Assembly: GCA_965153355.1 (NCBI GenBank)
Contig: OZ231126.1
Coordinates: 43,896,001 to 43,960,000 of the forward strand
Direction of reading: 5' to 3'
From: Flaccisagitta enflata
Lineage: Eukaryota
DNA: 64,000 bases
In this document: piece after piece, positions 1 to 64,000 of the stretch
Layout: each line of letters opens with the position of its first letter
How positions within the stretch are numbered: position 1 is the first letter of the stretch
Notes under the pieces: model-generated
Databases searched by the model: none
What the model was told of the DNA's origin: nothing
The model's input: only the letters and a program-made list of their open reading frames with translations
Translations under genes and position numbers: made by a program

Positions 1-1266
1 AGCCAGATCGGGCTGAAAATTTCATATAATTCTGAAATAAAAGCCAATCGGACTATTTTTACATGTTTTACAGTTTCTTTTCAAACAAAACAATTATTTA
101 AACTAATATTTGGGCAAAGGTTAAAAGAGGTATAAAACCTGTAAAAATGGTATGATTGAACTGATTTTTTCTTGTAAATTATGTAAAATTTTTTGCCCAA
201 TCTGATAAACTAGGTAAGAACATTGAAAAATGAAGTCCTGATGAGGTCAAGTCGCAAGTTGAAGAATGAGAGACACAAATATATTCAAGCAATAGAGCGA
301 CCTTTAACTAGCACATTTCTCAAATTTTTTTGTAAATCAAATTAAATCAAAATATTGAAAATCTACACTATGCTATCTAGGCCTAGTTTGTCTTTGCTCC
401 CATCGAACTGTTTGCCACTCTACACCCCGCTTTGTCAGTCCGTCGGTCCGTCCATCCGTCACACTTTATTTTTTTTTTCGTTTTTTTTTGTTTTTTGTTT
501 TTTGTTTTTTTTTTTTTGTTTTTTTTTGCGGTCTTTAGCCTCACTGCTCCTACCCAAATGATGAAGTGACCTCAAACATGGCTCCTGCCCACCCGCAAGC
601 GACTCGGGTAACCGTGTATCCGGCCTTGTTTTTACTGAAATCCACTCCATTCTTCTTTCAACGCCGGCTTTTGCATTCCTTTTTAGCTTTTACCGTTTTT
701 GTTCATTTTCTGCTCTTTTTATAAATTGTCTCTTCATTATATGATTAATTTACTTGGCCAACACCAAAGAGAACAAGCCCAACAGGCCAACAGTGGCATA
801 TATACATAACCCTTCCTTCCTTCCTTCCTTCCTTTCTTCCTTCTTTCCTCCCTCCCTCCCACCCGCCCTTCCTCCTTTCCTTTCTCCCTCCATTCTTTCC
901 TTTCTTCCTCCCTTTCTGCCATTCGTTCCTCCCATCCTTCCTTACTCCCTGGCTTCCTCCCTCCCTTCCTTTTTTCCTGTCTTCCTTTCTTCCTCCCTAC
1001 CGACCAATCAACTCGACTAAAAATGACCAATTCAACCTTGGAAACAATTCTCAATTCTGTTCACAAACAAATTGCCGTCTACAAAGCTCTTCACTAGCCC
1101 TGACACACGTGTATGTCTTTACTTCATTTCATAATGTGCACAATCCTGTGATTTAATCTGAAAACAAATTGCATTTTCTGACGAATCAATTGTTTAACAG
1201 ATGCTGAATTTCTGTTAACGACTCCTTTTCATCTAAAACTGGATATTCCGTAGCCTCGAGTTATGA

Positions 1267-1515
1267 AACAAGGCCGGATACACGGCTACCCCAGTCGCGT
1301 GCGGGTGGGCAGGGGCGGAAATGCGTGTTTTCACACTTTTCGATTCTTGTTCAGGGACGGACCAACGGACGGACGGACGGACGGACGGACGGACGGACGG
1401 ACGGACGGACGGACGGACGGACGGACGGACGGACGGACGGACGGACGGACGGACGGACGGACGGACGGACGGACGGACAAAGGCTCTTATAGAGTTGCGT
1501 GTCCGCAACTAAAAA
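1267..1515 (-). mobile_element. Short HINE/DINE-1-like element, representative full copy. Related copies near 417-630, 22227-22412, 27780-27900, 30372-30539, 42168-42366, 45120-45285, 51209-51346, 56517-56703, 63402-63590
   Basis: In element orientation: T-run, palindromic subterminal repeat AGTYGCG..CGCRACT, (GTCC)n, inverted subterminal copy CGCACGCGACT, small stem-loop GCCGTGTATCCGGC, CTTGTT end. Matches the non-autonomous Helentron layout. Confidence 0.75.
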
Positions 1516-3351
1516 CGAGCATTGAGCAGGTGTTCCAAAAACGTCAACGATGGAACCTGCAAAAAAAAAGCAATTTCCCATTTCCGCAAAGAAAAAGAAA
1601 AACAAAACAAAAAAACAATAAATAAAAACGTCAATAAAATATACTTTCTCTGTGTCCAAAATCGGAAAAGCGGGAAAATCCGAGTCTTTGCCATTCTCGA
1701 CTTCAATTGGCAGTTCGTGGTTTTCGACCATCGCCAAGTCTTCATCCCCACCGCTTGTGGCTTTTTCTTTCCTCACTTTATCTCCTTCTGTGTCTAGTGT
1801 TTATAGTAGTAAGAGGATGCCTGAAACTCTTATGTCACGTGATAGGAAAATTTTGACAAAATGGGCTTAATTAAGCAGTTGTAAAAGCATATGTTCAATG
1901 AAATATCAACCGGGTTCATCTTTAATATATATTAGGCCATGATTATTAAACAGAAACAGGGTCTAAAAAATCGTTTGTTGCAACGAACTCCTTCTTGAAG
2001 CGGTTTAGCTGCGCAATAATTTTTATGCTTGTATGCCCTGAAAACATTCGATTGGTACAAGGGGAGCGCAGCAGAGAAAATATTTTTTGAAGACAGCTTC
2101 AGACAGTATTTGGTGTCTTCTTTCACATATGTTTGAAACTCGCAGATGCACATATATTGAGTTCCCCTTCTGCATATTCAAAGTTGAGAGGATTTTTTGC
2201 AATTCCTATGGATTGCGTTTCTTGATTTTCATCGCTTTTTTCAACGTTGCCTGATCTATGAGGTGTGTTCTGGTATGCCTCGGCATGTTTATACAAAAAT
2301 ATTGCTAAAAAACAAGTAGTCAGCATTAATGCTATGTATATCTAACTCATTTTTTGCGTGAGGAAAAGACGGTTTTCTACGATAGATTTCAATAACTTGA
2401 CAAGTTACGTTTCCGTTTACTATTTATAGCTATGTCTTTGTTTGTTTGTCTCTTACTTTATCTCTTTGTCTCTGGCTCTCGCCAACCGTCTATTTGTATT
2501 TGCGGGGGCGTAGGGGAGTAAGATTTTTTACTTCTACCGCCGCTCAATCTGTGTCCGACAAATTTAGTGTCCCAACAGAAACTAGCTAATGTTTTTTATC
2601 TTAAAACTGTAAAAAAATAATGATTACTGTCATTGTTTCACAATAAATAACTTAGTTTTGCTTTCTCTCTCCCCCTTTTTTTTTCTCTCTTTTTTCCTTC
2701 CTTTTTCCTTAATCTAGTAATGTAAATCGATTTAACAATTCTATTCATAACTTACAAATTATACCATAATCGGCAAGAGAATAGTTTTAGCTTTCTTTTG
2801 ATATATCATATAATAAGATTTAAGTAATAGATGCGTTACAATAAACTACTTTTGATGAGGATATCTCTTGATCTCTCTGTCACGTTTTTGGCCAACCACC
2901 ATCACTTTTCCCCCTGAAAATATAAGTTGTCTGAGATCTTCTCTTATTTTCTATACAAATAACATGCAGTTTCTTTTGCTCATCGCGTCAAGGCGCGTGG
3001 TCGTAGAGATAAAATGAAAACAGAATTAAAGTCGTCATGTTTTGGAGATTTTAAGTGTAGCTCGCCTTAACTCAACGCGGCCTGGTAAGACCACAACAAC
3101 CTTTTATTTAAAGCTTCAACAACTACGGAATTTATTGGACAATTTTTTTCAAAAAAGAAAATATCTTGTGATGATAATAGGTATAAATAACAAAAATTCC
3201 TTGGTCTAGAACATTTTCATGCCTTTGTCATGGCCTGGGCGTTCAAGGAGTCTAGGAACTTATTTCCGACACAGTATTTTTCTTGAGAGCTCCATGAATC
3301 TTAATTAATGTTACGTTTCTACTTAATCTTTTCATTTTTTTTCTTTTGCTT

Positions 3352-4095
3352 CTTTTTGGGCAGCGGCTTCGAAGGTAGAACACGGGGGAAATCTGTCCGT
3401 CCGTCCTTTCGTCTGTCCATCTGTCCGTCCATCCGTCTGTCCGTCTGTCCGTCTGTCCGTCTGTCCGTCCGTCCGTCCGTCCATCCGTCCGTCCGTCCAT
3501 CCGTCCGTCTGTCCTTCCATCCTTCCGTCCGTCTGTCTGTCCGTCCGTCCGTCCGTCCATCCGTCCGTCCATCCGTTTGTCCATCCATCTGTCCGTCCGT
3601 CCATCCATCCGTCCGTCCATCCGTCCATCCGTCTGTCCCCCCCTCCACCTCATATTCAGGGCTTCGTCTCTTTTGGGGCCTATTCTGACCCAAATTCTGC
3701 CAAATAGCCCAAATCTAAGCATAATGGCCCAAATTCAAGCATAATGGCCCTAATCTAGACAGAAAACCCCGGCCTGAGGTCCATTATTTTGGCCCCTTAG
3801 ACCTATATCGTGGCCTCCGATACCTAGATTCTGACCATATTGAGGCCATTTTGCTTAAATTTGGGCCATTGTGCATGGATTTGGGCCATTTTGCTAAGAT
3901 TTGGGCCATATTGCTTGGATTTGGGCTATTTGGCAGAACAGACGGATAGACAGTAGGACAGATGGATGGACAGATGGACAGATTCTCCCTGTTCTACAGG
4001 GCTTTGTCCCCTTCAGGGCCACTGCCTTACTCCCCCTCAACTTAAATCATACACTACTCAAGCAGGGCATGGGTACCGCTGACTATTTGGCTGCT
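3352..4095 (+). mobile_element. Third interspersed repeat family with (GTCC)n and GCAGGGCAYGGGTACCGCTGAC end. Related pieces near 28640-28760, 43040-43490, 51680-51750
   Basis: Shared terminal motifs among dispersed copies. Probably HINE-like; boundaries approximate. Confidence 0.55.
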
Positions 4096-4212
4096 ATTTC
4101 TCTTCTTTTTCTACAGCTTTGGTGTCCCAACAAAAGGTACTATAATGGCAGTAGTGGCAGTACCTTCCCCTACGCCCCTGACTGTATTTGTCAGTATGTT
4201 TGACTTTCTCTC

Positions 4213-4316
<104 letters not shown>

Positions 4317-4958
4317 GATTGTTTTGTCCTTGATCCATGCAAGGATTCTCCTCCCATATTCAATCCCAATTTTTTTCTCACTAGGCCTTTAGTTTTTATG
4401 TGCGACAACTCACATCAATAGGAGGCTTTGTCCGTCGGTCTGTTGGTTGGTCTGTAACGCATTCCTTCGACGATCCACACGTCACATATATTGGCCTACT
4501 TGGCCTAGTTTTTTCCCCCATTTTCTAATTCTATTTTTTCCTCGATTTTGTTTTTTAAGGTTTTGTCTCCTTTCAAAAATTCCTTTTTTTTTTGTCATTT
4601 ACCATTTTTTTACCTCATTTTCCCTCTTCTTAAAAATTCATCATTCCCTCTTGTTCACATCATTTTCACGCTTTTTTTCTTCGTCTTGTTCTTTCTCCTT
4701 AACCTCCGGTCTGCGATTCGAATTGTCATCATTCATACGTCGAAAACTCGACAAAACCATTTTTTTGTCGGGATAAGTCATAATCCAACGGCTCAGACCA
4801 GGAGACCTTCGAGTTTAAGAAACGATCATTTAGTTCTGACTTATCCGTATTTCCCAGAAAAAAAAACAACTCAGATTTGGTTCCAGGCTCCAGAGAGGGT
4901 TTGTCTATAACGGGTCATGTCTGTCAATAGGTCGGTATTTTGAGTAATTATGTTGCTA

Positions 4959-5373
4959 CTACTCGACTCAAAAAAAAAAAAAGCCGCACCCTATTTTGAG
5001 TGGAAGGATATGAAAAACAAATGATTTGAACATTTTTTTGTTGAAGTGATTTGAAAGATTTTCAAATTTTCTTTCATTCTAGACCAATCCCAAATCTGTA
5101 TCTCAAACGGTTTAGGAGCTAGAGCTTGTCAAAGTTATTTTCTAATTTGTAAAAATGCATATTTTTCAATGGGATTGCAAACTGAAAATGGCAATGTATT
5201 TACTCATTCTCATGCCATTTTTTAACCGAACAAAGCTAGAATTTCCAGATTGGAGCCAAATGAAAGATCTTTTCAAGAGCTTTCTAATGGTCTAAGATTT
5301 CAATTAGTTATTTTGAAATTCAATATGACAATCTATCATTTAAAAGTGCGGCTTTTTTTTATGAGTCGAGTAG
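4959..5373. mobile_element. MITE with TIR CTACTCGACTCA(A)nGCCGCAC, TA TSD
   Basis: Inverted termini of about 30 bp, flanked by TA on both sides. Confidence 0.85.
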
Positions 5374-5865
5374 TATAAGATACACACAGCAAGACTTGGA
5401 AAGCAAATTTGCTCTTGGTCAACACTGAAAAGAAATTTACCCTTCTCAAAGTGGTACCAAGTGGCCTGGCTCAAATCTTATAGGGCATCAGCCCTGAGGA
5501 GTCTTTTGGCTTGGAAAATGTTCAAATTGCGCAATTCAAGGTTGAAATATTTTTTGGGTTCATGCATCAAAAAAAAACCGAGAAAGAGAAAATGTTATTA
5601 GAGAAATTGGGCTCTTTTTTTTGGCATTACTTGACGGCATTAAATCTAAGATGCATGGTACGCGAAGCACCCAAACCGGGCGAAAAAGCCGTCTTGGTCA
5701 TAAAACCGTTTGGAAATTTGAAATCCAAGCATCCAGTCTTCCCGTGTACATCACAGTCTGGCCGTTCTGTCCATTTTTGCCTTGCCATCATCCCACATCA
5801 TCCTGCATGCTGCAATGAGGGCAGATTTCAAATCGCTGCGGGTTTGGTTTCCTTCAAATTTGTTA

Positions 5866-6467
5866 CAGTGGGGTTCGTGGAATAACAGCCTAAACTGGAG
5901 GAAGGTATTTAAGTGTTTTAATTTCATTTGACAAACTTGATATTTGAAATATAAGTTGTTCACTTGATGCTTTTGTCCCTGAGTTTTTCGGTTGCTATGG
6001 AAACCAAAATTATTTTTTTTAAAAGTTATAACAAGTAGAATATTGGTATTTTGACAAATATTATCAGGGAACATTGCTCAAAATTAAATTTGCTACAACT
6101 TTCCCACAGTGTGTCCTGTAAGAATATCGCTCGTTTAGCCGTTGCTAGGGAGCATCATTTAGCAGTTGCTAGGTGTGATGCCCCTTAGCAACGGCCAAAC
6201 GAGCAATATTCTTACAGAACATACTGTGGGAAAGTTGTAGCAAATTTAATTTTGAGCAATGTTCCCTGATAATATTTCTCAAAATATTGATATTTTAGGG
6301 GTTATAAATGTTTGCAAAAATAATTTTGGTTTCCATAGCAACCAAAGAACTCAGGGACAATAGCATTGAGTGAACAACTTATAATTCAAATATAAACTTT
6401 GTCAAATGAAATTAAGACACTTAAATACCTTCCTCCAGTTTAGGCTGTTATTCCACGAACCCCACTG
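5866..6467. mobile_element. 602-bp fully palindromic MITE (CAGTGGGGTTCGTGG termini, TA TSD; Tc1/mariner-type)
   Basis: Arms pair along almost the whole length; second copy at 44048-44648. Confidence 0.93.
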
Positions 6468-6558
6468 TACGGAAAACGATTCTCGTTATCATCATACATT
6501 TTATAGATTTCTGACGACATATTCAAACAAAATTGCACGATTAACATTATTTGCACTC

Positions 6559-6607
<49 letters not shown>

Positions 6608-7209
6608 TGGATCCAATTGAGATCCTCTCTACTATGCGATTTTTTCAAAACATGTCATGATGTCAAACTTATATAGTGTATGCTGTCTATGCTGTAATTC
6701 ATTCTCGATCTTTTTTTCATTATTACAGAGACAACGAAATCGGGAACACCCAAAATCCAAAAAGACAACACCAGACTTCATGCGCGTTGTGGTAACTTTT
6801 ATTCCCACTTAATTGGCTCCAGTTTGTTTTTCATCGAAACAGTTGTTCATTGAACAATGTTCAATACTAAACGACAATCAAACGGCGGCCTGATGGACAT
6901 ATAGAAACAAAGGACAAGATCCAAAGACGTGGATAATTCCAAGCAAAAAATAGACTGTGAATGAAAGCAATGATTTTCATGACTGATGTCAAACTAAAAA
7001 TACAGAATGTGAAACATCATAAGACGAACAAATCCGTTATCATACTCATCTCTCAAACGCCATGAATTAGCCATTCATTCTCTCTGTTTCAATTCCATAC
7101 CTAAACATAAAAAAACAACCAACGCGAAAAAAAGGAAAAAAGAAAAAAATAACATGTAACTGGAAGAAGCTGGAAGAGACAGAAGACATAAGCGGCTTAA
7201 AAACGAACC

Positions 7210-7243
7210 ATGGCGCGCTTATTTTCTATCCTCATCATCATTG
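7210..7243 (+). CDS. Exon 1: start codon and signal peptide (MARLFSILIII)
   Basis: accATGG Kozak context, hydrophobic run, donor G|GTAAAT in phase 1. Joins exon 2 to give [22 protein letters not shown]. Confidence 0.7.
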
Positions 7244-7424
7244 GTAAATTTCCTTATTGTGTCTGACATGCGAAGAAAGGAGTAGTAGAAACCAATGGAA
7301 CTCATGCGAAAATGTTCACCACAATGTCTGCATTTATGCAGGCATTGTTGCAATTTTGCTTGCATTTACATTTATGCCTCCATTTATTCTTTAGATTTTC
7401 ATTAGGTTTAAATATCCATATCTA

Positions 7425-8015
7425 CCATCTTGGCCATAAATATAAGCACAGTAGGTGTTTAAGTTGATTTATTGACTAGAAGTGAGCAGCAAACATATCA
7501 GACTGCAATTGCTATTTAGTATGACCATGTTGGACATCCACCACTGCCTGCATTCACTTTGGCATTGACTCGAAGAGAGACTGGAGGTACTCTGGAGTTA
7601 TGTTGTTTCAAACCGTTTATGCGATTCATTTCAGCCCTGCTTTGCATATTGTTTTCCCCTGTTTTTGCAGGTTTTTTATTTGATTCTTTGAGATATCAAT
7701 TAGATTAAGATCTAAATTGATGTGGGCTAACCCTGGACGAGCTTAACTCGTCAATCTTACAGTATATTTAGCGCAGTGTCACAGTGCACCATAATCCATA
7801 AACTAAGAAAAATTTGCCCAACCTCACTTGCAAAAGGCAAATGTTTTATTCATTTGGCTCTCATTTCTAAACGAATGAAGATACAGAAACCAGCTTGGTC
7901 TCATTTGATAGATTTTTTGAAGATGCAAATTTTGAAAAAAAAATCATCCCACTGCGATTAAAATTGAGCGAGTTATGACACTTTAAAGCTGTGCTTATAT
8001 TTATGGCCAAGATGG
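7425..8015. mobile_element. MITE with 27-bp TIR CCATCTTGGCCATAAATATAAGCACAG, TA TSD
   Basis: Perfect inverted termini flanked by TA. Confidence 0.88.
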
Positions 8016-8384
8016 TATTCCCTAATACGTACTTCCTCGGCTCATATCGTTTTTTCTATTTGTTGGTCGCGACTCTATAAGAGGCTTTGTCCGTCCGTCA
8101 GCCCGTCCGGAACGATATTTTTGCCCCACGTTACTTGTTTTTAGGTGGTCATCGGTTTCAACCCAGGAGAAAAATAAGCTGATTACAAGAAATATGAAAC
8201 TGTGCAAAATAATTTGCTTAACAAGCTTAGACACATCACTGACATCAGATAACTCTTGCAAAGTTTCTTTCTTCTTCCCATCAGCCGGCAGCTATCGCAC
8301 CTTCACTGCACCGGCTATGAAGCAGCCGCTTGGGCGCTTAGTCTCTCCTTTGATTACATTACACGCCCTTGTGCCTTGATAAGA

Positions 8385-8467
<83 letters not shown>

Positions 8468-9123
8468 CTTTTTTCCTTAACATAATCTTATCACAGGCTC
8501 ATCATACGATCAAGTTGCCTTTTTTTTCTCTGGCGTCCGGGATGAGAGAGAGAGAAGGATGAAAAAATTTCCCTCTTCTTTGCTTCTGAATTATCGGTTT
8601 GAGCCTTACTTAGACTCTCTTCAAGCTCCGATACATATTTTATCAGCTCACGTCCGCAACCCAGAAGATATCCGCACTTGTCCGTGTGTCAGTTGGTGGG
8701 TGATGGTGGCGGTGCGAATGGACATACGATAGAACAAGGCCGGATACACGGGCCAAGACGGCGCGCCGAGCGTTATTAATTCATAGCCATCCCTGGCTCC
8801 ATCAGACCTATCCCCAGCTCTATCAGACCATTCCTAGCTCTATCAGACCTATCCCGCCAGGCGTTATTAATCCATAGCTATCCCTAGCTCCATCAGACCT
8901 ATCCCTAGCTCTATCAGACCATTCCTAGCTCTTTAAGACCATTCCTAGCTCTATAAGACCTATTCCGAGCTCTATCAGGCCTCTCCCGAGCTATATCAGA
9001 CCTTTCCCGAGCTCTATCAGACCTATCCCGAGCTCTATCAGACCTATCATCAGCTCTTTCAGACCTAACCCCAGCTCTATCAGACCTATCCTAAGACCTA
9101 TCCGACCTATCACCAGACCTAAC

Positions 9124-9825
9124 TGTTCGTAATTGCGCCGTATTTTGTTTATCCTCTTATCCATCTACAGGAAATCTCGCTAAATTCGTTATTTTTGGGG
9201 TCGCTCCAAAGACTCGTCTTCCTCATCATCCTCCTCCTCTCTCCTCGATTCCTCGTCCTCCTCATCCTCCCTCCTCGTCATCCTCGACTTCTCTCTTCCC
9301 AATGGACTTCTTCTTCCCAAAAGAAAACATTATCAGAATTCTTCGCCATCATTCAAGATCTAATGACTCATTTTAAGATCATTTAGAGATCATTTAAAGA
9401 TCATTTAAAGATTAAAAGACTCATCGCTTCGCCTTTTCATTGCCTCATTGTATTTCTTCTTGTTATAAGATTTCTCTTTTCTCCCCAGTGCAAGCGAGCA
9501 AGCTTCCATTTTTGTATCGTTTCTATAAGACTTTAATATGGTTATTTCGCGCGTTTGCTGTCATCCCCCCCTTCTGGAAATCATTCATCCTCGACTCCTC
9601 AGGTAGTGAGCCTGCTCAATGATGTGGACTGGCCCACTCTTTTCCTATCGGCTCAAACTAATCCTCCCCCCCTTTCTCTTCTCTTTTGTCATTGTAGAAC
9701 TTACAGATCCCTTCATTCTCCAATTCGCGTATTCGTTCTAGCGGGATTCTTAAGACGGAGTTACTCAGCGATCATCAGGGCATCTAGCTAGCTAATGAAC
9801 TGTTCATACGTCACAAACTCGCACA
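9124..9825 (+). repeat. 5' LTR of element A
   Basis: TGTTCGTAATTGCG...AACTCGCACA; two substitutions seen by eye versus the 3' LTR. Confidence 0.97.
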
Positions 9826-10103
9826 ATCTGTAAGTTCTGACAGTTCACTGGCTCCTTCGGTGAAAGCAAGCGAACAACATCCGCCTCCCCCTCCTCCTCA
9901 TCCTTCCGATCACGAAAGAGCTCAAGAACGTTCTCCTCATCATCTTCCTCTTCACTTCCCCTTCCTCCTCATCCTACCAATTACGCTGAAAGCTCAAGAA
10001 CGTTCTCCTCCTCCTCATCTTCCATTACGTCATCCCTCCTCCTCATTCTTCTAACACGGTGAAAGATAAAGAAACCCTATCCTCTTCCTCATCATCCATC
10101 ACG

Positions 10104-12480
10104 ATGGCAGCAAAGTCCCGCGCAGAAAGAGCCAAAATCCTGGAAGATACTTTAAGAAAAATGCCCGACTTCAACGCCTTGATCGTGGCGGCTGACGCCG
10201 GAGCTATCGGCGGAAGCGGCGCCTCGGTAAACACCGCGATGACATCGGACTTTCAAACGGAAAATGACGAGAGGTCTAGAGAAGCGAAGGCAACGGCACA
10301 AACACTAGGATTGCTCGCGCGTTTCTTCGCTTTACGACATGACGATGTACTAAAAGAATTCGCCGGCGTCGACGATCATGACGCACATCAGGCCTTCCTC
10401 GACATCGACGACATGCGCGTCGCGCTCGTGGGAAAGATGTGGCTGTTTCACGAAATGGTCACGAAAAAACTATTTCCCGCCAATACAAAAGAAGACGTTC
10501 ACGGACGAAAATCGGCTGGAAACCATATCAATGTCATCCTAAAAAACTTTTTCCATACGCGCCGCGCATGCCTTTCACAAGAAACATACGACGACCCTGA
10601 TTACGCCCCAGCCCCACCGACAAAAACTGACTTTGTGCAACAACCCGGCAGAAAGCCGGCGCCGTCGGCGACCCCCGGAAAATCGGGGGAAGTCGCGACG
10701 CCATCGGCTACAGATGTGAAAGTAGACAGAAAAACAATTGCTTCTAAAAATGCGAAAAAGGACGAAGAAGAGCAAGATACTGCGACCGAGAAGCCAGACG
10801 GCGCCGACAACGCCGCCGCAAAAGAATCCGGCGCCCTCGAGGAAGACGGCGCCGAAACCGAGGACGATGCCGAGGCAATTGCGACGGAAGAAGAAAATGA
10901 ACGTCTTGAACAGGTTTTGAGAGAAGAAAATGAAAAAAATATACGTCTCAGAGAAGAACTTAAAAATCTAGAAGCTATCCAAGAAATGCAGAAAAAAGAA
11001 CGGCAAAAGAAAAAGAAAAAGAGAAAAACAAGAAAATGTGAAAACAATTCAAGCAAAAAATCAAGAGATAATCGACAAAATTGACAAAATCCAGTACGAA
11101 ATTAATGATGAAGCCGACGAACCTGCGGATGAAAACGAGATCCAAATTTTTGACAACGGCGCTGTCTCGTCTACAAAAAATGATGCGGCGTCATCGCCCA
11201 ATACAGTCGCCGAATCGTGTGCAGACAACGCCGCCGCCCCTGCTGGAAATGGCAAGAAAAAACGCCGTTACCAAATTAAAGAACACCCAAATGCAGCAAA
11301 AGTACCGCCACCAAATTTCCCACCTCTAGGTAATAGCGGCGCCGCGGGAGGTCATGCATCCCCTGCAGCCGTCGCTGTACAGCAGATTGACGCCGCAGCT
11401 CCGAATCAACCCGACTTTTCAAGACTTATCCATACGCTAGAACTTGATGCTGTCAGACGTAACGTTGTAGGCGTACGTCCTTCAGAACCTTTTAAGCAGT
11501 ACGACGCAAAGAAACAGGGCGAATATAACACACTGATGAACATTTTCGACTCGGCATTCGGTAAAATTAACGGCATATCCGGCAATGAAAAAGTCACGGA
11601 ATTATCGGGACATTGGTTCGCCGGCGCCGCAAAAAAAGCTATCAACGCCGCAAAGCCAACAGTTAACGACCCCAATGGAGACGCCGCTTACAAAGAAATA
11701 AGGTGCCATTTGGACAGTATATTTGCCCACGATGTTGATTCCGCCGCCGACGCCCTTAATCGTTTAAAAGAAGGCGGCGCCATCGCAAGGGACAGCCTCA
11801 TTGCACATCAAGATCTGTACATGAACATGCTAGAAGCTCAGAGCTCCGCGTTGACGGTATCCTCGGCGGAGTTGTTTGACAGAAGGAGTAGCCTCCTAGA
11901 GATCATTTCTGCGCGAATACCATTTTATGCAGAGAAATTCTTTGAAGAATACGAACAAGGAGATGGCTTTCAAAAACTTCTCGATTTTGTCCTTACGCGC
12001 ATTAACCTCCTCAAAATCATTCAAATGTCGATAGAACCCGAAACGACTCAAACGGAAGCCGAAGGAATAAAGCATCAGCATCATCTCCACGCTACCGACC
12101 ATCAGACGCAGCATCATTTTGAACAAAATAAAAGCTGCATGTATTGCAAAAACCGTCACGATACATCAAAATGCGATAAACTTTACTGCCTTTCCATAGA
12201 AGACAGAGTAGCAGTAATTTCCACGCTCCATCTCTGTTACCACTGCCTCCGCCCTGGACACAACGCCAGATCCTGTCCAGAAAAGAGGGAAGTCACCTGC
12301 AGCATCTGCAGCAGGAAAGGGCATGTGACGCTCCTTCATGGCAGGCATCTTCTCCACTCTCCCAACGACTCGCCGTATCGTCACCGACGCAACGATTCTG
12401 ACGACGCCGGCGATGACACAAAGTCCGACCTCGAAGCGCTCGAGTCCAACGGAACTGAGGATGAAAATGAATTATGTTGA
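10104..12480 (+). pseudogene. gag: BEL/Pao-type Gag of element A, split by a +1 frame change in an A-rich tract near 11000-11040
   Basis: ORFs 10104-11084 and 11038-12480 overlap. C-terminal triple knuckle CMYCKNRHDTSKC, CYHCLRPGHNARSC, CSICSRKGHVTLLH is typical of BEL/Pao Gag. Confidence 0.85.
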
Positions 12481-12634
12481 GTCGTTGAGAACTTGGACCG
12501 TAATTCTTCGATCTCTCGTTGTACTCGATCTGCTCATCTCCGTCACGCCATTCAACTCCATTCACGCCATTCATCTCCGTCAATCCATTCATCAGTTCCT
12601 TGAATGAAAACAACAATTAAGATCGGCTTTTCTT

Positions 12635-12709
<75 letters not shown>

Positions 12710-12933
12710 GATTACGACTCGCCTCATAAAAAATTACCGCGTTCACTCGACAGAGGTCATCCTAAAAAAGAAAAAAGCTCTCTCGTTTACTGCGACAAAT
12801 TTCATCACTCCCCCCCCCCCCCGTTCACACAAAATTTCATCCTCGTCATCAAAATCCTTATTCCAACTCAACGCCAACGACAATAAAGCCCCGTTACCTT
12901 CAACTTATCCTCAGCCTCATCACATGAACTATT

Positions 12934-13290
12934 CCCGTCTGTCATCTTCCCGTCTGTTATCTTCCCGTCTGTCATCTTCCCGTCTGTCATCTTCCCGTCT
13001 GTCATCTTCCCGTCTGTCATCTTCCCGTCTGTCATCTTCCCGTCTGTCATCTTCCCGTCTGTCATCTTCCCGTCTGTCATCTTCCCGTCTGTCATCTTCC
13101 CGTCTGTCATCTTCCCGTCCCTCATCTTCCCGTCCATCATCTTCCCGTCTGTCAGCTTCCCCTCTGTCATTTTCTCGTCTATCATCTTCCCGTATGTCAT
13201 CTTCCCGTCTGTCATCTTCCCGTCTGTCATCTTCCCGTCTCTCATCTTCCCGTCTGTCATCTTCCCGTCTGTTCATCTTCCCGTCTGTCA
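12934..13290. repeat. 15-bp minisatellite (TCATCTTCCCGTCTG)n inside element A
   Basis: More than 20 tandem copies, homogeneous at the left end and diverging to the right. Confidence 0.95.
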
Positions 13291-14005
13291 TACTCCCATC
13301 TCTCATCTTCTCTTTTTCGCAATAATCAAACTCGCATCATATGAAAACCATCATTTTTACGTTGGAGGCATCTCCGGCGCTTAGTCGGGGTCATCTCCTG
13401 CGTATCTACATCGCCAAAATCTCTCTCTCTCTCTCGAACCGCCTCTTCTATCAACGAAAATCAGACAAAACTAGGCCTACACCTTCGCATATGACTCTCC
13501 ATGTCATATTAAAGAATCACCCTAAAATGCCGCCGTTTCACCTCAACGTCGGCAACAATGTGTCAACTTTATCCTCGGCGTTGTCCCACACCCATCCCTA
13601 GGGTCTCGTCAACATCGTTCCCGCCATCTACTGACATCGCCCCTCAATCTCGCCTTCTGTCATATCCTGTCACCCGTCCTCATCATCCACGTCCAAGTTT
13701 TGTTTCCTTCGACCTGTTCTTTTGACTAAGCGCCAATAATCGAACTCGCATAATATTCACCGGCATCATCACATCCCCCCCTTAATTCGGATCACGACAC
13801 GAAAAAGAAATTCCTCGTTTTGCCATTACTGACGTCAATGCCGTCAATCTCACCTCTTCTGTATCTCATTTCTCATCCTCCATCACGTCCCTAGCATCTT
13901 GTTCCCACAGACTATTCTGATAAAAAAAAAACATTACTCTACGTTGGAGGCATCCCCGGCTCTTAGTCGGGGTAATCTCTTGCGTATCTCCATCGTCTGA
14001 ATCTT

Positions 14006-14080
<75 letters not shown>

Positions 14081-14476
14081 CCCCTCGTTGATTACAACGT
14101 TATTAACCCCCGTTTCACGTCAACGTCAACAATAATGCGTCAACTTTATCCTCGGCTTTCTGCTCGACCTCGCCATCATCATTCCCGCCATCAACATACA
14201 TCCCCCCTCAATCATGCCTTCATGCTTTCATCTCTTCTCACCCGTTCTCATCATCCACGTCCTAGTTCTGTTTTCTTCTGTTTTCTATCCTGGACTTTAT
14301 CGTCAACTCCTATGGACTACTTATCAATCTCGCCTTCATCATTTTCGACCACTCACGTTTTCTTTCCATTCTCATCTTAATCATTCCGCCATCCCCCTGC
14401 CACTCAGTATCATCATTTTACGTTGGAGGCATCTCCGGCGCTTAGTCGGAGTCATATCTGACATATCTCCATCGCC

Positions 14477-14557
<81 letters not shown>

Positions 14558-14805
14558 CTCGCCCTCTCGCTCTCGCTCTCGCCCTCTCGCTCTCGCTCTC
14601 GCCCTCTCGCTCTCGCTCTCGCCCTCTCGCTCTCACTCTCGCTCTCGCCCTCTCGCTCTCGCTCTCTCTCTCGTTATCATATCTCATATCCTCTCATATC
14701 ACATCGTATCATGCCAGGGATGAGTGCCGTCGCCGTTGGCGAACCCGGGAGATTCTGGGGATGCTACGGCAGCAAATGGCAAAACAGATGCCCTGGATCC
14801 TTCTC

Positions 14806-14889
<84 letters not shown>

Positions 14890-15632
14890 AGAAGAAGAAG
14901 AAGAAGAAGCAACCAACAAAGATGTAGTCCTCGTCCGATCCTCGTCATCCTCCTATCCTCATCCTCGTCATCCGTCCCTTCCTCATCCTCGTACAACGCC
15001 GGCGAATGAGCGTCATCCTCCTTCTCCCCCCGCTCCTCATCAAGCCGCCAAGCTAGGATGCAGTCTAGGATGCAGTCTGGCTCAGTTACGCTTATCTCGC
15101 TCTTCCTCCTCGTCATCATCATCATCATCAATCCCCCAACTCTCGATGGCGGAGACGCGCAATGGATCGAGTCGCCAAGGTCGTGGACGAACGCCGGATT
15201 ATCGGCGGAAAATCTGCGGCGAATGCGGCGACAAACCCGAACCCGTTACTACCGCCATCCTCATCCTCTTCTTCATCCCGATCCTCATCAAACCGCCAAG
15301 CCGGGTCCGACGCCGGAATATCGGCGTGAATCTCGGCGAAAGCGGCGACAAACTTATCTTTGACTCGCCCCATTTTCCCGCATTCCTACACGCGTTTTAA
15401 AGACTCATCCATCTCATCATCCTCATCCTTCTCCTCATCTTCTGTATATAGTTTTTTTTTTGATTCCTTTGTGTTTCTTCTTTTGTTCATCGCACATCCC
15501 CTCCCCCCAGTCCACATCATCATAACTATTTTTTAGATTTTTTTTTTCTCGCTTGCACAGTAGTCTTGTTCTCCCCTTAGTCCCCCCCCTTCGAGAAATC
15601 ACTTCATCTGCCATACTGGCAGATCCTGGGGC

Positions 15633-16334
15633 TGTTCGTAATTGCGCCGTATTTTGTTTATCCTCTTATCCATCTACAGGAAATCTCGCTAAATTCGTTA
15701 TTTTTGGGGTCGCTCCAAAGACTCGTCTTCCTCATCATCCTCCTCCTCTCTCCTCGATTCCTCGTCCTCCTCATCCTCCCTCCTCGTCATCCTCGACTTC
15801 TCTCTTCCCAATGGACTTCTTCTTCCCAAAAGAAAACATTATCAGAATTCTTCGCCATCATTCAAGATCTAATGACTCATTTTAAGATCATTTAGAGATC
15901 ATTTAAAGATCATTTAAAGATTAAAAGACTCATCGCTTCGCCTTTTCATTGCCTCATTGTATTTCTTCTTGTTATAAGATTTCTCTTTCCTCCCCAGTGC
16001 AAGCGAGCAAGCTTCCATTTTTGTATCGTTTCTATAAGACTTTAATATGGTTATTTCGCGCGTTTGCTGTCATCCCCCCCTTCTGGAAATCATTCATCCT
16101 CGACTCCTCAGGTAGTGAGCCTGCTCAATGATGTGGACTGGCCCACTCTTTTCCTATCGGCTCAAACTAATCCTCCCCCCCTTTCTCTTCTCTTTTGTCA
16201 TTGTAGAACTTACAGATCCCTTCATTCTCCAATTCGCGTATTCGTTCTAGCGGGATTCTTAAGACGGAGTTACTCAGCGATCATCAGGGCATCTAGCTAG
16301 CTAATGAACTGTTCATACGTCACGAACTCGCACA
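15633..16334 (+). repeat. 3' LTR of element A
   Basis: Same length and near-identical sequence to 9124-9825. Confidence 0.97.
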
Positions 16335-18349
16335 CTAACCGACCTATCCCCAGCTCCATAAGACCTAACCGTAGCCGATTATATTAGTGAATGAAATGAC
16401 GAGTATCATTTATGATGAACGAAATGAGTTTTCTATTGATTTCAAACGTTTTTAGCGATTTTTTACTCGAGCGTGACCGACGGATGGACGGACGGACGGA
16501 CAGAGCTTCTCATAGAGACGCTATGGCGCATCTAAAAATCATCCTAGCATATTTCTGAATCATTTCCAGTGATTTTTGCTTCTTTTCGAGATTTTCAACT
16601 CGAGCGTGACCGACCGACCGACCAACCAACAGACAGAGCCTCTCATAGAGGTGCTATGGCGCACCTAAAAATGCCATGGGAGGTTCACTGGCAGTTACTA
16701 GACCGCCGCGAATCTTGGACCAATAGATATCTATCATTTCATCATAACAGCATACATTAGAAATGCAATAATTTGAACATCTGATAATCAAAATTCATGA
16801 GCATGATCATGGAAAAATAAAACTTAATAGACAGAGTGCATGAACAAAAAACACTTAAAAGATTGAATGCTATTAACCGCCATTAATCTAAGACCGACAA
16901 TTTGGGACGTCCGCGTCCCTCATTCGCGTCCCTCGCCGTTTGTCCATAGAGGTGTGGTGTTCATCTAACTCTTGCCTATCCTAATTCTGAGAATATCTTC
17001 ATGTACGTGTTTCTCTTTTGTACGGCTGTGGTTCCATATGCACTTTTTGTCTTTGACTCTGTGTTTCTGTTTGTACAATGTGTACAATGTCCATGTGTTC
17101 AGTTCCGGTACAAATTTGCCAATAGATTCTCCATATACAATGACGTCAATTACTGTTTCTATTTCATTCCTTATCTCTACTAACTCTTTCATCAATTATC
17201 AGTCGAACGCTGATGCCGTGAGGAAAATGTCCCAGAAACTTTTCCGTTCATCCTTTGTTTTCCCTCTTTATCATTTATTAATAAAAAAAAATCATATAAT
17301 ACATAATGGCGCAAACACGCTTCTGAAATGTTATCAACGGCTGTGGAGTGTCTCGCACGTAAATACGTCAACCCCGGTCTCGATCTATCTTACCACCTTG
17401 TCCATTTTTCATCCCTTTAACAACGGCTTTGACCTACATCTCCGCGATCACGAGTATTTATGATGTCCCTCGCACGTGACCTTTGCTGCATTAACCCTCA
17501 TTTCCACATTCTTTATATCGTGTTGATTCCGCCATCCACCATTTAGTCATACGACCCGTACATTTTGATTGAATGATCTTCTTCTTATCAACCATTACCA
17601 AGTCATGCTAACTTCCGTCAACCATACATTTTTCTAGGGGGGAGAGTAAGGAAAGGAGGTCCTTTTAGACCCATTTACCAACTTTTTTCCCTTTCGCTTA
17701 AACACATAGGGTGTAACATTGAAGACAATTCAGGTCTTGTTTTCGGCATTTCACTGCAAAAAAATCAATGTTTGTTTCTGAAAATTTACCTTATTTAATT
17801 CGATTTATTTATTTTCCAGTGTCGACGTTGCATCCCTTTCTGTACTTTCGGCTATCCACATTCTTTGCTGTTAGCGTTTGCCCCCAACCAACTCCCCCTT
17901 TCTACTCCCCCTCCCTTCAAAGCTAAGCTACTATTCTACTTGTTTCCCATTCCGGGGCCTTTTGTCTTTCTCTCCTCGTTCGTTGGTCGGTGGCAAGTGA
18001 GTGACAGAAAACGGAGTCTTTGACATATTTCCTCCCATATATTCTCGCGTTCTCCTCCCCTTTACCCCCCCCCCCGCCTTGCCCCCACCCCAATCATATC
18101 ATGAGCTTCCGCCGACCCACCTCCCTACTGACTTTTCTTATTTCTTTTTTCTTCTTTTCCTTTTTCTATTCATTAATTCGTTTATTCATTCATTCATTCA
18201 TCCATTAATCCATTCATTTATTCATTCATTCATTCAACATCTATTCATCTTCTTCCTTTCTTTCTCTTTTTTTCCTTCTTTTTTAAAAGATGTGGTTTTT
18301 GCTCTCTATTTTACGTTTGGCTTTTAATTATGCCTTTCCCACTCCCTCA

Positions 18350-18465
<116 letters not shown>

Positions 18466-18479
18466 TTCACATCACACAG

Positions 18480-18635
18480 CGATCCCGTTGGGCGGCGGCG
18501 GTAGTCGTTGTCCTGGCGAGGGGGGTCCTTGTTTCTTGAATGACCCTTCCAACCCCTCGGTGACGGAAGGGGACACGGTCGAGTTCACTTGTCAGGTCGA
18601 CCATCTGCGCCAAGAATACGTGATATGGAAAAAAA
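18480..18635 (+). CDS. Exon 2: N-terminal half of Ig domain ([36 protein letters not shown])
   Basis: (CT)n tract then CACAG acceptor, donor A|GTAAGT. Contains the V.EG..V.F.C and conserved W of Ig I/V-set domains. Confidence 0.9.
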
Positions 18636-18646
18636 GTAAGTGAAAC

Positions 18647-18682
<36 letters not shown>

Positions 18683-19046
18683 CCAGACAGAGGGATAGCG
18701 AGAAATTTAAAAGAGAGACAGACCATTACACCGACAGGAAGAGATGCAGACAGACAGACGGGATTACATAGAAACGGACATAGAGACACAGAAACAGACA
18801 TAGAGACACACGGAAAGATAGGAGGTACAGGCAGATAGAGGATACAGAACTGCAAGATAGAGAGACAGAAGACGGACAGACTGCTGGAAAACTGGACGCA
18901 GTTTCACTCGGGACGGCAAAGAAGCGAGAAAATAAGAGTATATGAAAGAAAGTGACGGAAGAAAAATGAAGAAAAATGAAGAAAAATGGGGGAAAGAAAG
19001 AAAGAAAGAATGAAAGGCAGAAATGGAAAGATAAGCCTAAGGAGTA

Positions 19047-19396
19047 GGGTGGCTTAAAGTGAGGTCATTTTTAAAATTCATGACACCATTGTAGAAAATG
19101 AGATCATTTCTATCATGAATGAAAATTTCAGATACTGGGGCAATTAATTACTGGGGGTAATGGCATAAAGTTTACTCATGGCCGCCACCCCCTCTTTTTT
19201 TTCCACATGATATATACAGAAATAATTTTTCCTCAAACGCTTCCTATTCTTTATAATGAAAAGGGGTAGGGTGGCGGCCATGAGTAAATTATATCCGATC
19301 ACCCTCAAATTTTGGATTTGTCTTGTATGAGGGAAATGATCTCATTTTCTCCGATGGCGTCATGAGATTTGACAATGAGCCTACTTTAGGCTACCC
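19047..19396. mobile_element. Foldback MITE, GGGT...ACCC termini flanked by TA
   Basis: Long imperfect arms including AGAAAATGAGATCATTTC / GAAATGATCTCATTTTCT and TTTACTCATGGCCGCCACCC / GGGTGGCGGCCATGAGTAAA. Confidence 0.8.
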
Positions 19397-19668
19397 TACT
19401 AGGGAAGGAAAGCAAAGAAAAGCGTATTATTCCTATTTTTCCATCCGCAACTGATTGGAAGCGAGAGTTGAGAGAGAAGCAAAGAATGAAATGGAGTCGA
19501 TGAAAATAGTTGGTGCGTTCGACCGCTGGAGGACGCGCACTGCAGAATTCGTTAAAAAAACGAATTTGGTCGCTGATGTAAACATTTTGAACAAAAAGGG
19601 CGGGTTGTTCGACACTTGTGCCAACTGCAAATTGTGTGGTGAGCGAGACACAACGAAATCTTCTCTAT

Positions 19669-20690
19669 TATTCCCTGTCACTACTACCGGGAAGTTTCCG
19701 GGAATTTTTTAGGCCATTCCCACAAATTTCCTGTCAACTTCCCTTTAAATTCCTACTGTTTTTCATAATTCCCGGAAATTGATAGGAAGTTTGGGAAAAC
19801 ATTGGGAAGTTAGAGGGATGTCTAAAAAATTTGTGGGAAGTTAGTGGGAAGTGTTAAAGAACAGTGGGAAGTTAGTGGGAAGTTAGTAGGAAGTTCAAGT
19901 AAATAATGAGAAGTAAGTGGGAAGTATAAAAGAAATTGTGGGATATAAGTGGGGTATGTATAAAACAGAGTTAAGTTAGCGGGAAGTTAAGGTGAATAGT
20001 CGGGAGTCAGTGGGAAGTTAAAAAAACAGTGGGAAGTTAGCGGGAAGTTTAGGTAAATAATGAGAAGTATGTTGAAAGTTTTGAAAAAATTATGGGAAAT
20101 TAGTGGAAAATGTAGAAAACAAAGGGAAGTTAGAAGGAAGTTAAGGTAGATAGTAGGAATTAAGTGGGAAGTATAAGAAAATAATGGGAAATGTTTGGGA
20201 AATGTAATAAAATAAAGGGAAGTTAGTGGGAAGTTTAAGTAAAAAGTGGGAAATTAGCGGGAAGTAAGAAAAAATGATGGGAAATGTGTTAGAATTGTAA
20301 TAGAATAGTGGGAAGTTAGTGGGAAGTTTTGGAAGATAGTGGGAAGTAAGTGGGAAGTATGAGAAAACAGTGGGCAATTAGTACGAATTGTAAAATTGCA
20401 GTAGGGTGCTAGCAGGAAGTTTGAGTAGATAGTGGGATGTATGTGGGAAGTATGAGAAAATAGCGGGAAGTTAGGGAGTTATGTAGAAATTAGGTAAGAG
20501 ATGTGGGGAAATAGTGGAAAAATAATGGGAACAATAAGAAAATAGTGAGCAATCAGCGGAAAGATCAAGAAATTTTGGATTTGGGACAATCAATCTTTTA
20601 TAGTATTCCCTGTCACTACTACCGAGAATTTTTTGGGAATTTTACGGGGTATTCCCAACAAATTTCTCTGGAAAAGTAGTACGCTAAACA
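19669..20690. repeat. Element built of degenerate GGGAAGT(TAG) units; head TATTCCCTGTCACTACTACCG repeated at 19669 and 20604; related piece at 39650-39857
   Basis: Dozens of GGGAAGT motifs on one strand; 39841-39857 resembles the reverse complement of the head. Confidence 0.65.
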
Positions 20691-20948
20691 ACTTCCTACT
20701 TGTTTTTATTTTCTTCTCATTTATTCCAGACTATTTCCCATTACCCACAATTTTGCCATTGGGCCCGCAAGTTCCTCTAGCTGTCGGCCTGATAGGCCCG
20801 CTCATGGTTGGCCTGAGCCGGATCACCCATTAGGCTTATAAGGCTTAAGCCTTAGGCCCCGCGGTAAGGGGGGGGCCCGCGGTACAGCCCCTACCCCTTA
20901 GAAAAAAAGGAAGAGGAATAAAGAACAAGAAAAAAAAGAATAAAAAGT

Positions 20949-20988
<40 letters not shown>

Positions 20989-22790
20989 AAAATTAAAATT
21001 TTTTTTTTTCGCTTATGTTGGATTTTCCTTTAATAAGTTTTATTTAGCATGAGATCTGTTTTTTTCATTTAGATTCATCAGCTTAGAAAGATAAATGCCT
21101 TTCTAGTTAAGCTCCACTAGTTTTTAGCTGGATGGAAGATGCGTAACAGCAAGGGAGCAGCAAAGGGGGGAGGGCTAGGGGGGCCCCGCGGTAGCTCTCA
21201 AGCCTTTTTTCAGTGATGCTAATTAAAAAATCAATTCATAAAATCCAATAAAATCATGCATCTATTCTTTCTTTCTAATTGCTGAACAAGAATAAATAAA
21301 GATGATCTGTTATACTTAGCAAAAAATGAATTCTTTTATATGTATCCGTCACTGTCTGCTAATCCTTCTGTCCGCTGATCCTTCTGTCTCGCAATTCATC
21401 TAAAATGCTTTCACAAAAATCGCCTAAACTCGTTCAGTCTTTCTGTCTCTGTCTTCTGTCTCACACACACATACACACACACACACATGCACACACAGGA
21501 TAAAAACACCTTCAATGTTAGCTAGATTCTTTTAAATTATCACAACTAATAGGGATACAGCTGTTTTGAGGTAATATTATATATAATTGGTCAGGCCCAC
21601 TGTTTTTCTGTTGGGCCAGGTAAGATTGTAGGGAGCAGGCCGGATTGGCTTGCTCAAAAAAATCATTTTTTAGGGTTTAGCGGGAATTTTAAAAAATAAA
21701 AGGAAGTTAGTGAATAGTTTGGGTTTACTGGAATGTAAATGGGAAGTATGAGGAAATAGGGGGATATTAGTGGGAACTGTAAAAAAATAATGAAAGGTTA
21801 GCAAGAAGTTTAGTGCTTATAATAAAAAAAGTGTAGGCTACTGTCATAAAAAAACTTGACATAACAGTATTGTATTTTGCCCCCTGTTTTTCTATCGGGC
21901 CCGCAAAAATTGTGAGGAGCGTGCCCAGAAGGCCCACTGAAAAAAATAAATATTTTGAGGCCTGAATATGAAATATGAATTCAGGGAACTTTTTGGGAAA
22001 TTTCAGGGAAATTTCTGGGAATTTCTTCAAAAAATTCGCGGCAATTACGCTGTGTGTCGCCCTCATCCAATATGTTAGAGACGATAATGCAAAAACTGCT
22101 CGCAACTTAGAAATAGTTCCTACCGACCTACCAACCGGCACGGCAAGGTGTTGAGTTGTGTGTCCGCGACTAAAAATGATACTAGGAATTTGAGGGAGGA
22201 CGCCAAATCGTTAGGAAAGCTTCAATTTTTAGTCGCGTGCACGCGACTTTACAACCTGCTTTGTCAGTTGGTCGGTCGGTTGGTCACGTTTTATTTTTTT
22301 TTTATGATTTTATTTCTTTGACCTCACTACTCCTGCCCAAATGGTCTAGTGACCTCAAATATGGCTCCTGCCCACCCGCACGCGACTTCGGTAGCCGTGT
22401 ATCCGGCCTTGTTTCTCTCGCTCTCGCTCTCGCTCTCGCTCTCGCTCTCGCTCTCCGCTCTCTCTCTCTCTCTCACACGCCATTTACAACTTTGTTGCCA
22501 TGTCTAGAGCTGCCTTGATCGGTAAAGACTTTAAGTTAACCATACAAACTGTACGATCATCTCCTATTCGGCAGCATGCTGCAGCATGGAAAAGAAAAGG
22601 GTCATAGATTTTCGTTTTAAGGAATAGAGCGAGGAAACATTTCCTCCACAGTTATTTTTTCTTCTTTTACTCTTTATTTTTTATTTTTTTAATTTCTTTG
22701 AAACCAGTGTGATAAGATAAACCAGCGAACTACCAATTGGGATGAACGCCTCCGAGATCGGTTGGTTTATGTGGATCACTCAAGATGACA

Positions 22791-22886
<96 letters not shown>

Positions 22887-22926
22887 ACGCTCAAGTTGGA
22901 AAGTACAGAGAGCTCAAGTTGGAAAG

Positions 22927-23064
<138 letters not shown>

Positions 23065-25053
23065 ACGACAGACAGTGAGACAGAATGACCGACAGCGAGA
23101 CAGTACGACAGACACAGCGAAACAGTAAGATAGACACAAAAAGACTGACATACCAAGACACAGATATGCATCCATTAACACTGCATAAACACAGATTTTA
23201 TATGTCCTTGATAGCCAAAACCGTTGGAACTGCAGAATCGACAATGGTGGCCTCGTCTTCGTTTGTTTCGTCCTCTGCTTCATTGAGTTTGGCAAACTCA
23301 TGTTCGATGGTGTCATCTTTGTTGCCTCATTATGATTGGCAGCAGTATAATCGACAGGTTCATGCTTAACAGCGACATGCCTAACAACGTCAACTCCAAT
23401 GAAGTGAGTTATAAAACTGCATGCCCGTGATATACTTTCGTTTATAAGGAATCTGATCTGATCTTTGATAGAAGGAAGAGGAGACAGATAGAAAGTACAA
23501 AACAAACAAATAAATAAAAGAGAAAGAAAGTAACAAAGGTAGGTGGGAACGAAGAGTGAAAGGATGAAAGGAAGGAAATAAGTGAGGCGGGGTCACAATA
23601 TCGTTGCAGAAGAGTGGGCAGGGGCATCGAATTCCCATGCACACTCAATGCCCCCCACACATACACTTAAATATCTAAAACATTCATTTTTGCACTTTTC
23701 CTTTCCTTTTTTTGCCCTGCGAATTAGTGACTCATCCAAAAAAAAAAAAAAATGATCCAATTGGGTGCTTTACATAGCAAAAGTTGGTTATTTCTTTTCA
23801 CCCTCTTTACCTAATATGAAATGGCTAATTTTAGGACTTGCAATTTTTTTTTATTTAAATTTGTTTATTTTTTATTTATTAGCATTTCATTTTGCATAAT
23901 GCAGTGCTAGTGGGATAAAACAATATGCTGACATTTTTTGAAATAACTTTTGCTGATTTTTATTCTTTATAGAAATGTTAATCTGCCTATTAATAAGCTC
24001 TTTCATAGCTTATGTCCTGATTTTTAATCGTGTGCAGGCGACTCTACAACCCGCTTTGTCGGTTCGTCCGTCTGTCTGTTGGTCTGTCCTTCTGTTGGTC
24101 CATTGGTCACAATTTACTTTTTAGATGCGTCATCGCATCTCTATAAGAGGGTCTGTCCGTCGGTCCGTCCGTCGGTCCGTCCGTCCGTCCCGTCCGTTAC
24201 GCCTCTTCTAATATCACACAGATGACGCATCTAGTTGCCCGATCGGGCTTGTTTATTATACTTTAAGCTATTTCTAATAATTTTAAGTCATTTTTAAGTC
24301 ATTTTTAAGTCATTTAAGTCATTTTAAGTCATTTAAGTCATTTAAGTCAATTTTAAGTCATTTCTAAGTCATTCTTAGTTAAATTAGGTCACATAAGTTA
24401 AATAGGTCAAACTAGTCATTTCAGTCATTTTATGTCTTTTTAGGTCATTTAAAGTCGTCTTGAAAGTCAATAAAAGTCATCTTAGGTTATCTATGTCCCG
24501 CACGCGACTTAAACATGTTGGCCTTGTTTAATCTGTTATCATGAACACCATCTTTCATTTATACTAATGATTATCCTTTTAGAAACAGAATTACACACTG
24601 TTTTACTAATTTCTGGAATTTTTAGGAACTTTAAAACTAAAACAAAAATGGAAGATGATGGAATTTAGAAAAAACAAGTGACGCAGAGTCACAATATCGT
24701 TGTGGACGAGTGGGCAGGGGCATTAACATGCATCCACACCCCATGCCCCCCTCACCAACTAAAAAAAACATTTAAAACGCTTGTTTTTCCACTTTGACTT
24801 GTGGATTACAGACCATGGCACAGATAGACAAATGGATGGATGGATGGACAGACGGACAAAATTTTTCCTAGAGTTGCGTATCGGCAACAAATAATGGTCA
24901 TCTTCATAATTTTTACTCTTCTACAATATGTAAATAGGGTGAAGGGATACTCACAACTTTTGCTATGTGAAGCACCCAAATGATCCGACCTTACTAGGAA
25001 TCGTAACCGAGGCGAGCATTATTTGTATTTCGGCTGATTTGATTGGTCAAGAG

Positions 25054-25144
<91 letters not shown>

Positions 25145-25212
25145 GCAGCAAGAAAACGGCCCCGTACACCCCGTCGGAATCTCTGACCAACGCGGCGGAA
25201 GCATAAGCGGCA

Positions 25213-26190
25213 ATGTCATTTGCGATTGACTCACCGACACCCTCCACCCTCTCGAAGACGGAGACGGTAGACTCCAAAATCAGCTCTCCGTCGATCTAAG
25301 AAAAAGAGACGGGAAAGGAAGAAAGACAGGAAGACGATAACCGTTCTACGAAGAAGGACGTCGGTGGAGGAGGAGGAGGAGGCAGTAAGCAAAGAGGACA
25401 ACGCATCGAAGGGAATGAGGGAGCCACAGGAGGTGGAGGGGAAGCCAAACATCGACGGCAGCAGCGGCGAGGAGCCGCCGCCTCTGGAGGTAGAAGAGGA
25501 GGAAGAAAACATAAAGAGCAACTCCAAGAAGGGGAAGGAAGGGGGACATGGCAGTGAAAAAAGAGAGGCAAGGGGAAGAGGAAGAGGAGGGGAAAGAAAT
25601 CCGGAAAAAGAAGAGAGAAAGCGGCAGAATTCTTTGAAGACGGCAATTAGATCTGGTGCTGCAAGAAGCGAAGACCGCGCTGGAGAGGAGAGGAGAGGCG
25701 ACAGCGGCCTGGGAATGGTGAACTCCCTCGATGACTCGGAGGTGGAGGAGGAGGACGAGGAATGGCACTTTAATCTCAAAAACCTCATCGACAGATTGGA
25801 GAAGGATATGGAGGAACTAGAGAGAATTAATTCTGAGGAGGAGGAGGAAACGGAGACGAGAAGAGAGGAGACAGAAAACATGAAGGAGTGGAAAGAATGC
25901 GTCAAGGCAGTTAACGACTGGGCGGAACTGCTGAAGGAAGTCAAGCTGTCGGAAAGACCGAGGGAGACGAAGGAGGCGAGTAGGCTGCTCCACACTCAGG
26001 GAATAGGCGCAAATACGCTAAAGACGGCGATGAACAGGATGGACGGGAAAAAATAACACCAGCGACGATCATGGGAAAGAACCATGATGATGAAGAAGAG
26101 GGTCAATGGCGATAATGGAGAGGAACAATTAAGGAAAAAACCGAGGACAGGAAGAAGAACAATGATAATAGAGAAAAATGACACTGATTG
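25213..26190 (+). pseudogene. Disrupted charged (E/K/R-rich) reading frame of unknown origin
   Basis: ATG at 25213, frame change near 25270, open to TAA at 26056, then another 40+ open codons to TGA near 26190, followed by an A-run near 26227. Confidence 0.4.
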
Positions 26191-26439
26191 AGAAGGACAC
26201 ATCAAAAACAAGAGCAACAACGAAACAAAAAAAAAAAAGACAAATGGAATTTGATATTTGCCTGGTATTTTTTACATGACTGTTTCAATTTTGTTTCATT
26301 CATGAATGTTTTTTAAAATCTGAGGAACCTAATCTCATGATCTCATGAATATCTTTGCGAATACTTCATCCTTTGATCACTGCAAAACCGCCATGACAGA
26401 ACTATGTTATAAAGCACAGGTCGCGACTGTGCTGCACAG

Positions 26440-26965
26440 TTAGGTTGCTCAGTCCGCGATTAGATCGCTTAGGCTGGGACTAGGTCGTTGAGGTTGGGTT
26501 TAGGTTTTTCAGGCCGGGATTAGGTCGTTCAGGCCGGGATTAGGTTGTTCAGGCCGGAAATAGGTTGTTCAGGCCGGAATTAGGTCGTTCAGGCTGGGAT
26601 TAGGTCATTCAGGCCGTGATTTGGTCGTTCAGGCTGGGATTAGTTGTTCAGGCCGGGATTAAGTCGCTCAGTCTGGGATTAGGTCGTTCAGGCCTGGATT
26701 AGGTCATTCAGGCTGGGATTTGGTCATTCAGGCCGGGATTAGGTTGTTTAGGCCGGGATTAGGTTGTTGAGACTGGCATTGCATTAGGTCGTTCAGGCTA
26801 GGATAAGGTCGCTGAGGGTGGGATTAGGTCGCTGAGGCCGCAATTAGGTCGCTGAGGCCGCAATTAGGTCACTGAGCCCTAAATAGTTGCTGAGGCCGCG
26901 AATAGGTCGCTTGGGCGGGGATTAGGTCACTGAGACTGGGGTTATATCGCTGAGGCCAAGATTTG
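26440..26965. repeat. 20-bp minisatellite, consensus GGGATTAGGTCGTTCAGGCC
   Basis: Roughly 25 diverged tandem units. Confidence 0.9.
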
Positions 26966-27267
26966 GTCGCCCACGCGGCCATGGTGCTTCCTGCGCAACT
27001 GCAATGTGTGAGGTGTGGCCATAATGCGTCACACAGTTGTAACATGTCATGTGTGGCCGTACGGAGTCACGAGCCGTTGTATAGTATCACGCATGTTGCT
27101 GATATCAAATATTACAACTCATGCATCGTCAGGCTTTTCTTGGATTTTTATTTTATAATATCTTGTACTTAACACCAGAAGTTTTCAGACAGCGGTGTTA
27201 GTCCAACGGTAGCGTGCTTGCCTGAACGGGGATAGGTGGGGAGTTCGAATATCGTTTAGTCATTCCT

Positions 27268-27579
27268 TTTTAGATGCGTCCGTCAGGAACGCATCTCTAT
27301 AAGAGGGTCTGTCCGTCCGTCCGTCCGTCTGTCCGTCCGTCCGTCCGTCCGTCCGTCGGTCCGTCCATTCGTCGGTCCGTCCGTCCGTCCGTCACGCCTG
27401 TGCGAAAACCGCGTTTCTCGGCTTGTTTTTATCCTACACTGAAACAAATGATCAACCAACATGTTTTGAGAGTCTTTCCACCCGTCTGTTCGTCCATCTG
27501 TCCGTCCATACATATATGTCACATGATCAATACACGCTGAGACACAGCCCGGACGCATCGTTGCCCGGTCGGGCTTGTT
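27268..27579 (+). mobile_element. Second HINE-like family (AGATGCGT...GCATCT hairpin; GCCCGGTCGGGC-TTGTT end). Related copies near 24119-24253, 41773-41890, 63043-63292
   Basis: Same architecture as the first family with different subterminal repeats and a (GTCC)n core. Confidence 0.7.
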
Positions 27580-28846
27580 TCACCTGTTTGAGGCCTACAG
27601 AAAGGGTTGAAATTTTGCAGTGCTGCCGAAAACATTTTTGAAGTTTTTTGATTAACTTCCTGCCAATGGACGGGGCAATAGGCACAGATTTATGATCAGC
27701 TCACGGTCTTTTATCCACTTAATTTTTTTGTAGAGAAATAAAGGGTAAAAAGCATTCTGCCTTAAATTGTCGTAAAACACCAAAAAAAGCTCAGCGTGAC
27801 CGACCAACCGACCGACGGATGGACTGACAGACAGACCGACCGACCGACCAACCAACCGAGGGACAGAGCGGGTCATAGAGTCGCGTGCACGCGACTAAAA
27901 ACATGTTGAGAACACATACAAAAAATTTGAAAATGTGGAAAAAATAATTCTGGTTAAGGCTAAACTTTTTTTTTTATAAGAACATCATTTTTTTCAAAGG
28001 CTTCATGTTCTTATTTTTGAAGCCAAATAAAGCCTTCAATGTTCTTAGAGCATTCTTAATTTAAAATAATAACTATAAGGAACCTTATGATAAACTATTA
28101 TTTGATTTTTTTTAATATATTTCTATTGAATACTATTAAAACAAATGCTAGACATCGATGTCTGGGGATATTTTCTCGATATCTATATCAAAAATTGAAA
28201 AAATTTATCTTAATTATACTAAAATGTCAGTGTCTTGTTAAGGTTTTTTAAATGTTACTTTAAGAAAAAATTTTTCTAAAGTTTTGAAGCCTTTGTATAT
28301 TCTTACAATGTTCTTAATTTTGGGGCCATTCAAAGCCTTGATGTTCTTATAAACTAGGTTCTTATTTGAAAAAAGTGTTTTTCAAAAGATGGGTTTTTTA
28401 AGCTATAAATCATGAAAATTATATTTTTTCAAACAAAAATTTTCAATTTTTTAGATTATTGAAATCAAAATTAAAAACCTGATTATAATCATGTGTCAAA
28501 ACGCCGGAAACACAGCTGCCCCAGTCGCGTGCGAGTGGGGGGGGGGGGCATTGGAGGAAGTCACTCGGGCATCTTGGTGGGAGCAGTGAGCTCAAAAAGC
28601 TGTAAATGCCAAAGTAACAATCATCCATAGATCGCACATGGTCAGCGGTACCCTATGCCCTGCTTGGAGTGAAAGCTGAAGAGGTGGAGTGGGAGCAGGG
28701 CAGCGGCCCCAAAGGGCCGATGTCCTGAAGGACACAGGGGTGAATTTCCATACGTCCTGAGAGGGCATATATGAGGCCTTTTGAGCAATTTTCTATGATA
28801 TCCAATGGAGGTTTTGCATTTTTTTCTAATTCTCATCAATTTGTTA

Positions 28847-29355
28847 CAGTAGATGTCGTCTAGACTTGGAAATACGGGGCCCCTCATATCCTAACTACCA
28901 TTTGCGCCAATGAAATGAAATTGTGTCTGTATAATGCTTATGTCCTATAGGGTTGACGATGGGGTATGGCAGCTCTGTGGATAGAAAATTCTTTTGAATA
29001 TACTAAAACAAATTTGTTTTGCTCAAACAGCTGCCAGAATTGGTCTAGTGGTTAACTCACTTGACTTCAAATCCCTCTTGATCAATTTATTTCTTTAAAA
29101 GTTCCAGGTTCGAATCCCAGGCTGGTTTTGCAATTAAAGCAAATAGATGAAGCTGAAATTCTGCCATAAAAGTGATTGATCCTAATATTTTATACTAAAA
29201 GTTTTTTTTGTAAGGTAAGCCGTAGGGGGATGCCATACCCCATTGTCAACCCCTTAGGGTCTACACATTACACTAGCAAAATATCAGTCCCCTCACTGTA
29301 CTGATGCTGAGGTTATGAGCTCCCCCGTATTTCCAAGTCTAGACGACATCTACTG
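28847..29355. mobile_element. MITE with TIR CAGTAGATGTCGTCTAGACTTGGAAATACGGGG, TA TSD; contains inner inverted repeats 28950-29252
   Basis: Perfect TIRs over 30 bp; inner pair GGGTTGACRATGGGGTATGGCA. Confidence 0.9.
29033..29126 (+). pseudogene. Degenerate tRNA-Ser-like sequence (pol III A and B boxes)
   Basis: A box TGGTCTAGTGG, GACTTCAAATCC resembling the Ser anticodon arm, B box GGTTCGAATCC. Stems pair poorly. Confidence 0.5.
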
Positions 29356-32110
29356 TATTCCATGGGAATTTCATATTTTTTTCATTTTTCATCAATTTTC
29401 CATGTTATTCTATGGGTAGTTTGCAATTTATCAATTTTCCATGTTATTTAATGGGAAATTGAGGCTTGAGAAGCTGGGGGGATGGACGTGCGGACGGACG
29501 GACGGACATTTGGAAATTCACCCCTGTGTCCTACAAGGGTTCAAGTTGAGAGAATTTCTAACATTCTGTATTGATTGCGTTTGTTGTTTTTTCGTCGCTT
29601 TTTTCTTATCTTTTGTCCCTTTTTCGACATTTCCTGATAGTCATAGGTGTGTCTTACTATATCTCTACCTATACATCGTCAGTCGGTCTGTGGTGATCGA
29701 GTTGGAAAGCGTGAAAATGTGCACTTCCGTCCCTGCCCACCCGTCTGCGGCTGATATTGGCCCTTGTTTCTGTTCATGTCCCAAACGACTAAGAAATGAT
29801 GACTTCAGAACAAATTCAAAGATTACAATTTAGGACACAGTTTATTTGAACGACAAACTCGGTCTATCAGTTTTTTATAACTTTAAGTTATTAGAATAAT
29901 AAATAAATAAACTCATAGATAGTTTGTTAAGTCCAGAACTATAGTTTTTAATACTACAAAATTATAATTCAGCAGTATTTTACATCTGCATATATGTAGA
30001 ACATACCTTAGATAATTATCAAAAGAACAATATTTATAATTGAAAATATGATAGATGAACGAATAGACAAATGAATTAATAGAAAGATTAAGATAGCAAA
30101 ATCATTTTGTTTGTCGGAGTCTAAAAATAATGATGAAATTAATCATTATTATTAGTGTGTAAACTATTAAAAAATTATAATGATATTGTATTATGAAATG
30201 AATAAAACAATCTATTAAATTCATACATTTCTAAAAAAAGATCTAATCTAAAACATATTTCAAGTGAAATTATGAAGCCCTTTAGTTCAATAATATGTAA
30301 AAAAATATAAATTAGAAATGCTAGTTTTTAAAATTAAAAACAAATAAAATAATCTATTTTTAGAATCTTATTTTTAGTCGCGGACACGCGACTCTACACC
30401 TTGCCGTGTCGGTCGGTAAGCCAATAGGTCGGTCCGTCCGTTTGTCCATCCGTCCGTCCGTCCGTCCGTCCAAGCGGTTTTCGCATCACTGCTCCTGCCC
30501 AACCGTCCGCGACTGGATTGCCGTGTACCTGGCCATGTTAAATGATATTTGATTTTTTAAAATCTTTAACCTTAAAAAAATCGGGTAATTTGTATTTAAA
30601 TTTCTATAATTTTTAACTCTAATTAAATCTTGCCTCGACCCTCAAATTTTACCTCTCGTTTGCATCTTGACTTAGATTAAGTTACAGCGAATGAGCTTCT
30701 TAATTCTATATAAACCGAAAGTGAGAGAGAATCTTGAATAAACCGAAAGTGAGAGAAATAGAGAGAGAACAAGGCCGGATACACGGGCCAAGACGGTGCG
30801 CCGGGCGTTATTAATTCTTAGACCTATCCCTAGCTCAATCAGACCTATCCCTAGCTCTATCAGACCTATCCCTAGCTCTATCAGACCTATCCCGAGCTCT
30901 ATCAGGCCTATCCCGAGCTCTATCAGACCTATCCCTAGCTCTATCAGGCCTATCCCGAGCTCTATCAGACCTATCCCAAGCTCTATTAGACCTATCCCGA
31001 GCTCTATCAGACCTATCCCGAGCTCTATCAGACCTATCCCCATACCTATCTGACCTATCACCAGACCTATGCGACCTATCCCCAACTTGATCAGACCTCA
31101 ACTTAGCTGATTATTTTGGTGAATGAAATGAATTTTTGTGAATGAAATGAATTTTGTGAATGAAATGAACGAAATGAGTTTTCAATTGATTTCAAACATT
31201 TTCAGCTAATGAAATAAATGAATGAATGAATGAATGAATGAATGAATGAATGAATCAATCAAGGAATGAATGAACGAATGAACGAATGAATGAATGAATC
31301 AATCAATCAATGAATGAACGAATGAAGGAATGAATGAATGAATGAATTTATGAATGAATGAATTTATAAATGAATGAATGAATTTATGAATGAAATGAAT
31401 TTTAGTGAATGAAATGAATTTCATTGAATGAAATGAATTTTAGTGAATGAAATGAATTTTAGTGAATGACCTCAATGTAGCTGATTGTTTTAGTGAATGA
31501 AATGAATTTTAGTGCATGAAATGTATTTCAGTGAATGAAATGAACGAATTGAGTTTTCAATTGATTTCAAACATTTTCAGTGAATGAATGGAATGAATGA
31601 ATGAATGAATGAATGAAATGAATGAATGAATGAAATGAATGAATGAAATGAATGAATGAATGAAATGAATGAATGAATGAAATGAATGAATGAATGAAAT
31701 GAATGAATGAATGAAATGAATGAATGAAATGAATGAATGAAACAAATAAATGAAATGAATGAATGAAATAAATAAATGAAACAAATAAATGAAATGAATG
31801 AAATGAATGAAATGAATGAAATGAATGAAATGAATGAAATGAATGAAATGAAATGAAACGAATGAAATGAAATGAATGAAATGAATGAAATGAAATGAAA
31901 CGAATGAAATGACTGAAATGACATGAAATGACATGAAATGAATGAAACGAATGAATGAATGAAATGAATGAAATGAATGAAATGAATGAAATGAATGAAT
32001 GAAATGAATGAATGAAATGAATGAATGAAATGAATGAATGAAATGAATGAATGAAATGAATGAATGAAATGAATGAATGAAATGAATGAATGAAATGAAT
32101 GAATGAAATG

Positions 32111-32607
32111 TGTGAGATTGCGACATGGTTTCCTGCCGCCAGTTCACGCTTTTGGCGATTGCTTGTCTATTTAGCTTAGCGTGAACACGTCCTTTTTCTG
32201 CCTAATTTGCATGTTGAGGCGTGTGGAAAATGAGAACTTCCATTGTAATTCTACATCGCCGCCAATGTGTCTATTTTGTTTAAGTAAAATAAATTAATGA
32301 AAGTTTGCCACCACACCTCTCACAAAAAGGCTCTAAATTGAACAAGAAAAAGGAAAAAATTAATACATGACCCCACAGTTGAGACAATACGAGACCAAAA
32401 CGATAAAAACGATGCAATAACGATAAAACGACGCGAAAACGATAAAAATACAAGGAAAAAAATGATAAAAAACGCGCACATATCCCCAGCAGCGAAGCAT
32501 CGATAAAGAATAAAATCAACTCCGTAAGACTACGGACGGAAAAAATCAAAAAGGGCAATGCATGCGACAAAAAATGGAAACAAAAAACAAAAGACGCATT
32601 TCCAAAA
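32111..32607 (-). repeat. 3' LTR of element B
   Basis: Near-identical to 37335-37831. Confidence 0.95.
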
Positions 32608-34909
32608 CTCCCGGCCAATTTTTTAATTTAAAAAATTTTTTCCCAAAAAAGTTTCGAGAGGGGGGCAAAATCTAAGGATAGCATAAAAACAAAGAAAAAT
32701 TGGGGGAGATCGAGTAAGGATGGGGACACACAAACGAAAACAGCACACACCACCCGCGCATTCCCCTGGGGACGAAGGGTGCTACTGCTCTGCAGCTTGC
32801 TCAATAGACAAACACCCCCTTCCCGTCTCACTCGACCATGCTACCCAAAGGACAAAATTGGCGACTAAACTACAGCTAATACAATGACAAATTAATATAA
32901 CGATTCAGATGGTATGTTAATGAGACGCACCCCTACCCCCATCAAGACCCACCACCCACCGTCTACAGGGCCAGCACCCAATCACCGACCAAGGTGGCGC
33001 CGCTGCCTTAGGCTCGGTTCCAGCTTATGCCATTATCAACGTTACCGTCGACGATGAACCAGCAGCTTCACGGCGGCCTTGGGGCCTTGTTGCGCAACTA
33101 CCAGGACAGTGAAAGAAAAAGACAGGAACCAACCCTCGCCCTTAGTGGACCGACCCAAGGGATATGACCAACGACTAACGACCAAATGAGGCCTGAAACA
33201 TAACCACACAGGCCACATCCACGCCTGGGGAAAAATGGTAGCCTGCCCAGGGGCCCGCCCAACAAGACAGGAAGGCGAGGAACTCAATAAGGGGCAATAC
33301 AACGCACGCCTCTTTTCATCTTTCCCTTGAAAACCTCACCCCCCACTCAACAAACGTGTTAGTACCCCAACCACGACGCTGTCCGGGAGCATAATCACTC
33401 GCGAGTGGAAGAGGCTTCTTTTTGTTGAGATCTAGGGATCATTGAGTAGACATGGGCTGCTGCCAAATTGACAATCGACTTCATCGCCCGCACGAAAGAG
33501 TCAATTCCACAATGGCCGCCAAAACAAGACATAAGAGAGCCGGCGTTGAGGAGAATTTACCTAGTTAAGACGGGGATAGGGGGGGGGGGAAGGGGGGTTT
33601 GGGACCTTGTGGTATTTCCAGACAGGGGAACATGACCGGAAATACATCAGGGATTAAAAACCAGCAATGATAAGAGATACTACACCTAAAATAAATAATT
33701 AAAGTCAGCCAACGTGTAAATGTCACGTTAAGAATAGATAGAAATAAAAAATGCGCAAACGCAAAACGAACAACGAAATCACGTGCTAAAAACGCGAAAC
33801 GCAAAACGAAATTGACCAAAAATACCAATCAATGACCAGTAATAAATAATGTTACAATAATAATGCATAAAAATGATAAAAAGGCGCAGCCAAAAAACGA
33901 CAAAACCATCCCTTATCCCCTACCCATTGGGTAACAAATCACAAGCGATAAAAACAGAAGAAACCAAAAGAGAAAAGGAGACAGAGCGAAACGGAGCAGG
34001 GAAGAGAAAGAGTCAAAGGGAGCAGGGAAGAGAACGAAAGAACACAAGAGAGGCAAAAACGAGAAGGAAAAAAGAAAGGAGAGACCGAGAGAGAGAATGA
34101 GAAAGAGAACGAGAACGAGAAAGAGAACGAGAGAGAGAACGAGAGAGAGAACGAGAAAGAGAACGAGAAAGAGAGCGAGAGAAACAACAAAACAGAACGA
34201 GAAACAGAACGAGAGAAACAACAAAACAGAACGAGAAACAGAACGAGAGAGAACAAAAACACTACGCAAAACAAAACAATGCCCATCACCTAAAATGATG
34301 ATGAGAAAGAGCGTGGAAATCGACTTTCGGAGATTCCTCTGCTTCTTTAATCCCATCGAACGTCGAGAGACGTAGCCAGTGGAGGAGGAGGAGGAGGAGA
34401 AGACGGAGGAAGGGAGAATGATCGGCGCCATCTTTGAAAGGAGTCGAGACGACGAGTGCCGCCATCTTTCTTCCTGCGTGGGCCGGAAGTGATCACGGGC
34501 GCCCTCCAGCAATTGAAAAAACCGTCCGGAAGCAACTGTTGGGTGAATACAAAGAAAACACGCAAACAGAGGACGTAAAAACGTTATCAAAACACTAACA
34601 GATAAGGGGCGGGAAAAGAAAGGGCTATGCATTGAAACGATTTGACTCAGTGCAACATGGTCAAGCAATCCTCAATGTCAATCACTCTTTCAATTAAACT
34701 TATCCGTTTTAGAAGTGTCGATATGGAACACATAAAAATGCATTCCATCGCCAAAATCCAAAATCCAGCTGTCAAAGGCCCCTCCACCGGACAAATGGAA
34801 GACTTCAAGGAGCTGGGGACGCGTCTGTTTGCAATCACGTGACTTGTATGGACATGAAGGCGCATTTGCGGAAGTGAGGCAAGAAGGGTAGATTGGATGG
34901 TAAAATAAC

Positions 34910-36937
34910 TCATTGATTAAAATTCCGGCCGTGAAGGATCGTTGCGTGGCCTCGGCCGCACATTTGACACGTTGGCTTATTGTCGCAGTATTTGGCCGTG
35001 TGGCCCTTCACAAGGCAATGGTAGCAGAGTTCACGCTTTGACAAAATGTCCACCCTTGAGTCGACGGAGACTTCTATCAAAATGGGGCACTGGGAGGTAG
35101 GGTGGGGATGGCCACAAACCCCACACACCGTCACATGTTCGTCGGGTGGCATTTGCCCACATTTCCTTTTAATTATTGCCCATCGCTCCACCAGCTCTAC
35201 CAAATTACGGTAGTCATAGCTTCCGCGGCCACTCATTTCCGATTCAAAGTTTTCCGTCCAAAATTTGTCGGCGAGATGAGGGAGTCGATTATTGAGGATG
35301 AGACGAAGTCTGTTATCGTTATGACACACCTCTTCCTCTCCACACACCATCGCCACCTTTTCAGCCTTCAGCAATTCCGCGTATAGGAGAAAGTGGGCCT
35401 TGTAATCATGCTCTGCGATTGGAGGAGCGGATGCAATTCCATCAAGCAGTGCGCCAACTGTACTTGAGTCCCCTTGGAATATCGTGTCCATCCGTTTAAA
35501 GCACTGCCCCAACTCAAAGGCGGCAGTTTCTGCTGTCACGCCAATTGTCGCCGTCATGATGACATCAGATACAGGGCCACTAAACCAATGTGGTAACTCC
35601 AAAATCATGTCCATTTCCGTAATTCCCTTGTTATTTGCTGCCTCCAGAAATCTCCGTTTCACGACAATGTAGTCTGCAGGCGTCAATGACTGGTATGGAG
35701 TTCTTGGTCGCGCCTTTTCCAAGTTCCTATAACCAATTTCCCGCCATCTAATGAAATTGTCCGCATGGGATGCTGTAATGAATTTCCCAATGGCACCATC
35801 TAGCGAGACTGTTGAGGGTTGGTGCGCTAAACCCTGCCGTGCCGCATGGGAACCCGTTTGGCGCCGCGTTAAAGGAGATGAAGGAGGAAGAGGAGAATGA
35901 AAGTGGTGTTCATCGATAGATTGAGATTCGTTGACCCCTGCAGCCATCTGTTGTCTCGGCGGTTGTTGTTGGTAACCACCACCAAACGCTGACCGCCGCT
36001 GGGGCACATAGTCTTCCTTTACGATTGTACCACGTAGTGGAGGCGGAGGAGGAGGATTGGAAGGATGGTGATGAATTTGTGTCGTCTGAGGTTCATGGTG
36101 ATCTGTGACTGTCGGACGTTCCTGGGATGGTTGCTGATGTCGATAACCACCACCGACTACTACCAACTGCTCGTGATCTCCACCCACCTGCCTGACGATC
36201 TCACCATCACCATTCGCAGTTCTAGCAATCTGATCCCCCTCGATTCGATATTGCCGCTGATGGTGCTGCTGACGAGCTTGTTGAGACACCGGAGGTTGTC
36301 GATGATGGTGCTGTTGAAGCTGCTCGTGTACCGGCTCTCGCGTTGTTTCTTCCGAAGAGAAATGTTGCATCGGCCTAACATCCCGCTGCTCAAATGCGCC
36401 ATCTAATTCACCTCGGTTCTGGTCGTCCCAACTCATGCGTCGCAATGCCTCGTCAACCGCTTCCGCATCAAAACCCAATTTATGGGGGGTACATCGGCAA
36501 TATTTAAGAATTCCCTCCGTTGTCGGGAATTTATCGGAGTACAAGTCTGTTGCGAAAAATTTCATCTTTGCCCATTTGCTACGCACAGTTTTCAGGCTAT
36601 TTGCAGTGTACGTCCACAAATCGTATGCATCGTCAAGCTCGCCTGATTTCGAAATGTCGTTGGTTTTGGCGAGGTAACGATAAACGATTCCTTGAAGGCC
36701 GTCGCGCGCAAAATCTGAATCTGCCGCTGCCATTTCATCTTCGGGGTTGATGGCCGCGTTATTAAAGGCCATTTGAGCCTCATTTAAGGCCGCTACCACA
36801 TTTGCCCGCATCTCGCGCAACTCGATGATACGATCATGTTGGCAACCCGCAAAGTATGATGCCAAAGACGAAATTGAGGTGTTGTGTACACCCCTATCAA
36901 CCATCGTTGTCGACGGAACAGACATTCTAGCGTCCAT
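34910..36937 (-). CDS. gag: Intact BEL/Pao-type Gag of element B, 675 aa
   Basis: Uninterrupted ORF with knuckles CGVCGHPHPTSQC, CYHCLVKGHTAKYC, CQMCGRGHATILH. Aligns by eye with Gag A (ELPHWFSG vs ELSGHWFAG; RLPHLADKFW vs RIPFYAEKFF). Confidence 0.93.
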   Translation of the reverse strand: MDARMSVPSTTMVDRGVHNTSISSLASYFAGCQHDRIIELREMRANVVAALNEAQMAFNNAAINPEDEMAAADSDFARDGLQGIVYRYLAKTNDISKSGELDDAYDLWTYTANSLKTVRSKWAKMKFFATDLYSDKFPTTEGILKYCRCTPHKLGFDAEAVDEALRRMSWDDQNRGELDGAFEQRDVRPMQHFSSEETTREPVHEQLQQHHHRQPPVSQQARQQHHQRQYRIEGDQIARTANGDGEIVRQVGGDHEQLVVVGGGYRHQQPSQERPTVTDHHEPQTTQIHHHPSNPPPPPPLRGTIVKEDYVPQRRSAFGGGYQQQPPRQQMAAGVNESQSIDEHHFHSPLPPSSPLTRRQTGSHAARQGLAHQPSTVSLDGAIGKFITASHADNFIRWREIGYRNLEKARPRTPYQSLTPADYIVVKRRFLEAANNKGITEMDMILELPHWFSGPVSDVIMTATIGVTAETAAFELGQCFKRMDTIFQGDSSTVGALLDGIASAPPIAEHDYKAHFLLYAELLKAEKVAMVCGEEEVCHNDNRLRLILNNRLPHLADKFWTENFESEMSGRGSYDYRNLVELVERWAIIKRKCGQMPPDEHVTVCGVCGHPHPTSQCPILIEVSVDSRVDILSKRELCYHCLVKGHTAKYCDNKPTCQMCGRGHATILHGRNFNQ

Positions 36938-37334
36938 TGGAAACTGGCGCGATAACGTTTTTAGAGTCCATTTTGCTTGGACTTTTTCACTTGCTTAGTC
37001 TACGCATCACCCGTCGGTTTTAGCTCGCAGAAAAATGGACCGGGTTCGCTACCACCGACCATGTCAAAATTCAGCGTCAGTTAAGCATCACCCGTCGGTT
37101 TTTAGCGCGCAAATAAACAGGTTCGCTACCACCAGACGCCAAATGCACTTGGGGAAAAGCACAATGTATCTCGACGTTAAAAGGACGATTCGTCGACGCG
37201 TAAATTCTCTCATTGACATCACGTCCCGGCGCCCCGGCGCCATAGGCCGTCACTTAGCATGACAGCATCCCGGGTCAGGGCAGGGGACACGAATAGACGA
37301 GTGAAGACGGCGTCGATTTTTTAATTTATTTTAC

Positions 37335-37831
37335 TGTGAGATTGCGACATGGTTTCCTGCCGCCAGTTCACGCTTTTGGCGATTGCTTGTCTATTTAGCT
37401 TAGCGTGAACACGTCCTTTTTCTGCCTAATTTGCATGTTGAGGCGTGTGGAAAATGAGAACTTCCATTGTAATTCTACATCGCCGCCAATGTGTCTATTT
37501 TGTTTAGGTAAAATAAATTAATGAAAGTTTGCCACCACACCTCTCACAAAAAGGCTCTAAATTGAACAAGAAAAAGGAAAAAATTAATACATGACCCCAC
37601 AGTTGAGACAATACGAGACCAAAACGATAAAAACGATGCAATAACGATAAAACGACGCGAAAACGATAAAAATACAAGGAAAAAAATGATAAAAAACGCG
37701 CACATATCCCCAGCAGCGAAGCATCGATAAAGAATAAAATCAACTCCGTAAGACTACGGACGGAAAAAATCAAAAAGGGCAATGCATGCGACAAAAAATG
37801 GAAACAAAAAACAAAAGACGCATTTCCAAAA
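37335..37831 (-). repeat. 5' LTR of element B
   Basis: Reads TTTTGGAAATGCG...CAATCTCACA on the minus strand; one substitution seen versus 32111-32607. Confidence 0.95.
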
Positions 37832-38126
37832 AAATGAATGAATGAAATGAATGAATGAAATGAATGAATGGAATGAATGAATGAAATGAATGAAATGAAT
37901 GAATGAATGAAATGAATGAATGAAATGAATGAATGAAATGAATGAATGAAATGAATCTTAGTGAATGAAATGAATCTTAGTGAATGAAATTAATCTTAGT
38001 GAATGAAATGAATCTTAGTGAATGAAATGAATTTTAGTGATTGAAATGAATGAAATGAGTTTTCAATTGATTTCAGACATTTTCAGCAAGTTTTCATTCG
38101 AGCGTGACCAACGGATGGACAAACCT

Positions 38127-38205
<79 letters not shown>

Positions 38206-38357
38206 TATGGCGCATCTGAGAATCATCCTAGCATATTTCTGAATCACTCAAGTGATTTTTGCTTCTTTTCGAGATTTTCAACTCGAGCGTGACCGACCAA
38301 CCGACCGACCAACCAACCGACCGACCGACCAACAGACAGAGCTAGTTATAGAGGTGC

Positions 38358-38408
<51 letters not shown>

Positions 38409-38856
38409 GCGCGTAATTGAGAATTCTAACCAGCAATGCTTCACTTCAGCTCAGAATATGAACCATTCTCATGGACAGAGAGACAAACACTTGGTCTTGA
38501 ATAAGTTGAATTCGATACACTTTCTTGTTCATGAGAACTGAGTTTTTAGTTTTTAGAGGACCGAGTTTTTAGTTGCGGACACGCAACTCTACATAAGATG
38601 CTTTGTCCGTCCGTTGGTCCGTCGGTTCGTTGGTCCGTCCATCACTCTAGATGATGCAGGGGATGCGTTTTTCATGTGCCTACAATAGGCTACATGTGCA
38701 TGCCTACAGTAGGATACATGCTGCAGCAGATTTGAGTGAGATCGTGACCTTAGATCTTATGCGAGAGTGCCGCTTAAATCTAATGATGTATCTTCCATAA
38801 GAATTAGTATTACTGGTTTCATATTTTTCGTAAGCGCTCATTTTATTTCCCTTGTC

Positions 38857-38914
<58 letters not shown>

Positions 38915-39360
38915 CAGAAATACGGAGATCGATACACGGAGATATAGAGATCGAAACACAGAGATACAGAGATCAAAACACGGAGACACGGAGACACAGA
39001 GACCGAGACATGGAGACACCGAGATCGAGACACGGAGACACAGATACAAACACACGAAGTGACAGAGACAGGGAGACACAGACACACGGAGACACAGACA
39101 CACGGAGACACAGACACAGATATAGGGAGACACAGAGACAGAGACACACGGAGACAAAGAGACAGACTCACATTGACACAGAGACAGACACGGAGATATT
39201 GTGACAGACAGGGAGACAGAGACACGGAGACGATGAGAGGAGGTCTGACATTTGTTTTCGTTATCGATCGTTTGTGAGACAATCATAGTACCATATTCCA
39301 GGACATAGTTGCATCACTTTTTAAAGTGTGCGAACCGACTCGCGTTGAAATATCTCAGCG

Positions 39361-39443
<83 letters not shown>

Positions 39444-41000
39444 GTGCTATGACGTTTTAGTCGCTCTCTAGATTTGCACGAAAGAAAAAAGCCTTTACTG
39501 TTCTTTGAGCGGATATTTTCAAAGTGACTAAAACGCGTCTCCCCGCTACCAGAACATGATATCAACCATAACAGATAACTCGGGGGGCGATGAAACGCCA
39601 GAAAAACCCCACTTCCGAAGAAAAAATGCACGGGGAGCCAACTGCTTATTCCGGGTGAAATTTCCCGGAAGTAAGAGCAAAAAGTGGGAAGTTAGCAGGA
39701 AGTGTGGGATAATGGCGGGAATTTGATGGGAAGTGTGAGAAAATGGTGGGAAATTAGCGGGAAGTTTGAAAAGTCAGCGGGAAGTATGATAAAACTGTCG
39801 GTATAGCTGCAAATACTTCCGAGAAAAGCAGAGCTACATTCCCGGTAGTCATGACAGCTCAGATTTGGCTGTGCGAGAGTTGGGGCAATGCCATCTCCGA
39901 TCTCAGTCAGCGCTGAAAGATTGATGTTATGATACCGAGCGGTTGTTGCGAGCTGTCACTGCCCAAGACAAAGTAAACAATTCAATTTGTTGTCACCATT
40001 AATTGGAATGATTTTGTTTTCAAAATTGAAAAAAAAAAACGTTTCTTTTTCACTCTTTCTCTTTTATTTTTTCTAATGTGCGAAGAAATAGCCGATAAAA
40101 GTCAACACGAACTCGGTGATCAAAAGTAGCATGTTTTGCTAAACAGCCGTGATAAGATATAAGATATCGAATAGTAAGCCAATATGATACAACAGTGAGT
40201 TAATATGAGCACACACATCCCATCGTGCCCTAAGGACGGGTGCCATTGCTGTCCGTTTAAGTGAGAAATGTGCGACGGGTCGCTGTCGCAGTTATGATTC
40301 TTTATGAATTTTTCACATGCCAACGCTCTATTCAAAGCGTTTTTCATTTTGAAACGAGGCGAACTGATGCTTTGTCACGGAATTTAGTATAGTTAAATCC
40401 CGTTTTAACGAATTCCACAGGACTTTTTAAATTATTTTTTGTTTGATTCGCAATTTTGTCAAAGACATCATGAAAAATAAGGGTAGAAAATGTTATGAAG
40501 GACATACGACATTCTTTTATCATTTGATTCATAGGAAGGGCATCGCTACCTGTGGGTCTGTTGCGTCAGAGTGAGATAAGACGGTACAGAATTTCTCCGC
40601 CAACGATTCCGGTTGGCATAACCGCCTAAATCATTAGTAAGGGCGCGGGCGGGATGATTATCAGTTAACCGGCTATTTGTTTTGTTTTGTTTTTTGGTAT
40701 GATGATACATAAGAATTATATAAGTTCTTCAAAAATACGAAAATGCATTCATTCTCTAAGATGAATAAGATTTTTCATAGTTTCTTCCTTTCAATTTTCT
40801 CACCTTTTTGTTTGTACAGCCTGTATTGTTTCTTTTTTTCATGCTTGTCAACTCATGAGTTTGACAACCCGCTAGTTGTCAAATCGTATCAGCAATTTTG
40901 CTAAAAGAAAAAAAAATGCCAGTCGCAGATGGGATTTGATTGTCAAAAACGAATATCGGAAAACAATCACAGATTTTTAGTTGTTGCTCTTCTTGTGAGG

Positions 41001-41045
<45 letters not shown>

Positions 41046-43067
41046 CAGAAAGACAGAGAGAAACAGAAAGTCAGAGAGAAAAAAAATACGCACACAAGCA
41101 GACAGTATGTACATTGTACATATACAGAGGCAGAACATAAACGCCCGGTGGATGAGAGAGGTTGACTCGGCGGCGGCAAAAAAACAAAAACAAAAACAAA
41201 AACAAAAGCAAAAAAACAATGAATGCCCGATGCAACTTGTGATGGGTTGAAAGGCAGATAGACAAGGCCGGATGGACGACCAAGTCGCCAAGTCGCTAAG
41301 AGTTTGGCAGAGACAGAAGAAAACGGTCAGTTTTGCGTCATCCAAAAATCCAAGAACCCGCTAAGAGTGCGGCTACATCCTCGGATGGACAGTCGAAAAA
41401 ATAAGGCCAATAAGGCCAATAGGGTGCGACGTGTTGATAGTCAAAACTGACTTAACGGCAATTCGAAGTAAAACGCCGAATACACGGTGAATAAGTAGTC
41501 CTTCGCGGATGGCCAGAGGCAGTGATATCAGAGGGCAGGGTCAGTAATGCTAAGAGATTACGGCAACATGGGCTGATTTCGCGTCATCCAAAATGTTTCA
41601 TTAACCACCGCCCGACCGTTTGACGGACGAAAGCACTCTTTTAAGCGACTTGCTCGGTCGGGCGAGTGGGCGGCGACCCGCATGATTTTTAAAGAGGCGT
41701 AACGCCTAACGGATTACGTACGGACGGACTGATGGACGGACAGACCCTCTTATGAAGATGCGATTGCGCGTTAAACAAGCTCAGGCGGGCAACTCGATGC
41801 GTCATCTGAGTGATATTAGAAGAGGCGTAACGGACGGACGGACGGATGGACGGACAGACCCTCTTATAGAGATGCGATGACGCATCTAAAAAGGGAAGCA
41901 AATAGTCTAGAAGAGACCATCGACCGGCAGTAAAGCGGATGAGTTTCGAAGCGAGAGGCCGTTCACTCGCCATCTCATTCCACAATCCACATTCATGTTT
42001 CATTGAAATGGAGGTTAATACAGGATTTCAAAAGCGATAAATTGTTGTTAACCAACATCCGCAATGACAACTTCATGATGAAACAATGTTTCAAAATGTT
42101 ACTTAAGATATGTTAACAGTATCATTTGGTTGTTTTCAGAGCGGTATCATCGTATAACATTGAGTAAAACAAGGCCGGAAACACGGCTACCCCAGTCGCG
42201 TGCGGGTGGGAGGAGCCATACTTGAGGTCACTTGATCATTTGGACAGGAGCAGTGAGGCCAAAGACCGCAAAAAAAAAGAAAAAAGTAAAGTGTGACGGA
42301 CAGATGGACCGACGAAACGACGGACCGACAAAGCGGGGTGTAGAGTTGCATAGCACGCGACTAAAAAGTCCATTTTTCCCCACTGGTAGGGGGTGATGGG
42401 ACTGGCGAGGTAATATAATGGCTAACCACGGGTAAAACGGGTCACCCACTTTATTCGGCCATAGTGTTAATTTCAGTAAAATTTCTATTTTCATCCAAAA
42501 CTAGATAGTAGATACACTAAACCTTCCTTTTCCTTAATTTTGCTCAGATTCTTGGAATAAAGTGGGTGACCCATTTTACCCCAGGTGACCCGTTTTTACC
42601 CCCACGCCTACCCTAGTTATTGCAATGTGGCAAACAAACGGCCACAACCACGACATCTAATTTACATTTTCGCATCTGTGGTAAAACCCCAGCCCCCGAA
42701 TAACGTCTAACCTCACATTAATGATTTTTCGATACCATTAAAGTAGCAAAAACAAAATCACACCCACAAGATCTGCATGTTGTCCCCAGTTCATATTTCA
42801 TTAAACGTGACCTATGATTTTGCGCTGGTGGTTAAAGTGGCAAACAAACGGCCGCGACCTCCACATGCGTTCCATCATACTTGACAAGTCAACACAGCCG
42901 CCAGCAGGCAGCCACAGATTGTATCGAAACCGAATCAAAGGCTAAGGCTAAGTCCAATCTTCAACCGTCTGGAAAGGGGAAAAGGGGAAAGGATCGTGCG
43001 GATATTTGGGGTATCAGAATGAGTGGTTGGGGTAACGTCGTTTTTGGGCAGCGACCCCGTGGGACCC

Positions 43068-43260
<193 letters not shown>

Positions 43261-43557
43261 TTCCTATTGTTGTAGATAATGTTATTGTCAAATCCCAGCC
43301 GTGAGGCCTAAATCTAAGTCTCAAGGTTCATATCCCAGCCTAAAGGATGAGATATGAGCCTCAAGGCTGGAATTTGGGCCTTTTTTTTTTTTGAGGCTAG
43401 GATTTGCCCTTCTTCCCCTTCAACTTCAAGCACAACCTATTAGGGCAGGGCACGGGTACCGCTGACCATCTAACGCTTTTGCGACTATTCATATAGTTGT
43501 TGCTGATAGTAGTTATACTGTTTTAAATGCTGTTGTTTCTGATGTTAATTCATTCAG

Positions 43558-43624
43558 GTGACACGGATTGGATATTTTGGAGGGGAATGAAATACGGAAA
43601 CTACGTCAATGAAACGCGATTCAC
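43558..43624 (+). CDS. Exon 3: middle of Ig domain (SDTDWIFWRGMKYGNYVNETRFT)
   Basis: TTCAG acceptor, AC|GTGAGA donor. The 67-nt exon bridges phase 1 to phase 2 exactly and supplies the RF motif of Ig strand D. Not in the ORF track. Confidence 0.8.
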
Positions 43625-44047
43625 GTGAGATATGCAAAAAAAATATCCAAGCGAGAGAGAAAATGATGAAAGTAAATATGAAAAATAACCGACAGACCTC
43701 CAGAAAGATAGCAAGACAAACAAACAAACAAACAGACGGGAGGAGAAAAAATTCATACTTTTCTCCCCCATTCCATCTTTGCCAAGTGACGGATACACGG
43801 CCCCTGAATCGTGGAAAATTAATTTAACAAAGCCGGATATGCTCTCTTTCCATTGACATCATACCTTTTAACCCTACTCTTTCTCATGTATATAACAGTT
43901 ATGCCCTCTCCACTCCAACCCCTTCTTCTGCCCTTTCATGTTTCTTAACAGTAATGGCGGCTGTCGCCGTGAGGAAAAAAGTCGTAAGCTTTGATCCCTT
44001 TTCACCAAACTTTTGTCTTCAGTCACTGCAAATCTCTTTGTTTGTTA

Positions 44048-44648
44048 CAGTGGGGTTCGTGGAATAACAGCCTAAACTGGAGGAAGGTATTTAAGTGTCT
44101 TATTTTCATTTGATAAACTTGATATTTAAAATATAAGTTGTTCACTCAATGCTTTTGTCCCTGAGTTTTTCGGTTGCTATGGAAACCAAAATTATTTCTT
44201 TAAATATTTATAACCACTAAAACATCAATATTTTGAGAAATATTATCAGGGAACATTGCTCAAAATTTAATTTGCTACAATTTTCCCACAGTATGTTCTG
44301 TAAGAATATTGCTTGTTTGGCCGTTGCTAGGGGCATCACACCTAGCAACCGCTAAATGATGCTCCCTAGCAACGGCTAAACGAGCGATATTCTTACAGGA
44401 CATACTGTGGGAAAGTTGTAGCAAATTTAATTTTGAGCAATGTTCCCTGATAATATTTGTCAAAATATCAATATTCTAGTTATTATGAATGTTTAAAAAA
44501 ATAATTTTGGTTTCCATAGCAACCAAAAAACTCAGGGACAAAAGCATCGAGTGAACAACTTATATTTCAAATATCAAGTTTGTTAAATGAAATCAAGACA
44601 CTTAAATACCTTCCTCCAGTTTAGGCTGTTATTCCACGAACCCCACTG
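44048..44648. mobile_element. Second copy of the palindromic CAGTGGGG MITE, opposite orientation
   Basis: Same TIRs and TA TSD; central spacer is the reverse complement of that in 5866-6467. Confidence 0.93.
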
Positions 44649-46060
44649 TAGATCAAATCAAAAGCAATTGTATGTATTGATTGCACTAAAAATCAGAGAA
44701 AAATAGGACTGCGCCAAATGAGTTAGATGAGCTAAAATGCTCAAAATCACTCAACCAGATAACCAGCTATGCTCACTGACATGCTTTCTTGTATTTACAC
44801 ATCACATCAAAACATTTATTTATTTCTCCCAGAAAAAAAAAGACTGAGCTAAATGAGCTAAGTGAGCTAGAATACTTAAAAACACCCTCGGAGATGAGCA
44901 GCTATGCTCTGGGACGTGCTTTTTTGTATCTGCTTGCTTAAACATGTATCAAAATATTTATTCATTTATAGCATTTGAAATCAGAAAAAAATACTGAGCT
45001 AAATGAGCTAGAATGCTCAAAAACACCCTCACAGATGAGCAGTTATGCTCATAAACATATTTCTTGTATTTGCATGCATAAATATCTGCAAGCAAATCCT
45101 CTTCCTCCTTTTAAAACCATTATGTCGGTCGGTCGGTCGCGTCGGTTGGTCAGTCACCATTTTCTTTTTGAGTGTATTCGGGCGAATTTTGCATTACTGC
45201 TCCTGCCCAAATGCTTGAAATAGTTTTTTATATCACTGCTCCTGCCCACCGCACGCAACTTTGGTAGCCGTGTATCCGGCCTTGTTTTTCTTTCAACCAG
45301 TCTTTAAAAACTCAAACCATTCTCAATGATTTATCATGAACATATGACGCACTGAAAATTACCGTAGAATTAGCTACCCAAGCCAGATGAATTTTGATTT
45401 TCATAACATCAATTTTGATAAAGTTTTTTGCTTGTGTGTGATCAATTAACATATGAATAGATATATTTTGCATGAAAAAACTTTAACAAGTCAGTTCAAG
45501 TCTTGAGTCATGAATTTTGTGGTAAAAAAACAGACAAAATCATGGAAAATCTCACTTTGTTATTGAACCATGACTTATACAGAATTCCAAATTTGCATAG
45601 AAACCAAAATCTCAAAAAAATAAGACCATAGCGCGATCCCCAACTCAGTTACTGATCGCGCTATGTTCTTATTTCATGGAAATTTTGATTTTCTGTGCAA
45701 ATTTGAAATTCTGTGTGAGCTCAAAATAAATCGATTGTCGCTAATTTCTTCACTTTTTCTTAACTTCATGGTCAAATTTCTTTCGTTCCTTTTTCCCATT
45801 TTATCATTTATCAATGAAATACCATTTCTCTTATGTAATTAAACAAACTAAAGTTTGAAAAAAAAAAGCAGATATTGATGAAATAGAATTGTTAATGTAA
45901 TTGATTCGTTTGTCCTGCGAGTAAATTCCTCTATCTTAAGTTTCATTCAAATTTTTTTCTACAAGATTTAAAGAGCTGGCAAAGGACTGACAATTTGGAT
46001 ATTTCTAGACATGCGTCCCTCATGTTTCATCATGTCCCCTGTTCCATCTACCTTTATCAG

Positions 46061-46281
46061 TTTCGCCACGTGGCATGACAAGAGTTGGGAGATTTTCCAG
46101 ATCCGCGACGTTCGACTTTCCGACGCCGGCGATTACATTTGTCACGTGACATCAGAACCCTCCATTGACTTGAAAAATCATCTCACCGTGTTGCCGAGAC
46201 CCACCACCACCACCACCTCCACTACTACCACCGCAGCGACAACCACCACAACCGCAACGACAATGACAGCCACGACAACAG
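46061..46281 (+). CDS. Exon 4: C-terminal half of Ig domain (IRDVRLSDAGDYICHV) and Thr-rich mucin-like stalk
   Basis: TTATCAG acceptor, CAG|GTGAGC donor. Canonical D.G.Y.C Ig motif followed by poly-Thr. Confidence 0.92.
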
Positions 46282-46733
46282 GTGAGCCGCGGGGAAATGA
46301 TAGCGACAAATGAAACCAGTGGCTGTCGCCAATACTGTGGATCGCGATGTTTAATTTAATTCTTTCTATTTCCATTTTCATTTTTCATTTTTTTTTTCAC
46401 TTTTCACCTTTTACTTTTTATTTTTCAGATTTTATTTTTCTCTTTATACCCTTTATTTTTCACTTTTCACTTTTTCAGTTTCACTTTTTATTTTTCATTT
46501 TTTATTACATATATTTACTTTTTATTTGGCACTTTTCATCTTTCTTTTTTTTTCTTTCTTTTTTTCAATTTAATATATTTTTCAACTGTAATCACAATAT
46601 TTATTTAAATATAAAAAATTTTGATTAAAATTTAAATAAGATAAAAAAAAATAAAAAAAGGCCCAACTATAAGTGAATTGCGAAAATTAGTGAACATATC
46701 AAGCTTTGTGGTATTTGATAGCTGAAAATGTTG

Positions 46734-46866
<133 letters not shown>

Positions 46867-46943
46867 CTTTCTTTTCTTCAGTATCATCAACCTATCTTTG
46901 GTTGGTTTAAATCAGGCTCATCACTTACACAACTACTCTCTCT

Positions 46944-47003
<60 letters not shown>

Positions 47004-47139
47004 TCTCTCCCTTTCTCTCTAGCAAAAAGTGAGGACACATTTATAGTTGAAAAAAATTCAATTAGTGGGAAGAAAACAAAAAGCGAATTGAGAAAGATTT
47101 TGAGACATCTGATGACAAAAAAAAACTAACTTAAATAAA

Positions 47140-48530
47140 AGACTATGGAGAGGATATTCTTGAGATAAACAAAATACAGAATATGATAAGTGGTGAGGAT
47201 GCAAGAAACAAAGGATTTGCAAAGAGATATGTGGAGATACCTAGAAAAAATAAATACAAACAAAAGATTAAGGTGTAGACACATTCTTGGGATGAAAAAA
47301 ACTCATAGATGGGAAAAAAAAGGTGAGAATGTAAAAACAAAAGATTTACAAAGCGATATATGGAGACATCTTGAAAAAAAAAATAACAGAAACAAAGGAC
47401 TAAGGTGAGGACACATTCTTGAGATTAAAAAAAATTACAGAATATGATAAGAAAAAAAAGGTGAGGATACAAAACAAAAGATTTATAAGGAGATATATAG
47501 AGACATCTTGAGAGAAAAAATAACAAAAACAAAATACTAAGGTGAGCACACAATCTTGAGATGAAAAAAAGAATACAGAATAAAGAAGAAAGAAGAAAAC
47601 GAAAAGGTGAGCACGCAAAATAATAAAAAAAGACTAACACAAACAAAAGACTAAGGTATATGTGGAGACATCTGGAGTGAAAAAAGTAACAAAAACAAAA
47701 GACTAAGGTGAGCACACAATCTTGAGATGAAAAAAAAAATACAGAAGAAAGAAGAAAATGAAAAGGTGAGCACGCAAAATGATAAAAAAAAGACTAACAT
47801 TAACAAAAGACTAAGATATAAAAAGAGACATCTTGAGAGCAAAAAATTACAAAAACAAAAGACTAAGGTGAGCACACAATCTTGAGATCTAAAAAAAATA
47901 CAGAATAAAGAAGAAAAGAAAATGAAAAGGTGAGCACGCAAAATAATGAAAAAAAGACTAACACAAACAAAAGACTAAGGTATATATGGAGACATCTTGA
48001 GAGAAAAAAATAACAAAAACAAAAGACTAAGGTGAGCACACAATCTTGAGATGAAAAAAAAAATACAGAAGAAAATAAGAAAATGAAAAGGTGAGCACGC
48101 AAAATGATAAAAAAAGACTAAGATTAACAAAAGACTAAGGTATATAAAGAGACATCTTGAGAGAAAAAAAATTACTAAAACAAAAGACTAAGGTGAGCAC
48201 ACAATCTTGAGATGAAAAAAAATACAGAATAAAGAAGAAAAGAAAAAGAATAGGTGAGCACGCAAAATAATGAAAAAAGACTAACACAAACAAAAGACTT
48301 AGGTATATATGGAGACATCTTGAGAGAAAGAAATAACAAAAACAAAAGACTAAGGTGAGCACACAATCTTGAGATGAAAAAAAAAATACAGAAGAAAGAA
48401 GAAAACTTGAGAGAGAAAAAATAACACAAACAAAAGACTAAGGTGAGCACACAATCATGAGATAAAAAAAAACAGAATGAAGAAGATAGAAGAAAAAGAA
48501 AAGGTGAGCACGCAAAATAAGAAAAAAAAA
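47140..48530. repeat. Complex satellite, period about 160-166 bp with about 55-bp subunits
   Basis: AAGGTGAGCACACAATCTTGAGAT recurs near 47539, 47705, 47865, 48029, 48190, 48352. Confidence 0.9.
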
Positions 48531-48547
48531 AAGAAAAACTTTCCCAG

Positions 48548-48729
48548 GACTAAGTGGATCTGGCGATCCACAATTATCCATGACTGAGTGGGAAGGTGCG
48601 CAATGCAACGGCAGTTACAGAGAAAAGGCCCATGAATATTCATTCATCAACGGCATCGTCAATAAAAAGGAAAACGTATTTGAATATCGTTACCCCTGTC
48701 TTTCCAAGATACGCCGCTACATTAGATTA
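48548..48729 (+). CDS. Candidate exon 5 (GLSGSGDPQLSMTEWEGAQCNGSYREKAHEYSFINGIVNKKENVFEYRYPCLSKIRRYIRL), no recognised domain
   Basis: CTTTCCCAG acceptor, TTA|GTAAGA donor, 60 open codons. Converts phase 1 to phase 0 as required between exons 4 and 6. Confidence 0.55.
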
Positions 48730-48794
48730 GTAAGATAAGAACCGGACAATCAAGGAAGTTTATGGGCTAGTCGTAGCCTTGTCTTAGACCTATA

Positions 48795-49323
48795 CAGTCA
48801 GCGGACAAAACACAATAGGTATATATATATCACTCCGTTGGTTTTGATTCAACTCACTGATGCTGAACAGAATGCTGTAAACAACAACTGGTTGTTGAAA
48901 TTACAGCCGGCTGTTAAGTTACAAAGTTGGCAAAAATCCAACTTTCACCAAATAGAATGAGACCTGCAGATTCATAATCCTGATGAAATTCTGGGAAGTT
49001 TGATATGTCACAATATATACTTTTATATAAAAACAAAAATTTTTATCAATGTTTAATTTAATTATAATGCAATATCAAAAAAATTATTTCTTACAAAAAG
49101 TGTTAAGTGTGACATATCAAATTTTTCAGAATTTCATCAGAATTATGAATCTGCAGGTCTCATTCTATTTGGTGAAAGTTGGATTTTTGCCAACTTTGTA
49201 ACTTAACAGCCGGCTGTAATTTCAACAACCAGTTGTTGTTTACAGCATTCTGTTCAACATCAGTAGGTTGGATCAAAACCAACGGAGTGATATATATACC
49301 TATTGTGTTTTGTCCGCTGACTG
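48795..49323. mobile_element. 529-bp palindromic MITE, CAGTCAGCGG termini, TA TSD
   Basis: Near-perfect arms over almost the full length. Confidence 0.92.
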
Positions 49324-49461
49324 TATATGGGCCAGCCGATATGACAGGAGCTCCTTTCGTCTCATCCCCAAATTCCTGTCCAGTGCCCATTAGTATGGGG
49401 GTAGGAGGCGGGGGACTGATTTCTAGATTGAACTAGGGCCCATAATTCCTGGATACATGGA

Positions 49462-50112
49462 GATTAGCTTGTAACGAAATGACAATAAACAATAAAATCA
49501 GAATTCTACAAGTAGTTCTTGTTGTGGGGCTGTCTTGGGCTTCTAATGACATCAATTGCAGTTTGAAAATTTTGCATCTTGCTGGCCGCGCCTTACCTTG
49601 AAATTTCCTTTAGCCTATAGGAAACCAAAAAATTCAAGTTACTAAAATCCCATTTTTGACTGCATATTTGAAATCTGCATGAAAAACTGATAATTGAAAG
49701 TGCTTTTCTTTTTTCAAAATTCCCTCGGGATCATAGTCAAAATTCATCTTGAAGATATGACAAAAAGGTAAGTTCGGCGATTTTACAAAGAAATTAAAGA
49801 GAAAGGTAAGTTTTGCAAACTTCAACGCTTATTTTAAGCACCTTCTAGTTGGAATTTTGAAAAAAGGAAAGCACTTTCAATTAACAGTTTTTTCTGCAGA
49901 TTTCAAATCTGCAGTCAAAACAATGATTTAAGCACTTTGAAATTTTTGGTTCCTCATAGAGGTAGGTTTTACCAAGGGTAAGACGCGGAAAGCTTAAAGT
50001 AGGATTTAAGTGGCAAAACTGATCTTAACAGGAGCCCAAGACAGCCCCACAGCATAAAGTGCATGTAGAATACCAAATTTATCACTTTTTGTAATTTAGG
50101 TACAAGCTAATG
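49462..50112. mobile_element. Older foldback element with degenerate long arms
   Basis: TGTGGGGCTGTCTTGGGCT / AGCCCAAGACAGCCCCACA and TTTTGACTGCA.ATTTGAAATCTGCA / TGCAGATTTCAAATCTGCAGTCAAAA; ends approximate. Confidence 0.7.
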
Positions 50113-50536
50113 GAGATGGAACATCACCGGGATATAAATAGTTCTTTTGAAAATCCTACTAAACCCTGCCTTGATTCAGGGGATGAATGTAGAAATAAAG
50201 AAATGGAAGGACGAAACGGCATATAGCTCAATGGTCAGCGCTAAAAATAGGAATTTGTGAGCATTCGCCACGGAATCGCTGACCTCGGCCAAAACAGTCG
50301 CCGATCATAATCCCTGTTTAAAGCGTGTTCCTTGTTCGCCCTCTCACAGGCCGAGACACGACCGTCTACTATTCCCCCTCTCTCCAACACTCAACCGAAA
50401 GGTCAGTCACACTCGAGTCATAAAAAACATGGAATAGACCATCAAATAAAGTACAAATGATTCCCCAGCTAAGCAAGAGTCTAAAACATTTCTCATTGGC
50501 GAAGGGGATATTCCTACAAATAGAGATCTAGATTCA

Positions 50537-50911
50537 CAGTCAGTGGTCAAAACAATAGTTTATGTTATATCTATTGTAAGCTTTAATTCAACATTTTTTT
50601 ATGATTTAAAATATAGATTATATAATGGATAAGATACTTCTTGTGTAAATAGCAAACCATTGATGCTGATTTAAATATTTAATATCAAACTCAACCTTTG
50701 TATTAAAAAATCAAGTGAATGAAATAACTCAAATTAACAATCACACCAAAATTTGATTTTTTTGAAGTAAATTATAACTTGCAGATTTTCATTCTACACT
50801 GTCATTTTCATTCACTTGATCTTTTAATACAGAGATTGAGTTTGATGTCAAATATTTAAATCAGCGTCAATGGTTTGCTATTTACACAAGAAGTATTTTG
50901 TCCACTGACTG
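50537..50911. mobile_element. Foldback MITE, CAGTCAGTGG termini (related to 48795-49323)
   Basis: Termini CAGTCAGTGG / CCACTGACTG and long internal inverted arms; TSD degraded. Confidence 0.7.
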
Positions 50912-51451
50912 TTGAGCAATGAAGGCTTCATTGAAGGGATGACCATAGAGTGAGTTCTATTTGTAGCGATGACAGATGAGGACACTCATATGGGGTAATA
51001 TTTTGAAGTTTTGAAATGTAAATGTGGTAATTGGATAAGGCTGTTGAGTCACAGGAACTCACACGATGAGCGTGTTTTTTCGTCTATTTACAGCTCAGCG
51101 AGAGTGACCAGCTCATATTCTGCCATACCATCATCAGTGAATCCAACTTATGGGGTGACAGGTTCGTATGTGAACTAGGTAGATCACTAAGATCAGTGAC
51201 GATTGAGTTAACAAGGCAGGATACACGGCTACCTTAGTCGCTTGCGGGTGGGCAGGGGCGGCGAAAAAAAGCTAAGCGTCACGGACCGACCGACCGACCG
51301 AAAGACGGACAGAGCGGGTTGTAGAGTCGCGTGCACGCGACTGAAAATTGTGAAAACCCGCATTTCTTACCTCCCCCACCTTCCGTCTCCTTGCCCGGGC
51401 TACTTTTTTCTTCCTCCCTGTTTCGTCTATTTTTATCTCTCTCTCTCTTTT

Positions 51452-51510
<59 letters not shown>

Positions 51511-52489
51511 CTCTTTCTTTCTTTTCTTTTCTTTTTTTTTTCCTTTTTTTGTCACCTGCGCGCGATTCTATGCCTCTTTTCGGTCAGTCGCGACTAGTCG
51601 GTCCGTCACATTTTTCAATAAGTGTAATGGGCCGATTTTTAACACTAAACGAGACTATTACAATTTTTTTTGCCCTGGACCCTCCCTCAATCTTAATCAC
51701 ATACTACTCCAGCAGGGCACGGGTACCGCTGACCATCTGATGCTTTTGCAACTATTCTATTTGTTACTTCGATTCTCTCTCTCCATTTTTCCATCAGTAC
51801 TACTTACAAACTATCAAATTTAGATTTTTTTATTTTCTTTTCTATTTTTTTATAAAATTGCTCATAGATTTGAAAATATCTCTGTTAGTGAAGGATTTTG
51901 CTTTTCAAAAAAAGAGAGGGGAGGGCGCGTGATTAGGGGAAATACGGTAAATAAAGTTCTATCAGTATATCTACGCAATTATCTTTCTTGCTATCTTTTG
52001 ACGTTGATTGATGGAATGATGGACAGATAGATGGACTAATAGGTGGACAGACACGAACCAGTGGGAGTTAATGTAGCGCGGAAAACATGATCAGCTGTCG
52101 CTTTTTACGGAATTATAACAGATGTTTGCCAAATTTGGAAGGCCCATATTCCCTCACTTTCATGGGCATGAATACCTGTTTCGCAGATACATAAAGTATC
52201 AATTCAAAGAACATAGTCGGGGAAAAAGTCGAAGTCAGTCTTCGACTTTTTGACACATTCGAGAGAAAAAGGGTTTTCATTTTCTTATTAGGAAGTTGGG
52301 GATCTCCTAGGGCTGATTGCACCCTCAGACAAAATTGATAGGGTAAGTAAATTTGATAATTCTCTTTCATTTGGCGCCAAGCAGAATGCTCTATGACAAA
52401 TATTTTTTGCGTTATGATTTTTTAAAGATTTATTTATGAAATTGCGAATTGAATTTTTTTCGATTATTTATGATTTTGAGTAGGATCAA

Positions 52490-53047
52490 AAAAAGAGTGT
52501 ATTTATGTTTGTTTGAGCGTGCAAATACAAGAAAACATGTTTATGAGCATAGCTGCTCATCTGTGAGGGTGTTTTGGAGGATTCTAACTCATTTAGCTCA
52601 GTTTTTTTTTTATTTTAAATGTGATAAATGAATAGATATTTTGATACATGTTTAAGAAAGCAGATACAAAAAAGCATATCAGTGAGCAAAATAGCTCATC
52701 TGTGAGGGTGTTTTTAAGCATTTTAGCTCACTTAGCTTATTTAGCTCAGTATTTTTTTTTCTGATTTTTAATGGGATAAATAAATGTTTTGATGGGAGCA
52801 TGTAAATTCAAGAAAGCATGTCAGTGAGCATAGCTGATTGTCTGGTTGAGTGATTTTGAGCATTTTAACTCATCTAGCTCATTTGGCTCAGTCCTATTTT
52901 TCTCTGATTTTCAGTGCAATCAATACATACAATTGCTCTTGATTTGATCTAATAAAAAAAAAAATGCAGTGACTAAAGACAAAAACTTGGTGAAAAGTGC
53001 CCAATGTTTACGACTGTTTTCCTCACGGCGACAGTCGCTATTACTGG
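52490..53047 (-). repeat. Interspersed repeat, inverted paralog of 43950-45090
   Basis: Reverse complement matches 43950-44047 joined to 44651-45090. Confidence 0.85.
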
Positions 53048-53149
53048 TAAATAATTTTTCATCTCAATTCTGAGTTTTTTCTTCATTTTCTTGAATTCTT
53101 CTCCTTTTTATCGTCTCTTTTTCAGTATTTCAGTCCAAACCAAGTACAG

Positions 53150-53255
<106 letters not shown>

Positions 53256-55102
53256 GCTGCTTCACAATCAGCGCCTCTATTAGCGATCCTATCGCCTTTT
53301 TGGTGTCTTATGTACAGGACGATTTATTCATGAAAGTTGAAACAACATTGCCCTTATAAAAGGAGGTCAGAATTCTCCAATATACAAAGGATGAAAGGCT
53401 GGTGTCACGTTATGGGGAGCGCAGACAGAGTGAAATTCGTCAATCTTAAATGTTTTAAAAGTGAACAAAACTGTACATCACCATGTAGCATACCTATTAT
53501 TGTATATGAATCCATACTTGGATTTTCTTATTCAAGCTCATTTTGTACACAAATTAGGCCTAAAAAGACATTATTATCAATTTTTTTACTAATATATTTA
53601 GCTAAATACAATAAGACAATCAGTAAGAGAGCAAAATTTTGATGATAACGTTCAAGCAATCATGTGTGATCATGTTTTTGAGATTTTTTTCAAGAAATTT
53701 GAGTTTTTTGAAAAAATCTCTACAAGCACCATTTTTGGCTGTGTGGGCTGTTGGAGGAGAATTTTTCCCACCAAGCTCGTTTTGATGCCAGTGACAAGGA
53801 ACCTTTAAAGGAAGCTTCATGCAAAATTTCAACCAGATCGGACAATTATTTTGGAAGTTGTGCCATTTTTTCATTTTTTTATCTGGTAGGCTGGTTGGTC
53901 TGGTTGGACTGATTGACATTTTTTGAGTCACATCAGAAATATGATGAAGGAACTTCTTGATCTGAGTATTAAGCATGCAAAATTTCATTGGGCTAGCTCA
54001 AATAGTTGGTGAGATATGCCAATTTGAATTTTAAGAAATAAGGCACCAAAACATGCGCGCATTTCTGTGCAAAGTGCTGCGTGGAAACAAAGAATTAATT
54101 ATGAGACTTGGTCGGCGAGCGTTACAATTCATTCCTTATTTTGGTAGTGATCAACTTTGGAATTTCACTGTGACCAATCGAATTAGAGTTAAGGCATGTA
54201 CAGAATTTCAACCTCTTTCACATCATATAGATTAATTCAGAGTTAAGCATATTACTATGCTGTGACATAGTAAGAATCATAGTGTGACATAAGTGTGACA
54301 GCTACAACATGGAGCACCTCTGAATTGTAACGCTTCAAGGAAATGTTGATTTCCTACCAATGGAATGGAAAAAATCTTTGAAAATTGGAGGGAATGTCCT
54401 TTAACTAGTTGTCAATGCAATGGAAAAAGAAAAATTGCTTGATGTTTGACTGATGATAGGCTAACAAAAAAAATTGTCAACTTACCTCATTTTTAGCAAA
54501 AAATGACTGAAAAATGAAGGGGGGGGAGTACTATGTTTCAAAGCTTTTTTTTGTCATCTTACAGTTGAAATATTGAGTTCAAACTTTCCACATATATCAA
54601 TGGATTGATAGTGATTGCTTACAAGCTTTGGGATGACCCTGCTTGACATTTTTTGATTAGTTAAACTTGCATTTTGCCTACAGGGACAGAATCGGGACAG
54701 GCCAAAATAGGCCCTTATACCCCTGTTTTGGACCCCATAGGGGCAGTCGGTGTGGCAAAAATTGGTTTGGTATGGATCACCAGATAGTTAGGTATGTCAC
54801 CCAACCTTTGTGACCTTATGCAATTCAACAGCAGAAGCAATGCAACTCCTACCATGGTGGAGAGTCGGGGTTTCTCGGGCGCCCCCGGATGCTCAGAATC
54901 AACCGAAAGCCTTGCAAGCTTTCAATGGTGTTTACTCCAGATTGCTCACAACTATCCTTTACTACTATGTTACTTTCAGAACCCCCAAAATCGTTCTGTG
55001 ATCGAAACGATCTAAACCAATGCGTTCTGGGAAAATGTGGAAGTGGAATCTATATCGTGCCAAGACAGGTATTTCTTACTTTCTAGGTGCGTTTTTTGGT
55101 TA

Positions 55103-55709
55103 CCATCTTGCTCAAAAATATCGTCTCAGTAAAACAAAATTATTGTTTATTGTTGCTATTTCTCATAAAAAGTCATACATTTCTGCACAACTATTTAGTA
55201 CAGGCTCTTATGGTACCGTATACCCTTTGTATTCAATTGGGAAGACATAGATAAAGGATTCATATACAATTTTGTAGAACCAGTTCTTCAAACTTTCTAG
55301 CAGTTTTTTCTTGGATCATTTTTTTACCTATGTATATTCATTTTGAAATAAAATTCAAATGATTTGTACTAGAAAAATCTGCTTGGCGGTATTTGACAGA
55401 TCTTTCAAAGCTCTTTCCAATGGTTACCAGTTTTCATATGATTTTATAATGATAAGCCTTAAAATAGTGAAAATGAACAGGTCAATATTCTTCTCCTCAT
55501 TTTTTGCATATTTTCTGTCTTTATGGACAAGAACGTTTTTACTCTTTTAGCTCTAAAATCTAAACGAATAGAGCTACTGAGCTCTGCTTGGTGGCATTTT
55601 GAAGATTTTTCCTTGCTCTTTCTAATGGTCACTGATTTCAACATGTTTTTTACAATTGTTTGGTCACAAATTAGCTATAAAGGTGAGACGATATTTTTGA
55701 GCAAGATGG
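55103..55709. mobile_element. MITE with TIR CCATCTTGCTCAAAAATATCGTCTCA, TA TSD; TIR related to 7425-8015
   Basis: Perfect inverted termini flanked by TA. Confidence 0.88.
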
Positions 55710-55716
55710 TATTATA

Positions 55717-56435
55717 CAGGGTCATCAATCTCAACTGAAAAAAAGTATTAAGCTATTGTGTCTCAATGCTTCATTTTCATGATTTGAAATCAATTTTCTC
55801 TTTAAGTACTATGCTTGACGTTTTTTGTGTCAAAATTTCGTTGGTCTAGGTTAAATAGTTTGTCTACAGCCTAAATTTGAAGTAATTTTGCTATTTCCAG
55901 CTGAAGCAAAATTGAAACATAGCTTACAAGAGTGTCTTTCTTTCAAACGCTCTCATTTCTAAACCGTTAGAGCTACAAATGCCAGATTGGTCTCAAATGA
56001 AAGGTAATTTGATTTAGTTTTTCATATTTTCTTTGGTTGGTAAATGAATTGGCATTCAGAGTAAGTTTCATGACCTTGAAATCGATTTTTTGGACAAAAT
56101 CCCTTTGATTTGTGGATTTTTCGATAAATATTATGAGATATAGGTACAAGACTGTTTTTCTATTTTTTACAGCTAAAACCATTTTAAATTTTCTTTCATT
56201 TGAGACCAATCTGGCATCTGTAGCTCGAGCCGTTTAGAAATTAGACCAGTTTAAAGAGGAGCTACCCTGTCAAACAACATTTTCCCTCGATCTCACCCCT
56301 AAAACTGCTCATACTTCAAATTGATATTAAATGTAAACTATTTGATAAAAGTCTATGAAATTTTGATACAAAAAACGTCAATCAATGCTCTTTAAGGAAA
56401 AATTGATTTCAGATCACTCAGTTGAAACATCTCTG
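55717..56435. mobile_element. Foldback element
   Basis: GCCAGATTGGTCTCAAATGAAAG / CTTTCATTTGAGACCAATCTGGC and TTGACGTTTTTTGT / ACAAAAAACGTCAA; ends approximate. Confidence 0.7.
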
Positions 56436-57366
56436 AGAAAAAGCTTACAAGATTTTTTCAAACGAGATTGATGGCTGTGTTCTGGGGTAGAGGGGGTAAA
56501 ATGGGCCAGTGGGAAAACAAGGCCGGATACACGGCTACCCCAGTCGCGTGGGGGTGGGCAGGGGCAGTGATGGAGAAAGTCACTCGGGCATTTGGGCGGG
56601 AGCCGCGAGCTGAAAAATATAAGAAGCGCCGAAAAAAGTAAAAATGGGCACAACCGACCAACGGACGGACAAAGTGGGGTATAGAGTCGCGTAGCACGCG
56701 ACCAAGGCCAGGGTCACTGAACTTTTTTTCTGATATATCATAAAATCAAGCGAAATGCAACAATACTTGCATCTGTTCCGAATAGTGGGATGACTCTCCA
56801 AGACAAATATAAATGGTCCCATTGGGATGCATAATGTACTGTTATTTACAACAAAGATATTTTTGCGTCACTTTTTGGTTCCTTTTCAAAGTTTGGGAAC
56901 CAAATCGTCATTTGCATATTGCAGTTCGTTAATACACGCTTAAAAACATTCTTTTTATTACGAAAAAAATCATTGTTTGAGTCGATTATTTCGCTGTTCT
57001 GATGACCAAAGAAAGGCCCGTACATTCACATTGCAATTAAGCAAATATGAGTGAATACATAAAAAAATCGTATAGTAAATTCCTGGACACAATTTTCGTC
57101 AGCAGGGATAAGAAATTTAAGAAATCCCCCGATGAAGGCGGAATATTTCATTAATTTTTGGCTCATTGAACTGACAAAGATGTAGCTGCTTCAAGCGGAC
57201 TGACACATCTCTCAGCGGCGCGACCGAGCGTTGCATCGTGGACCCGCCACTACTAACATATCATCCTGATAAGGATTTTCATACACTTACAATTATGTCT
57301 TTTAAGTAGGCACAAAGAAAATGTTCTGCAATTCTGAACGAATTTTCTGTTACCGATCAATTCTGT

Positions 57367-57450
<84 letters not shown>

Positions 57451-57664
57451 TCCTTAATTAGCCTATCCCTTAATTAGCCTATTGCCCTTAATTAGCCTAT
57501 CCCTTAACTAAGCAGCTTCGATATGTTTCGACTTTGTTTCGTATCGGCTTTTGCCAGTTCTGGGCAAGAAATGGTCAGTCTTTTTAGGAAAGAGAGAGAG
57601 AGAGAGAGAGAGAGAGTGAGTGAGTGAGTGAGTGAGTGAGTGAGAGAGAGAGAGAGAGAGCGAA

Positions 57665-57727
<63 letters not shown>

Positions 57728-58097
57728 GGGATAGTGAGAAATTGAGAGAAAGAGAGAGGAAAAGGACAAAATGGAAAGGGAAAGAGCGGCAATTGATGAT
57801 GAAGAGGATAAGGAAGAGAAAAAAAGACAGTGGAACCGATAGGCACGATTATGGCCGCTTATTTTCTAATCTCATATCGGCTTCTTGTTTCAAGCAGTCG
57901 AGAAAAGACTACACCGTTTCGTCCAGCGGATGGACGAAAAAATACACTATATCGATCGAATTCGACCGCTACTCAAAAAACGCTTATCGAGACTGCTTAC
58001 CCTTAATTAGCCTATATTGATATTTGCACTTTTCTCCTGATAAGTGTTTCTGTCAGGGGTTAAAATAGAAATCTTTTAATTCCAAATTCCATTCTAG

Positions 58098-58233
58098 ATC
58101 CGCTTTACCTCGTGGGGTTGTTGTGGCAATGAAGTGTTTTCCATGAAGAAAGACGTTTGCTCTGGTGGCCGAGTGGTGGCACTTCCAAAACAACAAGCAT
58201 TCGTTTGTGACAATCAGAATATCGTCAGAATAG
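58098..58233 (+). CDS. Exon 6: CCG-containing segment and start of LDLa module 1 (WGCCGNEVFSMKKDVCSGGRVV...QAFVCDNQNIVRI)
   Basis: TTCTAG acceptor, TAG|GTGAAT donor. The F.C.N motif joins exon 7 DGRCNGVNDCSDASDE in frame. Confidence 0.72.
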
Positions 58234-58810
58234 GTGAATTTGGCTGTAAAATTAGAGAGGTGGGCACGGGGGAGGGGGGGGCTTAAGTACCTATTAATTG
58301 CGGCATAATAGTTGACACTCACTCAGATGGCATACTTGTCCTGCACAAGTCACGAAAACAGGCGATGTCTCAGCGACCAACAGTCATTTAGTCAGGTCTC
58401 GGACGCACGGACGAGCTTACAGAATAAACGTACATGATAAATCTTCGTCACGAAACAAGGTCAAGTGGGTCAACGATGCTTCAATGAAGCATTGCTTCAT
58501 GCATGAATGAATGAATGAATGAATTAACTAATAAATGAGGCACATATTCTATAAAGAATAAGGAATGCTGAATAGTATGTTAAAACAACATTTAATCGCA
58601 TTATGGAGATATAGTGCAAAATGAGCAAAAAAAAAAACACCATGATTAGTATGAACGTTTTTCACAACATTTTTTACAATGATTAGTATGAACATTATCA
58701 ATCATTTTCAAAAAAATATAGTAATAATGTAAATAACTGACTACCGACCGACGCACATGGCCTTATAGAGATGCGAGGACACATGGAAAAATGTTGCAAC
58801 GGGTTTTCAG

Positions 58811-58922
58811 ATGGCCGATGCAATGGCGTGAACGATTGTTCCGACGCCTCTGATGAATGGAACTGCCCGCCAGCTTGCGACGATGATAAACCATTCCGAT
58901 GCAAAAACGCCACCTCATGCAT

Positions 58923-58924
<2 letters not shown>
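58811..58924 (+). CDS. Exon 7: end of LDLa 1 and start of LDLa 2
   Basis: TTTTCAG acceptor, G|GTGAGA donor. CNGVNDCSDASDEWNC and FRCKNATSCI. Confidence 0.92.
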
Positions 58925-58985
<61 letters not shown>

Positions 58986-59375
58986 GAACAAAACTCCAGG
59001 GGTGTATAAACTGTATATAGTTCCGTAACCTTTGATTATTTCCCCCCCCCCCTGCCTTTGAATTTCTTCCCCGCGACACATCCCGTCGCGTTACCAAATC
59101 TATGATTTTCTTCCCCATAAAGCAATAAAAAAGTATATTCTAAGTTTGAATAGTGTTAAACTGTGTTTTGCTAATCATGTTTTATAGTTTATTACTGCCA
59201 TAAGTTATATTTTTCCCAAATTTTCTTTTTTTTCTCTTTTTTCCTTCTTCCTTTTCCTTCCCTTTCTCCAAACCCTTTGATTATTTCCCCCCCCCCACCG
59301 GAGGGGGGAATACGGAAGAATATACAGGCCTGCAAAAATCACTACCAACTACTACAATATCGTCTCTTTGGCTAG

Positions 59376-59526
59376 GCGCGGAACACGTGTGCGACGGTCG
59401 TAAGGACTGCGTGGACGGCAGCGACGAAGCACATTGCGGAAACGGAAGGACTTGGTGCGAAGCAGACTTCTTTCGCTGCTACGCCAAGGAACAGTGCGTA
59501 CATCTATCTAAAGTCTGCGATAAAGT
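59376..59526 (+). CDS. Exon 8: end of LDLa 2 and start of LDLa 3 (VCDGRKDCVDGSDEAHC...FRCYAKEQCVHLSKVCDKV)
   Basis: CTAG acceptor, GT|GTAAGT donor, canonical LDLa consensus. Confidence 0.93.
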
Positions 59527-59569
59527 GTAAGTGAAACTCCATACGGTACTTTCCGAGCAAACCCGGCTA

Positions 59570-60135
59570 AAACTGGAGGATTAATTTTTGTTATTCTATT
59601 TTCAATTCCCAAATTTCTTTTTTTGTATCTAACTTAACTAAAAGATACTTGATTCCTTGAACATATTTAGCTGTCAAAAAAAATAACTTGTGAAATCAAA
59701 ATGCATGAAGACAATAATATGGAGTGTTTTAACCCATACCATTAAATTCAGCAGAAAATTTTACCTATCCTAGACTACAAGAACAGCTCAGTTAGACAAT
59801 TATTTCAGATTCTATGGCCATTTAAAGTTTGTAAGGACAATTGTCCTAAATTATTTTGAGACAATTGTCCTTAAAAACTTTAAATGACTATAAAATCTGA
59901 AATAACTGTCTGACTGAGCTGTTCTTGTAGTCTAGGATAAGTAAAATTTTCTGCTGAATCCAATGGTCTGGGTTAGAAAACTCCATAGTGATGTCTTCAT
60001 GCACTTTGATATCACGAGTTATTGATTTTGACAGCCAAATATGTTCAAGGAATTAAGTATCTTTTAATTAAGTTAGATACAAAAAATAAAGTTTGAGAAA
60101 TAAAATCAAAGTAACAAAAATTAATCCTCCAGTTT
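59570..60135. mobile_element. About 565-bp palindromic foldback in intron 8
   Basis: AAACTGGAGGATTAATTTTTGTTA / TAACAAAAATTAATCCTCCAGTTT, with arms pairing to the centre near 59850. Confidence 0.85.
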
Positions 60136-60429
60136 GCTGAAGTTACAAAATAGTAAAAAAAAGAAAAAGAAAAAGAAAAAAGAAAAAGAAAAAGAAAAAG
60201 AAAAAAAGAAAAAAAAGAAAAAAAAGAAAAAAAGAAAAAAAAAAGAAAAAAAGAAAAAAAGAAAAAAAGAAAAAAAAGAAAAAAAAGAAAAAAAGAAAAA
60301 TAGAAAAATAGAAAAATAGAAAAATAGAAAAATAGAAAAATAGAAAAATAGAAAAATAGAAAAAAAGAAGAAAAGAAAAAAAGGAAAAAAGGAAAAAAGG
60401 AAAAAGAACAAAAGAACAAAAGAACAAAA

Positions 60430-60478
<49 letters not shown>

Positions 60479-60535
60479 GTTGTAGACCCAATGGGCCATT
60501 CATGTTCACTGCGAGCGATCTTGAACCCCAAACAG

Positions 60536-60678
60536 GCCTGATTGTTCCGACGGTTCTGACGAGACTGGTTGCGACTCTGCCGTCGTCGAAGCGCGTAAAA
60601 TGGAGGAAAACTTTGTTATCATCGCGACGAGTTTTGCAGCTGCTATCGTTTTACTCACCGCTCTCATATTTGGATCTG
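60536..60678 (+). CDS. Exon 9: end of LDLa 3 (PDCSDGSDETGC) and most of the transmembrane helix
   Basis: ACAG acceptor, G|GTAAGC donor. Hydrophobic FVIIATSFAAAIVLLTALIFGS. Confidence 0.92.
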
Positions 60679-60828
60679 GTAAGCCATCGAGACCGGCGCC
60701 ATACACTCGTTTCCAATTAATATTATTTATATACAGCAATTACGTTTTTGATAGCATTCAGTATGAGAGTATGCACACAGATTTTCACGTCTATCTCCCC
60801 CTTCCCCCATGCCCCGTCGATCATGTAG

Positions 60829-61024
60829 TCTGCCTCATACGACGTCGGCGACGCCTGCGCTCCGAATTGCTAACGCGCGCTATGAACGAAACGCCGCATC
60901 TACGTCGGAAATTCACCATTGGCGCTATTCGACTTCCAGCTTCTATCAGGAGAACATTCAGTCGACGCCGATCGCCTGAGACCGACGGCTCCGCGACAGG
61001 GACCGAGGACAAGATGGACAATAG
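60829..61024 (+). CDS. Exon 10: end of TM, basic stop-transfer (VCLIRRRRRLR), juxtamembrane tail
   Basis: GTAG acceptor after a pyrimidine-rich tract, AG|GTGATC donor, phases 1 and 2 match neighbours. Confidence 0.85.
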
Positions 61025-61257
61025 GTGATCAATGCCACAATGACTTCCTTAGTATCGCAAGAGCGCGTTTCTTCTTTAGCTTATCAAAATCTGTCGGCCA
61101 GTCAAGATTTTTGGTCACGTTTGGGTTTCAACGTAGAGGCCATAAGGCGGTCGGTCGGTCGTATTTCTACGGCCCAACCAAATTGATTGTACTTTTTGAA
61201 CCAGCGTGGCGATGCTTTGACGAACGTCGCCTTCATTTTAACATTATTTCAATACAG

Positions 61258-61316
61258 GAATACTCGATTGCCGAACGCTCATCGACCAAATCCATCGCCA
61301 CACGTGCAAGCGAGCG
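61258..61316 (+). CDS. Exon 11: cytoplasmic (RNTRLPNAHRPNPSPHVQAS)
   Basis: TACAG acceptor, G|GTAAGC donor, bridges phase 2 to phase 1. Confidence 0.8.
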
Positions 61317-61474
61317 GTAAGCACTAATGGACACCAATAAACTTTGGACAAATATTAAGAATTGCCCTGTCACACCGCGGAAATTCCTAACCTAGAATCA
61401 ATTGCTTTTAATTTTTGGTCCACATAGCATCTCTCATCGCATAACAACATCTTTCACCATTTTTCTCTCCTTAG

Positions 61475-62127
61475 ATCATCCGCCGGATTTAATTCCTCAT
61501 CCAGAGTCCGACGTCTCCCGTCCTGCCTTCTCCGACCTGAGATTTGCCAACGCAAGTTCCAACCTCAGGCTGACTGACTCAAATTTGTCGATGCCGAGAT
61601 TCGCCGACTCGAGCGTGTCGACGGCGACACCCCCGATGCATCACCGCGGCCGCGTCGACGCGTTGGCAGACAGCCTCACAAGCCTCGATCACCCTCCCAA
61701 TACAGAGGGTCACCATTCTCACCTACATCAACAGCCTCAAACACGCTTCGAACCACGACAGCAAATGACGGGTCAACACGCTCCAAACGCTACGTCGAGA
61801 TTCGACGAGCGACTCCCCGGTTCCCCGCATCTCGACGGCCATTACAGGATATCTCCACACCTGGATGGCCAAAGGGTCAGAGGAGGACCGTACCTTAACG
61901 ACCAATCACGGGCATCGCCTCATCTCAACCAACGATCGCAGGCATCTCCGTACCTCAACGATCGATCGCGAGCAACGCCTCAACTAGAGGACCGGGCTCG
62001 TGGATCACCGAGACGAGACCAACTCCTCCTCCGCGAGAGTCCCGGCTTCCCGATGGCCGACTTGAGGGAAACGTCTCGTGGCGGACAAGGTTCCAGCACA
62101 ACTTCGTTGCCGATTTCAGAGTTGTAA
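61475..62127 (+). CDS. Exon 12: cytoplasmic tail with Ser-Pro repeats, ends in ISEL
   Basis: Strong pyrimidine tract with TTAG acceptor, open to TAA at 62125-62127. Confidence 0.85.
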
Positions 62128-62343
62128 CGCCGACGCTTGCTTAAACAATTTGAAGTTCTAATCGACCCTACTTGCCGAGGACCTTGGCCCCAATCCAACC
62201 CACGACTCAAACCCCCGAAATACGTCTAAGCTATATGAAAGTTGGACAACATTAATTACTCCTCACTAGAATTTCTATTTCATTGAATTTTAGCAAAAAC
62301 AAGCGTCGAATTTTTGGGAAAATCCGCTTCCCCAGTTATTATA

Positions 62344-63330
62344 CAGTCAGTGGAAAAAACATGATAGGTATATAATATACTATATATATAATAGGTGGAA
62401 CAATATCCCTCACTATATTAAAACTGAAAAATATAGAAGAGGACCTTGTAAGCCTCCACAAATATTATACTGTTAGCCTGAAACCAATTTACTAATAATA
62501 AACAAAATGCTTTATACAAAAACTGATGGTTGAAGCAGTAGTTGGCAATAATATTTTGTTTATAACCAGTAAATTAAATTAAAATAAAAAACATGATAGG
62601 GGTGCTATATAAGAAATATGTTAGCCAACACTTCCAAAAGCTAAAGAGAGATATCTCAACTTCTCATTTAATTAAATAAACAAAATTTATAAGCTATTTA
62701 AAATACGTCAAAAAACCTACAACCCGAGTCCAATCTCCTCTTTGTGCATCAAACCACTTAAAAATGCCATTAAGTATTAGTTGATCATGTACTTTCAAAA
62801 ATGACAAAAAAATAAGTTGTCTTTTTTCTCTTACCCTTCTATCTTTAAAATGCTCTCAAATTTCACCATGAAATGTAATAAACAAATCAAACTTGCGATA
62901 CTTAAATTGGATTGAAGATTATTTTCTCTTTTATTCTAGTTAATACAAATACTAAAATAACCAAAAACAATCAAGTACATAAGTTTTGAGCATATAAGAG
63001 GGGAAAACACACTATCAACCATAAGTGTAACCAAACTTTTTAAATACGTCCGTCAGGAACGCATCTCTATAAGAGGGTCTGTCCGTCCATCAGTCTCTTA
63101 CGCCTGTGCAAAAAATGCATTTCTCGGCTGTTTTTGGTCACGATGAGATCTTACTCTGAAACAAATGATCAACCAACATGTTTTGAGTCTTTTCACCTGT
63201 CTGTTCGTCCGTCTGTCTCTCCATTTATATATCACATGATCAATACACGCTGAAACACAGCTTGAACACATCGTTGTCTAGTCAGGCTTGTTTTCCTATA
63301 AAGTACCTATTATGGTTTGTCCACTGACTG
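62344..63330. mobile_element. CAGTCAGTGG-TIR element with nested HINE-like copy (63043-63292)
   Basis: Termini CAGTCAGTGGAAAAAACATGATAGGTA / TACCTATTATGGTTTGTCCACTGACTG. Confidence 0.7.
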
Positions 63331-64000
63331 TTAATATGTTTCATAATGTCCCATTTATATCTTTCGAAACCATTTCAGTAAACTAGTCTCGATTTCGCGT
63401 CTTTTAGTCGCGTGTACGCGACTCTACAACCCGCTTTGTCTGTCCAACTGTCCGTCGGTCGGTCGGTCACATTTTGATTTTAAGATATTATTGGTTTGAC
63501 CTCACTGCACCTGCCCAAATGGTCTAGTGACCTCAAATGTAGCCCCTGCCCACCCGCACGCGACTTCGGTAGCCGTGTATCCGGCCTTGTTCTCTTGCAA
63601 TTGTACGTCATAAAATCAACATCGGGCCCTACCTGACCTTTTCTACTTTTTAATTGTTTCTCTCATTTACGTATACTCCGCTACTGTCGTTGAATGTAAC
63701 AGGGAAATACTCGCCAAATTGGAATCAGGTTTATTGTTGAAATATACCGACAATACGTTTCGAAATAGGATTCAAAGATTACAAAAATCTCAAAAGAGAA
63801 ACATATATAAGGTAGATCACCAAGAAAAGTATGTTTTAACATGTAAGGTTTCCGAGAATGTGTGTGCAATGCTACAAAAATATCTAGTAAAACTAGCTAA
63901 CCGAATTGACGCGAGGACAGTTGCGCGGGAAGCTTGACGAAGAAGCGTATAACAATTTTAGGGTGACATAAATAACAACATTGAGCCCCGGGAAAAAAAA

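Follow-up and report, generated by a model that had tools for sequence, protein, structure and literature searches.

We describe two LTR retrotransposons, A and B, in a 64,000-nucleotide stretch of Flaccisagitta enflata DNA (the window), and propose that they are self-primed, gag-only elements of the BEL/Pao lineage, with a helix between U5 and the leader of element A clamping its primer-binding site (PBS). This reading, to which we assign a probability of roughly one half, is the best overall explanation for the complementarities between LTR and leader and their statistics, for the dominance of the A helix in a constrained fold, and for the pairing of position 9795 in further copies of the element.

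Two pairs of long direct repeats mark the two elements in the window, A on the forward strand and B on the reverse strand. The 5′ LTR of A (9124-9825; 702 nt, TG...CA) differs from the 3′ LTR (15633-16334, also TG...CA) at two positions, 9480 and 9815, and the element is bordered by the target-site duplication CTAAC (9119-9123 and 16335-16339). In B, the 497-nt 5′ LTR (37831-37335, reverse strand) and the 3′ LTR (32607-32111) differ at one position, and the 5-bp target-site duplication is CATTT. The LTRs are 99.7-99.8% identical within elements, and both elements have 5-bp target duplications. Near-identical direct LTRs combined with a short target-site duplication are the marks of an LTR retrotransposon, and A and B are recent insertions of this kind. 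Beyond these two LTR pairs, no further copies of either LTR were found in the 64-kb window. Both elements are located inside satellite arrays. Element A sits in a 21-nt tandem repeat (8728-9121) that recurs near B (30763-31157), and element B is embedded in an array of (AATG)n and a 19-nt repeat that runs on at both sides (31161-31580 and 37833-38086).

In each element, the PBS follows the 5′ LTR without a gap and is the exact complement of a stretch inside the element's own LTR, as the initial annotation had reported for both. The 13-nt PBS of A (9826-9838) complements the putative self-primer AGAACTTACAGAT (9696-9708), and two extra pairs are possible across a bulge (9694-9695 with 9840-9841). 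The 14-nt PBS of B (37334-37321, reverse strand) complements the putative self-primer TTAATTTATTTTAC (37521-37508, reverse strand). When the LTRs were shuffled, 0/2000 reached 13 nt for A and 0/2000 reached 14 nt for B. The primer and PBS sequences of A are unrelated to those of B, yet they are complementary inside each element; this within-element complementarity of unlike pairs is the strongest comparative signal in the window. A TGG at or near the LTR end is absent from A and B, the first one occurring at +24 in A and at +93 in B, and there are no tRNA genes in the 64-kb window. Shortly before both putative primers stands TCATT (9689-9693 in A; 37524-37520, reverse strand, in B), which we take to resemble an initiator motif. 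This pentamer was dismissed as an initiator-like signal since its 10 occurrences in the LTR of A and 3 in that of B make it too frequent to count.

A stem formed by U5 and the leader had been annotated around the primer site of both elements, and for A its letters and coordinates proved accurate. The U5 segment GCTAATGAACTGT (9791-9803) and the leader segment ACAGTTCACTGGC (9840-9852) form 11 Watson-Crick pairs, one U.G pair and one A.C mismatch (A9795/C9848). The helix extends by one pair at each end, which gives a U5 arm at 9790-9804 and a leader arm at 9839-9853 with 15 facing positions: 12 Watson-Crick pairs, two U.G pairs (U9793.G9850 and U9804.G9839) and the A.C opposition at 9795/9848, A9795 being the sole mismatch in the window copy. 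The leader arm adjoins the PBS directly, starting at the base after it, and the strand 9826-9853 is therefore pairable end to end, over 13 nt with the primer and over 15 nt with U5. Pairing between U5 and the leader that encloses the PBS, as in retroviruses, is found in A in the form of 9790-9804 with 9839-9853. Since the segments follow one another in the order primer, U5 arm, PBS and leader arm, the stem crosses the primer duplex, and the pseudoknot between the two that had been suggested holds by topology.

The A stem is well above chance. A helix of 15 positions with one mismatch was reached by 2/3000 mononucleotide shuffles and one of 15 uninterrupted pairs by 0/3000, while the duplex energy of -19.0 kcal/mol was reached by 6/500 mononucleotide shuffles. 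In addition, the leader window was the best of 99 natural 20-nt windows, its U5 pairing being matched by 0/98 of the others in the next 1 kb. When primer and PBS were blocked in the fold, the helix was present in the MFE structure and eight of its pairs (9796-9803/9840-9847) had probabilities of 0.89-1.00. The outer four pairs reached 0.26-0.28 because a shifted register via the AGCTAGCT repeat competes with them, and forcing the full stem of the initial annotation cost 0.7 kcal/mol under the same blocking. In these constrained folds the block was set at 9697-9709 and so missed the true primer, 9696-9708, by one base, a shift that should make no difference.

In the unconstrained MFE fold of A, the primer duplex was kept and the leader arm was taken up by a local hairpin (9844-9864; 8 bp, loop 9852-9856). 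Because the primer duplex and the A stem cross, an ordinary MFE fold cannot display both. The whole A leader folded no better than its shuffles (z = -1.19). The stability of the A helix was -17.8 on the antisense strand and -17.9 on the sense strand and does not discriminate between them; a DNA-level palindrome may therefore lie behind the helix. On the other, 5′ side of the PBS, a further flanking duplex did not rise above chance in either element (129/500 shuffles for A and 142/500 for B). Searching the whole window against Rfam gave no family at the gathering level, with sub-threshold snoRNA-like noise in the A leader and nothing in the B leader.

Other copies of element A were sought among contigs from two DNA and two RNA public runs, aligned to 9400-10300 at a likeness of at least 80%. 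Position 9795 was G in all 11 contigs that cover it (eight in X3 and one each in X1, X14 and X18). A G at 9795 complements C9848, so that by base-pair logic the other copies form the helix without a mismatch. Positions 9815 and 9816, in the loop, were also G in all covering contigs, and the other copies have a C insertion behind 9853, just outside the A helix and in the loop of the hairpin 9844-9864. Among the variants listed, none other affected the arms, primer or PBS of A, and R-U5 (9695-9825) had three variant sites across the four runs compared with many in U3 and in the downstream leader. The family contigs were at least 97% alike in R-U5, and one metagenome contig spanned 9695-9954 with seven substitutions and two indels. 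The A at 9795 is present in the two LTRs of the window copy, which fits a change made no later than the round of reverse transcription that gave rise to this copy. Compensatory changes were not seen in the A arms; the family signal is one one-sided difference, at 9795, and not covariation, and a neutral mutation private to the window copy would explain this difference just as well.

Some further features of these contigs deserve mention. In other copies, variation in R-U5 is far lower than in U3 or in the leader downstream. In contigs of three runs, similarity to the window ends just 5′ of 9695, a position that lies one base ahead of the putative A primer. The RNA contigs from X14 (9662-9826) and X18 (9695-9825) were considered as evidence for the transcript start and the leader and were rejected: they continue into unlike sequence, the leader arm is outside their coverage, and they are 3′ or solo LTRs with flanking DNA.

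For element B, the annotated letters and coordinates were likewise accurate. On the reverse strand, 37371-37359 pairs with 37311-37301 through 5 bp, a 2-nt bulge and 6 bp (one of them G.U), and further out AATAGAC (37395-37389) pairs with GTCTATT (37298-37292). Unlike that of A, however, the U5-leader stem of B is marginal to chance level. The duplex of the PBS-adjacent 20 nt, best with this U5 arm, has an energy of -16.2 kcal/mol, which was reached by 13/500 shuffles, and 10/98 natural windows were equally good. Its longest gap-free helix was reached by 855/3000 shuffles, or by 369/3000 with one mismatch allowed. Blocking primer and PBS in the full fold gave the stem a pair probability of 0.00, and forcing it against the competing fold cost +6.9 kcal/mol for the inner pairing and +8.4 kcal/mol for the inner and outer pairings together. 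A local 9-bp hairpin (37410-37402 with 37374-37366) competes for this U5 arm, whose GUGAAC forms the 3′ half of that hairpin.

The motif AATAGAC...GGCGGC occurs twice in the R-U5 of B (37499-37481 and 37395-37359, reverse strand), and both copies are complementary to the leader segment 37312-37292, which includes the annotated arm 37311-37301 and can pair with either copy through 37312-37306 and 37298-37292. The copy chosen in the MFE fold was AAUAGAC-5 nt-GGCGGCG (37499-37481), 8 nt after the primer. As isolated duplexes, this alternative partner reached -20.0 kcal/mol against -19.6 kcal/mol for the partner first annotated, and either pairing crosses the B primer duplex. The duplicate motif may therefore constitute an alternative-pairing switch. 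Some pairing between LTR and leader around the PBS is likely in B, although the version first annotated is not the favoured one.

As a stem conserved in both elements, the annotated feature is not supported, given its pair probability and folding cost in B. TGAACTG in U5 and TTCACT in the leader had also been described as common to A and B. They are indeed present in both, but this does not extend to conservation: the R-U5-leader regions of A and B have 3 seven-mers in common where 3.63 would be expected, the score of their best local alignment is that of shuffled sequence (17 versus a mean of 17.1), and TTCAC starts at +6 relative to the PBS in A and at +16 in B. On these comparisons, the motif provides no evidence of conservation. 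What A and B have in common is layout, not sequence.

Each element has one real gene, gag. That of A (10104-12480) is of the BEL/Pao type with three zinc knuckles, and that of B (36937-34910, reverse strand) has the same zinc-knuckle layout; the two Gag proteins, with three zinc knuckles each, are 29% identical over 307 residues (E 2e-28). The gag of A is read in two overlapping frames (9990-11084 and 10972-12480) that meet in an A-rich run at about 10990-11030. A relative, P0004 (792 aa, 95% identical), has a single uninterrupted frame, so that a frameshift is present in this copy of element A or in its assembly. Further Gag relatives are 51-76% identical. Domains of protease, RT or integrase were absent from all 10 ORFs tested in the two elements, and tblastn with seven pol-bearing relatives gave matches confined to gag, showing that pol is absent from A and B. 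Neither element codes for RNase H or has a chromodomain. The space where pol would be expected (12481-15632 in A; 32608-34909 in B) consists of tandem and simple repeats, for example with a period of 15 at 12842-13351, and the long frames 3′ of gag are low-complexity translations of simple repeats. Between the post-gag internal regions of A and B, tblastx detected no similarity.

A profile built from Gag A, Gag B and five relatives retrieved 8546 proteins at E <=0.001. Seven of the eight longest among the 150 matches listed had at least one Pao-type domain (DUF1759, Peptidase_A17 or DUF5641), and one had none. Gag-Pol proteins bearing DUF1759, Peptidase_A17 and DUF5641 were matched by the profile at E of about 1e-18, and hhalign of the profile with one such protein gave a probability of 98.3% (E 1.8e-14); Pfam made no call of DUF1759 on the gag of A or B. 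The resemblance to Pao-type Gag-Pol proteins, together with the absence of pol, marks A and B as gag-only, probably non-autonomous LTR retrotransposons that belong to the BEL/Pao lineage and reside in a marine animal. BEL/Pao elements have been reported from metazoans only (PMC3601003). The runs containing the LTR of A are marine metagenomes and one coded organism, and members of the family are common in marine sequence data. One metagenome locus found with the Gag profile (L001) was discarded as a false match, being a 47-residue match at 34%, without repeats, inside a longer frame on the opposite strand. Searches of viral contigs by the Gag profile or by the PBS-leader string returned nothing.

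Under the mechanism that we propose, A and B would start reverse transcription by self-priming and not from a tRNA, with the 5′ end of the transcript folding back so as to pair with the PBS directly after the 5′ LTR. In A, the helix 9790-9804/9839-9853 would close a 34-nt loop (9805-9838) containing the PBS and would cross the primer duplex, forming a pseudoknot that would last until cleavage of the primer. We infer that this helix acts like the retroviral U5-leader stem and the duplexes that flank the PBS of Tf1. Its role would be to hold the primer/PBS helix in a defined geometry for the RT and RNase H of a pol-bearing partner element, presumably supplied in trans, and the RT would need to melt the helix after copying about 21 nt. 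No pol-bearing partner element was seen. The role in the initiation structure that had been attributed to the stem is plausible for A, where it dominates the blocked fold and 9795 is paired in other copies, though overall unproven. More tentatively, and with less confidence than we place in the main reading, self-priming might also operate in a gag-only lineage derived from BEL/Pao, in which the primer/PBS and U5-leader pairings, stacked along one leader strand into a composite helix of ~28 bp, would replace the tRNA as the handle by which a pol-bearing partner recognises the non-autonomous copies and mobilises them.

For retroviruses and Tf1, helices enclosing the PBS are textbook knowledge, and a U5-leader stem also occurs in avian retroviruses. 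To our knowledge, self-priming has so far been tied to the Tf1/sushi chromoviruses. In Tf1, initiation requires the primer/PBS duplex plus two duplexes in which PBS-adjacent sequences pair with the LTR downstream of the primer (PMC10085805), RNase H cuts the primer off (PMC10085805, PMC7175516), and the primer duplex is 11 bp long (PMC7175516). For HIV-1, a U5-leader stem is described, together with a need for the sequence 3′ of the PBS for efficient initiation (PMC1865047). The precedents that the initial annotation invoked, Tf1 duplexes flanking the primer/PBS and retroviral U5-leader pairing, are thus in print (PMC10085805; PMC1865047).

A and B resemble the Tf1/Tf2 'pretzel' in that their PBS abuts the 5′ LTR and complements an LTR-internal stretch where the transcript could start. 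In A, moreover, PBS-adjacent sequence pairs with the LTR downstream of the self-primer, a likeness in pairing partners to the flanking duplexes that PMC10085805 describes for Tf1. The primer duplex, however, is 13-14 bp in A and B as opposed to 11 in Tf1, and in place of the two flanking duplexes described there, only one is above chance here, on the 3′ side in A, with that of B near chance. The Tf1/sushi elements are Ty3/gypsy chromoviruses with a chromodomain integrase, whereas A and B have a BEL/Pao-type Gag and neither pol nor chromodomain; the type of Gag and the absence of pol therefore place them outside the Tf1/sushi group.

As in the retroviral stem, U5 of A pairs with the leader beyond the PBS and so encloses it. 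The difference is that in place of a tRNA, the 5′ end of the element itself would serve as primer, and the stem would therefore cross the primer duplex within one molecule until cleavage; no sequence or Rfam similarity to the retroviral stem exists. With the BEL/Pao elements (Belpaoviridae), A and B have in common a homologous Gag and LTRs with 5-bp target duplications. According to the ICTV profile, BEL/Pao elements are tRNA-primed and their 18-nt PBS complements tRNA-Arg or tRNA-Gly (PMC8742986), whereas the PBS of A and of B matches the element's own LTR, no TGG stands at the LTR end, and pol (Pao protease, RT, RNase H and integrase) is absent. Literature searches, covering listings and passages of PMC5443660, PMC3601003, PMC8742986 and PMC13524379, yielded no mention of self-priming in BEL/Pao elements. 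While a helix enclosing the PBS is known, its BEL/Pao setting is unexpected, as is Tf1-like priming outside the Tf1/sushi group.

The data on the A helix bear on explanations other than a clamp on the PBS. The pairing could have arisen by chance, or be what is left of a local duplication in a region rich in GTTCA/TGAAC, and have no function, with G at 9795 simply being the family's older state. We consider this unlikely, although GTTCA/TGAAC does recur in U5 and leader of both elements, the B stem and the motif common to A and B are at chance level, and covariation is absent; the stem was also hunted by eye in the first place, so that best-case selection is built in. It is difficult to reconcile with controls of three kinds (2/3000, 6/500 and 0/98), with a helix that abuts the PBS exactly, and with an R-U5 in which three listed variant sites across four runs compare with many in U3 and the downstream leader. 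Somewhat less likely again is a real RNA structure with another task in the leader than initiation, such as packaging, dimerisation, control of gag translation or a switch between hairpin and long-range pairing. The position of the helix, adjoining and enclosing the PBS, is that of the initiation helices in retroviruses and Tf1, and neither a dimerisation palindrome loop nor packaging evidence speaks for such a task; in favour of another task, both A arms can form local hairpins (the leader at 9844-9864 and U5 at the near-palindrome ATGAAC-T-GTTCAT, 9795-9807), and the B leader, with two near-isoenergetic partners (-20.0 and -19.6 kcal/mol), is switch-like.

The TGAAC/GTTCA half-sites might also serve as DNA-level sites for host transcription factors in the LTR and leader, the RNA pairing being a by-product. 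This would account for a helix that is equally stable on both strands of A, for the near-perfect palindrome TGAAC-T-GTTCA in U5 and for the presence of the half-site in both elements. We nevertheless regard it as improbable, and as the least likely of these alternatives, given that the half-sites are located 3′ of the putative start of the transcript, that the A pairing comprises 15 positions and thus goes well beyond a half-site of 5-6 nt, and that the sense strand of B pairs better by 3.1 kcal/mol.

If the self-priming of gag-only BEL/Pao elements is true, self-priming arose or survived outside the chromoviruses, and gag-only elements depend on an RNA fold to borrow the enzymes of a partner. 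The abundance of the family in marine data means that a genome-wide alignment could allow a direct covariation test of the initiation pseudoknot.

Elsewhere in the window, none of the 28 other reading frames tested had a Pfam family of note. Foldback-type self-complementary segments of 280-660 nt, with arms 70-90% identical, occur at 5864-6469, 44046-44650, 48791-49327, 49463-50111, 50626-50904 and 59570-60135; those at 5864-6469 and 44046-44650 belong to one family and are 90-95% alike. A tandem array at 47100-48530 is built of units of ~160-164 nt, the copies of which are 62-89% alike.

What the first reader, a model, noticed from the sequence alone, without database searches (positions are those of the whole stretch)
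9689..9853. Element A has a self-complementary primer site instead of a tRNA PBS (Tf1-like self-priming in a BEL/Pao-type element)
Seen: the 13 nt directly after the 5' LTR's terminal CA (9826-9838, ATCTGTAAGTTCT) do not begin with TGG. They are the exact reverse complement of 9696-9708 (AGAACTTACAGAT) inside the LTR, with a possible 14th G-U pair. A TCATT initiator-like motif lies just upstream (9689-9693). The 3' end of the LTR segment pairs with the base abutting the LTR end, which is where a minus-strand primer must end. Established: fission yeast Tf1 primes reverse transcription with the first 11 nt of its own mRNA, and this is predicted for related Ty3/gypsy Tf1/sushi elements, whereas BEL/Pao elements are described as tRNA-primed. 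Inference: this lineage self-primes. I know of no such report for BEL/Pao but could not search.
Basis: partly seen in the sequence, partly recalled or inferred. Interest (0 to 1): 0.93.

Follow-up and report, generated by a model that had tools for sequence, protein, structure and literature searches.

The report
Self-priming site in Pao-like retrotransposons
Two distantly related jumping genes in this window carry, exactly where a tRNA primer site should be, a short sequence that pairs perfectly with their own repeat, so they probably start copying themselves with a piece of their own RNA, which has not been described for this class.

Summary
Element A (LTRs 9124-9825 and 15633-16334, 5-bp target duplication) has 13 nt directly after the 5' LTR (9826-9838) that are the exact reverse complement of 9696-9708 inside the LTR. 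None of 20000 shuffles of the LTR reached 13. I found a second case. Element B (minus strand, LTRs 32111-32607 and 37335-37831) has a Gag only 29% identical to A's and an LTR that aligns with A's only at the termini. Its first 14 nt after the 5' LTR exactly complement an LTR segment (37508-37521). Anchored at the LTR end, 10 of 13 duplex positions differ between A and B, all changed on both sides. Neither has TGG after the LTR, and each has a TCATT initiator-like motif just upstream of the LTR segment. The best reading is Tf1-like self-priming (confidence about 0.72). Both Gags are remote relatives of BEL/Pao Gag (DUF1759 type), but neither element, nor the window, encodes pol, so they are gag-only, non-autonomous elements and BEL/Pao membership rests on Gag alone. 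The transcription start could not be determined: only assembled metatranscriptome contigs were available. Self-priming is already known or predicted in Ty3/gypsy and Ty1/copia, and my literature searches found no report of it for BEL/Pao.

The parts
9119..9123 (+). Element A target-site duplication, left copy (CTAAC)
   Evidence: the same 5 nt occur at 16335-16339.
9124..9825 (+). Element A 5' LTR (702 nt, TGT...ACA)
   Evidence: 99.7% identical to 15633-16334, with 2 mismatches.
9689..9693 (+). TCATT initiator-like motif just upstream of the self-primer segment (inferred promoter/TSS region)
   Evidence: TCATT occurs 10 times in this LTR, so this is weak evidence on its own.
9696..9708 (+). 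Predicted self-primer of A: LTR segment AGAACTTACAGAT, inferred start of R. The inferred RNase H cut is after 9708.
   Evidence: exact complement of 9826-9838; the duplex is present in both the MFE and the centroid fold, dG -16.7 kcal/mol.
9826..9838 (+). Primer-binding site of A (ATCTGTAAGTTCT), abutting the LTR end, no TGG
10104..12480 (+). Element A gag, in two frames. The frame shifts within 10991-11029 relative to the intact 792-aa relative P0002. Three Cys/His knuckles lie at the C-terminus.
12481..15624 (+). Element A internal region without pol: simple repeats and a 15-bp tandem array at 12842-13351
15625..15632 (+). Short G-rich tract (CCTGGGGC) where the polypurine tract is expected (inferred)
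   Evidence: the same junction sequence appears as loose ends in contigs from runs X1 and X2.
15633..16334 (+). Element A 3' LTR, carrying a second copy of the primer segment at 16205-16217
16335..16339 (+). Element A target-site duplication, right copy (CTAAC)
37335..37831 (-). Element B 5' LTR (497 nt in element orientation, ending ...TCTCACA)
   Evidence: 99.8% identical to 32111-32607. AAATG is duplicated at 32106-32110 and 37832-37836.
37520..37524 (-). TCATT initiator-like motif of B, overlapping the first two bases of the primer segment
   Evidence: TCATT occurs 3 times in this LTR.
37508..37521 (-). Predicted self-primer of B (TTAATTTATTTTAC on the minus strand)
   Evidence: exact complement of 37321-37334; the duplex closes the MFE fold, z = -4.5.
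37321..37334 (-). Primer-binding site of B (GTAAAATAAATTAA on the minus strand), abutting the LTR end, no TGG
   Evidence: 3 of 20000 shuffles reached 14.
34910..36994 (-). Element B gag ORF (694 aa)
   Evidence: 29% identity to A Gag over 307 aa, E = 2e-28, with the same three knuckles.
32608..32616 (-). G-rich tract (GGCCGGGAG on the minus strand) where the PPT of B is expected (inferred)
32111..32607 (-). Element B 3' LTR

Best explanation
A and B are two recently inserted, gag-only (non-autonomous) LTR retrotransposons. They belong to one divergent lineage whose Gag is of the BEL/Pao (DUF1759) type. Instead of a tRNA primer-binding site, each carries a 13-14 nt site immediately after the 5' LTR that is perfectly complementary to a segment of its own LTR.

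Inferred mechanism, by analogy with Tf1. Transcription starts at or a few bases upstream of that segment, next to a TCATT initiator-like motif, so the segment is the 5' end of R. The 5' end of the RNA folds back, or pairs in trans with a co-packaged RNA, onto the site. The helper element's RNase H cuts after the last paired base (after 9708 in A, after 37508 in B). The freed 3'-OH primes minus-strand strong-stop DNA across U5-R: 117 nt in A and 173 nt in B.

Shown: the anatomy, the exact complementarity at offset 0 in two elements, the complete both-sided change of the duplex between them, the absence of TGG, the Gag relationship and the absence of pol.

Inferred: the TSS, the cleavage, and the identity of the helper RT/RNase H.
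For: (1) A has 13 of 13 nt complementary, starting at the first base after the LTR. None of 20000 shuffles reached 13.
(2) B is an independent element (Gag 29% identical). Its LTR aligns with A's only at the extreme termini. It has 14 of 14 nt complementary at the same offset 0, and 3 of 20000 shuffles reached 14.
(3) Anchored at the LTR end, 10 of 13 duplex positions differ between A and B, all on both sides and none on one side. Own-pair duplexes have -16.7 and -10.1 kcal/mol; crossed pairs have -2.5 and -2.4.
(4) In both, the duplex ends at the LTR's last base, with the same C opposite A juxtaposition. This is where a minus-strand primer must end.
(5) Both meet the published operational criterion for a self-primer: at least 10 bp complementary to the 5' LTR, starting 0-5 bp after it (Neumann et al. 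2019, passages read).
(6) There is no TGG within the first bases after either LTR, no tRNA gene in the window and no Rfam match.
(7) TCATT lies 2 nt upstream of the primer segment in A and overlaps its first 2 nt in B.
(8) The primer-PBS duplex is present in both the MFE and the centroid folds of the predicted R-U5-PBS RNAs.
(9) The elements moved recently: 2 mismatches in 702 nt of LTR for A, 1 in 497 for B, and intact 5-bp duplications. The site is therefore that of a working element.
(10) A-family gag and R-U5-leader sequence is present in contigs of marine metatranscriptome libraries.
Against: No direct evidence exists for the RNA 5' end or for cleavage.

One contig (run X1, 255 nt, about 95% alike) spans 9695-9915 and carries 31 further letters upstream of 9695. 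If it is one genuine transcript, the start lies at least 31 nt upstream of the segment. However, de Bruijn contigs can join U3-R from the 3' LTR to R-U5 from the 5' end, these libraries may contain DNA, and the tool states that contigs cannot show starts.

The raw-read RNA run (X6) gave no reads at all, so it is no test.

In A, the initiator-like A (9691) lies 5 nt upstream of the paired segment rather than at its first base. TCATT is common in A's LTR, at 10 sites.

No canonical AATAAA lies in the predicted R-U5 of either element.

There are only two elements. Relatives with DNA could not be obtained. The one diverged contig covering both segments of A shows no listed change in them, but 24 differences in that table were not shown.

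B's site is AT-rich and of low complexity.

The helper pol, whose RNase H would have to cut an RNA duplex, is unknown.
Confidence: 0.72

Rival explanations
1. The LTR segment and the post-LTR site form a structural stem, a U5/leader-type element for packaging, dimerisation or translational control, and do not prime. The true minus-strand primer is some other RNA.
For: Retroviral and retrotransposon leaders contain conserved long-range stems (established knowledge). The duplex closes the whole R-U5 domain in the predicted folds. The TSS is unproven.
Against: A primer must anneal immediately 3' of the LTR end, because that is what defines the LTR end. Here that position is fully occupied by the self-complementary site in both elements. 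No TGG or other shared candidate site lies within 0-5 nt. The duplex stops exactly at the LTR boundary in both, which a purely structural stem has no reason to do.
Confidence: 0.13
2. A host small RNA (a tRNA half, an internal tRNA fragment as in copia, or another abundant RNA) is the primer. The LTR merely carries a copy of that RNA's sequence.
For: Half-tRNA priming is documented for Ty1/copia lineages (passages read). The host genome and its tRNAs were not available, so this could not be excluded by search.
Against: A and B would each have to use a different host RNA, and each would have to carry an exact copy of it at a similar place in the LTR, beside an initiator-like motif. B's sequence has a single G/C in 14 nt, which is unlike nuclear tRNA. 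There is no tRNA-like match in Rfam and no tRNA gene in the window.
Confidence: 0.08
3. Chance complementarity, or a by-product of the window's many inverted repeats.
For: In a crude control, 1.4-1.6% of arbitrary window positions reached 13 or more nt of anchored complement. B's site is AT-rich.
Against: In a separate CA-anchored scan, most hits lie in large foldback repeats, and the two LTRs are not such repeats. None of 20000 shuffles (A) and 3 of 20000 (B) reached the observed length. Two related elements both show it at offset 0, and only in the gag orientation: the opposite orientation of B gave nothing.
Confidence: 0.02

Closest known systems
Tf1/Tf2 of Schizosaccharomyces pombe and Tj1 of S. 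japonicus (Ty3/gypsy, Tf1/sushi group): self-primed reverse transcription
   Same: The PBS lies directly after the 5' LTR and complements a segment of the element's own 5' LTR, taken to be the 5' end of the mRNA. There is no tRNA PBS. A cleavage at the end of the duplex is needed to free the primer (passages of the Tj1 paper).
   Different: The Tf1 primer is 11 nt (recalled); here it is 13-14 nt. Tf1 and Tj1 are autonomous Ty3/gypsy elements. A and B have a BEL/Pao-type Gag and no pol. For Tf1 the mechanism is experimentally shown; here it is inferred from sequence only.
[quoted passage not shown]
   Same: They are identified by the same sequence criterion: at least 10 bp complement to the 5' LTR starting 0-5 bp after it. 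They show that self-priming is not confined to one superfamily.
   Different: The superfamilies and hosts differ (plants). Those elements encode pol.
BEL/Pao retrotransposons (Belpaoviridae, Semotivirus)
   Same: The Gag core and the three-knuckle C-terminus are homologous to the Gag of polyproteins carrying DUF1759, Peptidase_A17 and DUF5641. Support comes from profile hits (E about 1e-17 to 1e-19), hhalign (97.4% probability) and tblastn (down to 4e-15). A has TGT...ACA termini and a 5-bp target duplication.
   Different: The ICTV profile describes the family as primed by host tRNA-Arg or tRNA-Gly through an 18-nt PBS (passages read). A and B have no such site. They lack PR, RT, RH and IN. 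Pfam DUF1759 does not reach them directly.
Non-autonomous LTR elements (LARD/TRIM-type)
   Same: LTRs, a primer site and a PPT-like tract are present without pol. Mobilisation must be in trans.
   Different: A and B keep a long gag ORF (about 700-790 aa). That ORF is conserved in many relatives, and A-family gag and R-U5-leader sequence is found in contigs of marine metatranscriptome libraries.

Membership tests
Self-primed LTR retrotransposons (mechanistic class defined by Tf1) | No tRNA-type PBS (TGG...) within a few bases of the 5' LTR end | tested here: met
   A starts ATCTG and B starts GTAAA. The first TGG in A is about 24 nt downstream; there is none in the first 30 nt of B.
Self-primed LTR retrotransposons (mechanistic class defined by Tf1) | At least 10-11 nt starting 0-5 nt after the 5' LTR are complementary to a segment inside the 5' LTR | tested here: met
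   13 of 13 (A) and 14 of 14 (B), both at offset 0. Criterion as.
Self-primed LTR retrotransposons (mechanistic class defined by Tf1) | The complementary segment is the 5' end of the element's mRNA (start of R) | tested here: inconclusive
   TCATT initiator-like motifs adjoin both segments. The only RNA data were assembled contigs, which cannot show starts, and one contig extends 31 letters upstream.
Self-primed LTR retrotransposons (mechanistic class defined by Tf1) | RNase H of the element cleaves the RNA duplex to free the primer | not testable with these tools
   No pol is present in the window; this is a biochemical test.
Self-primed LTR retrotransposons (mechanistic class defined by Tf1) | Primer and PBS co-vary among related elements | tested here: met
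   between A and B, 10 of 13 positions changed on both sides and none on one side. Only two elements were available.
Tf1/sushi clade of Ty3/gypsy | Ty3/gypsy-type Gag-Pol, with RT and IN placing in the Tf1/sushi clade | tested here: not met
   Gag relatives carry BEL/Pao domains, not Ty3 ones. There is no pol to place.
BEL/Pao (Belpaoviridae) | DUF1759-type Gag with CCHC knuckles | tested here: met
   The homology is remote: profile search and Pfam of the long hits, hhalign 97.4%, tblastn of BEL/Pao polyproteins onto both gags. Direct Pfam scans of A and B gave no DUF1759 hit.
BEL/Pao (Belpaoviridae) | Pol with protease, RT, RNase H and integrase of the Pao type (Peptidase_A17, DUF5641) | tested here: not met
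   seven query proteins (five carrying BEL/Pao-type domains) match only the gag regions. Nothing else in the 64 kb scored below E = 0.4; there are no long ORFs downstream of gag.
BEL/Pao (Belpaoviridae) | 18-nt PBS complementary to the 3' end of host tRNA-Arg or tRNA-Gly | tested here: not met
   No TGG-initiated site follows either LTR. Host tRNAs were not available.
BEL/Pao (Belpaoviridae) | LTR termini TGT...ACA with a short target duplication (feature recalled, not taken from a call) | tested here: met
   A has TGT...ACA and a 5-bp TSD. B ends ...CACA but begins TTTTGG, with a 5-bp duplication lying in a microsatellite.

The most novel reading that the evidence does not exclude
A and B sample a large, undescribed clade of BEL/Pao-derived elements. 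The Gag profile found 8781 related proteins, and the closest all come from unnamed marine assemblies. On this reading the whole clade has abandoned tRNA priming for Tf1-like self-priming, with a 13-14 nt primer starting at an initiator-type TSS, and it spreads largely as gag-only parasites of an unseen helper. Self-priming would then exist in all three LTR-retrotransposon superfamilies. That would mean either repeated convergence or retention of an ancestral hairpin-priming mode.
Probability: 0.4. Interest if true: 0.72.

Novelty: new variant of a known kind. Interest (0 to 1): 0.6.

Why it matters
The choice of primer is one of the few mechanistic characters used to describe LTR-retroelement families. 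The ICTV profile of Belpaoviridae states tRNA priming as a family property. The main survey of BEL/Pao elements does not mention PBS, tRNA or primers at all.

A self-primed lineage with a BEL/Pao-type Gag would have several consequences:
- Self-priming would be predicted in elements related to all three LTR-retrotransposon superfamilies.
- It would bear on the proposal that hairpin or self-priming preceded tRNA priming.
- Annotation pipelines that demand a tRNA PBS will miss or misjudge such elements.
- The helper's RNase H would be predicted to cut RNA-RNA duplexes, an unusual activity so far shown for Tf1.

The gag-only architecture also raises the question of how a non-autonomous element supplies its own capsid and its own primer while borrowing pol.

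Tried and rejected
- **Host genome.** None is held, so there was no genome-wide copy census, no host tRNA comparison and no search for the autonomous partner.
- **Relatives with DNA.** The gag profile found nothing in metagenome contigs or viral contigs. Two BEL/Pao polyproteins also found nothing in viral contigs.
- **U5 word search.** An 18-nt U5 word in metagenome contigs gave 10 loci. BLAST of the LTR against them aligned only in 4 of the 10, over 19-28 nt around the searched word, so all were treated as chance matches.
- **RNA evidence.** Laying four of them gave only fragmentary contigs at 90-99% likeness. No start or end table was produced, and the raw-read run gave zero reads. This neither supports nor refutes the TSS.
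- **Fused Gag-Pol forms.** A word-indexed search among longer proteins found none. The exhaustive profile search did find distant Gag-Pol proteins.
- **ESM Atlas.** It gave only weak leads: DUF1759 clusters, scores 0.91-0.92.
- **Cluster look-up.** It gave no names for the close relatives. Only a distant one is named, from an ant.
- **Rfam and tRNA scans.** Rfam showed nothing relevant (one sub-threshold snoRNA match at E = 0.23), and the tRNA scan found none.
- **Further examples in the window.** A scan for other 'CA | self-complementary' sites found only foldback repeats and a short dispersed unit with 13-nt inverted ends. I did not take that unit to be an LTR.
- **Papers.** The primary Tf1 papers (PMC1369541, PMC1563812, PMC109269) are not held, so details of Tf1 such as the 11-nt primer are recalled or taken from citing papers. 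Supplements of Neumann et al. 2019, which list per-element self-primers, were not seen.

Full report
**1. The observation**

Self-comparison of the window shows a direct repeat at offset 6509, identical over 9123-9825 and 15632-16334 except at 9480 and 9815. The flanks carry CTAAC on both sides (9119-9123 and 16335-16339). The LTR proper is therefore 9124-9825 (702 nt, TGT...ACA), and the element spans 9124-16334.

The 13 nt that follow the 5' LTR (9826-9838, ATCTGTAAGTTCT) are the exact reverse complement of 9696-9708 (AGAACTTACAGAT). The pairing begins at the very first base after the LTR. U9695 and G9839 could add a G-U pair. TCATT lies at 9689-9693.

- The expected number of exact 13-mers in the LTR is 5.6e-6.
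- None of 20000 shuffles of the LTR reached 13; the longest was 11.
- In a cruder control every 7th window position served as a mock LTR end. There, 138 of 8858 (+) and 121 of 8858 (-) positions reached 13 or more.
- A separate CA-anchored scan found such sites mostly in the window's large foldback repeats, and the LTR of A is not one of them.

**2. What element A is**

Downstream of the LTR lies a gag gene in two frames (10104-11084 and 11029-12480). It ends in three Cys/His knuckles.

A 792-aa protein from a public marine assembly (P0002) is 92-96% identical across both pieces. The window copy therefore changes frame within 10991-11029, an A-rich stretch.

The rest of the interior (about 12.5-15.6 kb) consists of simple repeats, including a 15-bp tandem array at 12842-13351, and has no long ORF.

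I ran seven of the long profile hits, five of which carry BEL/Pao-type domains, against the whole window by tblastn. They hit only the two gag regions. Nothing else scored below E = 0.4. A is thus a gag-only, non-autonomous LTR element. Its near-identical LTRs and intact target duplication show that it inserted recently.

**3. A second, independent case**

A second LTR pair lies at 32111-32607 and 37335-37831 (1 mismatch in 497 nt, AAATG on both flanks). It encloses a 694-aa ORF on the minus strand (34910-36994). That ORF is 29% identical to A's Gag over 307 residues (E = 2e-28) and has the same three knuckles.

In the gag orientation, the first 14 nt after this element's 5' LTR (37334 down to 37321, GTAAAATAAATTAA) are the exact reverse complement of TTAATTTATTTTAC inside the LTR (37521 down to 37508). 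The opposite orientation gives nothing. Three of 20000 shuffles reached 14; the site is AT-rich.

The LTRs of A and B do not align except at their extreme ends: T.TT.G.AAT at the 5' end and TC.CACA at the 3' end.

Comparing the two duplexes, anchored at the LTR end:

| Measure | Result |
|---|---|
| Positions differing between A and B | 10 of 13 |
| Of these, changed on both sides | 10 |
| Changed on one side only | 0 |
| Duplex energy, A primer with A site | -16.7 kcal/mol |
| Duplex energy, B primer with B site | -10.1 kcal/mol |
| Crossed pairs | -2.5 and -2.4 kcal/mol |

In both elements the base after the LTR segment is C and faces the terminal A of the LTR. The helix therefore stops exactly at the LTR boundary.

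B also has TCATT (37524-37520, minus strand), overlapping the first two bases of its segment. In A the motif ends two bases before the segment. TCATT is frequent in A's LTR (10 sites) and rarer in B's (3 sites), so this is supporting evidence, not strong evidence.

The predicted R-U5 lengths are 130 nt (A) and 187 nt (B).

**4. Mechanism**

The position directly 3' of the LTR is where the minus-strand primer must sit. In both elements it is occupied by a site that matches the element's own LTR and does not begin with TGG.

The simplest reading is Tf1-type self-priming:
- Transcription starts at or just before the LTR segment.
- The 5' end of the RNA pairs with the site.
- RNase H cuts at the end of the helix, after 9708 or 37508.
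- The 3'-OH primes strong-stop synthesis through U5-R.

The primer-PBS helix appears in both the MFE and the centroid folds of both predicted RNAs. The z-score is -1.25 for A and -4.5 for B.

Both elements meet the operational criterion used in a published survey to call self-primers: at least 10 bp, starting 0-5 bp after the LTR (passages read). The Tj1 paper describes the same anatomy and the need for a cleavage site (passages read).

What is shown here is the anatomy and the covariation. The TSS, the cleavage and the enzyme are inferred.

**5. RNA data**

Laying four runs gave fragmentary contigs at 90-99% likeness, and the raw-read run gave no reads. The tool's table of molecule starts and ends was empty.

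- A 255-nt contig (X1) covers 9695-9915, so it includes both segments and the LTR/PBS junction. It has 11 differences, and none of those listed falls in either segment. However, 24 differences in that table were not shown.
- The same contig also has 31 letters upstream of 9695 that resemble a diverged U3 end.
- A further contig (X2) covers 9518-9724.

If these were single transcripts, they would place a start upstream of the segment. However, assembled contigs can join U3-R from 3' ends to R-U5 from 5' ends, and DNA may be present in these libraries. I treat this as unresolved and list it as possible evidence against.

**6. Family placement**

Pfam finds only a weak zinc knuckle in A's Gag and nothing relevant in B's.

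A profile built from A, B and seven close relatives found 8781 proteins at E <= 0.001. I examined six of the long hits:
- P0121 and P0152 carry DUF1759, Peptidase_A17 (Pao peptidase), RVT_1, an integrase zinc domain and DUF5641.
- P0140 and P0159 carry subsets of these domains.
- P0109 carries DUF1759 and aspartyl protease domains.
- P0083 carries none.

Further support for the Gag relationship:
- hhalign of the profile against P0109 gives 97.4% probability across the C-terminal half of DUF1759 and all three knuckles.
- tblastn of the polyproteins reaches both gags at E down to 4e-15.

I also examined nine closer relatives, eight of about 790-1070 aa and one of 610 aa. None has a pol domain. 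All come from unnamed ENA assemblies.

So Gag is of the BEL/Pao type, but membership of BEL/Pao in the strict, pol-based sense cannot be tested here.

**7. What is known**

- The main BEL/Pao survey has no occurrence of PBS, tRNA, priming or primer.
- Self-priming is demonstrated for Tf1.
- It is inferred for Tj1, for several fungal and vertebrate Tf1/sushi elements, and for plant Tcn1 (Ty3/gypsy) and TAR (Ty1/copia).

Six full-text searches combined self-priming terms with BEL, Pao or Belpaoviridae. None of the passages I read in the returned papers linked self-priming to BEL/Pao. This covers open-access text only. Repbase reports and subscription journals were not searched, and supplements were closed.

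**8. Verdict**

The feature is real and far beyond chance. It recurs with full compensation in a distant relative. It is best explained as a self-primer/PBS pair (confidence about 0.72). It is a known mechanism in a lineage where it has not been described, carried by gag-only elements. I rate it a new variant of a known kind, with interest 0.6. The missing pieces are the TSS, the helper pol, and more family members.

Noticed in passing
window 10991-11029: Element A's gag changes reading frame inside an A-rich stretch, relative to an intact 792-aa relative (P0002, 92-96% identical). This is either a real frameshift or a homopolymer assembly error.
   Followed up: partly
window 12481-15624: The interior of element A downstream of gag has no pol. 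It is filled with (CT)n/(GA)n runs and a 15-bp tandem array (12842-13351, 24 copies).
   Followed up: partly
window 8728-9121 and 30763-31157: Related 21-bp tandem arrays. Element A is inserted at the edge of the first one. Its 3' flank continues with similar units.
   Followed up: no
window 32085-32110 and 37832-37874: Element B is inserted in an AATG/AAATG-type microsatellite, which makes its target duplication (AAATG) and its exact LTR 5' end (TTTTGG rather than TG) somewhat ambiguous.
   Followed up: partly
window 37311-37329 (-) and 32618-32635 (-), approximate: A 13-nt direct repeat (TAAATTAAAAAAT in element orientation) occurs both within and just after B's primer-binding site and just upstream of its PPT-like tract. 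In A, the 7-mer CAGATCC is shared between the 3' end of the primer segment and the region just before the PPT-like tract. This may be chance in AT-rich sequence, or a shared recognition or cyclisation element.
   Followed up: no
window 9124-9133 / 9816-9825 and 37822-37831 / 37335-37344 (-): The LTRs of A and B are otherwise unalignable but share similar termini (T.TT.G.AAT at the 5' end, TC.CACA at the 3' end). This suggests related integrases mobilise both.
   Followed up: partly
window 5858-6469 and 44041-44658: A 610-bp repeat matches its partner in both orientations (90-94%), so it is itself palindromic or foldback-like. Further long inverted repeats lie at about 48826-49300, 50636-50894 and 55979-56217.
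   Followed up: no
window 44649-45077 and 52517-52951: An inverted repeat pair, 88% identical, about 8.3 kb apart. These are possibly terminal inverted repeats of a DNA transposon.
   Followed up: no
window 47100-48530: A satellite with a period of about 160-164 bp, with copies 62-89% alike.
   Followed up: no
window 24122-24233 (+) and 41796-41898 (-): A short dispersed unit with 13-nt inverted ends (TAGATGCGTCATC ... GATGACGCATCTA) about 86 nt apart, ending ...ATATCAC(A/T)CA before the second arm. There is a partial copy near 16475-16538. It is not obviously an LTR.
   Followed up: partly
proteins P0020-P0099: Many relatives of this Gag are 780-1070 aa with long, unrelated N-terminal extensions and no Pfam domain. 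All the close ones come from unnamed marine assemblies, suggesting a large undescribed gag family in marine eukaryotes.
   Followed up: partly

Follow-up and report, generated by a model that had tools for sequence, protein, structure and literature searches.

A conserved hairpin and short G-rich spacer before the 3′ LTR of two gag-only relatives of BEL/Pao elements, and their possible role in plus-strand priming

Two LTR elements and their affiliation

The window, that is the whole stretch of 64,000 nucleotides of DNA that was analysed, contains two complete LTR elements, A on the + strand and B on the − strand (Table 1). In both, the two LTRs are near-identical repeats and the element is bordered by perfect target-site duplications of 5 bp. 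A and B are therefore recent insertions, the LTR boundaries of which are well fixed. B is inserted inside a 13-bp satellite, and removal of one copy of the duplication restores the period of this satellite. Base 15632, just before the 3′ LTR of A, also matches the 5′ flank of the element, because it is the same base as the last one of the target-site duplication. Neither a third element nor a solo LTR is found in the 64-kb window.

Table 1. Features of elements A and B. Positions are those of the window; features of B lie on the − strand, and motifs are written on the element strand.
Feature	Position	Strand	Remarks
A, target-site duplication, 5′ copy	9119..9123	+	CTAAC, identical to 16335-16339
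Element A	9124-16334	+	7,211 bp
A, 5′ LTR	9124..9825	+	702 bp, TG..CA; 2 mismatches with the 3′ LTR
A, putative self-primer site in the LTR	9696..9708	+	LTR positions 573-585; perfect reverse complement of 9826-9838
A, U5 arm of the U5-leader stem	9796..9803	+	TGAACTGT
A, putative primer binding site	9826..9838	+	first 13 nt after the 5′ LTR; no tRNA-type TGG start
A, leader arm of the U5-leader stem	9840..9847	+	ACAGTTCA
A, gag-like coding region	9990..12477	+	two overlapping frames (9990-11081, 10972-12477); only the second is related to B gag
A, conserved word CCTTAG	15575..15580	+	after a pyrimidine run
A, C-run and TCGA	15582..15594	+	C-run (15582-15589), one T, TCGA (15591-15594)
A, perfect hairpin	15606..15624	+	ATCTGCCA-TAC-TGGCAGAT; 8-bp stem, 3-nt loop
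A, G-rich spacer	15625..15632	+	CCTGGGGC; 8 nt, CTGGG at −7..−3, then GC; likely 3′ part of the plus-strand primer
A, 3′ LTR	15633..16334	+	opens with TG at 15633
A, target-site duplication, 3′ copy	16335..16339	+	CTAAC
B, target-site duplication, 3′ copy	32106..32110	−	CATTT
Element B	32111-37831	−	5,721 bp
B, 3′ LTR	32111..32607	−	497 bp, TT..CA; 1 mismatch with the 5′ LTR
B, G-rich spacer	32608..32616	−	GGCCGGGAG; 9 nt, CCGGG at −7..−3, then AG
B, perfect A/T hairpin	32617..32637	−	9-bp stem, 3-nt loop AAT
B, C-run and TCGA	32654..32665	−	C-run (32665-32660), TC, TCGA (32657-32654)
B, conserved word CCTTAG	32672..32677	−	after a pyrimidine run
B, gag-like ORF	34913..36994	−	694 aa, Cys/His-rich C-terminus
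B, putative primer binding site	37321..37334	−	first 14 nt after the 5′ LTR
B, 5′ LTR	37335..37831	−
B, putative self-primer site in the LTR	37508..37521	−	LTR positions 311-324; 37334-37321 pairs with 37521-37508
B, target-site duplication, 5′ copy	37832..37836	−	CATTT

In each element, a long 5′ ORF terminates in a Cys/His-rich motif. The two gag products are distant homologues, 29% identical over 307 residues (E=7e-26). When searched with a profile built from the A/B gag family, a library of 1.84 billion yielded 12,448 proteins, and seven long matches were scanned with Pfam. Four of them (P0133, P0146, P0149, P0156) carry DUF1759, Peptidase_A17 (Pao), DUF5641 and integrase-type domains, P0146 and P0156 also matching RVT_1. 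A fifth carries DUF1759 and part of Peptidase_A17, while two are without a Pfam match. Neither A nor B directly matches DUF1759 itself; both gags of the window match the gag part of a DUF1759/Pao-type polyprotein profile (E=1.7e-29 and 1.3e-22). An atlas look-up of gag likewise points towards retrotransposon Gag families. On the side of pol, no long ORF of A or B has any Pfam match, be it to a reverse transcriptase, a protease or an integrase, and the gag-pol profile has no match anywhere in the 64-kb window. Thus, A and B are gag-only, non-autonomous derivatives related to BEL/Pao elements. Their LTRs (702 and 497 bp), their lengths (7,211 and 5,721 bp) and their short target duplications fit the ranges given for BEL/Pao elements in the ICTV profile (LTR 0.2-1.2 kb, element 4.2-10 kb; PMC8742986).

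Apart from gag, little is common to the two elements. No nucleotide similarity between A and B extends beyond CT-rich low-complexity runs, and no second conserved protein is found in them on either strand. Sense ORFs downstream of gag were considered as possibly shared and rejected, the ORFs of A and B being unrelated. The A/B gag profile found no relative among viral contigs and genome contigs, nor did the gag-pol profile among viral contigs. The junction word had 0 matches in the genome contig collection. An LTR-internal 20-mer had 2 matches among metagenome contigs, both by chance in unrelated coding-like sequence.

The module upstream of the 3′ LTR

An earlier note on this DNA had reported, before the 3′ LTR of both elements, a perfect hairpin followed by a G-rich spacer of 8-9 nt. 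The hairpin and the spacer are confirmed in both, and the likeness claimed for stem length (8-9 bp), loop (3 nt) and spacing is borne out, the LTR starts being fixed by the repeats and the target duplications. On the strand of element B, the hairpin (32637-32617) leads to the spacer (32616-32608) and then to the LTR, from 32607. In both elements the 3′ arm of the hairpin directly adjoins the spacer (at 15624/15625 in A and 32617/32616 in B), so that the hairpin ends 8 nt (A) or 9 nt (B) before the LTR. When counted back from the LTR, the two spacers have in common C-Y-G-G-G at −7 to −3, then two letters (GC in A, AG in B). The purine run begins at −5 in both, and the run abutting the LTR is only 4 nt long in A and 5 nt in B. 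The word CCTGGGGC occurs a single time in the 64-kb window; GGCCGGGAG has one exact occurrence there, its one-mismatch matches being in a 20-bp satellite or scattered. Elsewhere inside the elements, the spacer words do not recur. The B spacer presumably resembles the complement of a tRNA arm, a likeness that is not used in the argument.

The order of the blocks is the same in A and B: CCTTAG, C-run, TCGA, hairpin, G-rich spacer and 3′ LTR. The C-run followed by TCGA that the earlier note had pointed out upstream of both hairpins is indeed specific to them, since the only 2 exact matches of CCCCCCNNTCGA in the 64-kb window are those upstream of the two hairpins, each on the element strand. As for CCTTAG, the idea that it ends a shared ORF was rejected, A and B agreeing in the last codon before the stop only. 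In A, the 19 nt upstream of the spacer are of mixed composition; in B, T6 and A6 runs lie inside the hairpin.

Perfect hairpins with a stem of at least 8 bp and a loop of 3 nt are rare. The 64-kb window has five of them, including those of A and B, for about 1.8 expected from first-order Markov simulations. Only 0.3% of the window positions have a hairpin with a stem of at least 8 bp and a loop of 3-7 nt ending 5-12 nt upstream. It may be imagined that unrelated hairpins lie by coincidence near two LTR starts, as the B hairpin is made of A/T only in an A/T-rich low-complexity setting and the window holds 131 perfect hairpins of this broader type (stem of at least 8 bp, loop 3-7 nt, repeat-borne ones included). 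However, with all 45 distinct hairpin ends taken into account, the joint positional chance for both junctions still amounts to about 9e-6, and loop size, flanking motifs and 9 of 19 letters are also common to the two hairpins. Coincidence is hence hardly credible; the pre-LTR module is real.

The alignment of the 19-nt hairpin cores, 9 columns of which are identical, makes the absence of sequence identity asserted in the earlier note too strong a statement. Among the 8 aligned stem pairs, 4 are invariant and 4 are changed on both sides, with 0 one-sided changes and 0 broken pairs. This comparison is one of two elements (n=2). A shuffle control gave 28/500 and is weak, its floor with only two sequences being about 1 in 16.

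The 3′ end of A (14900-16450) was also compared with reads from two DNA runs of the host organism and one marine metagenome. With a word depth in the thousands, family A belongs to the highly repeated sequences of the host genome, and many contigs are only 80-95% alike. Among the 40 listed of 223 substitution entries, none falls within 15574-15704, a quiet stretch flanked by well-supported substitutions at 15566, 15571, 15573 and 15705; the indels listed within it are small only, at 15636, 15639 and 15656. These read data hint that C-run, hairpin, spacer and LTR start are conserved in family A. The contigs of several A subfamilies stop near 15610, and further ones start at 15630, which may mean that the interior of the hairpin varies among A copies.

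The predicted stabilities of the two hairpins are not alike. As RNA, the A hairpin has an energy of −10.1 kcal/mol at 37 °C. That of B reaches only −1.4 kcal/mol at 37 °C and −4.75 kcal/mol at 15 °C, for −4.1 kcal/mol at 37 °C as DNA, where it forms a 10+1+10 palindrome. Both stems are pure Watson-Crick, with 0 G-U pairs, which suits a palindrome at the DNA level no less well than a structure in RNA. In A, pairing of the C-run with the spacer can enclose the hairpin (z=−1.9); the wider region of B folds no better than shuffled sequences (z=+0.4). A has no LTR-spanning inverted repeat of at least 6 nt, and the only such pair in B is A/T-rich and 9 nt long, one arm of it being about 61-69 nt into the LTR. 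No long-range complement of the module is shared by the two elements, A having none of at least 9 nt and B only A/T runs. Finally, no Rfam family is found, the one match obtained (E=0.18) being far below threshold.

Complementarity between the LTR and the leader

In both elements, the sequence that directly follows the 5′ LTR matches, as a perfect reverse complement, a site within the LTR, over 13 nt in A and 14 nt in B. Matches as long were obtained for 5 of 2000 random 45-mers of the window in the case of A, and for 5 of 1968 in the case of B, where 32 draws overlapping B's own LTRs were left out. Moreover, both observed complements start at position 1 after the 5′ LTR. In the minimum-energy fold of A, self-primer and binding site are paired over all 13 nt, and a perfect 8-bp U5-leader stem, extended in the fold, comes directly after the binding site. 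In B, a GGCGGCG/CGACGCC duplex lies beside the binding site (z=−3.1), and the central duplex, made of A/U only, is absent from the minimum-energy fold. A TCATT word begins 12 nt (A) or 3 nt (B) upstream of the self-primer site, which is located 6 nt past the end of TCATT in A and overlaps its final TT in B. We take this word to resemble an initiator. No TGG-initiated site of the tRNA type adjoins either 5′ LTR, and the 64-kb window contains 0 tRNA genes.

Such an arrangement is reminiscent of self-priming, which characterises the Tf1/sushi group within Ty3/gypsy (PMC10085805; PMC3601003). The ‘pretzel’ of these elements comes from the work of Levin and of Lin and Levin (summarised in PMC10085805). 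A and B resemble it by the perfect complementarity of the post-LTR site to an LTR site (13 and 14 nt) and by a predicted adjacent U5-leader duplex. They differ from it in that self-priming is described for Ty3/gypsy chromoviruses, whereas the gag relatives of A and B are fused to a Pao-type, not a gypsy-type, pol. Considering these features, the minus strand of the A/B lineage seems to start by Tf1-like self-priming, the LTR site being the putative 5′ end of the RNA. This process concerns the minus strand and not the site of the hairpin. For BEL/Pao elements, no report of self-priming was found among the titles and abstract openings surveyed.

The sequences at the 5′ end bear on two other accounts of the module. 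In the first one, it would be an RNA-processing signal, with CCTTAG as a 3′ splice acceptor or another signal of the 3′ UTR, or else a DNA-level site, the palindrome being bound by a dimeric protein. A pyrimidine run does precede CCTTAG in both elements, and GTAAGT or GTAAAA occurs within 5 nt after both 5′ LTRs. However, these donor-like words fall within the 13-14 nt that pair with the LTR and are thereby otherwise explained. A host RNA run gave 83 reads on the 3′ end of A, all partly fitting, mostly less than 90% alike and leaving the LTR without cover, among which no splice joint is readable. The pure Watson-Crick palindromes, of which that of B is firmer as DNA than as RNA, would suit a protein site. 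With only 9 of 19 letters in common they are nevertheless poor candidates for the site of one protein, and no such site precedes the 5′ LTR, the promoter-active one. A processing signal or a protein site is thus considered quite unlikely.

In the second account, the hairpin would be a functionless by-product, for instance a palindrome made over and over by template switching close to the primer site, or an incomplete copy of the primer binding site. Some resemblances go in this direction. The A hairpin opens with the first 5 letters of the A primer binding site, the 3′ arm and spacer of A share CAGATCC with the self-primer site, and 13 letters are common to the B hairpin and the B primer-binding region. 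Perfect stems without G-U pairs would also be the expected product of a copying mechanism. However, the likeness to the primer binding site sits in the 5′ arm in A but in the 3′ arm in B; it covers only 5-7 nt in A and is low-complexity in B. That two old lineages agree in stem length, loop and spacing, and have left 4 of 8 pairs unchanged, rather indicates descent with constraint, and a by-product is considered highly improbable.

A possible role in plus-strand priming

Plus-strand priming is the least varied step in textbook descriptions of LTR-retroelement replication, the purine tract resisting RNase H. According to the earlier note, A and B would have no ordinary polypurine tract. This was overstated with regard to published cases, as the tract of BEL/Pao elements is about 10 nt long (PMC8742986) and an 8-nt G-rich primer is known in Ty1/copia (PMC2829016). 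The ICTV profile assigns BEL/Pao elements an 18-nt binding site for tRNA-Arg/Gly together with this tract and, in the part of the text available, mentions no hairpin (PMC8742986). A and B resemble these Belpaoviridae by their LTR and element sizes and, less clearly, by a short tract upstream of the 3′ LTR. They depart from them in showing no tRNA-type site and in having a purine run of only 4-5 nt at the LTR.

In the explanation that we put forward, hairpin and spacer, together with CCTTAG, the C-run and TCGA, would form a conserved 3′ cis-acting replication module of a gag-only BEL/Pao-related lineage. The spacer would be the plus-strand primer, or contain its 3′ part, as a very short G-rich tract, only partly made of purines, with the core C-Y-G-G-G at −7 to −3, separated from the LTR by a 2-nt attachment dinucleotide. 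Placed at the 5′ side of this primer, the hairpin would be used by the reverse transcriptase/RNase H of a partner element to delimit or select it, acting either as RNA or as minus-strand DNA. Its role would parallel that of the inverted-repeat arm in Ty1/copia and of the T-rich box in retroviruses and Ty1. The enzyme of the partner may already recognise RNA duplexes, as would be expected if the minus strand starts by Tf1-like self-priming. That the relationship of A and B is old (29% gag identity) and that 8 of 8 pairs have yet been kept counts for such an involvement of the hairpin. On the other side, the precise setting of the 5′ border of the primer is not an established requirement. That the hairpin helps define a short plus-strand primer is therefore proposed tentatively, with a likelihood that we place a little short of even. 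The earlier note had spoken of a structure-defined priming signal. What stands of this is an architecture conserved despite 29% gag identity and a pairing kept through 4 double changes. The hairpin might, as the note also suggested, position RNase H cleavage; the low predicted stability of the B hairpin as RNA argues against a purely RNA-structural role.

A different function is conceivable for the same sequences. The module could be a recognition, packaging or dimerisation signal, by which the particles or the reverse transcriptase of an autonomous BEL/Pao partner pick up the gag-only RNA in trans, its place beside the primer being incidental. Since pol is absent in both elements, cis signals needed by a partner must be kept, and the conserved block reaches about 50 nt past the needs of a primer. 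Palindromic hairpins also serve retroviral dimer initiation (as cited in PMC5445492). Against these points, the loops TAC and AAT are not self-complementary, the module has no shared long-range complement, and this account does not explain why the distance to the LTR start is nearly the same in both elements. Besides, packaging and dimer signals are usually found in the 5′ leader. A signal acting in trans is accordingly regarded as unlikely.

A broader view may be considered, in which nucleic-acid structure, in place of a match to a tRNA and a long purine tract, sets both primers of reverse transcription. Synthesis of the minus strand would begin with self-priming of the Tf1 type, and that of the plus strand from a G-rich stub of 5-9 nt, measured from the hairpin by the same duplex-recognising RNase H. 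We find this combined view rather doubtful, though its consequences would be wide. Tf1-like self-priming would have its first case outside Ty3/gypsy chromoviruses, and a third LTR superfamily would show that RNase H can be made specific for structure in place of sequence. Such a lineage would be a natural system for the minimum length of a plus-strand primer and for what sets its borders. Finally, elements of this kind would be missed or mis-oriented by annotation tools that search for long purine tracts and for binding sites of the tRNA type.

Close parallels to the preferred reading, a hairpin that helps define the primer, are found in Ty1/copia. In Sireviruses and about half of the classic Ty1/copia elements, an inverted repeat borders the terminal PPT (Bousios et al. 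2010, PMC2829016). There, an 8-nt G-rich primer is followed by 2 nt and then TG, and the arm of the inverted repeat ends exactly at the 5′ border of the primer (PMC2829016). A and B have the same succession of short G-rich primer (as proposed for the spacer), 2-nt dinucleotide and LTR, as well as a pairing arm ending where the primer begins, and in both systems the arrangement is kept across very divergent elements (PMC2829016). However, the partner arm of copia elements is located 18-28 bp inside the 3′ LTR, which places the primer in the loop, whereas in A and B both arms are upstream and the primer is outside the hairpin. Further differences are that the copia cases are Ty1/copia elements of plants and A and B belong to the BEL/Pao type, and that the clustered identical primer copies seen before the 3′ LTR of Sireviruses are not found in A and B (PMC2829016). 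What is new with respect to copia is thus a local hairpin with the primer outside it, short G-rich primers themselves being already known. For BEL/Pao, no local hairpin wholly upstream of the primer and abutting it was found in the portions of the literature searched.

Hairpins at LTR junctions have been encountered elsewhere. The GalEa copia elements of fungi have a Conserved Hairpin Site, a 9-bp hairpin the function of which was inferred from conservation only (PMC5445492). As in A and B, a conserved hairpin there replaces or accompanies a canonical priming signal at the LTR junction. The GalEa hairpin occupies the position of the primer binding site, immediately behind the 5′ LTR, and that of A and B stands before the 3′ LTR; superfamily and kingdom are also different (PMC5445492). 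A systematic search for primer-associated hairpins was urged by Benachenhou et al. (PMC3601003).

A determinant directly 5′ of the primer for the plus strand is in itself familiar. A T-rich box, or a conserved TCTT, lies directly upstream of the PPT in retroviruses, Ty1 and the fission-yeast Tf elements (PMC10085805), and plus-strand synthesis of Ty1 and retroviruses requires sequences just upstream of the primer (as cited in PMC10085805). A and B would share this position of the determinant, with a hairpin instead of a sequence motif. The A hairpin is not T-rich; in B, the T and A runs of the hairpin could, by analogy, act partly as a T-rich box.

Putative self-priming signature at the 5′ LTRs

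In the two gag-only BEL/Pao-type LTR elements of the window, A on the forward and B on the reverse strand, the sequence that begins with the first base after the 5′ LTR is perfectly complementary to a site within the LTR itself. The match extends over 13 nt in A (9826-9838, with 9696-9708) and over 14 nt in B (37321-37334, with 37508-37521, minus strand). No tRNA-type binding site was found after the 5′ LTR of either element. Taken together, these features form a signature of putative self-priming, a minus-strand start of the Tf1 type where the 5′ end of the RNA pairs with the site directly following the 5′ LTR. From the intra-LTR complement sites, R would start near LTR position 573 in A and 311 in B. 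Splice-like words also occur just past the 5′ LTR and upstream of the 3′ LTR (table).

Pre-LTR block and internal sequences of element A

The C-run block preceding the 3′ LTR of A has a 26-nt echo in U3, CCCCCCCTTC..GAAATCA.TTCATC, at 16073-16098. Its score was equalled by 0/300 shuffles. A comparable U3 echo is absent from B (59/300 shuffles in the same test).

The gag region of A consists of two overlapping frames, 9990-11081 and 10972-12477, the first of which (364 aa) showed no similarity to the gag of B or to Pfam. This arrangement may reflect a frameshift or an intron, or the first frame may be an unrelated ORF. In the 3′ region, an antisense ORF with a clean ATG start (15131-15385, minus strand; MGRVKDKF...) is observed, with no conserved counterpart in B. 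Element A also carries a 15-bp tandem array of about 34 copies (12842-13351), one reading frame of which gives weak pentapeptide-repeat matches.

Satellites and other repeats

Both A and B are hosted by satellites. To the right of A, at 16356-16450, DNA sequencing runs from this species give word depths of 0.5-0.7 million. Elsewhere, a dispersed repeat may correspond to a small non-autonomous transposon. A 610-bp segment (5859-6469) matches a distant copy (44041-44650) in both orientations and is thus itself palindromic. Simple repeats are very abundant across the window.

Coordinates of splice-like words, the U3 echo copy and repeats
Feature	Position	Remark
GTAAGT or GTAAAA, splice-like, just past 5′ LTR	A 9830-9835; B 37334-37329 (-)	from sequence
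Pyrimidine run + CCTTAG, splice-like, ~55 nt upstream of 3′ LTR	A 15575-15580; B 32672-32677 (-)	from sequence
26-nt echo, 5′ LTR copy	9564-9589	element A
21-bp repeat around A	8728-9121, 16335-16450	recurs at 30.8 kb (30763-31098)
13-bp repeat around B	31525-32110, 37832-38086	
Dispersed repeat, ~200 bp	506-632, 22226-22421, 42166-42367, 56513-56705, 63402-63598	both orientations, 73-90% identity
Inverted pair, 430 bp, 8 kb apart	44649-45077, 52517-52951	adjoins 610-bp palindromic segment
Long (GA)n microsatellites, 20-bp and 31-bp tandem arrays	22750-23200, 26404-26977, 19774-20483

Follow-up and report, generated by a model that had tools for sequence, protein, structure and literature searches.

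How does reverse transcription begin in an LTR retrotransposon whose internal region opens without a recognizable tRNA-type primer site, and whose first internal bases are an exact complement of a segment of its own LTR? The question is raised by a minus-strand LTR retrotransposon (37831..32111; element B) in a 64-kb stretch of Flaccisagitta enflata DNA, referred to throughout as the window. According to the passages available from earlier studies, self-priming is established for Tf1 and Tf2 and has been proposed for Tj1 (PMC5341516, PMC4600332). In elements of the Tf1 type, as those passages describe them, the primer-binding site (PBS) beside the 5' LTR complements the 5' segment of the element's own mRNA, which lies in the LTR, and a cut by RT/RNase H frees the primer (PMC4600332, PMC5341516). 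We propose that element B uses Tf1-like self-priming in a BEL/Pao-related lineage, such that the 14 nt following its 5' LTR would serve as the PBS and its own RNA as the primer, and we place the probability of this reading at roughly 0.65.

Element B has the general architecture of an LTR retrotransposon. The span first proposed for the self-priming geometry, 37292-37524, takes in only part of the 5' LTR, which at its full 497 bp occupies 37335..37831 on the minus strand and forms an identity run with the 497-bp 3' LTR (32111..32607, minus strand). The two copies agree at 496 of 497 positions, and their comparison bears out the single LTR-LTR mismatch that had been noticed at the outset, A at 32283 versus G at 37507. 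A 5-bp target-site duplication, CATTT, can be read from the sequence at 37832..37836 and 32106-32110 (minus strand), and GGGAG at 32608..32612 (minus strand), directly upstream of the 3' LTR, is a candidate polypurine tract. Together with the LTR pair, the duplication and GGGAG, the CA end is as expected of LTR retrotransposons in general; the LTR ends CTCACA and starts TTTTGG, a start that is atypical or uncertain at its first three bases, with TG from 37828. This slight uncertainty, which extends to the duplication, arises because element B inserted inside a GAATGAAAT-type satellite, whose array is present on both flanks (31094-32110 and 37833-38086). The window contains further repeats. A segment of about 610 bp at 5858-6469 matches 44041-44658 at 94% when inverted and at 90% in direct orientation, which makes the unit itself palindromic or an inverted-repeat element, and a tandem array at 47102-48405 is built from units of about 160 bp that are 84-89% alike.

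Read on the element strand, the 5' LTR has ...GCAATCTCACA as its last bases, up to 37335, and the 14-mer GTAAAATAAATTAA (37321..37334, minus strand) follows with zero gap, occupying the position of a PBS and providing the 3' arm of the duplex. The opposite arm, TTAATTTATTTTAC, is the candidate self-primer; it lies inside the LTR at 37508..37521 (minus strand, LTR positions 311-324) and is present again in the 3' LTR at 32284-32297. The plus strand at 37508-37521 carries the same 14 letters as the element strand from 37334 to 37321, making the arms perfect complements (14/14), and reading both strands thus confirmed the complementarity on which the original prediction was built. An initiator-like motif, TCATT, is found at 37520..37524 (minus strand; AATGA on the plus strand) and may act as an initiator. 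Its A, at 37522, stands one base before the LTR arm, which runs from 37521, exactly as had been described; the 497-bp LTR holds three copies of TCATT, one of them at the edge of the arm. Within the duplex, C37508 at the 3' end of the LTR arm pairs with G37334, the first post-LTR base, beside the last base of U5, a polarity that would suit priming.

A helix of this kind could in principle be an inverted repeat that arose by chance in A/T-rich DNA and has no function, and the composition of the B arm, 13 of whose 14 bases are A or T, lends itself to such an explanation. We therefore scored anchored perfect matches in 20,000 dinucleotide-preserving shuffles of the LTR of each of the two LTR elements in the window, element B and a second element (element A) described below. 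A match of at least 14 nt occurred in 1 of 20,000 shuffles of the B LTR, and a match of at least 11 nt in none of 20,000 for element A, where the observed length is 13. Shuffled LTRs, the control that the original prediction itself singled out, thus yield no comparable frequency of matches in B. Among the 4,714 internal 14-mers of element B, a single one, at offset 0, finds its perfect reverse complement within the B LTR. In the window beyond the two elements, 6 of 102,058 14-mers (both strands) match the B LTR, all of them A/T-rich, and 7 of 102,064 13-mers match the LTR of element A. A looser background, in which the reverse complement of a 14-mer may lie at any place within the 497 nt before it, is appreciable at about 1% of window positions (586/63,489 on the plus strand, 614/63,489 on the minus strand), because the window is repeat-rich. 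Even against this more permissive background, two elements would be unlikely to share the anchored arrangement by coincidence.

That second element recurs to the same geometry with other letters. Element A (9124..16334, plus strand) has LTRs of 702 bp with TGT...ACA ends at 9124..9825 and 15633-16334, which are identical at 700 of 702 positions (two mismatches). An intact 5-bp target duplication, CTAAC, lies at 9119-9123 and 16335-16339, and GGGG precedes the 3' LTR, completing the general features of an LTR retrotransposon. The element sits at the edge of an array of 21-bp units (8728-9121) that recurs at 30763-31102. Its first 13 post-LTR nucleotides, ATCTGTAAGTTCT (9826..9838, plus strand), again follow the LTR with zero gap and are complementary at 13 of 13 positions to an arm within the LTR, AGAACTTACAGAT (9696..9708, plus strand). 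The zero gap had been claimed for both elements, as had perfect duplexes of unrelated sequence, and both claims are sustained at 13 nt in A and 14 nt in B. The claim that the initiator adjacency is the same stands in part: TCATT is found at the 5' edge of the arm in both elements, but the perfect duplex begins 5 nt after its A in element A as against 1 nt in B. In element A the motif lies at 9689-9693, with its A at 9691, and is one of 10 TCATT in the 702-bp LTR; five more predicted pairs and one bulge would extend the helix to 18 bp from 9691. By a rough estimate, TCATT would fall within 6 nt of the arm in both elements by chance in about 0.3% of cases. A further feature of element A is a second perfect 14-nt complement, CCAGTCCACATCAT, of mixed composition, at 15507-15520, some 112 nt before the 3' LTR, which is complementary to LTR positions 9619-9632 (also 16128-16141), about 72 nt upstream of the proposed transcription start site (TSS). 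Roughly 0.1-0.4 such complements are expected by chance over the 5.8-kb internal region, and it may reflect chance or a structure at the 3' end.

The recurrence in element A weighs against a fortuitous origin of the B duplex, since its sequence is independent and of mixed composition and is anchored at the same position. Joined to the shuffles and the internal 14-mers, it upholds the view that a chance match is unlikely, and we regard a functionless inverted repeat as very improbable. Covariation between divergent families, which the original prediction had invoked, is likewise borne out: the duplexes are unrelated, while the gag-like proteins of the two elements are homologous at 27% identity. 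The comparative support comprises these two elements and two loose-end contig variants from different runs, described below.

We propose the following sequence of events for element B. Transcription would start at the A of TCATT (37522) or close to it, a position to which the motif at the edge of the arm in both elements points indirectly, and the first RNA bases, 37521..37508 (in typical copies also 37507), would fold back onto 37334..37321. RNase H of the RT of an autonomous partner, supplied in trans, would cut after the paired 5' segment, and the freed 3'-OH, facing the last U5 base, would prime minus-strand strong-stop DNA. During plus-strand strong-stop synthesis the RNA primer would then be copied back into the PBS. 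Copying of a primer-derived PBS during plus-strand synthesis is established, and we infer it for A and B; for element B the TSS, the RNase H cut, the priming step and a partner acting in trans are likewise inferred. Because the primer would be recopied into the PBS in each cycle, the two arms would be expected to stay perfect and to drift together, which could explain an unrelated and equally perfect duplex in element A. The strongest argument is one of position, in that both helices stop exactly at the LTR end, a point set by the start of minus-strand synthesis. To the extent that sequence can speak to it, the self-priming interpretation of the original prediction is partly supported.

Self-priming would also be consistent with the lack of a conventional site. 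Judged by TGG rather than by host tRNAs, no TGG-type tRNA site was found near the LTR of either element; the first TGG stands at offset 92 in B and at offset 23 in A. A host RNA that matches the post-LTR bases could nevertheless be the primer, whether a fragment from within a tRNA, an organellar tRNA rich in A/T or another small RNA, with the LTR arm acting as a competing or regulating anti-PBS. Half-tRNA primers are described for some copia lineages in passages of PMC6317226, the 64-kb window contains no tRNA genes, and element A carries TGGCTCC... 23 nt after its LTR. Such a primer would, however, require two host RNAs for two unrelated post-LTR sequences, neither of which begins with TGG, and in addition perfect copies of the relevant segments in the elements' own LTRs. 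The TGGCTCC... of element A is also farther from the LTR, at 23 nt, than the directly downstream position given for Tf1-type elements and TRIMs in the passages available. We consider a host RNA primer decidedly unlikely.

Predicted folding of the transcripts is compatible with the self-priming helix. In RNA of element B from 37522 to 37300, the duplex is present in both the minimum free energy (MFE) and the centroid structures, with a z-score of -4.07 against 200 shuffles. RNA of element A likewise contains its duplex in both structures, its overall energy being ordinary (z -0.63 versus shuffles). From the proposed starts, the mean pair probability of the duplex is 0.64 in B and 0.98 in A, and the B value falls to 0.0 if the RNA start is set at 37580 or further upstream. 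Calculated duplex energies are -10.1 kcal/mol (14 bp) and -11.7 kcal/mol (15 bp) for B, and -16.7 kcal/mol (13 bp) and -20.5 kcal/mol (18 bp with the bulge) for A, so that the A/U-rich helix of B is predicted to be weak. A U5-IR-like structure was sought beside the duplex in these single-sequence folds; the inner hairpins differ between the MFE and centroid structures and between A and B.

Long-range pairing of this kind might instead have been selected for another role, with something else as the primer. Packaging or dimerization, control of gag translation, masking of AAUAAA in element B and, if the arm lies in U3, 5'-3' cyclization are all conceivable. Non-chance pairing that recurs in element A is what any selected structure would give, the post-LTR 14-mer of B does contain AATAAA, and the second 14-nt complement of element A indicates that other long-range pairings may exist. 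Depending on the true TSS, the arm of element B could instead lie in U3 or deep inside R. A polyadenylation signal in R was considered as well: read by eye, the stretch from the proposed TSS to the end of the LTR contains no AATAAA in A or B that would place R and U5. On the other hand, nothing would fix a purely structural helix at the LTR boundary in two families, masking of AATAAA offers no explanation for A, and no alternative primer site is visible, with no TGG within 92 nt in B. We judge a role other than priming to be rather unlikely.

Contigs from four public runs extend the comparison beyond the copy in the window; they show presence in libraries and do not show RNA ends. In one run (X1), 792 contigs were placed on 34900-37831 at a likeness of at least 88%, with very high summed depth. 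Contigs of two RNA libraries (X11 and X16) extend over the LTR, its junction with the leader and much of gag, with DNA carry-over possible. Family B is thus very abundant in a marine organism and is present in RNA libraries. These contigs of B, together with the near-identical LTRs and intact duplications of both elements, indicate that A and B are young insertions and that their design is in use. The segment 36468-37153, which comprises the leader and the first part of gag, has no contigs in either RNA run and is covered in both DNA runs, a gap that proves nothing.

Sequence variation among the contigs bears on the duplex itself. Position 37507, the base that the original prediction had placed right after the end of the primer, is A in every covering contig of all four runs, and the G in the 5' LTR of the copy in the window is therefore private to it. 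Typical B copies with A at 37507 can, by base complementarity, form a 15-bp duplex whose 15th pair involves the last LTR base, 37335. That every contig covering this position carries the letter that extends the pairing is a further point against a chance repeat. Two loose-end variants alter the arms: the LTR arm GTAAAATCAATTAA (plus strand, X11) and the post-LTR arm GTAAAATCTATTA (element strand, X3) change at the 8th base in a matching sense and clash at the 9th. As they come from different runs and probably from different subfamilies, their match is a hint and not covariation. At the TCATT motif, roughly one third of the X11 and X1 depth carries an extra G at 37522/37523, which converts TCATT to TCCATT and keeps the CA beside the arm. 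Contig breaks at 37523 were considered as a possible RNA 5' end and rejected, as they coincide with this one-base insertion variant.

To which lineage do these elements belong? Element B contains a gag-like frame at 34910..36994 (minus strand) of 694 codons from stop to stop, with its first ATG at 36937 and three Cys/His knuckles at the C-terminus. The gag-like frame of element A (10972..12480, plus strand, 502 codons) has the same C-terminal pattern and is overlapped by 113 nt, in another reading frame, by the frame 9990-11084; in element B the counterpart N-terminal part is in one frame with gag. The homology of the two gags is reflected in 52 columns that are invariant across eight sequences. 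Direct Pfam assignment of either gag gave no significant family, even at E up to 5. A profile of five gag sequences, in turn, retrieved 11,675 proteins at E up to 0.001 and reached BEL/Pao polyproteins at E of about 1e-21 to 1e-23 over their DUF1759 region. Among the long profile matches that were scanned, Peptidase_A17, the peptidase of Pao retrotransposons, and DUF1759 occur in five of five and DUF5641 in three of five. Alignment by hhalign to the Gag part of BEL/Pao gave 98.8% and E 4.4e-17, over the DUF1759 region and the Cys/His knuckles. By these profile comparisons, the gags of A and B are of BEL/Pao type. In place of the Ty3/gypsy chromovirus proteins expected of the Tf1/sushi group, the gag profile matches polyproteins of Pao type, which places A and B outside that group by descent.

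No pol sequence accompanies these gags. Pfam pol domains are absent from the nine minus-strand frames of at least 60 codons scanned in element B and from the eight plus-strand frames of at least 100 codons scanned in element A, and tblastn of five BEL/Pao polyproteins against the 64-kb window found gag parts only, with no protease, RT, RNase H or integrase. The BEL/Pao label therefore holds for gag, on the evidence of the profile search and hhalign, and does not carry over to pol, which is absent from both elements. Lacking pol, both are non-autonomous gag-only derivatives for which RT, RNase H and integrase would be needed in trans; on this sequence evidence, we classify them as non-autonomous derivatives of BEL/Pao ancestry and not as complete BEL/Pao members. 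Downstream of gag, the internal regions consist mostly of tandem repeats and microsatellites with no coding signal (12842-13351, 14462-15400 and 34029-34319); the repeat units of A measure 15 bp, and GA/CT runs occur in the two elements alike.

Searches for relatives elsewhere yielded little. A metagenome scan with the gag profile returned one contig of 1,165 bp, which holds the gag C-terminus only, without LTR or PBS. Scans of viral contigs and a protein scan of genome contigs gave no match to related elements. An 18-base DNA pattern produced 13 matches, all in bacterial records; this is, by estimate, about the number expected by chance in 596 billion bases, and the matches were set aside as unrelated.

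Comparison with known systems clarifies what is shared and what is distinct. Like Tf1 and Tf2 of Schizosaccharomyces pombe and Tj1 of S. japonicus, elements A and B have the characteristic arrangement and polarity of arms and no tRNA-type site. Unlike those Ty3/gypsy elements of the Tf1/sushi group, they have a gag of BEL/Pao type and no RT or RNase H of their own. The Tf1 duplex reportedly spans 11 bp, as compared with 14-15 bp in B and 13-18 bp in A. Moreover, the mRNA 5' end, the cleavage and a U5-IR-like structure belong to the Tf1 system, whereas A and B are known from sequence alone. Self-priming has also been predicted from sequence in plants, for Tcn1 chromoviruses and for the Ty1/copia TAR elements (Houba, Osr-1), with 12% of surveyed plant elements predicted to be self-primed according to passages of PMC6317226. 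There too, self-priming was deduced from the lack of a tRNA-type site together with post-LTR bases complementary to the LTR; Tcn1 is a gypsy and TAR a copia lineage of plants, whereas the BEL/Pao-related A and B belong to a marine organism.

Canonical BEL/Pao elements prime differently. The passages available from the ICTV profile of Belpaoviridae describe tRNA-primed replication, with an 18-nt primer site that complements the 3' end of tRNA-Arg or tRNA-Gly (PMC8742986). Elements A and B resemble these elements (Belpaoviridae, genus Semotivirus) in Gag homology, LTRs and 5-bp target duplications, and differ from them in having no TGG-type site, protease, RT, RNase H or integrase. TR-GAG, LARD and TRIM elements are non-autonomous LTR elements whose coding content is reduced to gag or lost altogether. 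Like TR-GAG, LARD and TRIM elements, A and B consist of LTRs flanking a pol-less internal region with tandem repeats. In Culex, according to the portion of the report available, 38 LTR retrotransposons contain tandem repeats and are without coding potential (PMC3286476). Elements of all these kinds have been described with tRNA-type or undefined sites, and the self-complementary site sets A and B apart from them. The available passages of a study of bivalve TRIMs describe elements without a conventional site and with a conserved GalEa hairpin, and propose no mechanism (PMC6934838); PMC3118150 leaves the primer site unmentioned.

In the literature that could be searched, the passages available tie self-priming to the Tf1/sushi and Tcn1 gypsy elements and to the TAR copia elements. 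By title and passages, no report of self-priming in the BEL/Pao group was found, including in PMC5443660, PMC3601003, PMC3286476 and PMC8220671; most subscription journals and supplements fell outside this search, so that an earlier report is possible. Within that scope, our analysis suggests that a mechanism familiar from other elements operates in a lineage for which it is undescribed. A broader scenario, to which we assign about even odds, is that the whole BEL/Pao-related lineage in Flaccisagitta enflata, including an unseen autonomous partner, has exchanged tRNA for Tf1-like self-priming, and that the gag-only parasites are copied by way of the same helix, with their arms kept by recopying of the primer.

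If this broader scenario is true, self-priming would be represented in all three LTR-retrotransposon superfamilies. A BEL/Pao-related case would also inform the question of an ancestral as against a repeated origin of hairpin or self priming, an idea raised in passages of PMC3601003. Annotation tools for LTR elements that require a tRNA-type site would overlook elements of this kind or label them wrongly. A gag-only family that is very abundant and recently mobile would offer a natural test of how RT and RNase H acting in trans recognize the RNA that they copy.
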